Assembly: GCA_964016885.1 (NCBI GenBank)
Contig: OZ024748.1
Location: 33,108,001 to 33,172,000, forward strand
Source: Eledone cirrhosa
Lineage: Eukaryota
Direction of reading: 5' to 3'
Length of the DNA: 64,000 nucleotides
Part shown: piece by piece, positions 1-64,000 of the stretch
Layout of the letters: the number at the start of each line of letters is the position of its first letter
Numbering within the stretch: the first letter of the stretch is position 1
Program-made: the position numbers and the translations under genes
The notes under the pieces: generated by a model
Databases searched by the model: none
What the model saw: the letters and a program-made list of their open reading frames with translations, nothing else
Told to the model about the DNA's origin: nothing

Positions 1-99
1 ATGTATATATATATATTCTACATAGAGTATATATAATACATATATAGTGTATATATATGTTCTACATAGAGTATATATAATACATATATAGTGTATATT

Positions 100-850
100 A
101 TATATAGAGTTATAAACTAAAATAGTCTTTTACAATTAATTAGCTCAAAGAAAGTAATATTTCTGAGCCGTGTAATACAAATGAATATATGATAGGGATA
201 AACACTGATACAAGTATACATGTGTTTGTATTGCAAATGACCAAGTTAGCTAGATTGAAAAATACTAATTAAAATAATACAGTTTACCTGTCTCGATTTA
301 AAATAATAAATCAATAAAAACAAAACTATATTGGCAAAAGCCGTGATACCTGGACAAATTTAAATTTCAAACTTCAAATTTGTTTCACAACGATTAAGTG
401 AAAGTTCCTATTTCTGTGCTCTTCTGCAGGTATCCAGAAATTGGTAAGTTTCACTTCAAAATACTCATGAAGACTGAGAGATATGTGTTTTTTAACGCAC
501 ATGTGTCACAGCGTCTAACGCGTCCTATATTCGTGCCGCTAAAAATAGCAGCCGGTTTTATAGAACTGAAATTAGCTCAACGGATGGAGCCGTAAATATT
601 ATATAGAGAGTTATAAACTCAAATAGTCTTTTACAATTAATTAGCTGAAAGAAAGGAATATTTCAATCTAGCTAACTTGGTCATTTGCAATACGAACACA
701 TGTATACTCGTATCAGTGTTTATCCCTATCATATATTCATTTGTATTACACGGCTCAGAAATATTCCTTTCTTTGAGCTAATTGGTCATTTGAAATACGA
801 ACACATGTAAACTCGTATCTGTGTTTATCCCTATCATATATTCATTTGTA
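100..850. repeat. Unclassified fold-back repeat between (TA)-rich tracts
   Basis: ~100-262 recurs inverted at ~664-850 (e.g. atatgatagggataaacactgatac / gtatcagtgtttatccctatcatat). ~100-165 recurs directly at ~600-665. Confidence 0.7.
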
Positions 851-879
851 TATACAGTATATATACATATTGTACACAG

Positions 880-1345
880 TTGGTGCTACTGGTCACCAGT
901 TGGTGCTACTGGTAACATGTATCCCAGTACAACCTGTCTCATGGTTGAGTCGTTGGCGACTAAACTGGCAACCCCACCAAGGTTTCTTGGTGAGGAGGGT
1001 GACTTTGGACATTCTGCAGGACTAAAAACAGAACTTGTCAAAGGGCAAAGGACCTCTTAAGAGTCAATGGCCATCCAAAATCACCGGGAGAGATGACCCC
1101 TTAGCCTTTGTCAAGGCAGAATTCTAAGAGAAGGAAAACTCTGATATAACACCTGCAACCCTGATGGTATCCAATGATGTTGACTTGTTCTTCTTTTTGG
1201 TAAATATCATCTTGGTCAAGAGAGTGGGACTGGCTTTGTGCAGTGCCTTTGCTCACTATAAAAGCTTCACGGCACAGGCATTGCTTTATATCTGGAGATT
1301 TCTCTGCACTTGTCGTCACATGGTACCATGGGCCCAGCACTATGT
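880..1345 (+). mobile_element. Unclassified interspersed repeat (~460 bp), copy 1
   Basis: Near-identical inverted copy at ~26895-27355, with the same spurious 79-aa ORF MLGPWYHVTTSAE in both. A diverged relative lies at ~36200-36450. Confidence 0.8.
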
Positions 1346-2015
1346 GACAATAATTGTAACTGTAAAACTAGAAACGTAGTCTATAGCATAAGATGTACAG
1401 AGGGTACTTGCAGAAACATGACAACAACATACATAGACGAGACAGCTCGTAGCATAGGTGAAAGGATAGACCAACACTGGGGGGAACTAAAAGGACGAAA
1501 AAAATGGGTCAGTACTATACGAACATGCCAGACAACAACACGACGGTAACATAGACAACATAGAAATTAGAATAATATCTAAACATAGAAATGACCCAGC
1601 AAATAAGAGAGGCCAGTGAAATAGAACTTAGAAGGCCAAGGCTAAACAGAAAGAATGAATGGAATAACAACAACACCCAAACAAACAACACTGACCTAAG
1701 AGAAGTATAAATAAATAGATAAATATATAAATAAATACATACACAAGCACAATAACAACAAACACATATAAACACACACTAGTAAAGATAGAATAGATTA
1801 ACCAATACACAGTCACCCAATCACGAACACACATCAAACAAAACACTATACACACACGCAAACGCATGCGCAAAGAAGACAAAATAAAATAAACAAATAA
1901 ATAAATATATAAACAGACTAAATAAAGATGGCGTAGAAAATACAATGTAACGGGAGGAAACAATAGCACCACTGACGATGTTGCAGATGTGCAACGAAAG
2001 ATTTATGATAAACAA
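1335..2015 (+). mobile_element. Penelope-like element 3' fragment (degenerate GIY-YIG endonuclease plus pLTR with HHR-like core)
   Basis: ORF 1310-1549 NCKTRNVVYSIRC...YIDETARSIGERIDQH fits a PLE GIY-YIG domain. CTGACGA-T-GTTGCA(GATG)TGCAAC-GAAA at 1972-1999. Related to 43230-44240. Confidence 0.8.
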
Positions 2016-2214
2016 TATATATGTGTTTGTGTCTATATTGTATCTGTATTATTTTTGACCGCTGGTCAGTCAATGGCAACATTGAAGACCGAATAAATTA
2101 GATTACCGATATAAAAGACACAGAAGCGAAAAGCAAAAACCAACGAAACAGTGAATGTGTTCTGTTATTAATTCTGGCAATATTACACAAATATGACCCT
2201 CCCCAAGTATAACA

Positions 2215-2269
<55 letters not shown>

Positions 2270-2389
2270 TATAGACATAGAATATTCGAAAATATTCTGT
2301 ATGTTTATAATAAACATTTTGAAGACCTAATCGCTATAGAATAGAATACGTCACGTATTACAATTAGATTCTCGACAAAAGCAAGGGAA

Positions 2390-2432
2390 GTAATCTACGC
2401 GTTTCATTCTTATTAGAAATCTTCAGGACTAC
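2390..2432 (-). ncRNA. Type I minimal hammerhead ribozyme (also starting at 2700, 3010, 3320, minus strand)
   Basis: Reverse complement is GUAGUC CUGAAGA U-UUCU-AAUA-AGAA-U GAAAC GC GUA GAUUAC. Confidence 0.88.
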
Positions 2433-3788
2433 ATATCCAGTGCTTTTATCGAGAATGACACAGCTAGAGACTTATAGAATACTTAGCTGTGTACATGAAC
2501 TGGTTTGAAAGAGCGGTTGCCGGTCCGGCAGAAATTAGAAATTGGAATAAATGCTCTGAAATAGCGATATATATGTGAATATAGACATAGAATATTCGAA
2601 AATATTCTGTATGTTTATAATAAACATTTTGAAGACCTAATCGCTATAGAATAGAATACGTCACGTATTACAATTAGATTCTCGACAAAAGCAAGGGAAG
2701 TAATCTACGCGTTTCATTCTTATTAGAAATCTTCAGGACTACATATCCAGTGCTTTTATCGAGAATGACACAGCTAGAGACTTATAGAATACTTAGCTGT
2801 GTACATGAACTGGTTTGAAAGAGCGGTTGCCGGTCCGGCAGAAATTAGAAATTGGAATAAATGCTCTGAAATAGCGATATATATGTGAATATAGACATAG
2901 AATATTCGAAAATATTCTGTATGTTTATAATAAACATTTTGAAGACCTAATCGCTATAGAATAGAATACGTCACGTATTACAATTAGATTCTCGACAAAA
3001 GCAAGGGAAGTAATCTACGCGTTTCATTCTTATTAGAAATCTTCAGGACTACATATCCAGTGCTTTTATCGAGAATGACACAGCTAGAGACTTATAGAAT
3101 ACTTAGCTGTGTACATGAACTGGTTTGAAAGAGCGGTTGCCGGTCCGGCAGAAATTAGAAATTGGAATAAATGCTCTGAAATAGCGATATATATGTGAAT
3201 ATAGACATAGAATATTCGAAAATATTCTGTATGTTTATAATAAACATTTTGAAGACCTAATCGCTATAGAATAGAATACGTCACGTATTACAATTAGATT
3301 CTCGACAAAAGCAAGGGAAGTAATCTACGCGTTTCATTCTTATTAGAAATCTTCAGGACTACATATCCAGTGCTTTTATCGAGAATGACACAGCTAGAGA
3401 CTTATAGAATACTTAGCTGTGTACATGAACTGGTTTGAAAGAGCGGTTGCCGGTCCGGCAGAAATTAGAAATTGGAATAAATGCTCTGAAATAGCGATAT
3501 ATATGTGAATATAGACATAGAATATTCGAAAATATTCTGTATGTTTATAATAAACATTTTGAAGACCTAATCGCTATAGAATAGAATACGTCACGTATTA
3601 CAATTAGATTCTCGAATATTTTCGAATATTCTATGTCTATATTCACATATATATCGCTATTTCAGAGCATTTATTCCAATTTCTAATTTCTGCCGGACCG
3701 GCAACCGCTCTTTCAAACCAGTTCATGTACACAGCTAAGTATTCTATAAGTCTCTAGCTGTGTCATTCTCGATAAAAGCACTGGATAT

Positions 3789-3831
3789 GTAGTCCTGAAG
3801 ATTTCTAATAAGAATGAAACGCGTAGATTAC
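3789..3831 (+). ncRNA. Type I minimal hammerhead ribozyme (also starting at 4099, 4409, 4719, 5029, 5339, 5649)
   Basis: Stem I GUAGUC/GAUUAC; core CUGAAGA...GAAA; stem II UUCU/AGAA; palindromic stem III ACGCGU; predicted cleavage after GUA (3825). Confidence 0.88.
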
Positions 3832-5844
3832 TTCCCTTGCTTTTGTCGAGAATCTAATTGTAATACGTGACGTATTCTATTCTATAGCGATTAGGTCTTC
3901 AAAATGTTTATTATAAACATACAGAATATTTTCGAATATTCTATGTCTATATTCACATATATATCGCTATTTCAGAGCATTTATTCCAATTTCTAATTTC
4001 TGCCGGACCGGCAACCGCTCTTTCAAACCAGTTCATGTACACAGCTAAGTATTCTATAAGTCTCTAGCTGTGTCATTCTCGATAAAAGCACTGGATATGT
4101 AGTCCTGAAGATTTCTAATAAGAATGAAACGCGTAGATTACTTCCCTTGCTTTTGTCGAGAATCTAATTGTAATACGTGACGTATTCTATTCTATAGCGA
4201 TTAGGTCTTCAAAATGTTTATTATAAACATACAGAATATTTTCGAATATTCTATGTCTATATTCACATATATATCGCTATTTCAGAGCATTTATTCCAAT
4301 TTCTAATTTCTGCCGGACCGGCAACCGCTCTTTCAAACCAGTTCATGTACACAGCTAAGTATTCTATAAGTCTCTAGCTGTGTCATTCTCGATAAAAGCA
4401 CTGGATATGTAGTCCTGAAGATTTCTAATAAGAATGAAACGCGTAGATTACTTCCCTTGCTTTTGTCGAGAATCTAATTGTAATACGTGACGTATTCTAT
4501 TCTATAGCGATTAGGTCTTCAAAATGTTTATTATAAACATACAGAATATTTTCGAATATTCTATGTCTATATTCACATATATATCGCTATTTCAGAGCAT
4601 TTATTCCAATTTCTAATTTCTGCCGGACCGGCAACCGCTCTTTCAAACCAGTTCATGTACACAGCTAAGTATTCTATAAGTCTCTAGCTGTGTCATTCTC
4701 GATAAAAGCACTGGATATGTAGTCCTGAAGATTTCTAATAAGAATGAAACGCGTAGATTACTTCCCTTGCTTTTGTCGAGAATCTAATTGTAATACGTGA
4801 CGTATTCTATTCTATAGCGATTAGGTCTTCAAAATGTTTATTATAAACATACAGAATATTTTCGAATATTCTATGTCTATATTCACATATATATCGCTAT
4901 TTCAGAGCATTTATTCCAATTTCTAATTTCTGCCGGACCGGCAACCGCTCTTTCAAACCAGTTCATGTACACAGCTAAGTATTCTATAAGTCTCTAGCTG
5001 TGTCATTCTCGATAAAAGCACTGGATATGTAGTCCTGAAGATTTCTAATAAGAATGAAACGCGTAGATTACTTCCCTTGCTTTTGTCGAGAATCTAATTG
5101 TAATACGTGACGTATTCTATTCTATAGCGATTAGGTCTTCAAAATGTTTATTATAAACATACAGAATATTTTCGAATATTCTATGTCTATATTCACATAT
5201 ATATCGCTATTTCAGAGCATTTATTCCAATTTCTAATTTCTGCCGGACCGGCAACCGCTCTTTCAAACCAGTTCATGTACACAGCTAAGTATTCTATAAG
5301 TCTCTAGCTGTGTCATTCTCGATAAAAGCACTGGATATGTAGTCCTGAAGATTTCTAATAAGAATGAAACGCGTAGATTACTTCCCTTGCTTTTGTCGAG
5401 AATCTAATTGTAATACGTGACGTATTCTATTCTATAGCGATTAGGTCTTCAAAATGTTTATTATAAACATACAGAATATTTTCGAATATTCTATGTCTAT
5501 ATTCACATATATATCGCTATTTCAGAGCATTTATTCCAATTTCTAATTTCTGCCGGACCGGCAACCGCTCTTTCAAACCAGTTCATGTACACAGCTAAGT
5601 ATTCTATAAGTCTCTAGCTGTGTCATTCTCGATAAAAGCACTGGATATGTAGTCCTGAAGATTTCTAATAAGAATGAAACGCGTAGATTACTTCCCTTGC
5701 TTTTGTCGAGAATCTAATTGTAATACGTGACGTATTCTATTCTATAGCGATTAGGTCTTCAAAATGTTTATTATAAACATACAGAATATTTTCGAATATT
5801 CTATGTCTATATTCACATATATATCGCTATTTCAGAGCATTTAT

Positions 5845-5875
<31 letters not shown>

Positions 5876-5879
<4 letters not shown>

Positions 5880-8432
5880 TTTAATTCCCCGACATCAGTC
5901 TTATACTGTCATATCCATTCTTACTTTACAAATGTGTCTACTAAGAGTTCCATTACAATCTGTAGTAGTAAAACTACTATTTCACCAGAACATCTGCTAT
6001 CAGTCATTTATAGACAATATATATATTTTAGACCACATATCAACCTAATATATATATATATTTCCTATCAAATCTGTAGCTAAAGACATAAAGTCAGCCT
6101 CACTACTTCATTCTGACAAGATATCAATTTATTACTAAAGATGAAGAAGATACACCAACGTTAATGTCGTGAAATAAAGCTGATAACATCTTTGAAACTT
6201 CTAAATTGATAACAAAGAGATTATTTCTTTGGTTGTTTAGTAAAAACTAACAACACAACACATTGATTATATCTGAAGGAGGTAAGTTGACAAGGATTTA
6301 CTTAATGTCTATATTAATGTGTGTAAATAATATAATTATGTGAACCCTACAACGATCCAGTAATTATATACAAGTGAAAATATATATAACAACATTAGAA
6401 AAATATATTTCTTCCTCCACTTTTATATATAGAAAAAAAACTTCCAAACTGAAATTTTGATGTGTTATTTTTCAATCACCAGATTCCACTGTTACATGTG
6501 ATATAAAATATATTGTTATCATGACTGTCTTTATTATTTAAAACACCTCCGTCTATATTTCAACCATTGGAACAACCTCAAAAAAGAAACAGTTGCCGCA
6601 CCCTCAGTCAACATTTTAATGTCAAAAATCGAAATAAATATTATGAGTGTATATAGATAGATGGGCACTACAACGGAATTGGCTGTCACAAGTGAAAGTA
6701 GAAGAATGTGACGTCATTCGTCAACCTTCTCAATCGTCAAACCTTCGTTTATTTCCGTATCACCACCACCATGTGTAAATAAATAAACTTTGAAATCACC
6801 ACGTTGATGCATAGTCATAGTTATCAAATTAGAAAACAAATGAAGTTCATGGGGCCGACACTACCGACTTTCTTAAAAGAAAAACAATTTAACGCGGGTA
6901 ACTTCAAGATAACCTTGTTTTGTAATACTGGCAGAAATTGAAGAAAATTTCCCCCATTGAGATTCTTAGCGGGTAAAAATTATTTATGGATGGTTGATAC
7001 TCAGCTGCCAGCTGCCACGAACACAGAAAAAAGGAATTAGTATATAAAGTCCTTGACGATTGCTTGTGCTTTCGAAATATTTAAAATTCTCTATATAATT
7101 TCCTTTTTATCACGTCTGAAGCAGTAACGCTTCGAATATTTCAATAAATATTAACGAGTTACTCCCGTTTTCGTTCTTTCTTTTTTTAATGAGGTAGAGG
7201 GTATAAGATTTGCCTGCTATTTCTAGCAACTTCAATGACCACATAATTGGTTTGTAATTTTGTTTTAAAGTGTAAGGGTTTACACAGCCATTTATGAATT
7301 TCTAAGAGATACGTTTACGATGAGATACACTTATTAAAAATACTTTCATTGCATAGTTCCGTTCGTAAAGGCTTTACTGTACTACTCGGGAACCTTTTAA
7401 TAACATACAGGATTAAGTCCATGTTTTTTCAACCAATTAATGGTATCTGCTGTAGTAGCGGTAGCGATGATTAATTCCATTTACGCTGTAGAATTCATAT
7501 TTTTCAAGTTGCAAATACGTGTATTATCCCAAAGTGTAAAAACCAAATTTTGCATCAACGTAGTGATTTCAAAGTTTATTTATTTACACATGGTGGTGGT
7601 GGTGATACGGAAATAAACGAAGGTTTGACGATTGAGAATGTTGACGAATGACGTCAGATTGACGTCACATTCTTCTACTTTCACTTCTGACAGCCTCCCT
7701 TATAGTGCCAACTATATTGTATAATGTGAGGTAGTGAACCACATAATTAAATAGACGGAGGTAATTTAAATAATATAAATATCTTTAATTTACTTAAAGC
7801 AATAACAAGGTACAGCTAAATATAAAATATATTTTATAATGTAAGGTAGTGAACAAGATAATTAAATAGACGGAGGTAATTAAATAATAAAGACAGCCAT
7901 GATAACAATATATTTTATATCACATGTAATAGTGGAATCTGGTTAATTACTGGATCGTTGTAGGGTTCACATAATTATATTATTTACACACATTAATATA
8001 GACATTAAGTAAATCTTTGTCAACTTACCTCCTTCTCATATAATCAATGTGTTGTGTTGTTAGTTTTTACTGAACAAAGATATAATGTCTTTGTTATGAA
8101 ATTAGAAGTTTCAAAGATGTTATCGGCTTTATTTCACGACATTAACGTTGGTGTATCTTCTTCATCTTTAGTCATAAATTGATATCTTGTCAGAATAAAG
8201 TAGTTAGGCTGACTTTATGTCTTTAGCTACAGATTTGATAGGATATATATATATATATATTAGGTTGATATGTGGGCTAAAATAAATATATTGTCTATAA
8301 ATGACTGATAGCAGATGTTCTGGTGAAATAGTAGTTTTACTACTACAGATTGTAATGGAACTCTTAGTAGACACAATTGTAAAGTAAGAATAGATATGAC
8401 AGTGTAAGACCGATGTCAGGGAATTAAAATTG
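5876..8432. mobile_element. Unclassified fold-back element with long imperfect inverted arms, in (TA)n
   Basis: ~5878-6375 pairs with ~7945-8432, ~6480-6545 with ~7878-7942, and ~6680-6810 with ~7555-7690. A terminal fragment recurs at ~13840-13972. Confidence 0.8.
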
Positions 8433-8449
8433 TGTGTATATATATATAT

Positions 8450-8670
8450 AATTGTTTCACAAGATACAATTAGATTAATTAAAGTTATAATTGTTTCTAC
8501 TTTAGGCACAAGGCCAGCAATTACCCAGTGCACTACTGGTACTTTATTTTATCGACCCCGTAAGGATGAAAGGCAAAGTCAACCTCGGCGGGATTTGAAC
8601 TCAGATCGTAAAGGGACGTAACTATGCTGGAAAGCATGGCGTCCGACCCTCTACCGATACTGCCAATTCA
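8450..8670 (-). mobile_element. tRNA-derived SINE family A
   Basis: Head GGCAGTATCGGTAGAG, B-box-like GAGTTCAAATCCC, core ctttgcctttcatccttacggggtcgataaaat. Several copies in the window. Confidence 0.8.
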
Positions 8671-9011
8671 CAATCAAGACAGCAGATACTCGGTGTCGTT
8701 GGGAATGTTTCAACTCTCGTTCCGGTGTCATACATTAAAAGTCCCTGGTATAATTTAATACCTTCAGACACAGTTCTAATCGTATTTAATTGATGGTATA
8801 TCAGAAAGTATCACTCAGTAAAATATCAATTATACACCAATAATAAAACCTCTACGTAGTCTCTCTAACTGGTAGTAATAGCAGTGATATTATCCATTAC
8901 AACTTAGTTTTTTGTTTAAACTCTCCCAAGTTTAGGTATACAATCAACAGTAAATCTTTTGTACAGACTTCGGAATAAACTGGAAGACCGTCAGAATATC
9001 ATTCTCCATCT

Positions 9012-9040
<29 letters not shown>

Positions 9041-9044
<4 letters not shown>

Positions 9045-12000
9045 GATATTAATAAATGGAAACTATATTTATAAAACCATATTTATTTCATTATACATAT
9101 TTCAGGGATACCACATTAAATTATGGTATGCCTTCATCAGACAAAATACAATATATAACAGATTTACAAATAGCTTTGACGTACCCTTTTAAAATACAAC
9201 CATTACTTTTGGAGGCTCTCTGGATAGTTTACATTGTTTTAATAAGTCATAGTGTTAAGCACAATTAGAAAAAGACGAAGAGAAAGAAAAAGAAAAAGAC
9301 GGAGAGAGAGAAAAGAACAAAGACGGAGAGAGAGAAAGAAAGAGAAAGAAAACCTGGAGAAATATCGGAGAGAGAGAGAAATGTATGTCGAAAAGAAAGA
9401 GATAAATAAAGATAGGAGGAAATAAAAAATAAAAAATAAAAAAGAAAGAAAAGGAAGAAATAAGAAAAACAAATGCAACAGAAAGATATCAAGTCATCAT
9501 ACAGAGAGAAAAACTCTAATAAAAATATATTTGATGAAAAATCGCAGTATTACAACGAAGCGTTAGGTAGAGCTGGATATAGAAATAAAATTAAATACAT
9601 CGATAATAATAATAATAAGCAAACTAACCAAAATAATAACAATTTCAATTACGGTAACAACTTTAACAACTATAATAGAAAACATTACAATAATTCCAAA
9701 AGCCGAAAAAGAAATAGAACTAGAAATGTATTATGGTTTGCTCCCCCTTTCTCTCTAAATATTAAAACCCCTATTGCTAAACTATTCTTTAAAGCTCTTG
9801 ACACACGCTTCCCTAGAACACATAAATATTACTCAATTTAAAATTAACTTACTCGTCCACCAAAAATTTAGCACAAAATATTAATAGAATTAATAATAGG
9901 AATTTAAAACCTAACCAAAATACCAATAATAACCCAAACAATATTCAATTAAATAACTGTAACTGTAGAAATAAATCTAACTGTCCGTTAAATAACAACT
10001 GCTTAGCTAAAAATGTAGTGTACAATTGTAATGTTAAAACTAATTTAAATTCATTTAACTATGTTGGTTCCACCTCTACAGAATTTAAATTTCGCTTCAT
10101 AAGAATTCTTTCACAGATCCAAACAAGAGATCTTCAACTTCGCTATCTAGCCTACTATGGGAGCTAAAACGAGATAATATTAAATATTCGATGAATTGGA
10201 ATATTATTTCAGAAGCTACTCCTTTTAATTCCTCTTTGTGGTCTTTGTATTGAAGAAATATTCTTTATATTAAAGTCCAAATCCCTTAATTTAAGGAACA
10301 ATTTATTCAGTTGCTGCAGACATAGATTGAACTCAACGTTTAAATATAAATATAAATTTAAAATGTAGTATTATTAATTAAGTAATTTTAGTTAATATAT
10401 GGAACCTGTCGATAAATCATTAGATTCCTTCAACTTTTTCTTTTTAAACTTTCTTCCTAAATATAAACAAGGATATAATAAACTACTCTAAAATGTCTAT
10501 ACTTCCAATGTATTAAATAAAATATACGTAAGGTAAATTTCTATACTAAATATAAGGTTATCTGTAGAATCATTGGGTTTTTAAATCTTTTAAATTATTT
10601 TTATTGATTTGTTTTGATTATAATAGCTTCTCATAACTTTCATAAGTCTACCCTTTCAATATCTTGATTGAGATACACGTAGGATAAATTTCTATACTAA
10701 ATATATAAAACATATTATTTTAACTTAAGATACTCTATAGTGTTTTAAAGATATTTAATGCTTTGATATTTCTAGATTTCTTTTGTCTATACTGATATAG
10801 TTACATTTCCAAAATATATTCCTTTGGTATTTTAAATTTATATTGTTATGGTTATATTTACAAGTTATAATCCTTTAGCAATATATTGATATTTGATTAT
10901 CTCTATACAAATGCATATGTGTATATTAACATGCATAAAAGATCTTATAGGTTTTTTGTGTCTATATATGTCTGTATATATACATGAGCGATGCGTGACG
11001 ACGCACGCAAATATTTATTTATACATATGTATGTGTATATATGTATGTGTATATATCTATGTGGTTGAGAGGTATGTTGGAGATATGCATAATATTAACC
11101 ACATGAATGGTAATCGTATATATGAGGACTTGAATGTTAATCGTATATATTTGTATATATATACTGTGAAGTTTTTATAACACAAGGAATGTATAGCAGT
11201 GATTAAGAGAATTCATTTACGTTTTGTATGGCTATATTGTTGGCTTGAGTAAACATAATTTCTATTTTCAGGACGTGCGTATCTATGTATATATATATAC
11301 ATATATATTTGTATGTCGTTGCATAAAATACTGATCTCTATAGCAAGGGTACATTTTGAACTCAGATTTTGGTATATTGATCTCAAGTTTCTAAACTAAA
11401 CATATAGTCATTATTGAACAATGTTTAATTTCTCATATTATATATCTATGTCCCATTCATGAATATTGATACTTATATTTTTATTATTCATTTCATATAA
11501 ATTGTTAACTCAACTTAATATGACATGACGTAAAGTTGTCATTGTCCCCCCCCCCCTCTCTCTATATAATATTTCTCTCTCTTGAGTTTTTCTCTCTGTA
11601 TGATGACTTGATTTCTTTCTGTTGCATTTGTTTTTCTTATCTCTTCCTTTTCTTTCTTTTTTCTTTTTTCTTTTTTATTTCCTCCTATCTTTATTTATCT
11701 CTTTCTTTTCGACATACATTTCTCTCTCTCTCCGATATTTCTCCAGGTTTTCTTTCTCTTTCTTTCTCTCTCTCCGTCTTTGTTCTTTTCTCTCTCTCAG
11801 TCTTTTTCTTTTTCTTTCTCTCCGTCTTTTTCTAATTGTGCTTAACACTATGACTTATTAAAATAATGTAAACAAATCACTATCCAGACAGCCTCCAAAA
11901 GTAATGGTTGTATTTTAAAAGGGTACGTCAAAGCTATTTGTAAAACTGTTATATATTGTATTTTGTCTGATGAAGGCATACCATAATTTAATGTGGTATC

Positions 12001-12067
12001 CCTGAAATATGTATAATGAAATAAATATGGTTTTATAAATATAGTTTCCATTTATTAATATCGTATA
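9041..12067 (+). mobile_element. Degenerate Penelope-like element with inverted ~480-bp terminal repeats
   Basis: 9041-9516 is the reverse complement of 11584-12067. Internal 9520-10330 encodes YYNEALGRAGY...RNVLWFAPPFS...CNCRNKSNCPLNNNCLAKNVVY...YVGST (PLE linker plus GIY-YIG), frameshifted. Confidence 0.85.
11963..12016 (+). ncRNA. Hammerhead-like core in PLE terminal repeat (mirror copy 9091-9144 minus; diverged relative ~17750-17800 minus)
   Basis: CUGAUGA, long stem II AGG(C)AUACCAUA/UGUGGUAU(C)CCU, then GAAA. The stem I/III register is imperfect, so it is probably decayed. Confidence 0.6.
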
Positions 12068-12151
12068 TCTACTCCAAAAACTTGTCGAGTGCTTTATATC
12101 AGTTATAAAAATATTTACTTGTTGTATCCCAACAACTTTAAATAGAACTTT

Positions 12152-12194
<43 letters not shown>

Positions 12195-12324
12195 TTAGGT
12201 TTGTTGGTTCACCACTGGATAGAACTGGTCATTCCGTATAGTCAACCTTGATGTAATATTAGGGAGAGCATTCGGCGTAATCCTATATTTCGGGTTATTG
12301 TTATCATGACTGTCTTTATTATTT

Positions 12325-12770
12325 GGCAGTATCGGTAGAGAGTTTAACACCATGTTTTCCAGCAGAGTTACGTCCCTTTACGGTCTGAGTTCAAATCCCG
12401 TCGAGGTTAACTTTGCCTTTCATCCTTACGGGGTCGATAAAATAAAGTGCCAGTAATGCACTGTGTAATTGCTGACTTTATGCCAAAAGTAGAAACAATT
12501 ATTTAAAATACCTTGGGCAATGGATTGGCAGTATTGGTAGAGGGTCAGACGCCATGCTTTGAAGCATAGATTTACCTCCCTTTATGATGTGAGTTGAAAT
12601 ACCGCCGAGGTTAACTTTGCCTTTCATCCTTACGCGGTCGATAAAATAAATTACCAGTCACGCACTGGGGTTGATTTAATCGACTTTCCCCTCCCCCCAA
12701 ATTGCAGGCCTTGTGCCTATATAAGAAACCATTATAACTTAAATTAATCTAATTATATCGCTTGTGTAAC

Positions 12771-12778
<8 letters not shown>
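12325..12778 (+). mobile_element. Two tandem copies of tRNA-derived SINE family A
   Basis: Heads at ~12325 and ~12527, with the same core as 8450-8670. Confidence 0.8.
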
Positions 12779-12820
<42 letters not shown>

Positions 12821-13793
12821 GGTCCTAGGCAGAACGAAAATCCTGTTGAAAAACTGAATCCTCCGTTCGATCATGAATACCACGAGCTTGCCAGTCATGT
12901 AAGTCTAATATTTGATTTCGGATTCAAAGAAACACTTTAAACGATTAATCGTTTGATTTGTCCAGGTGTATTTTTCTTAACCTGATTAGTTCTATCGTTA
13001 CTTTGGTCTATATTGTGTGTTAGATTCGCCTACCACAATGTTCGATTTGTCAAGCTATTTAAACGTATGTTATTACTCTAAGGCCACAACTTATCGAGTG
13101 CTTTGCTAACTCATCATTTCATATAAGTAGGCCGAATTTACTTGCAAACCGCCAGAGATTCGATTTTACTATTGTCCAATTATATTATTCTCCTAGATTT
13201 AATAATTAACTAATTAATTTAATTAGACAATTCTGTTGATTGGTTAATTATTTATATTTGTTTTATGGCATCTAGTTGAGAGCTTATCATGATGATTAGC
13301 GGAAATTAAAATATTTCCTTTGTCTAACATTTTGAATGATCCGCCAAAAACCGGGGGTTATTTCCCTTGCCGGAATTAACACGTGACAGCTATAGATACG
13401 ATACGCAGCATATATATAGCAGCAACATATCACTTCGGTCCTAGGCAGAACGAAAATCCTGTTGAAAAACTGAATCCTCCGTTCGATCATGAATACCACG
13501 AGCTTGCCAGTCATGTAAGTCTAATATTTGATTTCGGATTCAAAGAAACACTTTAAACGATTAATCGTTTGATTTGTCCAGGTGTAATTTTCTCAACCTG
13601 ATTAGTTCTATCGTTACTTTGGTCCATATTGTGTGTTAGATTCGCCTACCACAATGTTCGATTTGTCAAGCTATTTAAACGTAGGTTGTTACTCTAAGGC
13701 CACAACTTATCGAGTGCTTTGCTAACTCATCATTTCATATAAGTAGGCCGAATTTACTTGCAAGCCGCCAGAGATTCGATTTTACTATTTTCC

Positions 13794-13800
<7 letters not shown>
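12821..13800. repeat. Partial tandem (~1.6 copies, 616-bp period) of an interspersed repeat in (TA)n
   Basis: ggtcctaggcagaacg occurs at 12821 and 13437. A diverged copy lies at ~42630-43203. Confidence 0.85.
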
Positions 13801-13844
<44 letters not shown>

Positions 13845-13994
13845 TTTCTCTCCCCTACATCAGTCTTACACTGTCATATCTATTCTTACTTTACAATCGT
13901 GTCTACTAAGAGTTCCATTACAATCTGTAGTAGTAAAACTACTATTTCACCAGAATATCTGCTATCAGTCATATATGTATATACATATATATAT

Positions 13995-14340
13995 GTAAAC
14001 AGAAATAACAACACAATCGGAACAGTATATGGAAGCGATATATTAGGTTAACGCTTGATATAACAGGAAGAGGGTCTTAACGTTTTTGATGCTAGTCCTT
14101 CATCAGAAGAAAGAATGAGAAATAAAATAGATTGAGGGGAGAGGAGGGTTGGAATAGAAAAAAATGTCTTTACATAAAAATATCTATGTAATGTAATGTA
14201 ATACAGCCAAAAGGGCACATAATGGGAAAATACTTTGAAAGGAAGTTGACCCTGAAATGGGAATACAAATGGAATAAAACGAGTTTCGAGTAAATCGGAG
14301 CAGTGTTCCCAAGATATGGGGTTTCTGGGGTACATTCATA
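13995..14340 (-). mobile_element. pLTR-like repeat with decayed hammerhead (second copy ~17465-17655)
   Basis: Minus 14075-14110 reads UCUU CUGAUGA A GGAC UAGC auca aAAAC GUU AAGA. The copy at 17547-17577 retains GGAC-UAGC-GUCC GAAAC GUU AAGA. Confidence 0.65.
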
Positions 14341-14562
14341 AATAGAGAGAGAGAGATAGAGAGAGTTGTTGTGACAGAATAGAGTGAAAGAGAGACATAG
14401 AGAGAGGGAGAGAGAGCTGGTGGTGTTTTGTGTATATATATATATATGTGAGTGTGTGTGTGTATATATATGTATATGTGTGTGTCTATTACCAGTATAT
14501 ATAGATCACAGACACCCACATATATATATATACACATAATATATATATGTATGTACACACAC

Positions 14563-14610
<48 letters not shown>

Positions 14611-14714
14611 GGGCCTTCCAGTTTCACATTATATACATGTCTGTATAAAATTACTTTGTGGTGAACGTTACCCAACGGGTCACTGGTGGTCAATATACAT
14701 ACATATATATATAT

Positions 14715-15020
14715 CGTCATCATCATCATCATTTTACGTCCACTTTTCCCTGCTTGCAAGGGTGGGACGGGAACTGATTTTGACTTGATTTCTACAGCTG
14801 GATGCTCTTCCTAACACCAACCTCATTTACAGTGAGTGATGGGTGATTTTTTTGCTGTGGCACTTCCACGACCACTTTGCAGTGGAGTGATAGGGACCCC
14901 AGTCCTATCATCTCATTTCTACAGCTGAGTAAACTGGAGCAATGTGAAATAAAGTGTCTTGCTCAAGGAAACAACACATGACCCGGTATGAGAATTGATC
15001 TCACAAGCCATGTGCCTCCA
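14715..15020 (-). mobile_element. SINE family B with (ATG)n tail, internally deleted head
   Basis: Homologous to 16110-16503 and 40680-41022. Confidence 0.8.
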
Positions 15021-15464
15021 TATATATATATATTTATATCAAGCAAGAATTTGTTGGTGATTCCTCTCTCTTCCACAGAATCTCTGTATTGGACAACAAG
15101 ACTCAGCACAGTGTCTCCTTCATATGTTGGACTACCTCAACACCAACGACCCTCTCACAGGTAAGTACATATCCATCAAAGCTGGAGGTGAACCAATTAT
15201 CAAAGTACTTCATCTTTTTAACTGTTTTAGCACTGCAGGAAAAAAAGCCCAGACATGTTCAAGAAAGCATTGATAGTTGTACTCTACAAAAAAGGTAGCA
15301 GACATGATTGTTGGAACTATTGTCCTATCAGCCTATTAACCCTTTAATGTTCAAACCGGCCAGAATTCTATACCTTTTTCTGTTGAAGCTGGCTGTATCT
15401 GGTCACTCAAACTGATGTTATGGTATTGTTCTCAAAATAAATACTTTCAAAATCGCATAGATTC

Positions 15465-15815
15465 AATATTATGTAAGATAAAGCTTTCACTGTGAAAATA
15501 CAATAGTATATATAGAGTAATGTAAATGTTATGTGAGGTATTATGTGAGATAAAGCCTTTACTGTGAAAATATAATAGTATATGTAGAGTAATGTAAATG
15601 TTATGTGAGGTAAAGCATTTACTGTGAAAATATAATAGTATATATAGAGTAATGTAAATGTTATGTGAGATATGTGAGGTAAAGCCTTTACTGTGAATAC
15701 AATACAATAGTATATATAGTGAATACAATAGTATATATAGTATATATATGAATAGTATATATAGTGAATACAATAGTATATATAGAGTAATGTAAATAAT
15801 ATGTGAGTTAAAGCT
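15465..15815. repeat. Degenerate ~60-70 bp tandem repeat
   Basis: Recurrent tactgtgaaaatataatagtatatatagagtaatgtaaatgttatgtgag. Confidence 0.75.
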
Positions 15816-16109
15816 TCTCTTCCTCTCTCTCTAGAAGGCCAGATCCTTTCTCAACCATGGAACCATGTATTACTTGATGCCCTGTTTCGGGGTCACAAAT
15901 TGTCAGATTTCTCTGACCCTATACTTTCGCTCATCATCAAGGTAAAGTCTCCCTTTATTTATATCCCTGCTTTGTGTGGTTGGTGTTAGGAAGGGCTTCC
16001 AGCTGTAAAATACCCAACAGTCCTCACCGGAGCAAAGCGCAATGGAGGCCAACTATGGCCAGACGTGACCCAGACTCTGCCTCCTTCACTGTGTTTATCA
16101 CCAGAACTA

Positions 16110-16503
16110 TCATCATCATCATCATCATCATTTTACGTCTGCTTTTCTCTGCTTGCAAGGGTGGGACGGGAACTGATTCTGGCTTGATTTCTACAGCTGG
16201 ATGCCCTTCCTAACACCAACCTCATTTACTGTGTGTGCTGGGTACTTTTTTGCCGTGGCACCTCCATGACCACTTTACAGTGAGTGTTCGGTGCTTTTTT
16301 GCCGTGGCACATCCACGACCACTTTGCAGGGGAATAATAGGGGCCCCAGCCCTATCATCTAATTTCTACAGCTGAGTAAACTGGTACAATGTGAAATAAA
16401 ATATCTCGTTCAAGGAAACAACACATCAACTGGTCTGAGAATTGAACTCACAACCTTTCGATTGCAAGGCCAATGCTCTAACCACTAAGCCATGTGCTTC
16501 CAT
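16110..16503 (-). mobile_element. tRNA-derived SINE family B
   Basis: Head on minus strand GCACATGGCTTAGTGGTTAGAGCATTGG...GAGTTCAATTC (A/B boxes); (CAT)n tail on plus. Confidence 0.82.
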
Positions 16504-17075
16504 GTATATATGTATATATATATACATAAAAGATAAACAAAAGATGGCATGTTCACAGACACTCTATGATGAACCGTAGACTAGAGAACTCAACAACGCT
16601 GGCCAATAAAATCTGGCAGCTTAAGGATTAATATGGGATTAGCTGGTCGAAATTTAATTACCGCTCACCTCCACATCTATAACATAGCCATTTGTTCCCC
16701 TATATATGCCTGTGTCTACCGTTCCTTCATAAACCAGTTCCTAGATCATGCTCACAACACCGTCATCCTGAAATACCACATCCACCAGATGCTGAAGGAT
16801 GCACACGTCATGTTAAAAGCTGGTAAAATCCAATCAGATCAAGTCCTCATGAAGAGTCTGTTGCACAAGTTAAATAGTATGTGTGTGTGTATATATATGT
16901 GTGTGTGTGTGTATATATATGTGTGTGTGTGTGTATATGTGTGTGTCTGTGTGTATATATGTGTGTGTATATATATATATATATATGTGTGTGTGTATAT
17001 GTTTGTGTGTCTGTGTGTATATATGTGTGTGTGTATATATATATATGTGTGTGTGTGTATATATATATGTGTGTG

Positions 17076-17148
<73 letters not shown>

Positions 17149-17357
17149 AGAGGTGTGTATATAATAAATAATGTATATAATCTACGCCAAATCGTGATTA
17201 AAACTTCTACTTTGCAGCTCACAACTGTAGCTGGCGGCTGTGATGTTGACAAGAATGTAGTACTCAATGTAGGGTGCATGATAGAGGGACAATACATAAT
17301 GCATTGAGGAAGGGGGAAATACATAATGAAAAACACACCAATATATATATAGTATAT

Positions 17358-17466
<109 letters not shown>

Positions 17467-17899
17467 GTAAACAGAAATAAGAACACAATCGGTACAGTAT
17501 ATGGAAGAGATATATTAGGTTAATGATTGATACAACAGGAAGAGGGTCTTAACGTTTCGGACGCTAGTCCTCCATAAAAAAAAAGGATGAGAAATAAAAT
17601 AGATTAAGGGGACGGCTGGGCGGGAATTTGAAAAAAATGTCTTTAGATAAAAATACAAGTTCTTTCATGTTGACATCTCTTGCAAAACTATATATATATA
17701 TCAATGATATTAATAAATGGAAACAATATTTATAAAACCATATTTATTCTATTATATATATTTCAAGGGTACCTAAACTTTGTTATGCTCTCATCAGATA
17801 AAATACAAAGTTTGTTTTATAAATAGTGACATACCCAGGAATGATACCCTAACGGTTCAAGTTTCTCCTGGATAGTGAAAGGGAAGAAAGAAAAAAACA

Positions 17900-19193
<1,294 letters not shown>

Positions 19194-19813
19194 CTAAAAC
19201 TATTTCTTCTTCTATATTTCCCTCAACTGTGATTTCAGTTAATATCTGAAGATAATACAAACTTATATTTCACCCAAGTTTAGTTAAAATACAAAATAAT
19301 CTCATAGTGATGAAAATAAATTCAGTTCTGATGAAATATTTCACAGTAATTGAACTATAGATTTATATAAATAGTGTTATATAAGTACTGTTTAAAATGT
19401 TTTAGTCTTCAAATGATGATAGATATAGGTGATGTATCCGAGATTGAAAATAATAATTTATCCCAATGTCATCTGGTATGCTGAAATGAAAAAGAAACAG
19501 TATGAGATAATACATAATACTTTAGAAGCAGAGATAGATTTAACAGTGGACATTTTATATTTCTATATTGATAAACTGTAGATATAAACTTTCCTGTCCA
19601 GAGTAATTCTCTCCAATGTAAGAAGTGGTATTCAAGCAAGCTCTGTAAATTATATCCTACTCTTGGGAGATCTGCTCTATGGCAGTTTAGCAAAAAATTC
19701 ATTCTGATAGCACTTTCTAACGTAGCTAACATCTCCTCTCCTGGTGACATGTCAACACCAGTTTAACATATACATATATAACTATATACACACATACATA
19801 TATACACATATAC

Positions 19814-19849
<36 letters not shown>

Positions 19850-22292
19850 GCAACTTTTACAAACAACCGCAATGACAGAGGACGGAGACATCGTTATGCT
19901 AGCAGGGAACTTCAATGGTCATGTTGGTCAGCTCCAGGATAGTTACATTGGGGTACATGGTGGGCACGGTTACGGCTCAAGAAATGAAGAAGGAGTGAGA
20001 CTACTTGAATTTTGTGATGCAAGTACACTGAATATTTGCAACACTAACTTACAGAAACCTGCCAACCCCACCTAATAACCTACAAATCAGCCGAGCACAT
20101 AAGCCAGATTGACTTCTTACTAGTTAGGCAGAGGGACAGGCAGATGGTGTCAAATACCAAGGCATACTCTGGGGAAGAATGTACCCCACAGCATAGGTTA
20201 GTCGTTAGTGATATCTCAGTAAGCAAGAGATGAAATAAGATATACAGGAAGGTATGTAAAAGAAAGGTCTGGAAGCTAAAAGACCTTTCACTAAAATACA
20301 AATTTAGGAAAGCCCTTCAAGATGTGTATAACGAAAAAGAAGACGATTTAGAGACGTATGACATAGATAATAACTGGAATTTCTTACGTGACAACTTACT
20401 GCAGGCTACTGATGAAACTTGTGCCTGGAGCAGAGCTCCAACCAGACAGAGAGTGACCTGGTGGCGGAACAGCACAGTAGATAAGGCCATTAGAGACAAA
20501 TGACTAGCATGGAAGGCTTGGAAAAAGGGTGGGAGTAGGGAAGAATATACAGTCGCTAAGAGAGAAGTTAGACGTCAGGTGTACTTAGCACGCAGGGAGG
20601 CGGAGAGTAGGAGGTTTGCCAATGTTCTGCGATGGGAAGATCAGAGGCGTGCGGTGTTCCACAATGCAAGGCAGTGTGTCAATGCAAATCAGAATGTTGT
20701 TGGAGATAAATGTGTCCGGAATGATGCCGGTGTACGTAGTGTCACGAATGATCAGAAAAAGGAGGCCTGGAAATGTCATTATGAGAGACTGATGAATGTG
20801 GAGAACAAATGGGAGAGAGAGAAATTACCCTCAGTAGATCCGACAGAGGGACCAGCTATTGAGATTGACGAATATAGGGTCCAAGAGGCGATTAAGGAAA
20901 TGAAAAATGGTAAGGCTGCTGGACCGTCGGGGATAGTTGCTGAGATGCTGAAGGCATCAGGGGACATAGGCACTAAACTGGTTGCACGCATCATCAATCT
21001 GGTTATACATGGTGGTGTCATACCCAAATACTGGTGCAGCAGTATTCACATAAATTGCTACAAAGGTAAAGGGGATGCGCTGGAGAGGAGCAATTATAGG
21101 GGTATAAAACTGATGGATCAGGTTATGAAAGTGGCAGAAAGGATATTAGCACAACTAATTAGAGAAAGGGTCAAACTAGATGAGATGCAGTTTGGTTTTG
21201 TGCCTGGGAAAATACAACAGATGCCCTCTTCTTGGTGAGACAATTACAAGAGAGGTTCTTAGAGAAGAGTAAGCCACTATACTTAGCCTTTGTTGACCTA
21301 GAGAAGGCCTTTGATAGGGTACTCCAATCTCTCATCTGGTGGTCCCTAAGGAAACTAGGTGTTGAGGAATGGCTTGTGAGGACAGTGCAAACTTTGTACA
21401 GAGGTGGTGTCAGTAAAGTGAGGCTAGGAATGGAGTTTAGTGAGGAATTCCAGATACAAGTAGGAGTACATCAAGGTTCCGTTCTCATCCCGCTCTTGTC
21501 CATTATAGTCCTCCAAGCCATAACAGAGGAGATTATGACTGGCTGTCCATGGGAACTTCTCTATGCTGATGATCTGGTTCTTATAACAGAATCAGTAGTT
21601 CAATATGCATAAAAGGAACTAGCATAAATTCTATAAAATACACACAATGCAGATCCTGGGTACACAAGAGATGTAGTGGGATAGCAAGGAAACTAACAGG
21701 TAGGGAGAAATACGTATGCAGTAGATGTACAGGGAAATTAGACAGTAGAAGTCGCAGTGATAGACACATTTTTCTATTCCGGGCGGGTGCTATAGAAGTG
21801 GTGGATAGCTTCCGGTACCTAGATCAGATTAGCATGGGAGAGGGGTGTTCTGGGGCCATAGTATCTAGAATAAGGACGGGTCGGAAGAAGTTTAGGGAGC
21901 TGCTGTCGAAGAAGAGTTTTCCCTTGTGTAGGAAAGGCCGGTTACATGATGCCCGTGTGAGGAGCGCGATGCTGCATGGTAGTGAGACATGGACAGCAAC
22001 TGCAGAGGATATGCGACGGCTGGAGAGAAATGAGGCAAACATGCTGCGTTGGATGTGCAATGTTAATGTGTGTGAATGAACCAGCATGGATGTGTTGAAA
22101 GAGAAACTGGGTCTGAGAGGAATAGAATGTAGTGTGCGAGAGAGGAGACTGAGGTGGTATGCACATGTGATGCGCATGGAGGATGACCGATGGGTGAACA
22201 AGTGCCAGGAAATGCCAGTTGAAGGAAGACGTATTAGAGTTAGACCACGAAAAACATGGGCGGAGGTGGTGAGAACAGATATGTTTAAATTT
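19850..22292 (+). mobile_element. RTE-clade LINE, degenerate (AP endonuclease plus RT)
   Basis: GNFNGHVG, QIDF, KAAGPSG, NYRGIKL, QFGFVPG, FVDLEKAFDRV, GVHQGS, LYADD, RRLRWYAHV; many stops and frameshifts. Confidence 0.92.
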
Positions 22293-22363
22293 AATTAATT
22301 AAATCAAATATATACATATATATATATACATATACATATATATATATATATATATATACATGC

Positions 22364-22424
<61 letters not shown>

Positions 22425-22488
22425 TATATGTATATATATATATATATATACATACATATATATATATATACATATATATATACATATA

Positions 22489-22524
<36 letters not shown>

Positions 22525-22542
22525 CATATATATATATATACA

Positions 22543-22580
<38 letters not shown>

Positions 22581-22910
22581 CATACATATATATACATATA
22601 TATATACATATATATATGATGATGGCTGCCCCCTCATTATCGAGTATGGCCATTGCACGAGGAGAAAGAAAAAAATAATAATAATAAATAAATAAAAATA
22701 AAAAATAAAAATAAAAAAAGAATATATATATATATACACATACATACACATACACACACACACACACTTACACACACATATACACACACACACATATATA
22801 TACATATATATATATATGCATATATATGCATATATATATGCATATATATATACATATATATATATGCATATATATATACATATATATATATATGCATATA
22901 TATATACATA

Positions 22911-25900
22911 TGTAGCGACGTGGTTAGTCAGTCTGGTCACTACTTCCGATCAGATCCGAGAATAACCCTTAAAAGGACTGTTATCGCATATGGTCTGATC
23001 GTATCTGAAGATAGCCCTTAAAAGAACTGTTGTCACATACGGTAAGGATGAACAGACGAAAGCACAAGTTAAAAGGACGAAGCATGGCGAGAGATCTAAT
23101 TTCGATCAGCTAGTTATTTTCACATGAAGCGACGATACAAGTTACAAGGCGTGTGTGAGTGACAAGTGTGGCAGAGGCGAGGAACAACGATACGCGAGTT
23201 GACTCTGCCAAATGTCGACCGGCGAAAGTGTTTGGAATCACTCTATTTTTACAGAAATAATCGTTTGATGTTTAGCTGCTGTGTAGACGTTTATTCTGGT
23301 GACTTCTAAGGGTTGTTTGTTTCACGGTGAGGTAGCTAGCTAACAGATAGATGGAGCTGTATATTTCACAGATGTTATTTCCGGTGGCTGTACATTAGCC
23401 CCCCTGCCAGATCTTTTGTACAACAAAAGAGCGAAATATCGTATAGTAATGGGCCAGTGGTGCATATGTCATGACAATAGCCCAAGGAGTGTCCAGCACG
23501 TTGTGAAATTTTGTGATCATCGAGTTCGAACGAAAATGTGTGTCCAATCTTTAATGTCTGAAGGTACGTGTGTGGCCGTGTTCTGTTGACGGGTGTTTTC
23601 AGGAGCAAGGTGAGACATATATTGTCGAGGACGGTGTACGTATGATCCTGGGTCTGGAACATCCCGAGGAGAGATGGGAGCAACCATCTGACCAGGTAGA
23701 ACCAGGGTGGTGCCGTACACTAATTCTGCAGGTGTGTGTCCGAATTCCTCCTTAACGGTGGATTGAATGCCCAGAAGGCAGGTATTCAAACCAGTGGGTC
23801 TTGTCTGGATATGCTTTTATTGCAGCTTTCAATTGCGATGGATTCTTTCCACGAGACCATTAGCTTGCGGGTGATAAGCTGTCGTGCGAATGTGTTTACA
23901 TCCTAACAGGCGAGTCAGTTCCCTGAAGAGGTGGAAGTCAAATTGGCGTCCTCTGTCCGTTGTTATCTTCGATGGGGCGCCATAACGTGATACCCAGTGT
24001 AAAACAAAAGTTTTAGCGACTGTTTCCGCTGAGGTATCATTTATGGGAAAAGCCTCAGGCCAACGGGAAAATCGATCTATGCAGGTGAGCAAGTGTGTGT
24101 AGTTCTGTGATGGTGGTAGAGGTCCGACGATGTCGATATGCACATGATGAAAACGTGCATCAGGTTGCGCGAATGTGCCGAGTGGAGTTTTGATGTGTCT
24201 GTGGACTTTGGTTTTCTGGCAGGCAATGCAGCTCCTGGACCAGTCGCGCACGTCGTTGTTAATGTTAGTCCACACAAAACGAGCAGAGATGAGTTTCTGT
24301 GTAGCCCGGATTCCCGGGTGAGACAAGCAGTGTAAAGCAGAAAAAACTTGTCGACGATGCATCTGTGGTACGTGCGGTCGTTCATGACCGGTAGAAAGGT
24401 CGCACCAAATTTGTCCCGGATAAGAAGGAATGGGAACTTGCTGAAACTTGAGGGATGGCGAATCTCGGAGCTTGATAAACTCTTCGTCAGTCTCTTGGTC
24501 AGCTGGGATCTGTTGAAGGTCGATGCCTGAATGCACATGTATTGCGTTCAGCTGGATTCGGGACAGGGGGTCGGCTGCTACGTTGTCTGATCCCTTGATA
24601 TGCCGAATATCAGTTGAATATTGGGAGACAAAATCCAGGTGTCGGAGTTCTCTCGGTCAATGTCGATCAGGTTTGGTACGGAACGCATAAACTAGTGGTT
24701 TATGGTCCGTGTAGATCACGAAATCTGATCCTTCGAGCATGTGCCAAAAATGCTTAACCGAAAGATAGGTTGCCAAGAGTTCGCGGCCAAAGGTACTGTA
24801 TTTCGTTTCTGCCGGTTGCAACCGCTTAGAAAAGAAGGATAAGGGTTGCCATACGCCGTCGACATGTTGTTGTAAAACGCCTCCAACCCCCGTGTCTGAT
24901 GTGTCCACTAGCAGCGAAAGAGGAGCGCCAGACCTGGGGAAAACGAGCATGGAAGCGTTTGCCAACATTTCCTTCAGGCGGTTAAAAGATGTTAATTCTT
25001 CCTCGTTTAGAGTGATCTCTTCGTTTTTGCGAGTCCGGTTACGAAGAAGGTCTGTGAGGAGTCTGGCTGCGTCGGAACAATGAGGTATGAAACGCCTATA
25101 AAAATTCACCAGACCGAGGAATTCACGCAGTTTCCGAAGTGATATAGGTGCGGGAAAACTGCGGATAGCTTCTACTTTTTCGGGAAGTGGACGAATGCCG
25201 TCTTTATAGATGATGTGCTCGAGAAAGGACAGGGAAGGAACGCCGAGAAGGCACTTGATGGGGTGGTTGATGATACCGTACTCAGCCAAACGTTGGAAAA
25301 GGAGATCTAAGTGCTTCTCGTGTTCTTGCTCGGATGTACTTGCTACCAGCACGTCGTCAATATACGCGTATACGAAGGGTAGATCACGTAACACGGTGTC
25401 AATAAACCGCTGAAAAGTTTGTGCAGCGCTGCGCAGACCGAACGTCATTCGCAGGAATTCAAATAAACCGAACGGTATTGTGATTGCGGTCTTCGGAATA
25501 TCTGCAGGCTCCATAGGTATCTGGTTATATACAGGCACCAAATCTATCTTGGAATAGATGCGTGCGCCTTGCAGGGAGGCAGAAAAGTCGTGCAGGTGAG
25601 GTACAGGGTAATTATCGGGTACTGTAGAATTGTTAAGTGCACGATAATCCCCACATGGTCGCAAATCATTCTCGGTTTTTTAGGAAGTGTAGGGGTGCAG
25701 ACCAGTTGTTGGAAGAAGGGCGAATGATTCCGAGGTCCAGCATGTGTTGGAATTCCTGATTGGCGATTCTCAATCGGTCTGGAGGCAGTCTCCTTGGTCG
25801 GGCAGCTGTGGGTGGTCCTCTTGTCTCGATGTGGTGTGTGACACTATGCTTAATAGGACCATCCTTAAATACCGGGCGAGTGATGTCTGGGTATTTCTGG

Positions 25901-26579
25901 AGAATGCCGTTGTACCGCGAAGACTCTGACTGGCAAATTACAGGGCTCACTGTGGATTGCGTGGTTAATATACCTCTCACAGTGAGGTTTGTGGTGGTGT
26001 CAATAAGCCTATGAGATAACAGTCCTTTTAAGGGCTATCCTCGGATCTGATCGGAAGTAGTGACCAGACTGACTAACCACGTCGCTACAATTGGTGACCC
26101 CGACGTGATTAGTCAGTCTGGTCACTACTTCCGATCAGATCCGAGAATAGCCCTTAAAAGGACTGTTATCGCATACGGTCTGATCGTATCTGAAGATAGC
26201 CCTTAAAAGAACTGTTGTCACATACGGTAAGGATGAACAGACGAAAGCACAAGTTGAAAGGACGAAGCAAGGCGAGAAATCTAATTTCGATCAGCTATTT
26301 ATTTTTACATGAAGCGACGATACAAGGTACAAGGCGTGGGTGAGTGACAAGCGTGGCAGAGGCGAGGAACAACGATACGCGGGTTGACTCTGCCAAATGT
26401 CGACCGGCGAAAGTGTTTGGAATCACTCTATTTATACAGAAATAATCGTTTGATGTTTAGCCGCTGTGTAGGCGTTTATTCTGGTGGTTTTTAAGGGTTG
26501 TTTGTTTCACGGTGAGGTAGCTAGCTAACAGATAGATGGAGCTGTATATTTCACAGATGTTATTCCCGGTGGCTGTACA
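22911..26579 (-). mobile_element. Ty3/Gypsy LTR retrotransposon, gag/protease deleted, pol disrupted
   Basis: Direct LTRs 22911-23394 (TG...CA) and ~26101-26579. Polypurine tract (cccccct on plus) next to the left LTR. RT (YIDD)-RNase H at 24657-25664 and integrase (HHCC, DIVGP, TDRG, ER) at 23829-24536, in gypsy order. Confidence 0.95.
26092..26109 (+). promoter_or_regulatory. Primer binding site, probably tRNA-Trp, in inverted orientation
   Basis: TGGTGACCCCGACGTGAT follows an LTR end (...CTACA, 26089). It is complementary to the eukaryotic tRNA-Trp 3' end as recalled, not searched. Confidence 0.75.
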
Positions 26580-26580
26580 C

Positions 26581-26656
<76 letters not shown>

Positions 26657-26894
26657 TATATACATATATATATACATATATATACATATATATACATATA
26701 TACATATATATATATATACATATATATATATACATATATATATATATATGGTTGCTGCCAACTCGTTTTCGAGTACGGCCACTACTTTATATCCATGTAG
26801 GAGAACCCCTACCGATGCGCTGAACAAGTGTGACATTTTAGTCCAGCCAGCGACTTGAAAACTCTGGTACAAACAGTACACTTGTGACAATTAT

Positions 26895-27355
26895 TGACAC
26901 ATAGTGCTAGGCCCATGGTACCATGTTACGACAAGTGCAGAGAGATCTCCAGATATAAAGCAATGCCTGTGCCGTGAAGCTTTTATAGCGAGCAAAGGCA
27001 CTGCACAAAGCCAGTCCCACTCTCTTAACCAAGATGATATTTACCAAAAAGAAGAACAAGTCAACATCATTGGATACCATCAGGGTTGCAGGTGTTATAT
27101 CAGAGTTTTCCTTCTCCTAGAATCCTGCCTTGACAAAGGCTAAGGCGGCATCTCTCTCGGTGATTTTGGATGGCCATTGACTCTTGAGGGCTCCTTTGCC
27201 CTTTGACAGGTTTTGTTTTTAGTCCTGCAGGATGTCCAAAGTCACCCTCCTCACCAAGAAACCTTGGTGGGGTGGCCAGTTTAGTCGCCAACGACCCGAC
27301 CATGGGACAGGTTTTACTGGAATACATGTTACCAGTAGCACCAACTGGTAACCTG
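26895..27355 (-). mobile_element. Unclassified interspersed repeat, copy 2
   Basis: Reverse complement of 880-1345. Confidence 0.8.
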
Positions 27356-27385
27356 ACATAAATAAATATATATATATATACTTAC

Positions 27386-27464
<79 letters not shown>

Positions 27465-27467
27465 TAC

Positions 27468-27549
<82 letters not shown>

Positions 27550-27554
<5 letters not shown>

Positions 27555-27857
27555 GTACTTTAGGCACAAGGCCAGCAATTACCCAGTGCATTACCGGTAC
27601 GTTATTTTATCGACCCCGTAAGGATGAAAGGCAAAGTCAACCTCGGCTGGATTCCTCCTTTGGCGCTGACAAGCAGCGTCTGTGCGAGACTCTGCCGAAG
27701 CAAAGCTGGACTCTAAAGTGTATGTGTATGTAGATATGTTTATGTGTGCGCTCGTGTGTGTATATATATATATGTATATTATTATTGTTATTATTATGTT
27801 TGTTTTGTTTTTTTCGTGCAATGGCCATACTCGATAACGAGGGGGCAGCCATCATAT
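27550..27857. mobile_element. SINE A fragment (minus) fused to RTE 3' tail (plus)
   Basis: 27550-27648 matches SINE A. 27650-27857 is the reverse complement of 33378-33580. The same tail is at 22619-22660. Confidence 0.75.
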
Positions 27858-28195
27858 GTATGTATATATTTATATATATATATATATATATATATAAATT
27901 GAAACAAAATGAAAACGAAATTTCATTTCTCACTCTTAGTATGGCACTTACTTAAATGTAAGTATGCATGTATACGTACATACATATATGTATACAGACG
28001 TACAGTAGCATGCACATATATATATATATACATATATATATACATATGCATACAGGTACACATACATATATGCACGTATCAGTTTAGCGGCGCTAACGTC
28101 GCTTTGTTCGTTTGTAAACAAACTGAACAGCCTGAATTTATGCCATACGGTGTTAAGGCAACCACGTCACCTTTTTGTTCAACACTGACACAGGA

Positions 28196-28238
28196 ACGAT
28201 GTACTAGTTTCAAGCTTGTTAGCTATCATCAGCACCGT
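28196..28238 (-). ncRNA. Type I minimal hammerhead ribozyme (also starting at 28660, 29124, 29588, minus strand)
   Basis: Reverse complement is ACGGUG CUGAUGA U-AGCU-AACA-AGCU-U GAAAC UA GUA CAUCGU. Confidence 0.9.
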
Positions 28239-30297
28239 TTACCCATCTGCCAGATAGTTGAACGTTCGAAAGTATATACTTTCCTTATGAAAATTAACGG
28301 CTGAGCAGCCTAATTTGCATATTGAGTGAGTTAAATCGGTCAGGCATACCGAAAACGATAAATTGAAACAAAATGAAAACGAAATTTCATTTCTCACTCT
28401 TAGTATGGCACTTACTTAAATGTAAGTATGCATGTATACGTACATACATATATGTATACAGACGTACAGTAGCATGCACATATATATATATATACATATA
28501 TATATACATATGCATACAGGTACACATACATATATGCACGTATCAGTTTAGCGGCGCTAACGTCGCTTTGTTCGTTTGTAAACAAACTGAACAGCCTGAA
28601 TTTATGCCATACGGTGTTAAGGCAACCACGTCACCTTTTTGTTCAACACTGACACAGGAACGATGTACTAGTTTCAAGCTTGTTAGCTATCATCAGCACC
28701 GTTTACCCATCTGCCAGATAGTTGAACGTTCGAAAGTATATACTTTCCTTATGAAAATTAACGGCTGAGCAGCCTAATTTGCATATTGAGTGAGTTAAAT
28801 CGGTCAGGCATACCGAAAACGATAAATTGAAACAAAATGAAAACGAAATTTCATTTCTCACTCTTAGTATGGCACTTACTTAAATGTAAGTATGCATGTA
28901 TACGTACATACATATATGTATACAGACGTACAGTAGCATGCACATATATATATATATACATATATATATACATATGCATACAGGTACACATACATATATG
29001 CACGTATCAGTTTAGCGGCGCTAACGTCGCTTTGTTCGTTTGTAAACAAACTGAACAGCCTGAATTTATGCCATACGGTGTTAAGGCAACCACGTCACCT
29101 TTTTGTTCAACACTGACACAGGAACGATGTACTAGTTTCAAGCTTGTTAGCTATCATCAGCACCGTTTACCCATCTGCCAGATAGTTGAACGTTCGAAAG
29201 TATATACTTTCCTTATGAAAATTAACGGCTGAGCAGCCTAATTTGCATATTGAGTGAGTTAAATCGGTCAGGCATACCGAAAACGATAAATTGAAACAAA
29301 ATGAAAACGAAATTTCATTTCTCACTCTTAGTATGGCACTTACTTAAATGTAAGTATGCATGTATACGTACATACATATATGTATACAGACGTACAGTAG
29401 CATGCACATATATATATATATACATATATATATACATATGCATACAGGTACACATACATATATGCACGTATCAGTTTAGCGGCGCTAACGTCGCTTTGTT
29501 CGTTTGTAAACAAACTGAACAGCCTGAATTTATGCCATACGGTGTTAAGGCAACCACGTCACCTTTTTGTTCAACACTGACACAGGAACGATGTACTAGT
29601 TTCAAGCTTGTTAGCTATCATCAGCACCGTTTACCCATCTGCCAGATAGTTGAACGTTCGAAAGTATATACTTTCCTTATGAAAATTAACGGCTGAGCAG
29701 CCTAATTTGCATATTGAGTGAGTTAAATCGGTCAGGCATACCGAAAACGATAAATTGAAACAAAATGAAAACGAAATTTCATTTCTCACTCTTAGTATGG
29801 CACTTACTTAAATGTAAGTATGCATGTATACGTACATACATATATGTATACAGACGTACAGTAGCATGCACATATATATATATATACATATATATATACA
29901 TATGCATACAGGTACACATACATATATGCACGTATCAGTTTAGCGGCGCTAACGTCGCTTTGTTCGTTTGTAAACAAACTGAACAGCCTGTATGCATGTA
30001 CTGTATGCATATGTACCTGTATGCATATGTATATATATATGTATATATATATATATGTGCATGCTACTGTACGTCTGTATACATATATGTATGTACGTAT
30101 ACATGCATACTTACATTTAAGTAAGTGCCATACTAAGAGTGAGAAATGAAATTTCGTTTTCATTTTGTTTCAATTTATCGTTTTCGGTATGCCTGACCGA
30201 TTTAACTCACTCAATATGCAAATTAGGCTGCTCAGCCGTTAATTTTCATAAGGAAAGTATATACTTTCGAACGTTCAACTATCTGGCAGATGGGTAA

Positions 30298-30340
30298 ACG
30301 GTGCTGATGATAGCTAACAAGCTTGAAACTAGTACATCGT
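30298..30340 (+). ncRNA. Type I minimal hammerhead ribozyme (also starting at 30762, 31226, 31690)
   Basis: Stem I ACGGUG/CAUCGU; CUGAUGA...GAAA; stem II AGCU/AGCU; palindromic stem III ACUAGU; predicted cleavage after GUA (30334). Confidence 0.9.
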
Positions 30341-31970
30341 TCCTGTGTCAGTGTTGAACAAAAAGGTGACGTGGTTGCCTTAACACCGTATGGCATAAAT
30401 TCAGGCTGTTCAGTTTGTTTACAAACGAACAAAGCGACGTTAGCGCCGCTAAACTGATACGTGCATATATGTATGTGTACCTGTATGCATATGTATATAT
30501 ATATGTATATATATATATATGTGCATGCTACTGTACGTCTGTATACATATATGTATGTACGTATACATGCATACTTACATTTAAGTAAGTGCCATACTAA
30601 GAGTGAGAAATGAAATTTCGTTTTCATTTTGTTTCAATTTATCGTTTTCGGTATGCCTGACCGATTTAACTCACTCAATATGCAAATTAGGCTGCTCAGC
30701 CGTTAATTTTCATAAGGAAAGTATATACTTTCGAACGTTCAACTATCTGGCAGATGGGTAAACGGTGCTGATGATAGCTAACAAGCTTGAAACTAGTACA
30801 TCGTTCCTGTGTCAGTGTTGAACAAAAAGGTGACGTGGTTGCCTTAACACCGTATGGCATAAATTCAGGCTGTTCAGTTTGTTTACAAACGAACAAAGCG
30901 ACGTTAGCGCCGCTAAACTGATACGTGCATATATGTATGTGTACCTGTATGCATATGTATATATATATGTATATATATATATATGTGCATGCTACTGTAC
31001 GTCTGTATACATATATGTATGTACGTATACATGCATACTTACATTTAAGTAAGTGCCATACTAAGAGTGAGAAATGAAATTTCGTTTTCATTTTGTTTCA
31101 ATTTATCGTTTTCGGTATGCCTGACCGATTTAACTCACTCAATATGCAAATTAGGCTGCTCAGCCGTTAATTTTCATAAGGAAAGTATATACTTTCGAAC
31201 GTTCAACTATCTGGCAGATGGGTAAACGGTGCTGATGATAGCTAACAAGCTTGAAACTAGTACATCGTTCCTGTGTCAGTGTTGAACAAAAAGGTGACGT
31301 GGTTGCCTTAACACCGTATGGCATAAATTCAGGCTGTTCAGTTTGTTTACAAACGAACAAAGCGACGTTAGCGCCGCTAAACTGATACGTGCATATATGT
31401 ATGTGTACCTGTATGCATATGTATATATATATGTATATATATATATATGTGCATGCTACTGTACGTCTGTATACATATATGTATGTACGTATACATGCAT
31501 ACTTACATTTAAGTAAGTGCCATACTAAGAGTGAGAAATGAAATTTCGTTTTCATTTTGTTTCAATTTATCGTTTTCGGTATGCCTGACCGATTTAACTC
31601 ACTCAATATGCAAATTAGGCTGCTCAGCCGTTAATTTTCATAAGGAAAGTATATACTTTCGAACGTTCAACTATCTGGCAGATGGGTAAACGGTGCTGAT
31701 GATAGCTAACAAGCTTGAAACTAGTACATCGTTCCTGTGTCAGTGTTGAACAAAAAGGTGACGTGGTTGCCTTAACACCGTATGGCATAAATTCAGGCTG
31801 TTCAGTTTGTTTACAAACGAACAAAGCGACGTTAGCGCCGCTAAACTGATACGTGCATATATGTATGTGTACCTGTATGCATATGTATATATATATGTAT
31901 ATATATATATATGTGCATGCTACTGTACGTCTGTATACATATATGTATGTACGTATACATGCATACTTAC

Positions 31971-32045
<75 letters not shown>

Positions 32046-32076
32046 TACATATATATACATATATATATATATATAC

Positions 32077-32108
<32 letters not shown>

Positions 32109-32110
<2 letters not shown>

Positions 32111-33309
32111 TTAATACAATAACAGAGATAGTTTAAAGCTAAACTCTGACTGGTAACCATCTTACTCAACAAACATTAGGTTATATTTAAATATAAACCC
32201 AATTTAAGTGTTTGGGGCGCTAACAATATGTATAATGTGGAAAAACCAGTTGTATTATTTTATGAGATATAATTAAAGTTAAAGTATATCTCACTTTCCA
32301 AACAATTGTTTCATTATAAGTTTTCTACAAGTTGGGAGAATATTTCCAGTTTATGTAGAAGCCTAATATATATTCATGTAAGAATATATTTAGGTGGGCA
32401 CTTATAAATCATCAGTGGAAGCCCGTTAAACTTTGATATAAGAAAATAATTTCTTACCGCTCTCAAAAATCGTGTCTTTAAAGTTGCTCCCTTCCGCCTC
32501 GAATGACCGCCAAATTTGAAATTCCAGCAGTTTTTGACTGACGAAGTATCATAGCGACACGAAGCGGGAAGGGGAGACAACTCACGATCCACGAAATGAG
32601 GAAAAAAACAATATACACGCGGGTTAATTAGTTTTTTTGAAAACATTATCAATCCAACGTGTTAAGAACTCAATTGAAAATAAAAAAAATAAATATATGC
32701 TTGTATAAATTACACACGCATATAGATATTTTCTTAGGCTAAATCAGAAGTTGTACCCGAATAAGAACCGCATCTCATAACCGCAGTAAATGCAGAAAGT
32801 TATGCTTTAAAGGGCAAATGGGAATGTAAATCTCCGGCCGAATTAAGAGTAAAATATAAAACACACGCGGGTTAATTAGTTATTTCAAAAGCAATATTAA
32901 TTCCTTGTGTAAAGAACTCAATTAATAAAATAAAATAAATGTATGCATGTAATTATATACGTAGTCATATATATTTTTTCTTAGGCTAAAAAACAGAGAA
33001 GTTACAACCAAAAAAAGCCACAACATTTCACAACAGTAACAAATACGGAAAGTCAAATTCATAAGGTACCTGGAAATAAACACCTCTGGCCAATCAAGAG
33101 TAAATATTTAATACAATAACAGAGATAGTTTAAAGCTAAACTCTGACTGGTAACCATCTCACTCAACAAACATTAGGTTATATTTAAATATAAACCCAAT
33201 TTAAGTGTTTGGGGTGCTAACAATATGTATAATGTGGAAAAACCAGTTGTATTATTTTATGAGATATAATTAAAGTTAAAGTATATCTCTCTTTCCAAAC
33301 AATTGTTTC

Positions 33310-33315
<6 letters not shown>
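32109..33315. repeat. Partial tandem (~1.2 copies, ~997-bp period) interspersed repeat in (TA)n
   Basis: 32109-32317 is repeated at 33106-33315. Another copy lies at ~37519-38010. Confidence 0.85.
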
Positions 33316-33377
<62 letters not shown>

Positions 33378-35790
33378 CATATGATGGCTGCCCCCTCGTT
33401 ATCGAGTATGGCCATTGCACGAAAAAAAACAAAACATAATAATAACAATAATAATATACATATATATATATATACACACGCGCGCACACATAAACATATC
33501 TACATACACACACACTTTCGAGTCCAGCTTTGCTTAGGCAGAGTCTCGCACAGACGCTGCATGTCAGCGCCAAAGGAGGACCTTCGCCGTCTGGAAATGC
33601 AACAGCAATGCCCTTCCTCACATCCCGCTTTACTTTCTCGTATGCGATTCAAGATGCCTCAAAGGCAACTTTTCCCTCATATACAGTCTTTCTCCATTTA
33701 TTACGACCAGCAGCAACATTTTCCCATGTATCAACAGAGATGTTAGCATCTTTTTTTGGTTTATATAGAGGTCGTTTTCCTTTAACTAACTCTCCATAAA
33801 AGATTTGTTTTCGTATTCTAGTATCCTTCATCCTGAAAAGATGAGCACTCCAACGGAGTCGTTGCTTAAGCACAAGAGCTTCTAAACTGTCACACAGAGA
33901 GCTTTAAAAAATCTCGACATCACTGATGTGGTCCCTCCAGTGAACGCCATGGATCCGTCTAAGACACATCTGATGGAAACGCTTCAATTGCTTAAGGTGC
34001 TGTCAATATGTGACCCAGGTCTCGCAGGCATAAAGAAGAGAAGAGAGCACACATGCCTTGTACATCTTTACCTTTGTCTTCTTGCATATGTCTCGCCGAC
34101 CCCAGAGTCACCTTTCTAGCTTTCCGAAAGCATCACTTGCTTTCCTAAACCTGAGTGGGATTTCATTATCAAGGTTGCTGTATCGATTGACAGTGCTTCC
34201 CAGGTAGACAAACTGATCAACCACTCCAAGTCGTTTACCATACACATAGCTATTTGGTTCACTGTACTGCTTACCAGGGGCAGGTTGGTACATGACGACG
34301 GTTTTCTTGAGACTGACAGTCAATCCCAGGACATTGCAAGCATCAGAAAATGCATTCAAAATGTGCTGCATATCACTCTCTGTGTGCGCTACAAGATTGC
34401 AATCATCTGCATACAAGAGGTCTCTTATGATTGATGTAAACACTTTTGTTTTGCAGCAAAGCGCCTGATGTTAATTATGCTGCCTGGGGTTCGATATCAG
34501 ATGTAAACACCATGCTTGCAATTCCTGAATGCAATATAGAAAACCATTGCAAGGTATATGGCAAACAGGGACGGTGCTGGAATATCCCCTTGTTTCACTC
34601 CATTTTTTACTGAGATAGGCTCCGACATGTTACCTCCGACAAAAACCTGATACAGATCCAAACCTTGTTCCATGCACTTCTCCTGGAGGTGTCTAGCTGA
34701 GAAAATCACATCAGTAGTGCCGCGTCCAGCACGAAAACCAGATTGACTGACAAGAAGAACACAATCTGCAATGTGTGTCAGCAATGTGTGTCTTCTATAT
34801 GTTCATCATTCTCATTAAACCCGTCTTGATGTTTTCTCTGCACCAAGCCTGCCTACATCATAAACCGACTTTTTAAGGGTCGGCCAATCCTCACCAAGAT
34901 CTGCAACCTGCATCTCTTCTTGCAATGTCCTCTTCACATTTTTATCCCTAAGACGAGCACCATTCAATCTTCTGGGCAGGGCAACACCAGGAGCCCGGAT
35001 TTTACGTTTAGTGATTAGTTTCACTTTTGCGCGTACCAGGCGGTGGTCCGTCCAGCACTCAGCCCCACGAAGAGCACGAACACACTGCACATCCTGACTG
35101 ACACGCATCCTGACTAGAACGTAGTCCAAAAGATGCCATTCCTTAGATGCAGGATGCATCCATGTGGTCTTAAATTTGTTCTTTTGTTGGAACATGGTGT
35201 TGGTAACACACAGATCCAGCTCCTCCCACATCTGCAGCAGGAGCACACCATTTTTGTTACACTTTCCCACCCCATACCTTCCGATTACATTCTATGTGTT
35301 AAAATCCCTACCCACTCTAGCATTAAAGTCACCAAGCACGATGACTTTGTCTGCCAGAGAGATATTTCTTAAAACACCTTTCAAGGCATGGTAAAAGGAC
35401 ACTTTTTCTTCATCGACAGAATTCCTAGTTGGAGTATACACACTCACCAGGGTCGCATATCTTCCTTTTTCCAGCGGAATTCTCATGGACATAAGACGCT
35501 CACTAATCCCTACTGGGAATTCTTCTAATTTATTCACAAGAACAGTCTTAACAGTAAATGCTACCGCAGTCTCTCTTCTGGTTCCTTCATCTCTTCCTTT
35601 CCAGAAGAATGTATATTCTCCACAAAATTCTGTAAGATGACCATCTCCAGCTAACCTCGTCTCAGATAAAGCCACGATGTCAAGATCGTAACGTCGAAGC
35701 TCCTTTGCAACAAGAGCGATCCTTCGTTCAGGGCGTTCCAAGGAATCCCTGTCAAGCAGCGTCCGTACGTTCCAGCAGCCAAGACTAAAT
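33378..35790 (-). mobile_element. RTE-clade LINE, degenerate, with 3' tail
   Basis: WNVRTL, ALSETR, GDFNARVG, WHLLDYV, QSGFRAGRGT, GVKQG, LYADD, RLRWSAHL. Tail ...ggggcagccatcat at (TA)n. Confidence 0.92.
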
Positions 35791-35954
35791 GCCTTGTTTG
35801 GCTCTATTACAGTGGCACGATGACGAGCGGGCCCAGTATGTTATAACCTGGGGCCCCTGCCATTATTGCCAATTATCTCTTTTGTTCCAGAACCTTTATT
35901 GCCAATTATCTCTTTTATATTGTTTTGGAACATCATTGAATTGGGAAAAAAAAA

Positions 35955-35986
<32 letters not shown>

Positions 35987-35989
35987 TGT

Positions 35990-36165
35990 TTCTACTTTTG
36001 CACAAGGCCAGCAATTATCCCAGTGTATTACTGGTACTTTATTTTATCCACCCCGTAAGGATGAAAGGCAAAGTTAACCTCGGCGGGATTTGAACGCAAT
36101 CCGTAAAGGGACGTAACTGTGCTGCAAAGCATGGCGTCCGACCCTCTACCGATACTGCAAATCCA
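35990..36165 (-). mobile_element. tRNA-derived SINE family A
   Basis: Homologous to 8450-8670. A further decayed plus-strand copy lies at ~36750-36865. Confidence 0.78.
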
Positions 36166-37356
36166 ATAATATACTATTAATAATTATTAATTAATGCAAT
36201 CGTGCAATGCCTGTGCGTGAAGAATATTTTTAAAGTGAGGAAAGACTGTGCACTGAGCCAATGCCACTCTCTGAGCGACAGTAGCTATAACCCGAAAAGA
36301 AGAAAAGATCAACATCATCGGTAACTACTGAACCGCAGGTTTTATGTCGGAGTTAACCCAGTATCCTGAGATGCCTTCTCCTAGAAGAATTCCCTGACAA
36401 GGGCTACGAATTCTTCACTCCCAGTGGTTTAACTGTGCGATCGGGTATCCAGCCCGACTATTTCTATGTCCCCGCGCATAAAAAAAAGAAAAGAAACTCA
36501 CTTATTGACACTCATACGTACAACATACACACACGCGCACACATACACATACATACGCGTGCAAACACTAACACTCATGCATACAAACACACACACACAC
36601 ACATATATATATATATTACCGTCATTACTGATACAAGATTACAAGATTATGTCAACTGTTGACTTTCAAGAGTTCGTATAGTTGAAGATGTTGGTGTTAC
36701 AGTTCAGTATTATTATAATTGCTTTACAGCATAGAGCTATGGCCCTCCACGCTCCGAGTTCAAATCCCAACGAGGTCAAGCTTGCCTTTCATCCCCACAG
36801 GGTCAACAAAAGAGAGTCAATGCGCTGGAACAATCGCTGGCTCCGTGCCAAAAGCAGAAAAATTATTATTAAAGTTGTTTTTTTAAGGCCCGGTTGCTGG
36901 TGATGGTGATGGCGGCAGTGGATGGTGGTGGTGGTGGCAGTTGATGTCGTTGTTGTGTTGTGTGTGTGTTATTTATTTTTTTATTTTTTTAACGTTTGAT
37001 GCCGCTCTATAATACAATACATACATATACATACATATATACATACATAATAAATAAATAAATAACAACATCAATATATATGTATCTATATTATTGTTCA
37101 GTTGAATAGGAGGTTAATTATATGTACAAACATTGATAATGCTCCGATGATTCCAAACGAGAGTTTGGAAGAAACGATTGTCAGCTATTAAATGATCTGA
37201 ACACAACTTTGATAATTGTGTAGTTTATTTATTTTCTTGCTCTGTAAAACAACTGATGTTCTTACATTGAGCTATTTCTCTTACTGGTAATAAGGTAGTA
37301 GGGAATTACTGACCTTTCCTGTTTATAGTTGTTTATACTAAATACATAACTATAAA

Positions 37357-37387
<31 letters not shown>

Positions 37388-37518
37388 TACATATGTACAT
37401 ACATATATATATACATATATATATACATATATATATACATATATATATATACATATATATATACATATATATATACATATACATATATCTATACATATAT
37501 ACATATATATATACATAT

Positions 37519-38012
37519 ATTTAATACAATAACAGAGATAGTTTAAAGCTAAACTCTGACTGGTAACCATCTCACTCAACAAACATTAGGTTATATTAAA
37601 ATATAAACCATATTTAAGTGTTTGGGGTGCTAACAATATGTATAATGTGGAAAAACCAGTTGTATTATTTTATGAGATATAATTAAAGTTAAAGTATATC
37701 TCTCTTTCCAAACAATTGTTTCATTATAAGTTTTCTACAAGTTTGGGAGAATGTTTCCAGTTTATGTAGAAGCCTAATATATATTCATGTAAGAATATAT
37801 TTAGGTGGGCAGTTATAAATCATCAGTGGAAGCCTATTAAACATTGATATAAGAAAACAATTTCTTACCGCTGTCAAAAATCATGTCCGTAAAGTTGCTC
37901 TCTCTCACCTCGAATGACCGCCAAATTTGAAATTCCAGCAGTTTTTGACTGAGGAGGTATCATAGCGACACGAAGCGGGAAGGGGAGACAACCCACGAAA
38001 TGAGGAAAAAAA
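37519..38012. repeat. Copy of the 32109-32610 repeat
   Basis: Direct high-identity match, bounded by (TA)n. Confidence 0.85.
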
Positions 38013-38062
38013 TAATATACATATATATACATTTACATATATATATATATATATATATATAC

Positions 38063-38106
<44 letters not shown>

Positions 38107-38107
<1 letters not shown>

Positions 38108-39720
38108 CAAGTTAACTTTAATACCTTTTGATTCTAGGCCATGCTTCCATGTTTGGAATTTCTTCTCTAGTTCAGCCATAGATTCAGCTATGAGCGTTAG
38201 ATCATTTGCATATAGAAGTTCCCAATGGCAGCCGGTCTTGAACTCCTCTGTTATAGCCTGAAAGGCAATAATAAGTAGGAGGGGGCTAAGGACAGAGCCT
38301 TGATGAACACCAACTTTTACGCTAAATTCTTCACTATATTCATTGTTATATTCTAACCTTGCTGACTGCATAGCTCTCACAAGCCATTCATCTACACCTA
38401 GTTTTCTAAGAGCCCACCGGAAATGGCGCGGGGGACTCTGTCACAGGCTTTCTCCAAGTCTACAAAAGCTAAGTAGAAGGGTTTACTTTTACCTAGGTAC
38501 TTCTCTTGTAGTTGTCGTACAAGGAAAAGAGCGTCTGTGGTACTTTTACATGACACAAACTCAAACTGCATTTCATCTAGATCAATTCGCTCTCTGTGAC
38601 CTTCATGACCTGGTCAACTCACTTAATGCCTCTATAGTTTCTCCTATCTAGAGCATCCCCTTTACCCTTGTAGCAGTAAATGATGATGCTGCTACGCCAG
38701 TCCTTTGGTATGACCCCATTCTGTATTACTTGGTTTACTATCTGGGTGACCATAGTATTTCCCACCATTCCAGATGCTTTCAACATCTCAGCAATTATCT
38801 CCGAAGGCCCAGCTGCCTTGCCTGTCTTCATATCTTAGATTGCCTTACTTACTATACTACCTTTAACTTGCACTGCTGGTCCCTCTATTGGATCGATTTG
38901 GGGCAGACTATCTTTTTGACATTTATTCTCCTCATTTAGTAGTCTCTCGAGTGACACTTCCAAGCTATCTTCTTATCAGCAAAAGTGAGCGCAAGTACAC
39001 CATTATCATTACGGACTCACTTCTCCCCAACAGTTTCACGATTTTCCTTGACGCATTGCCCAGCAATCCTGAACACCTCACGTTTTTGGTCCTCTTGTTG
39101 TAGAACATGCTTGAACTTTCTATCTTCTGCTTCCCTTTTTGCAAGGTACACTTGTTTCCTAGCTTCTCTCCTGGCCACTTGATAGTGCTCTCTACTACCA
39201 CCATCCTGCCATACTTTCCAAGCCTGCTCTTTTGCCTTGATTGTCTCCTCCACCTTACTGTTCTACCACCAAGTTACTCTCCTCCTGCCTATAGGTCTGC
39301 TCCAGCCACAGATTTCATCCGTCGCTTTCAGCAGGTTCACGTTCAAGAATTTCCACTGTTCCTCTATATTGTACGTCTCTAATTGCTCTTCCTTACTGGC
39401 TGTGGGTTCCTTCAACTTCAATATTTTTCTCCTCAAGGTAGTATTTTGTTTTATGTTCATTGTTCATCACACACACACATATAATTGATATTCTCTTTGG
39501 AATTATTGACGAAGTTCCTAGCCAAGATTAAGTTGCTTTCTTTAGCTTTTGTAGATCTAGAAAAGGCCTTTGACAGAGTACCTCACTCTGTTATCTGGTG
39601 GTCCTTCAGAAATTTAGGTGGAGAATGGCTTGTGAGAGCAGTGCAAGCCATGTACAGAGGAGCTGTCAGTAAAGTGAGGGTAGGAAGGGAGTTTAGTGAG
39701 GAATTCAATGTACAGGTTGA
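38107..39720 (-). mobile_element. RTE LINE fragment (minus, 38107-39460) followed by an oppositely oriented RT fragment (plus, ~39510-39720)
   Basis: GVHQGSVLSP, LYAND, KAAGPS, NYRGIK on minus; FVDLEKAFDRV on plus. Same family as 19850-22292. Confidence 0.88.
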
Positions 39721-40679
39721 GTGCTTCCAATCTATTGTAAAACTCATTCTTTGATGTATTCATTGAACCTTGTTTAACTTTTAAATATATATATATATAT
39801 ATATGTATATATATGTATGTATATACGTTTATTTAATTATATGTATACACGCACACACACACACATATATATATATTAATATATATATTTTTATATATAA
39901 TTTTGTGTGTGTTTGGTGTATACATTCGTATGCGTGCGGGTACAGGCGTTGAGTGTGTTCTGTATGTGCGTGTGGGTTTTTTTTTGTACGTGCGCGTATT
40001 TGTATACCTATGGCGAGTATTTTCGCGTATGCTTGTGTATGTACGTATATGGATGCGTGTATGTATTTATTTCAATTACCTCTGTATTTTATTTACTGTA
40101 TTCTTAACTCTGAAGCCGAGAATCATTCGGTTTCCTAGTTAGAATTTTAGTCTACGACTTCAGTTATACCAATTACGTGGTTTTGTCTTTGCGTGCAATT
40201 GTTCTCCCCGCCGCATATGACGTATTATCTTCGTTTTTTCCGTTCATTGCCTGAGAATGTCTCTATGAACTACCTAATAGAATATTTGTCTACGACTTCT
40301 TTTATACCATAAACGTGGTTTTGTCTTTGCGGGTAATTGTTTTTCACCGCTTCAAATAATGACGTATTATATTCGTTTTTTCCCGTTCTTTCCCATGGAA
40401 CGTTTCCACGAACCAAAGTATCATCTTCCTGTCTTCCTCCGGTTGAAACGTTTTTTGAAATATTCACTTCTGTGTTCACAGATTGACTTTGTTAGTTTCA
40501 GAAGATCTCGTTAAGGGTGAAAGCAGCGATTCTTTGCTTAAACTTTAATCTGTTATTTTAATCAATATTTGCTCTACGGTTCTTATATATTTGATATATA
40601 TTTATCCTTATCGAGCCCTCTTTGGATTTTAGTCTTCAAATTTATTATTATTACTATATATATATATATATATATATAT

Positions 40680-41019
40680 ATCATCATCATCATCATCATT
40701 TTACGTCCGCTTTTCCCTGCTTGCAAGGGTGGGGCGGGAACTGATTCTGGCTTGATTTCTACAGCTGGATGCCCTTCCTAACACCAACCTCATTTACAGT
40801 GAGTGCTGGGTGCTTTTTTGCCGTGGCACCTCCACGACCACTTTGCAGTGGAATGATATGGACTCCAGTCCCTATCATCTCATTTCTACAGCTGAGTAAA
40901 CTGGAGCAATGGGAAATAAAGTGTCTTGCTGAAGGAAACAACACATCACCCGGTATGAGAATTGAACTCACAACCTTTCGATTGCAAGGCCAATGCTCAA
41001 ACTATTAAGCCATGTGCCC

Positions 41020-41099
<80 letters not shown>

Positions 41100-41192
41100 G
41101 GGCACATGGCTTAATAGTTAGAGCATTGGCCTTGCAATCGAAAGGTTGTGAGCTCAATTCTCATACCGGGTGATGTGTTGTTTCCTTCAGCA
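40680..41192. mobile_element. SINE family B (minus, 40680-41022) plus inverted head copy (plus, ~41096-41192) across (TA)n
   Basis: 41096-41192 is a near-perfect reverse complement of ~40927-41023. Confidence 0.85.
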
Positions 41193-41194
41193 TA

Positions 41195-42380
41195 TATGTA
41201 TAAGAGGAATTCCAACTTTGTCTGATTTACTCGTTTTATTTACAATCCTTTAACATTTATAATGGTATCATAATGAAATAGTATGATAGAATATTAAATT
41301 CTAAGTGTTAATTGAACAAGTACTTTCATGCTTTCGCAATCTTCAGGTTCATAATATGTGGTGACAGTCAAGTTTGCAATTTTCAACTGTAATGAGATGG
41401 GTAAATTTTGTACCTTATATACAGTGAAAAGTGGCTCCAGAATGCTAAATCTTGCAAACTGTTTTTCGACCAATCGGTGTGTAGTTTCACTGAATTACTA
41501 AAGCTAATTGGTTTAAGCGTCATGGCTGGTTGAGCATGTCTAACGACCAATAATTAATCCTATCCAAAGCATCAATTGTTTTGCTATTTTTAGAAATGAT
41601 GAAAATAGCATTTTCTAGTAATCATCACCATCAACATCACTTTTATTATTATTATTATTGTTGTTGTTGTTGTTGTAAGTGGTCGTAGTCGACATGGTCG
41701 TAGTCATAGTCATAGTAGAAGTAATACCCCTAAGCGTTATTATTGTTCATTTAGCTTGGGTTTTAATTTATCAATAACATTCTTTTCTTTGATTTTTCTC
41801 TTGATTTCACTTGGGCTGTGTAATTTGTAGAATGGGAATATTATAAATATTCCCTGACCACATGTTGCTAGATGGTTACTTAGGGGTATCTGACGGACAT
41901 TTGGGTCTCTGATTTGCTGACGGTGTACCCGTGCACGTTCCGATAATGCATTTCCAGTTTGACCGACATATAGTTCTTCACAATTCGGGCATTTAATGCA
42001 GTAAATTAGATTTCTGCTTTTGCAGTTCATATTTGCATTTGGGAATATTTTTCCAGTTTTTGTTTTCATATATTGACCGGCGTGTATGGATTGACATGTG
42101 CCGCATCGACTATCATTGCATTTAGATACAGTGAATGATTGGTCTTTGTTGTTAAGGTCAAACTTTGTTTTTGTTAGTAATTGCTTCAAATTTTTTTTTT
42201 TTTGTCACCAGAATATCTTCAACACTGCCAAAGCAAACCTACCGATCATTGCTCAAAGTAATGAATTAAAAGGCTTAATCACAGATCGATCTTTGACTTT
42301 TGGTAAAAGACAGCCAAAAAATTTGAAGCAATTACTCACAAAAGCAAAGTTTGACCTTAACAACAAAGATCAATCATTAT
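41195..42380 (-). mobile_element. Penelope-like element 3' part (GIY-YIG ORF 41740-42189) with inverted upstream fragment (plus, ~42205-42378)
   Basis: CNDSRCGTC...NCKSRNLIYCIKCPNCEELYVGQTGNALSERARVH. KQLLTK(T/A)KFDLNNKDQS is present on both strands. Confidence 0.9.
41313..41351 (-). ncRNA. Intact-looking minimal hammerhead in PLE pLTR
   Basis: UGAAC CUGAAGA U-UGC-GAAA-GCA-U GAAA GUAC UU GUUCA: 5-bp stem I, palindromic stem III AGUACU. Confidence 0.88.
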
Positions 42381-42422
42381 TAATATAATCTTCTATACAC
42401 AATCATACACACCCGTGTATAT

Positions 42423-43203
<781 letters not shown>

Positions 43204-43229
43204 TATATATATATATATATATATATTGT

Positions 43230-44515
43230 TATACTTTGGGAGGGTCATGTTGCCAATAAGAAACACACGCACCAGTTGCTTTCACTTCAATTTATTATAA
43301 TAAATTTATAAATTCAGGGATTTATAAATTTACGGTTGGTTGGTTGGTTCCACAACCAGATGGTTGTTTATATATTGTCAAAGTTTTTTCGTTACACATT
43401 CTGTGACCTCTTCAGTGACTGGGGATTCTTTTCTTTGTTTTTTGTGCCTCTCTTTGTTCTGTCCTACGCCATCTTGTTTTTGTGTGTGTGTTGTGTGCTT
43501 AGTTTGCGCATGTGTCACATCCGGATGTGTGTTTGTTTATATTCGTTTATTTATTTGTTTATTTACATGTTACTGGTTGGTTGTTTGTTCTATGTGCCTG
43601 TGTGTTTTCATTTTGTCCTTAATTGTAAGTTGTGATGTTGCTGTTACACTCATGTTTTCTATTTAATTTTGGTTGTAATTCATTTATGTTTATTGCCTCT
43701 GTGATTTGTCTAAACATTGCGTCTTTTCTGTGTGTAGATTCTATTTTTATTTCTATGTTCTCAAATTTACCCTTATGTTCTATTTTAGCATGTTGGTAGA
43801 GTACAGATGATTCTTTACTATCTTGAAGGTCTCGTCAGTGTTCATTTATCCGTTCCCCTATACTACGAGCTGTCTCACCTATTTACACTATATTTTTTAT
43901 CTCTACATTGTCCTTCAGTACATCTTATGCTATATACTACATTTCTAGTTTTACAGTTAATATGGGGGCTTAATTTACAGATTATACATTTCTTATCTAT
44001 ACAGGGAGGTCTTTGAAAAGGGTATGTCTTGCTAATAAGTGTTTTTATGGAGGTACCTGGTCTTTCTACTATCTTAATATGGAGTTATGTTTATCTAGGG
44101 CCCTTCTAAATTTGTAAGCTAATTCACCTCTAGGGGTTGTATCGATGAACATTATACTCTGGTATTTATTGCTATCATACCATGAGTTTATTCTATTAGC
44201 CTTATTCCTAGTTCCTTCTATTCTATTCCATTCCTAGTTCTTTCTATTCTAATGAGAAACGTGTCCCGCATGTGCAACCCCGAAGAACTAGAGAGACACA
44301 TATAACACTTCATCCACCGTATGCAGTTCTCTGGTTACAATCAGAGAGATAAAATCAGAGTGTATAGAGGAGCCAGAACCAAATGGGAAAAAATGGTAAA
44401 TAATTACACAAATGGGACCTGCCCCTTGTGTAGGAGCACATTTTGGAATAGAATAGAAAGAACTAGGAATAAGGCTAATAGAATAAACTCATGGTATGAT
44501 AGCAATAAATACCAT
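43230..44515 (-). mobile_element. Penelope-like element fragment (minus) with inverted upstream fragment (plus, ~44250-44513)
   Basis: The minus strand encodes a GIY-YIG region homologous to 1335-1660. 44160-44230 is mirrored at ~44443-44513. Decayed HHR core at 43377-43418 (minus) with stem I GUCA/UGAC. Confidence 0.8.
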
Positions 44516-44546
44516 ATATGTATATATATATATGTATATATATATG

Positions 44547-44577
<31 letters not shown>

Positions 44578-44594
44578 GTATAAATATATATGTA

Positions 44595-44687
<93 letters not shown>

Positions 44688-47492
44688 TTCCCCCCCGGTT
44701 CCTTTCCCTGTTCTAGGCCCCGCTGCAACACCTGTCCCCACATCACCAACACCACCACCTTCCAGGGTCCCAACGGCCACTCTCTCTCGGTCCAGCATGC
44801 CTTCCGCTTCACCTCCTCCAACCTAGTCTACAGACTATGTCGGACAGACGGGACGTCGCCTGGCGGACCGAGTCACGGAGCACCTCCGGGATATTCGTCT
44901 CGGGGGCAGTTCCCCCATCGCCCGCCACTTTGGTGGCCCTGGACACTCCGCACGCCATCTCACAGTCTGTGGCCTACTCCAGTGCCACGGAACACCCGCC
45001 CATCGCCTTACGGTCGAACAACGAACTATCTTCATCTTACAGACCCACACTCCCCCCGGCCTGAACTCCCCACCCTTATTCCTTTAGCGTTCGACCACCC
45101 CCCTCCCCCCATACTTATCCCCCACTAACACCACTAACACACCCCTCCTTTTCACCGCCCACCCCACACTAACAATACTAACACCTCCACTCCACCCCTC
45201 ATCTGACCACCCTTCCCCAACTAACATACTAACATCCCTTCCCTCCCCTCTTCTCCTCCTCCCCCTCCTTATCACACGCACACACGCACCCACTTACACC
45301 TCCCACCCACACGCAACTAACATCACTAACACCCCCCAACCCCACGCACACGTACCCAAACACCCTCGTACACCACCAACTCTATATACCCTACCACCAC
45401 TAACCCCCACTCACTCCTGCATTCAACCCCTCCTCACCTCCCGTATACTAACACCCACTAACACCTCTTCCCCAAACTACACACACACCAGTACACCACA
45501 CTCCCTCCATAGAACCACACACACCCTTCTCTCCCCGCTCCACCCATACCCCCGCTCCACACTCACTCATCCCACTAACACCCCTACTAATACGCACACA
45601 CACACACACACCCTCCTCACTCCAACTTTCACACCTACCCATCCTCGCCTCCTTACCATTCCACCGACTGCTGCTATGCCCTTCTGACCACCTCCCAGCA
45701 CCAACAGACCACAGCACTCCCACTGCTGACCACTTCCTGTTGCGCGCGCACCCCACATCTCTCCTCTTCCGACCACCGCTTCATGGATTACCCACACGCA
45801 GAAATTGACTTATAACCAATCCTCCTAACATCCTTGGAACTTACCAACTTTTCAACCATCCTCTTACGTCATCACCTATATAACTCACCCACACAACACC
45901 CCAACAAATTTTTTTTCTCCACACGCCACCCACACCCACAACACGCTTAAACCCCACACACACGTGCTTCCCACCACATATTTACACCTTCAGCCTCCTG
46001 ATTCCTCTCCCCCCACCCCCCTATCCACAGACGCACAGACACTCCGACCCACAAAAACACCCCCCACACACACCTCTTCCTGAACATGCAACCCCGTTCT
46101 TCCCCCAACCCTTACTTTCACATACACACACACACACACACGCACACCTACACACACACACACCACCTTCAGCCCTCCCCGCTCGGACACCCCGTCTCCC
46201 TCTCCCCACTCCACCCGCCACCACCCCTACTCACCCCACACCCTTCCACCACCTGTTTACCCCCCTTTTAATTTCAGTTTATTTTGATCATGCTTTTATT
46301 TTTAAATTTTCTCATTCCTTGTATTTTGATCATGCTTTATTTTTATTTTTTATTTTTTATCTTTATTTGTTAATTTTTCATTCGCACCGTTTCCTTTCGC
46401 TATATGTCTCTCCACCACTCCCCTACACACCTTTTGAACTCTGTTCCCACACACTTCTCACCTGAGGAAGGGCTTATGCCCGAAACGTCGTCCCCCACCT
46501 ACCCCCCACTCTCCTGAGCGTGAAATTAATAAACATTTATTGTACTGCCTCTCTGTTTTGTCCCTGTTCAAATTTTTCCATTATATATAATACACGCTCA
46601 CACGGCTTCCATCCTTGGAACATAACTTAACAACCGGCTCAACCCCGATCTAATCCGCCGTGACCTTTCTCCGAACTTTACACACCTCCCACACTTGGTG
46701 TTTCCTTCCACGCATTACCTCTGTTTGATTTTGTTACCGTACATTTTTTTCCGTATAAGAAAGATTCTTTGCCTGTGTTCTTACAATTGTATTTCTATGA
46801 TTTTTTGTTCACGGTTGCCTGTGTTTTTACCTGTATGATTTTTTGTTCACGATCGCCTGTGTTTTTACCTTTATGATTTTTTGTCTTTAATTTTCCTGTG
46901 TTTACTTCCCCCTCCCTACGTTTTTCTGTTTCATTTCCCTTCCCCGTCTCTGCCTATCCTTCGCACTCACCCCTTCGTTCACTCCACCCCGCTTCATACC
47001 CCTGCCCTCTCATCCCCCCCCCCTGCTTTCACCCAACGCCCATCATGCCCAACCTGAGATCCTTTCTCCACCAACTACACAATCGCCTCAAACTTTTCCT
47101 CACCCCCCTCCTCCCACCCTGCTATCTCCCCTCCGCCCTTCAACTCTCCTACCTTCTCTTCGCCAAAACCCGGCACTCCAGCCACATCCTTTTCCTCAGC
47201 CACTGCCTCCGCCTCCACCTTATCCCCCTCGGCTTCCGTCTACACTTCCACCCCTCCTCCGCCGCTTCCCCTTCCACGCAACGTATCCTCACCCGATCCT
47301 CACGCCTCCTGATGCGCAACTCCATCCGCGACTCCCGTTCCACCCTCCGCCTACTTGACCACCAACTGACCCCCACCCTCCTCCGCCTTTACTCCACCTG
47401 CCACCCCCTCCTCGCCCAAGCCATCCTCTCCTTCATCCACAACCTCAACCACAACCTCTTCTCGTTCCTCAGCTCCACCAAAGCCCGCAAGC
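44688..47492 (+). mobile_element. C-rich Penelope-like element in partial-tandem arrangement: GIY-YIG end, pLTR with HHR, then start of ORF
   Basis: [17 protein letters not shown]...TSSNLVY, then [18 protein letters not shown] in another frame. N-terminal PLE-like motif HILFLSHCLRLHLIPLGF in the ORF from 47045, which runs into the satellite. Confidence 0.82.
46460..46491 (+). ncRNA. Minimal hammerhead core in PLE pLTR
   Basis: CUGAGGA A GGGC-UUAU-GCCC GAAAC GUC. Stem I has only 2 bp (AC/GU). Confidence 0.7.
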
Positions 47493-50400
47493 TACACTCA
47501 CAACACACACTACTCTCCCACAACATACACTACTGCTACACAACACAGACTACTGCACCACAACACCCGCTACTTCACCACAACACACTACTGATTCACA
47601 ACACACATTATTGCCTCCACAACACACGCTACTACACCACAACACACACTACTCCCCCCCCCCCCAACACACTACTGCACCACAACACACACTACTGCAC
47701 CACAACACACACTACTGCCCCACAACACTTTCTCTTCCACAACACATACTGCTGCCACACAACACGCACTACTGCCCCACACCACACACTACTGATCCAC
47801 AACTCACACTACTTCCCCCACAACACACACTACTGCCCCACAACACACACTATTGATCCACAACACACCATACTGCGCCACCAAACACACGACTGCCCCC
47901 ACAACACACACTACTGACCCACAACACACATAATTTCCCCAACAATACTAACTACTGATCCACAATAGACTCTACTGACCCCACAACACACACTACTGCA
48001 CCACAACACACACTACGGCAACAAAACACACACTACTACACCACAACGCACACTACTGTACACGCTACTGCCCCCACAACAGAGACTACTGCCCCACAAC
48101 ACACACTACTACAACGCAACGAACACTACTGCTCCACAACATACACTACTGAATTACAACACTTAATACTGCCCCACAACACACACTAGTGCGCAACAAC
48201 ACACACTAATGACCCACAACACACACTACTGCACCACAACATACACTATTGTAAAACAACACACACTACTGCACCACAACACACACTACTGCACCACAAC
48301 ACACACTACTGTCCCACAACACACACTACTGCCCCACAACATACACTATATGCACGACACACACTACTGCCCCACAACACACACTACTGCTCCACAACAC
48401 AGCATACTGCCCCACCAAACACACGACTGCCCCACATCACACACTACTGACCAACAACACACTACTGCCCCACAGCGCACACTACTGATCCACTATAGAC
48501 ACTACTGCCTCCACAACACACACTACTTCCCCCCAACACACTACTGCCCCACAACACACACTACTGCACAACAGCACACATTACTGCACCACAACACACA
48601 CTACTGCCCCCACAACAGACACTCCTGGCCCACAACGAACACTACTGCCCCACAACACACACTACTGACCCACAACACACGCTACTGCCTCCACAACAGA
48701 GACTACTGCCCCACAACACACGCTACTGCCCCACAACACACACTACTGCCCCACAACACACACTACTGCAACACAACGAACACTACTGCTCCACAACATA
48801 CACTACTGCATCACAAAACAAACTACTGCAATAACACACACTACTGCTCCCACAACACACACTACTGCACCACAACATACACTATTGCACAACAACACAC
48901 ACTACTGCCACACAACGCACACTACTGATCTACAACAAAAGCTAGTGACTCCACATCACACACTACTGCCCCACAACACACACTAGTGATCCACAACGCA
49001 CACTACTGCTTTCACAACACACACTACTGCACAACAACACACACTACTGCCACACAACGCACACTACTGATCTACAACAAAAGCTAGTGACTCCACAACA
49101 CACACTACTGCCCCACAACACACACTACTGCTCTACAACACACACTACTGCCCCACAACCCACACTAATTCCCCACATTACATACGACTGCCCCACAACA
49201 CACCATACTGCCCCACAAAACACACGACTGCCCCACAAAACACACTGCTGATCCACAATAGACACTACTGCCCTCATAACACACACTACTTGCCCCCAAC
49301 ACACTACTGCCCCGCAACACACACTACTGCCCCACAACACTCACTCATCCACAACAGACACTGCTGCACGCAACGCACACTACTGCCCCACAAAAGACAC
49401 TTCTGTACCGCAACACACACTAACTACTGATCTACAATAGACACTACTGCCCCCACAACACACACTACTGCCCCACAACACACACTACTACACCACAACA
49501 CACACTACTGCACCACAAAATACACTACTGCCACACAACAAACACTACTGCACCACAACACACACTGCTGCATCACAACACACACTACTACCCCACAACA
49601 CACACTGGTGCCACACAACACACACTACTAACCCACAACACACAGTACTGCCCCACAACACAAATTACTGAACCACAACACACAATACTGCACCACAACA
49701 CACACTACTGTCCCCCACAACACACACTACTACCCCACAACACACACTACTGCCCCATAACACACACTACTACACCACAACACACACTTCTGCCCCACAA
49801 CACGCACTACTGATATACAACACACTACTTCCCCCACAGCCCACACTACCTCCTCAAAACACACACTACTGCCCCCACAACAGCCACTACTGCACCACAA
49901 CACATACTACTGCCCACTAAACACACACTACTGTCCCCCACAACACACACTACTGCTACACAACACACACTACTGCCCCACAACACACACTACTACACCA
50001 CAACACACACTACTGCACCACAACACACACTACTGCACCACAACGCACACTACTGCACCACAACACAGGCTACGGCCCTAACAACAGAGACTACTGCCCC
50101 ACAACACAGGTTACTGCCCCACAACACGCACTACTGCCCCACAACACACACTACTGCAACGCAACGATCACTACTGCTCCACAACATACACTACTGAACC
50201 ACAACACTTAATACTGCACCACAACACATGCTAGTGCGCAACAACACACACTAATGCCCCACAACACACACTACTGCACCACAACATACACTATTGAAAA
50301 ACAACACACACTACTGCACCACAACACACACTACTGCACCACAACATACACTATTGCACAACAACACACTCTACTGCACCACAACACACACTATTGCACG

Positions 50401-53400
50401 CCAACACACACTACTGCCCCCACAACAGACACTACTCCCCCACAATAGACACTACTGATTCACAACACACACTACCGCCCTCACAACACACAGGACTGCA
50501 TCACAACAAATACTACTGCGCCACAACACACACTACTGCCGCCACAACAGACTCTACTGCTCCAGAACACACACTACTGCCACACAACACAAACTACTGC
50601 CCCACAACACATAGTACTGCCCCACAACACACACTACTGCCCCACAACATACACTACTCCCCCACAACACACTCTACTGCCTCACAACACACACTACTGC
50701 ACGATAACACACACTGCTGCACCACAACACACACTACTGCCCCACAACAAAAACTACGGCCCACAAACTACTGCTCCACAACACACACTACTGTCCCACA
50801 ACACACACTACTGTCCCACAACACACATTGCTGCCACATAACACACACTACTGCCCCACAACACACACTAATGCTCCACAACACACATTGCTGCCACATA
50901 ACACACACTACTGCCCCACAACACACACTACTGCACCACAACACACACTACTGAACCACAACACACACTACTGCCCCAAAACACACACTAGTGCCCAACA
51001 ACACACACTACTGAAACACAACATACAGTATTGCACAACAACACACACAACTGAACCACAACACACATAACTGCCCCCTCAACAGACACTACTTCCCCAC
51101 AGCACACACTACTGCCCCACAATACACACTACTGATTCTCAACACACACTACCGCCCTCACAACACAAACTACAGCACCACAACAAACACTACTGCGCCA
51201 CAACACACGCTGTTGCATCACAACATACACTACTGCCAGCAACACAAACTACTGCCCCACAACACACACACTACTGGCCCATAACACACACTACTCCACC
51301 ACAACACACACTACTGCCCCACAACAGACACTACTGATACAAACTACTGCCCCACAACGCACACTACTGCTCCACAACACACACTACTGCCCCACAACAC
51401 ACACTAATGCTCCACAACGCACATTGCTGCCACATAACACACACTACTGTCCCACAACACACACTAGTGCCCAACGACACACACTACTGCACCACAACAT
51501 ACAATATTGCACAATAACATACACTACTGCACCACAACACACACTACTGCACCACAACACACACTACTGCACCACAACACACACTAGTGCCCAACAACAC
51601 ACACTATTGCACCAAAACATACAGTTTTGCAGAACAACACACACTACTGCAAAACAACACACACTGCTGTCGCCACAACAGCCACTACTGCCCCACCACG
51701 CACACTACTGCCCCACAACACACACTACCGCCCTCACAACACAAACTACAGCACCACAACAGACACTACTGCGCCACAACACACGCTGCTGCATCACAAC
51801 ATACACTACTGCCACACAACACAAACTACTGCTCCACAACACACACTACTGCCCCACAACATACACTACTCCACCACAACACACTCTACTGCCTCACAAC
51901 ACACACTACTGCACGACAACACACACTGTTGCACCACAACACACACTACTGCCCCACAACACACACTACTGATACAAACTACTGCCCTACAACGCACACT
52001 ACTGCTCCACAACACACACTACTGCCCCACAACACACACAAATGCTCCACAACACACATTGCTGCCACATAACACACACTACTGTCCCACAACACACACT
52101 AGTGCCCAACGACACACACTACTGCACCACAACATACACTATTGCACAATAACATACACTACTGCACCACAACACACACTACTGCACCACAACACACACT
52201 ACTGCACCACAACACACACTAGTGCCCAACAACACACACTATTGCACCAAAACATACAGTTTTGCATAACAGCACACACTACTGCACAACAACACACACT
52301 ACTGTCCCCACAACAGCCACTACTGCCTCACAACGCACACTACTGCCCCACAACACACACTACCGCCCTCACAACACATACTACTGCCCCACAACAAACA
52401 CTACTGCCCCACAACCCGCTCTACTGATCCACAACACACACTGCTTCCCCCACACATACACTATGGTCCCCACAATACACACTACTGTCCCACAACATAC
52501 ACTACTTCCCCCACAACACACACTACTGTCCTCACAAAACACAATATTGCCCCCACAATATTCGCTACTGCCCAACAACACACACTACTGCACCAATACA
52601 CACACTAGTGCCTCCACAAAACAGACTACTGCCCACAAGACACACTACTGCCTCACAATATACACTACTGATCCCCAACAGACACTACTGATCCTATAAC
52701 ACACACTAGTGCACCACAACAAACACTACCGCCCCCACAATAGACACTACAGTCCCACAACACACACTACTGCACCTCAACACACACCACTGTTCCACAA
52801 CACACACTGCTGCATCACAACTCACACTACCGCCCTCACACTACCGCCCTCACAACACAAACTACAGCACCACAACAAACACTACTGCGCCACAACACAC
52901 GCTGCTGCATCACAACATACACTACTGCCACACAACACAAACTACTGCCTCACAACACACACTACTTCCCCACAACATACACTACTCCACCACAACACAC
53001 ACTACTTCCCCACAACTCACACTACTGTACCACAACATACACTACAGCCTCACAACACACACTACTACACCGCAAAAAAAACTACTGCGCCACAACACAC
53101 ACTAGTGTCACAAAACACACACTATTGCCCCACAATACACACTACTGCGCCCACAATACACACTACTGATCCACAACACGCACTACTGCCCCCACAACAC
53201 ACACTACTGCACCACAATACACACTTCTGACCCACAACGCTCACTACTGAACTACAACACACACTACTGACTTCACAACACACACTACTGCCCCACAACA
53301 CACATTTCTGCTCCACAACACACACTACTGCCCCACAACACACACTACTGCACCGCAAACTCACTACTGCACCACAACACACACTGCTGCCACACAGAAC

Positions 53401-56400
53401 GCACTACTGCCCCACAACACACACTATTGCCCCACAACTCACACCACCATACCGCCACACACACTACTGCACCACAACACACACTTCTGCACCACAACAC
53501 ACACTACTGCCCCCACAACATACACTATGGTCCCCACAATACACACTACTGCCACACAACACACACTACTTCCCCCACAACACACACTACTGTCCCCACA
53601 AAACACAATATTGCCCCCACAATACTCGCTACTGCCCCACAACACACACTACTGCCCCACAAGACAGACTACTGCCCCACAATGTACACTACTGATTCCC
53701 AACAGACACTACTGTCCCTAAAACACATACTAGTGCACCACAACACAGACTACTGCCCCACAACAGACACTACTGCCCCCACAACACACACTACTGATCC
53801 ACAACACACAATACTGACCAACAACACACACTACTGCCACCACAAAACACACTACTGCCACACAACAAACACTACTGCACCACAACACACACTGCTGCAT
53901 CACAACACACACTACTACCCCACAACACACACTGGTGCCACACAACACACACTACTACCCCACAACACACAGTACTGCCCCACAACACAAATTACTGCCC
54001 CACAACACACAATACTGCACCACAACACACACTACTGCACCACAACACATACTACTGCCCACTAAACACACACTACTGTCCCCCACAACACACACTACTG
54101 CCCCACAACACACACTACTGCCCCACAACACACAGTACTGATCTACAACACACACTACTTCCCCCACAGCCCACACTACCTCCTCAAAACACACACTACT
54201 GCCCCCACAACAGACACTACTGCCCCACAACATACACTACTGCCCCACAACACACACTACTGCACCACAACACACACTACTTCACCACAACACACACTAA
54301 TGCCACACAACACAGAGTACTGATCCACAACACACACTACAGACCAACAACACACAGTAATTCCCGACGACGCACACTACTGCCTTCTCAACACACGCTA
54401 TTGCACAACAACACACTCTACTGCCCCAAAACACACACTACTACCCACAAAACATATTAATGCCCCACAATATATACTACTGATCCACAACACACACTAC
54501 TGCACCACAACAAACACTACTGCCCCACAACACACACTGCTGCAACACAACACACACTACTGTCCACAACCCGCACTACTGCCACCACAACAGACACTAC
54601 TGCACCACAACACACACTGCTGCACCGCAACACACACTACTGCACCACAACACACACTACTGCCCCACAACACGAACTACTGCAACACAACATTCACTTA
54701 TGCACCACAACAGACACTACTGCTCAACAACACACACACTACTGCTCCACAACACATACTACTGCCCCAAAACAGACACTACTGCCCCACAACACACTCT
54801 ACTTCAACACAACACACATTACTGCACCACATCACACACACTACTGCCCCACAACACACACTACTGTTCCCACAACAGACACTGCTGCATCACAACACAC
54901 ACTACTGCCCCACAAAACACACTATTGACCCACAACACACACTACTGTACCGAAACACTCACTACTGCTACTACTGTGAATCAGTAGTGTGTGTTGCAGT
55001 ACAGTAGTGTGGGTTGTGGGGCATTAGTATGTGTTGTGGGGCAGTAGTGTGTGTTGTAGAAAAGTAGTGTGTTGTGGGGCAGTATTGTGTGTTGTGGTGC
55101 AGTATTGTGTGTTGTGGTGTAGTAGTGTGTGTTGTGGGTGCAGTAGTGTGTGTTGTGGGGCAGTAGTGTGTGTTGTGGTGCAGTAGTGTGTGTTGTGGCG
55201 GCAGTAGTGTCTGTTTTGGAGCAGTACTGTGGGTTGTGGATCAGTAGTGTGTATTGTGACGGCATTAGTGTGCGTTGTGGGGCAGTAGTGTGTCTTGTGG
55301 TGTAGTAGTGTATTGTGGGCGCAGTAGTGTGTGTTCTGGGGCACTAGTGTGTGTTGTGGGGCAGTAGTGTGTGTTGTAATGCAGCACTGTGTGTTGTGGG
55401 GCAGTAGCGCATATTGTGGGGGCAGTAGTTTTTTTTGTGGGAACAGTAGTGTGTGTTGTGTGGGCAGTAGTGTGTGTTGTGGGGCTGTAGTGTGTGTTGT
55501 GGCGACCATAGTGTATGTTGTGGGGGCAGCAGTGTGTGTTGTGTATCAGTAGTGTGGGTTGTGGGGCAGTAGTGTGTGTTGTGGTGCAGTAGTGTGTGTT
55601 GTGGTGCAGTAGTGTGTGTTGCGGTACAGTAGTGTGCATTGTGGAGCAGTAGTGCGTTCTGTGTGGCAGCCGTGTGTGTTGTGTAGCAGTAGTGAGTGTT
55701 TCGGTACAGTAGTGTGTGTTGTGGGTCAATAGTGTGTTTTGTGGGGCAGTAGTGTGTGTTGTGGGGGAAGTAGTGTGTGTTGTGATGCAGCAGTGTCTGT
55801 TGTGGGAACAGTAGTGTGTGTTGTGGGGCAGTAGCGTGTGTTGTGGTGCAGTAATGTGTGTTGTGTTGAAGTAGAGTGTGTTGTGGGGCAGTAGTGTCTG
55901 TTTTGGGGCATAAGTGAATGTTGTGTTGCAGTAGTTCGTGTTGTGGGGCAGTAGTGTGTGTTGTGGTGCAGTAGTGTGTGTTGCGGTGCAGCAGTGTGTG
56001 TTGTGGTGCAGTAGTGTCTGTTGTGGTGGCAGTAGTGCGTGTTGTGGACAGTAGTGTGTGTTGTGTTGCAGCAGTGTGTGTTGCGTGGCAGTAGTGTTTG
56101 TTGTGGTGCAGTAGTGTGTATTGTGGTGGCAGTAGTGTGTGTTGTGGATCAGTACTCTGTGTTGTGTGGCATTAGTGTGTGTTGTGGTGAAGTAGTGTGT
56201 GTTGTGGTGCAGTAGTATGTGTTGTGGGGCAGTAGTGTATGTTGTGGGGCAGTAGTGTCTGTTGGTGATCAGTAGTGTATATTGTGGGGCAACAGTCTGT
56301 CTTGTGGGACAGTAGTGTGTGTTGTGGGGCAGTAGCGAGTATTGTGGGTGCAATATTGTGTTTTGTGGGGACAGTAGTGTGTGTTGTGGGGGAAGTAGTG

Positions 56401-59400
56401 TGTGTTGTGTGGCAGTAGTGTGTATTGTGGGGACCATAGTGTATGTTGTGGGGGCAGTAGTGTGTGTTGTGGTGCAGTAGTGTGTGCTGTGATGCAGTAG
56501 TGTGTGTTTCGGTATGGTGGTGTGAGTTGTGGGGCAATAGTGTGTTGTGGGTTAGTAGTGCGTTCTGTGTGGCAGCAGTGTGTGTTGTGGTGCAGTAGTG
56601 AGTTTGCGGTGCAGTAGTGTGTGTTGTGGGTCAGTAGTGTGTGTTGTGTCGCACCAGTGTGTGTTGTGGGGCAGTAGTGTGTGTTGTGATGCGGCAGTGT
56701 GTGTTGTGGGGCAGTAGTGTTTGTTGTGGGGCAGTAGCGTGTGTTGTGGTGCAGTAATGTGTGTTGTGTTGAAGTAGAGTGTGTTGTGGGGCAGTAGTGT
56801 CTGTTTTGGGGCATAAGTGAATGTTGTGTTGCAGTAGTTCGTGTTGTGGGGCAGTAGTGTGTGTTGTGGTGCAGTAGTGTGTGTTGCGGTGCAGCAGTGT
56901 GTGTTGTGGTGCAGTAGTGTCTGTTGTGGTGGCAGTAGTGCGTGTTGTGGACAGTAGTGTGTGTTGTGTTGCAGCAGTGTGTGTTGCGTGGCAGTAGTGT
57001 TTGTTGTGGTGCAGTAGTGTGTATTGTGGTGGCAGTAGTGTGTGTTGTGGATCAGTACTCTGTGTTGTGTGGCATTAGTGTGTGTTGTGGTGAAGTAGTG
57101 TGTGTTGTGGTGCAGTAGTATGTGTTGTGGGGCAGTAGTGTATGTTGTGGGGCAGTAGTGTCTGTTGGTGATCAGTAGTGTATATTGTGGGGCAACAGTC
57201 TGTCTTGTGGGACAGTAGTGTGTGTTGTGGGGCAGTAGCGAGTATTGTGGGTGCAATATTGTGTTTTGTGGGGACAGTAGTGTGTGTTGTGGGGGAAGTA
57301 GTGTGTGTTGTGTGGCAGTAGTGTGTATTGTGGGGACCATAGTGTATGTTGTGGGGGCAGTAGTGTGTGTTGTGATGCAGTAGTGTGTGTTTCGGTATGG
57401 TGGTGTGAGTTGTGGGGCAATAGTGTGTTGTGGGTTAGTAGTGCGTTCTGTGTGGCAGCAGTGTGTGTTGTGGTGCAGTAGTGAGTTTGCGGTGCAGTAG
57501 TGTGTGTTGTGGGTCAGTAGTGTGTGTTGTGTCGCACCAGTGTGTGTTGTGGGGCAGTAGTGTGTGTTGTGATGCGGCAGTGTGTGTTGTGGGGCAGTAG
57601 TGTTTGTTGTGGTGCAGTAGTGTGTGTTGTGGAGCAGTAGTGTGTGTTGTGGAGCAGTTGTGTCTGTTGTGGTGCATTAGTGAGTGTTGTGGTGCAGTAT
57701 TTTCTTTTGTGGGGCAGTAGTGTGTGTTGTGGTTCTGTAGTGTGTGTTGTGGGGGCAGTAGCGTCTGTTCTTAATCAGTAGTGTGTGTTGTGGGGCAGTA
57801 GTGTGTGTTGTGGCGCAGAAATGTGTGTTGTGGGGCAGTAGTGTGTGTTGTGAAGTCAGTAGTGTGTGTTGTAGTTCAGTAGTGAGCGTTGTGGGACAGA
57901 AGTGTGTGTTGTGGGGGCAGTAGTGTGTGTTGTGGGGGCAGTAGTGTGTGTTGTGGATCAGTAGTGTGTATTGTGAGCGCAGTAGTGTGTGTTGTAGTGC
58001 AATAGTGTGTGTTTTGTGGCACTAGTGTGTGTTGTGGCGCAGTAGTTTTTTTGCGGTGTAGTAGTGTGTTGTGGGGCTGTAGTGTATGTTGTGGTGCAGT
58101 AGTGTGAGTTGTGGGGAAGTAGTGTGTGTTGTGGAACAGTAGTGTGTGTTGAGGTGCAGTAGTGTGTGTTGTGGGACAGTAGTGTCTATTGTGGGGGCAG
58201 TAGTGTTTGTTGTACAGCAGTAGTGCGTGTTGTGATTCAGCAGTGTTTGTTGTGGTGCACTAGTGTGTGTTATAGGGGCAGTAGTGTCTGTTGGGGATCA
58301 GTAGTGTATATTGTGAGGCAGTAGTGTGTCTTGTGGGCAGTAGTCTGTTTTGTGGGGGCACTAGTGTGTGTATTGGTGCAGTAGTGTGTGTTGTTGGGCA
58401 GTAGCGAGTATTATTGTGGGGCCAATATTGTGTTTTGTGGGAACAGTAGTGTGTGTTGTGGGGGAAGTAGTGTGTGTTGTGGGGCAGTAGTGTGTATTGT
58501 GGGGACCATAGTGTATGTGTGGGGGCAGCACTGTGTGTTGTGGATCAGTAGAGCGGGTTGTGGGGCAGTAGTGTTTGTTGTGGTGCAGTAGTGTGTGTTG
58601 TGAGGGCGGTAGTGTGTGTTGTGGGGCAGTAGTGTGCGTTGTGGGATAATATTGTATGTTGTGGGGCATAGTGTGTGTTGTGAGGCAGTAATATGTGTTA
58701 TAAAAGAAGTAGTGTGTATTGTGGGTCAGTAGTGTGTGTTGTAGGGCTATTATGTGTGTTGTGGAGCAGTAGTGTGTGTTATGGGCAGAAGTGTGTTTTG
58801 TGGGGCCTTAATATGCGTTGTGGTGCATTAGTGTGTATTGTGGGGCAGTAGTGTCTGTTTTGGGCGCTGTAGTGTGTGTTGTGTGACAGTAGTTCGAATT
58901 GAGGTGCAGCAGTGTATGTTGTGGGGCACTAGTGTGTGTTGTGGTGAAGTAGTCTGTGTTGTGCTACCGTAGTGTGTGTTGTAGGGCTGTAGTCTGTGCT
59001 GTGGCGCAACAGTGTGTGTTGTGTGGCAGAGGTGTAAGTTCTGGTGCTGTAGTGTGTGTTGTGGGGCAGTAGTGTGTGTCGTGGCAGCAATGTGTGCTGG
59101 GGGCAGTAGTGTGTGCCGAGGTGCAGGAGTGTGTGTTGTGGATCAGTAGTCCGCGTTATGGGATAATAGTGTGTGTTGAGGGGCAGTAGTGTGTGTTGTG
59201 AAGCAGTAATGCGTGTTGTGGAAGATGTAGTGTGTGTTGTGGTGCATTAGTGTGTGTTGTCGGGCAGTAGTGCGTTGTGGAGCAGTAGTGTATTTTGTGG
59301 TGCAGTAGTGGGTGTTGTGTGGCAGTAGTGTGTGTTGTGGTGCAGCAGTGTGTGTTGTGGGGCACTAGTGTGTGTTTTGGAGCAGTAGTGTGTGTTGTGC

Positions 59401-60400
59401 TGCAGTAGTGTGGGTTGTAGTGCCGTAGTGTGTGTTATGGGGCAGTAGTATGTGTTTTGGGGAAGTAGTGTCTGTTGTGGTGGCACTAGTGTGTGTTGTG
59501 TGGAATTAGTGTGTGTTTTGGTGCAGCAGTGTGTGTTGTGGGGCACTAGTTTTTGTTTTGGAGCAGTAGTGTGTGTTGTGGTACAGTAGTGTGTTTTGTG
59601 GTGCAGTATTGTGTGTTATGGGGCAGTAGTGTATGTTGTAGGGCAGCAGTGTGAATTGTGGGGAAATAATGTGTGTTGTGTGGCAGTAGTGTGTGTTGTA
59701 GGAGAGTAGTGTGTGTGTGGAGCAGTAGTGTGCGGTGTAGTGCAGTAGTGTGTGTTGTTGGGCAGTAGTGTGTGTTGTGGTGCAGTAGTGTGTGTTGTGG
59801 GGCAGTAGTCTGTGTTTTGTGGCAGCAGAGTATGTTGCGGGGCAGTAGTGTGTGTTGTGGTGAAATAGTGTGTGTTGTAGGGCAGTAGTGTGTGCTGTGG
59901 CGCAGCAGTGTGTGTTGTGGGGCAGTAGTGTGTGTTGTGGAGCAGTAGTGTGCGTTGTGGATCAGTAGTGTGTGTTGTGGGGCAGTAGTGTGTGTTGTGG
60001 TGCAGTAGTGTGTATTGTCATGCAGTATTGTGTGTTGTAGGGCATTCGTGTGTGTTCTGAGACAGTAGTGTGTGTTGGGGTGCAGTAGTGTGTGTTGTAG
60101 GGCATTAGTGTGTGTTCTGAGACAGTAGTGTATGTCGTGGTGCAGTAGTGTGTGTTGTGGTGCAGTAGTGTGTGTTGTGGGGCAGTAGTGTGTGTTGTGT
60201 GGCAGCAGTGTATGTTGTGTGGTAGTAGTGTGTGTTGTGAGGCAGTAATGTGTGTTGTGGAAGAAGTAGTGTGTGTTGTGGGTCAGTAGTGTGTGTTGTG
60301 GAGCAGTAGTGTGTGTTGTGGAGCAGTAGTGTGTGTTGTAGTGCAGTAATATGTGTTGTGGGGCAGTAGTGTGTGTTGTGAGGCAGTAATGTGTGTTGTT
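47493..60400. repeat. ~20-bp minisatellite (CACAACACACACTACTGCCC)n, inverted at ~54975
   Basis: CA-rich arm 47493-54975 and GT-rich arm 54975-60400, with internal higher-order duplications. Confidence 0.95.
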
Positions 60401-60439
60401 GACATGAGAAATACACCCAGTCCACCCTGTTCACACAGT

Positions 60440-60932
60440 ACACCTAATGTCCACCACATCATCACTTATTCACTCCACCTAATGTCCACCACCACTTATT
60501 CACTCCACCTAATGTCCACCACCACTGATTCACTGTACCTAATGCCCACCACCACTGATTCACTCCACCTAATGTCCACCACCACTGATTCACTGCACCT
60601 AATGTCCACCACCACTGATTCACTGCACCTAATGTCCACCACCACAGATTCACTCCACCTAATGTCCACCACCACCGATTTACTCCACGTAATGTCCACC
60701 ACACCACTGCTGATTTACTCCACCTAATGTCCACCAGACCACAATTGATTTACTCCACCTAATGTCCACTACACCACCACTGATTCACTCCACCTTATGT
60801 CCCTCGACACTGATTCACTCCACCTAATGTCCACCACAACTAATTCACTCCACTCAATGTCTACCACCACTGATTCACTCCACACAATGTCCACCACCAC
60901 TGATTTACTTAACCTAATGTCCACCACCACTG
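60440..60932. repeat. 30-bp minisatellite (CCACCACCACTGATTCACTCCACCTAATGT)n
   Basis: aatgtccacc recurs every 30 bp from 60481. Confidence 0.92.
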
Positions 60933-63900
60933 AAAGGTGGTTGCGTTGGTAACATGAGAAATACCACCCAGTCCACCCAATAAGGTTTTTGTGTTGTTGA
61001 CATGAGAAATACCACCCAGTCTACCCTGTAGGGTGGTTATGTTGGTGACATGAGAAATACCACCCAGTCTACCCAGTAAGGTGGTTTTGTTGTTGACATG
61101 AGAAATACCACCCAGTCTACCCTGTAAGGTGGTTGTGTTGGTTACATGAGAAATACCACCCAGTCCGCCATGTAAGGAGGTTGCATTGGTGACATGTGAA
61201 ATACCACCCATTCCACCCTGTACGGTGGTTGTGTTGTTGACATGAGAAATACCACCCAGTCCACAATGTAAGGTGGTTGTGTTGTTGACATGATAAATAT
61301 CACCCAGTCCACCCTCTAAGGTGGTTGTTTTTGTGACATAAGAAATACCACCCAGTCAACCCTGTAAGGAGGTTATGTTCCTGATATGAGAAATAACACC
61401 CTGTCTATCCTGTAAGGTGGTTGTGTTGGTAACAAGAGAAATACCACTCAATCCACCATGTAAGGTGGTTGTGTTGTTGACATAATACATATCACCCAGT
61501 CCACCCTGTAATGTGGTTGTGCTGGTGACATGAGAAATACCACCCAGCCTACCATGTAAGGTGTTTATGTTGTTGACATGAGAAATACCACCCAGTCTAC
61601 CCTGTAAGGTGGTTGTGCTGGTTAGCTGACAAAATACACCCAGTCTACCCTGTAAGGTGGTTGTGTTGTTGATATGAGAAATATCACCCAGTCTACCCTG
61701 TAAGGTGGTTGTGTTGGTGAAATGAGAAATACCACCCAGTCAACCCTGTAAGGGGGTTATTGTGTTGACATGAGAAATACCATGCAGTCCACCCTGTAAG
61801 GTGGTTGTGTTGTTGACATGAGAAATACATCCCAGTCCAACCTGTAAGTTGGTTATGTTGATTATATGAGAAATACCACCAAATCCACCCTATAAGGTGG
61901 CTATGTTGGTGACCTGAGAAATACCACCCAGTCTACCCTGTAAGGTGGTTATGTTGTGACATGAGAAATACCACCCAGTCCACCCTGTAAGGGGCTTGTA
62001 ATAGTGACATGAGAAATACCACCCAGTCATCCGTGTAAGGTGGTTGTGATGGTTACATGAGAAATACCACCCAGCCTACCCTGTAAGGTGGTTGTGTTGT
62101 TAACATGAGAAATACCACCCAGTCGACCCTGGAAGGTGGTTGTGTTGGTGACATGAGAAATACCACACAGTCTACACTGTAAGGTGGTTGTGCTGGTTAC
62201 CTGACAAAATACACCCAGTCTATCCTGAAAGGTGGTTGTGCTTGTGGCTTAAGAAATACCACCCAGTCTACCGTGGAAGGTGGTTGTGTTGTTGACATGA
62301 GAAATACCACCCAGTCTACTCTGTAAGTTGTTTATGGTGTTGACATGAGAAATACCACCCAGTCTACCCCGTAAGGTGGTTAGGGTGTTGACATGAGAAA
62401 TACCACCCACTCCACCCTGTAAGGTGGTTGAGTTGGTGACATGAGAAATACCACCCAGTCTACCTTGTAAGGTGGTTGTGTTGGTGACATGAGAAATACC
62501 ACCCTGTGCACCCTGTAAGGTAGTTGTGTTGTTTATATGAGAAATACCACCCAATCCACCCTGTAAGGTGGTTATGTTGTTGACATGAGAAATACCACCC
62601 AGTCAAACCTGTAAGGTGATTGTGTTGGTGACATGAGAAATACCACCCAGTCTACCTTGTAAAGTGGTTGTGATGGTGACATGAGAAATACCACCCAGCC
62701 TACCCTGTGCACCCTGTAAGGTAGTTGTGTTGTTTATATGAGAAATACCACCCAATCCACCCTGTAACGAGGTTGTGTTGTTGACATGAGAAATACCACC
62801 CAGTCCACCCTATAAGGTGATTGTGTTGGTGACCTGAGAAATATCACCCAGTCTACTCTGTAAGTTGGTTATGGTGTTGACATGAAAAATACCACCCAGT
62901 CCACCCTATAAGGTGATTGTGTTGTTGACATGAGAAATACACCCAGTCCACCCTGTAAGGTGGTTATGTTGTTGACATGAGAAATACCACCCAGTCTACC
63001 CTATAAGGTGGTTGTGTTATTGACATGAAAAATACCACCCTGTCCACCCTGTAAGGGTGTTGTGCTGGTGACATGAGAAATATCACCCAGTCTACACTGT
63101 AAGGTGGTTGTGCTGGTTACCTGACAAAATACACCGTCCTCCGTGTAAGGTGGTTGTTATGGTGACATGAGAAATACCACCCAGCCTACCCTGAAAGGTG
63201 GTTGTGTTGTTGACATGAGAAATACCACCCAGTCCACTCTGTAAGGTGGTTATATTGTTGATATGAGAAATACCAACACGTCCACCCTGTTAGGTGGTTT
63301 TGCTGGTGACATGAGAAATACCACCCAGTCCACCCTGTATCGTGGTTGTGTTGGTGACATGAGAAATACCACCCAGTGCACCCTGTAAGTTGTTTATGAT
63401 GTTGACATGAGAAATACCACCCAGTCCACCGTGGAAGGAGGTTATGTTGCTGACGTGAGAAAGAACACCCAGACCACCCTTTAAGGTGTTTGCGTTGGTA
63501 ACATGTGAAATACGACCCAGCGCACCCTGTAAGGTGGTTTTGTTGTAGATATGAGAAATACCACACAATCCACCCTGTAATGTGGTGGTGTTGTTAACTG
63601 AGAAATACCAACCAGTCCACCCTATAAGGTGATTGTGCTGGTGACAAGAGAAATACCACCCAGTCCACCCCGTAAGGTTGTTGTGTTGATGACATGAGAA
63701 ATACACCCAGTCCACCCTTTAAGGTGGTAATTTGGTGACATGAGAAATACCACCCAATCAACCCTGTAAGGTGGTTGTGTTATTGACATGAAAAATACTA
63801 CCCAGTCTACCCTGTAAGGTGGTTGTGCTGGTGACATGAGAAATACCACCCAGCCTACCCTGTAAGTTGGTTATATTGTTGACATGAGAAATACCACCCA

Positions 63901-64000
63901 GTCCACCCTGTAATGTGGTTGGGTTGTTGACATGAGAAATACCACCCAGTCTAACCTGTAAGGTGGCTGTGGTCGTGGCTTGAGGAATACCACCCAATCT
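60932..64000. repeat. 48-bp minisatellite (GACATGAGAAATACCACCCAGTCYACCCTGTAAGGTGGTTGTGTTGTT)n
   Basis: Periodic gacatgagaaataccacccag to the window end. A partial unit also lies at 60398-60430. Confidence 0.95.

Follow-up and report, generated by a model that had tools for sequence, protein, structure and literature searches.

Two inverted hammerhead arrays and their surroundings

The window analyzed here is a 64,000-nt stretch (positions 33,108,001-33,172,000) of contig OZ024748.1 of Eledone cirrhosa. It holds two tandem arrays, A and B, each made of two inverted halves with their 5′ ends facing inward and lying within (TA)n sequence (Table 1; position 1 of a unit is the first letter after the cut). 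A descriptor scan found 8 copies of the family A hammerhead (4 minus and 4 plus), 11 copies of the family B hammerhead (4 minus and 7 plus), and four other hammerheads besides these 19. Families A and B gave no alignment to each other outside the hammerhead. The right and left arms of array B overlap by 2 nt at the array center, and long stop-free frames in the family A unit run only through its TA-rich part.

Table 1. Arrays, hammerheads and Penelope-like element (PLE) remains in the window
Feature	Position	Strand	Remark
Family B hammerheads, minus copies	2390-2432, 2700-2742, 3010-3052, 3320-3362	-	
Array B left arm, 4.4 units of 310 bp	2257-3615	-	short end at unit position 139
Array B right arm, 7.2 units	3614-5850	+	long end at unit position 165; tail about 5825-5850
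Family B type I hammerhead, 43 nt	3789-3831	+	then plus copies every 310 bp up to 5649-5691
Array A left arm, 4.5 units of 464 bp	27894-29993	-	3′ end at unit position 308 (long end), into (TA)n
Family A "tail", unit positions 250-308	27894-27952	-	terminal on left arm only
Other family A hammerheads, minus copies	29588-29630, 29124-29166, 28660-28702, 28196-28238	-	
Array A inversion center	29994-30003		few extra letters, repeating nearby unit sequence
Array A right arm, 4.2 units	30004-31975	+	3′ end at unit position 249 (short end), into (TA)n
UAA bulge (30295-30297) and GGG	30292-30297	+	GGG: weak pairing with UCC 30341-30343 possible
Family A type I hammerhead, 43 nt	30298-30340	+	predicted cut after 30334
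Other family A hammerheads, plus copies	30762, 31226, 31690	+	
U·U hammerhead in 3′ pseudo-LTR of autonomous PLE	41313-41351	-	outside the retrozyme families
End of 5′-truncated PLE ORF, GIY-YIG endonuclease	41740-42204	-	

The U·U hammerhead at 41313-41351, which has a 5-bp stem I, a 3-bp stem II and a CUU triplet, sits about 390 nt after the GIY-YIG frame of a PLE. This frame had 29,496 candidates in the genome, the 150 that were scored being 93-100% identical, and in several of these 150 relatives the open frame is 775 residues long and includes RT and GIY-YIG parts. In the 775-residue frame, GIY-YIG gave a match, the RT match (27.9 bits) fell just under the Pfam cut-off, and a CX4CxxC linker was recognized by eye; such a linker has been tied to Neptune/Nematis PLEs and to a (TA)n bias (Craig et al., 10.1101/2021.04.23.441226). 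The hammerhead, or a one-letter variant of it, follows the PLE frame in 27 of the 30 loci examined. An earlier note on this DNA had proposed a covariance model built from 41313-41351 together with the array motifs. It is a real U·U hammerhead but a different motif, the pseudo-LTR hammerhead of an autonomous PLE, and is best kept apart from those of A and B.

Hammerheads with a long helix II were also observed at 9084-9148 (minus), 11959-12023 (plus) and 17745-17805 (minus). The first two, minus then plus, lie on either side of broken frames at 9464-10167, which resemble PLE frames by eye and gave no Pfam match. A hammerhead-like core in which one more letter precedes helix II lies at 1972-2005 (plus), about 250 bp left of array B, and cores of this type are frequent among the genome matches listed. 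Elsewhere, two inverted tRNA-like (SINE-like) copies surround an (AT)n run at 40944-41175, and a 20-bp minisatellite of about 640 copies (47499-60399), built of two inverted halves meeting near 54970, is followed by 30-bp and 48-bp arrays up to the window end. By eye, 84-bp C2H2 zinc-finger repeats, LINE-like RT/endonuclease relics and a Gypsy-like pol relic occupy 18217-19193, 20504-22079, 23829-26034 and 34108-35840.

Fold and class of the array hammerheads

Both array hammerheads are 43 nt long in the descriptor scan, and most of what the earlier note had read in them was found as described. Stem I is GUAGUC/GAUUAC in A and ACGGUG/CAUCGU in B, with G·U as its third pair counted from the core; 10.1-11.1 is occupied by U·U, four stem II pairs surround AAUA or AACA, the palindromes are ACGCGU and ACUAGU, and the triplet is GUA. 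In family A, a seventh stem I pair (A-U) is possible. Both motifs have the type I core CUGANGA/GAAA/UH with three helices and an open helix I, together with a 6-bp helix I, a 4-bp helix II and candidate residues for a loop 1-loop 2 contact. In an Rfam scan, the hammerhead family was absent from the best 150 of 193 matches at E≤1, a list filled by microsatellite matches.

To evaluate the fold, we aligned all 52 distinct motifs of the frame found in the DNA examined, broken ones included. Covariation had been claimed from the two arrays, and the alignment bears it out, with 88.8% of paired cells pairing versus 72.1% after shuffling (reached by 0 of 500 shuffles) and 34-51% when the register was slid; since the 52 rows stem from some five lineages and their selection relied on core patterns, shuffling makes the result look more significant than it is, and the figures count as support for the fold and not as a significance test. 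Stem I was paired in 94.6% of cells and changed on both sides at five of its six pairs. Overall, 12 of 17 pairs showed two-sided changes, and as many were reached in 65 of the 500 shuffles. Two-sided changes were also seen within families, from G·U to U·G at stem I pair 3 in A and from U-A to A-U at pair 10.2 in C. Helix III consists of a single A·U pair and a 4-nt palindrome, the latter being retained as UA, GC or AU in 50 of the 52 variants.

The bulge preceding stem I carries A in 52/52 rows and a 5′ U in 47/52. When 10.1-11.1 is counted as its first pair, helix II has 4 bp and closes on the 6-nt loop U-A-A-H-A-A, in which the first U and the last A are invariant (52/52) while the three pairs below covary. 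An invariant U-A "fourth pair" above covarying pairs agrees with a loop 2 of 6 nt, the last A of which would contact the first U of the bulge; a contact between a 5′ U of loop 1 and a 3′ A of loop 2, as well as a UAA loop 1, are described in PMC3064770. The UAA bulge of family A is likely loop 1 of a loop 1-loop 2 contact. The proposed extension of stem I past this bulge fared less well: the sequence is present, but pair probability in the claimed register is at most 0.08, and the outer pair of the 3-bp extension fails in 28 of the 52 variants, making it the weakest item of the earlier note.

Nearest-neighbor calculations were consistent with the suggestion that the palindromic helix III supports a dimer. 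The predicted double hammerheads reached -19.0, -15.3 and -14.2 kcal/mol for families A, B and C (the last described below), versus -2.2, +4.2 and +2.6 kcal/mol for two monomers, and the double fold was estimated to lie 13-19 kcal/mol below two drawn monomers. The double hammerhead was the cofold minimum for B only, not for A or C. The circular monomers were predicted to be strongly folded (z of -7.7, -4.6 and -9.6 with 40 shuffles each), with stem I formed in circular B and C and partly formed in the ensemble of A. Given a one-pair palindromic helix III and the computed stability of the double fold, cleavage of multimeric transcripts would likely be dimer-dependent.

Pattern counts were next extended to the 3.0-Gb assembly. 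The U·U core pattern gave 22,368 + 21,519 matches versus 11 + 12 for the reversed control, so the motif is not due to chance. The family A pattern accounted for 13,003 + 12,267 = 25,270 matches and the family B pattern for 7,090 + 7,099 = 14,189, with no match to either control. The same frame with a non-U letter at 10.1 matched 8,061 + 7,645 = 15,706 times (control, 6 + 8); those listed were mostly family C or a family B variant with A-U, with isolated C-G and G·U cases at 10.1-11.1. Family C has a 466-bp unit, G-C at 10.1-11.1, a UAA bulge, an AACA loop and an ACUAGU palindrome, and outside the ribozyme it is homologous to family A (66.5% over 245 nt, E 1e-8). The 52 variants comprised 39 U·U, 8 G-C, 2 A-U, 2 G·U and 1 C-G at 10.1-11.1, and the last letter of their cleavage triplet was A in 40, U in 6 and C in 6. 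Separately, C1 contains additional hammerhead families (e.g., L036, L039, L059, L072 and L112) in which U·U or A-U precedes stem II and the palindromes are different.

These counts bear on the earlier proposal that the features shared by A and B define a distinct U·U hammerhead subtype. U·U is common to both families despite their failure to align elsewhere, A and B dominate the census (39,459 matches), and further U·U motifs exist, that of the PLE included. However, C, the homologue of A, has G-C, a B variant has A-U and an A variant has C-G, so that within lineages 10.1-11.1 alternates between a U·U and a Watson-Crick pair. G·U at stem I pair 3 is present in just 24 of the 52 variants, the remaining features shared by A and B are all canonical, and the traits, U·U among them, are already in print. 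U·U was therefore not found fixed together with other features, and a distinct subtype is very unlikely. Judged from the sequences compared, position 10.1-11.1 is variable and tolerates U·U, which does not mark a subtype. The array motifs are ordinary animal hammerheads within tens of thousands of tandem repeats.

Array ends and the proposed origin

Insertions were compared in the window and in the first 37 Mb of C1, leaving out single-armed copies and L170, one end of which falls outside the stretch. Among the first 100 matches listed per pattern, counted by hand, 28 strand switches within 1 kb were minus-to-plus (11 with the B pattern, 6 with the non-U pattern and 11 with the A pattern) and none was plus-to-minus; a lone plus-to-minus switch at 1.1 kb was present in the listed matches. 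Arms ended at one of two places in the unit: position 139 (short) or 165 (long) in B, the short end possibly lying up to about 11 nt earlier owing to TA overlap; near 234-250 or 308 in A; and 228-234 or 298-303 in C. Most ends run into (TA)n or TA-rich sequence, with exceptions including L134, which meets (CAT)n, and L168. Each two-armed insertion with both ends assignable paired one short with one long end, namely, 15/15 in B (one short end being at 126 and one long end coming from blastn), 7/7 in C (8 seen, one with a broken end) and 13/13 in A (17 seen, four with an end broken or unassignable, by eye). Neither short+short nor long+long was seen among these 35 assignable insertions, and independent, equal choice of ends would give 35/35 with odds of about 3 in 10^11.

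The arms of an insertion also resemble each other in sequence. The commonest unit was identical on both arms in all nine B arrays that have whole units on both, while units differed by 0-7 letters between the 13 B arrays compared. Five of 15 center junctions mapped reliably, with an overlap of 1-3 nt in four and six extra letters in one; the remaining 10, in which mapping broke off at subfamily variants, were excluded. The stretch between short and long ends forms a tail of 26-37 nt in B and about 60-75 nt in A and C. An inverted 5′-truncated arm, a tail on one end and a microsatellite target are traits of non-autonomous PLEs, and in the autonomous PLE itself, all 6 of the two-armed insertions have one short end, the opposite end bearing a tail of about 40 nt. 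Among 70 loci with PLE protein matches or PLE-related context, which cover a minority of the PLE families in the genome, none contained an autonomous PLE with sequence similarity to A, B or C; the A match in L205 and the B-like matches in L182 and L102 seem to be independent insertions.

Two simple accounts of the ends were tried and rejected. If the second arm were copied off the first cDNA by fold-back, the short-ended arm should not be the longer one, as it often is (7.6 versus 1.5 units in L168, and 14.8 versus 0.5 in L176). Arms do not end at the cleavage site either, as no intact arm stops there. Two arrays of unusual composition were also recorded. L176 (G000:C1:14044535-14051131) has a 15-unit C arm with palindromic and non-palindromic helix III variants in irregular order, and this mixing suggests template switching or later conversion. 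L078-L090 (G000:C1:1239857-1244284) is a 14-unit B array with A-U at 10.1-11.1 on both arms; its units have one extra letter in the stem I 3′ strand, and its center flips more than once.

The arrays show the traits of non-LTR retrozymes: short tandem units with one type I hammerhead each, GC below 50%, no LTR or ORF, and a highly self-paired predicted monomer circle. We consider it quite probable that they are such elements, whose multimers would self-cut as double hammerheads and be written back by a PLE enzyme. Array transcription would yield a multimeric RNA, in which two hammerheads are predicted to pair via their palindromic helix III and cut after GUA, a mode of cutting demonstrated in print for amphibian and PLE relatives. 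Monomers would then be ligated into circles, which the weak helix III should protect from recutting, as published work leads us to expect. The ends further suggest, at the level of junctions, PLE-driven insertion of whole arrays: an RT/GIY-YIG protein would nick a (TA)n target on both strands and start cDNA inside the unit, at the short site from one strand and at the long site from the other. Each cDNA would cover 0.3 to about 31 units of a circular or multimeric template, and the two would meet at a variable center to form a head-to-head array. The template may be a circle or an uncut multimer, both of which fit the layout equally. We favor, with some reserve, the reading that an array arises in one insertion: a PLE protein, likely as a dimer, would prime both target strands using one and the same retrozyme sequence, each of the two fixed internal starts serving one strand, and would make multi-unit cDNA on both. 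The strict pairing of short and long ends (35/35 for the retrozymes and 6/6 for the PLE) would then mean that the two PLE start sites are coupled in each event.

Other origins account for less of this layout. Unequal crossing-over might have expanded a single PLE end or retrozyme monomer into a satellite on the spot, a route of local tandem growth sketched in a preprint (10.64898/2026.07.22.740005) and in line with long arrays that contain variants, such as L170, with 8 distinct among 17 units, and L176, with two helix III variants. This would leave unexplained the multi-unit identical inverted arms and the thousands of short arrays, dispersed and with paired ends at fixed sites, and we regard it as unlikely, although in-place growth may add units after insertion. 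Twin priming yields head-to-head inversion, and the inversion of the arrays, together with LINE-like RT frames in the window (motifs by eye), could be taken to indicate that a LINE copied the RNA in this way. Yet the arrays lack a poly(A) or tandem 3′ tail, and the local PLE has the same layout; in addition, two fixed internal ends match the PLE tail, a feature that non-LTR TPRT does not show according to Craig et al. (10.1101/2021.04.23.441226). We consider a LINE origin highly improbable. Finally, several inverted repeats inside a single window might raise the suspicion of assembly or fold-back read artefacts, but a fold-back artefact would mirror the flank, whereas here flanks differ, arms differ in length and end site, polarity is one-way and centers vary, so that we give this explanation hardly any weight.

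Comparison with published hammerheads, retrozymes and PLEs

The double-hammerhead, dimer-dependent inference is, from the texts cited, an already published model (PMC4209133, PMC7229834, PMC3088659). PMC4209133 gives the canonical metazoan type I hammerhead a helix I of 6 bp, a helix II of 4 bp and a short helix III closed by a palindromic loop, and has it work as a dimer within tandem repeats, where multimers are cut and monomeric circles spared; PMC6765202 cites Lünse et al. for dimer cleavage. Natural U10.1-U11.1 hammerheads were reported by Perreault in 2011 (PMC3088659), with U·U as the best-tolerated mismatch. The repeat-type and U10.1-U11.1 motifs of that paper resemble ours in U·U and in a palindromic stem III read as a dimer, although in the sections drawn on here U·U is not linked to repeat-type motifs, unlike in the present arrays. 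In the axolotl (PMC7229834), HHR_Amex1, with a one-pair helix III and a palindromic tetraloop, cleaves to 6% as a monomer, and HHR_Amex2, with U·U at the base of helix II, to 22%, both performing better as dimers. Our motifs combine an Amex1-kind helix III with an Amex2-like U·U (Amex2 having a two-pair helix III), and the dimer-enhanced cleavage seen in axolotl and newt satellite 2 is predicted here. Their helix III is amphibian-like, whereas most invertebrate motifs in the parts of PMC7229834 considered here cleave as monomers. In a Xenopus test, 8/9 retrozyme dimers gave no cleavage (10.64898/2026.07.22.740005).

As elements, the arrays resemble the metazoan non-LTR retrozymes of Cervera and de la Peña (2020, PMC7229834) in being tandem repeats whose units measure a few hundred bp, are low in GC, lack an ORF, contain a single type I hammerhead each and are predicted to form a structured circle; the A and C units (464-466 bp) slightly exceed the 150-450 bp quoted there. 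In the sections of that paper drawn on here, the inverted two-armed layout with paired ends does not appear, and a limited literature search found no prior description of paired ends in retrozyme arrays. The mobilizer of animal retrozymes is treated as open in PMC7761336, which names PLEs as candidates while stating that no motif points to a partner. More recently, a 2026 preprint by Li, Clavereau and Pollet (10.64898/2026.07.22.740005) presented animal retrozymes as non-autonomous PLE derivatives on the basis of co-occurrence and pLTR homology and phylogeny, mainly in vertebrates; the words "tail" and "junction" are absent from its main text. Paired ends bear on the same question of which reverse transcriptase moves animal retrozymes, adding independent, mechanism-level support for PLEs, and they predict at which template positions priming begins, a prediction open to in vitro testing. 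If each array is one insertion with coupled starts, these RNAs of 310-466 nt would be compact substrates for reconstituting two-strand priming and rolling-circle reverse transcription by PLEs.

The closest parallels to the layout are found among PLEs, for which Craig et al. (10.1101/2021.04.23.441226) list an inverted 5′-truncated copy and a 30-40-bp tail on one end. According to PMC11167929 (Frangieh, 2024), a PLE protein cuts AT-rich DNA on both strands and reverse transcribes from two internal starts that bound the tail; a dimer is predicted, start sites did not differ between the strands, and hammerhead cleavage is not needed in vitro. Like Neptune-like and non-autonomous PLEs such as MRC1, our arrays combine an inverted 5′-truncated copy, a one-end tail, a microsatellite target and multi-copy tandems. 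Unlike PLEs, they have no ORF and, in the 70 loci searched, no sequence link to a local autonomous PLE, and the tails of A and C are longer than those quoted for PLEs. Taken together, the hammerhead traits are all published, and the insertion layout is a modest, testable addition to what is described for these systems.
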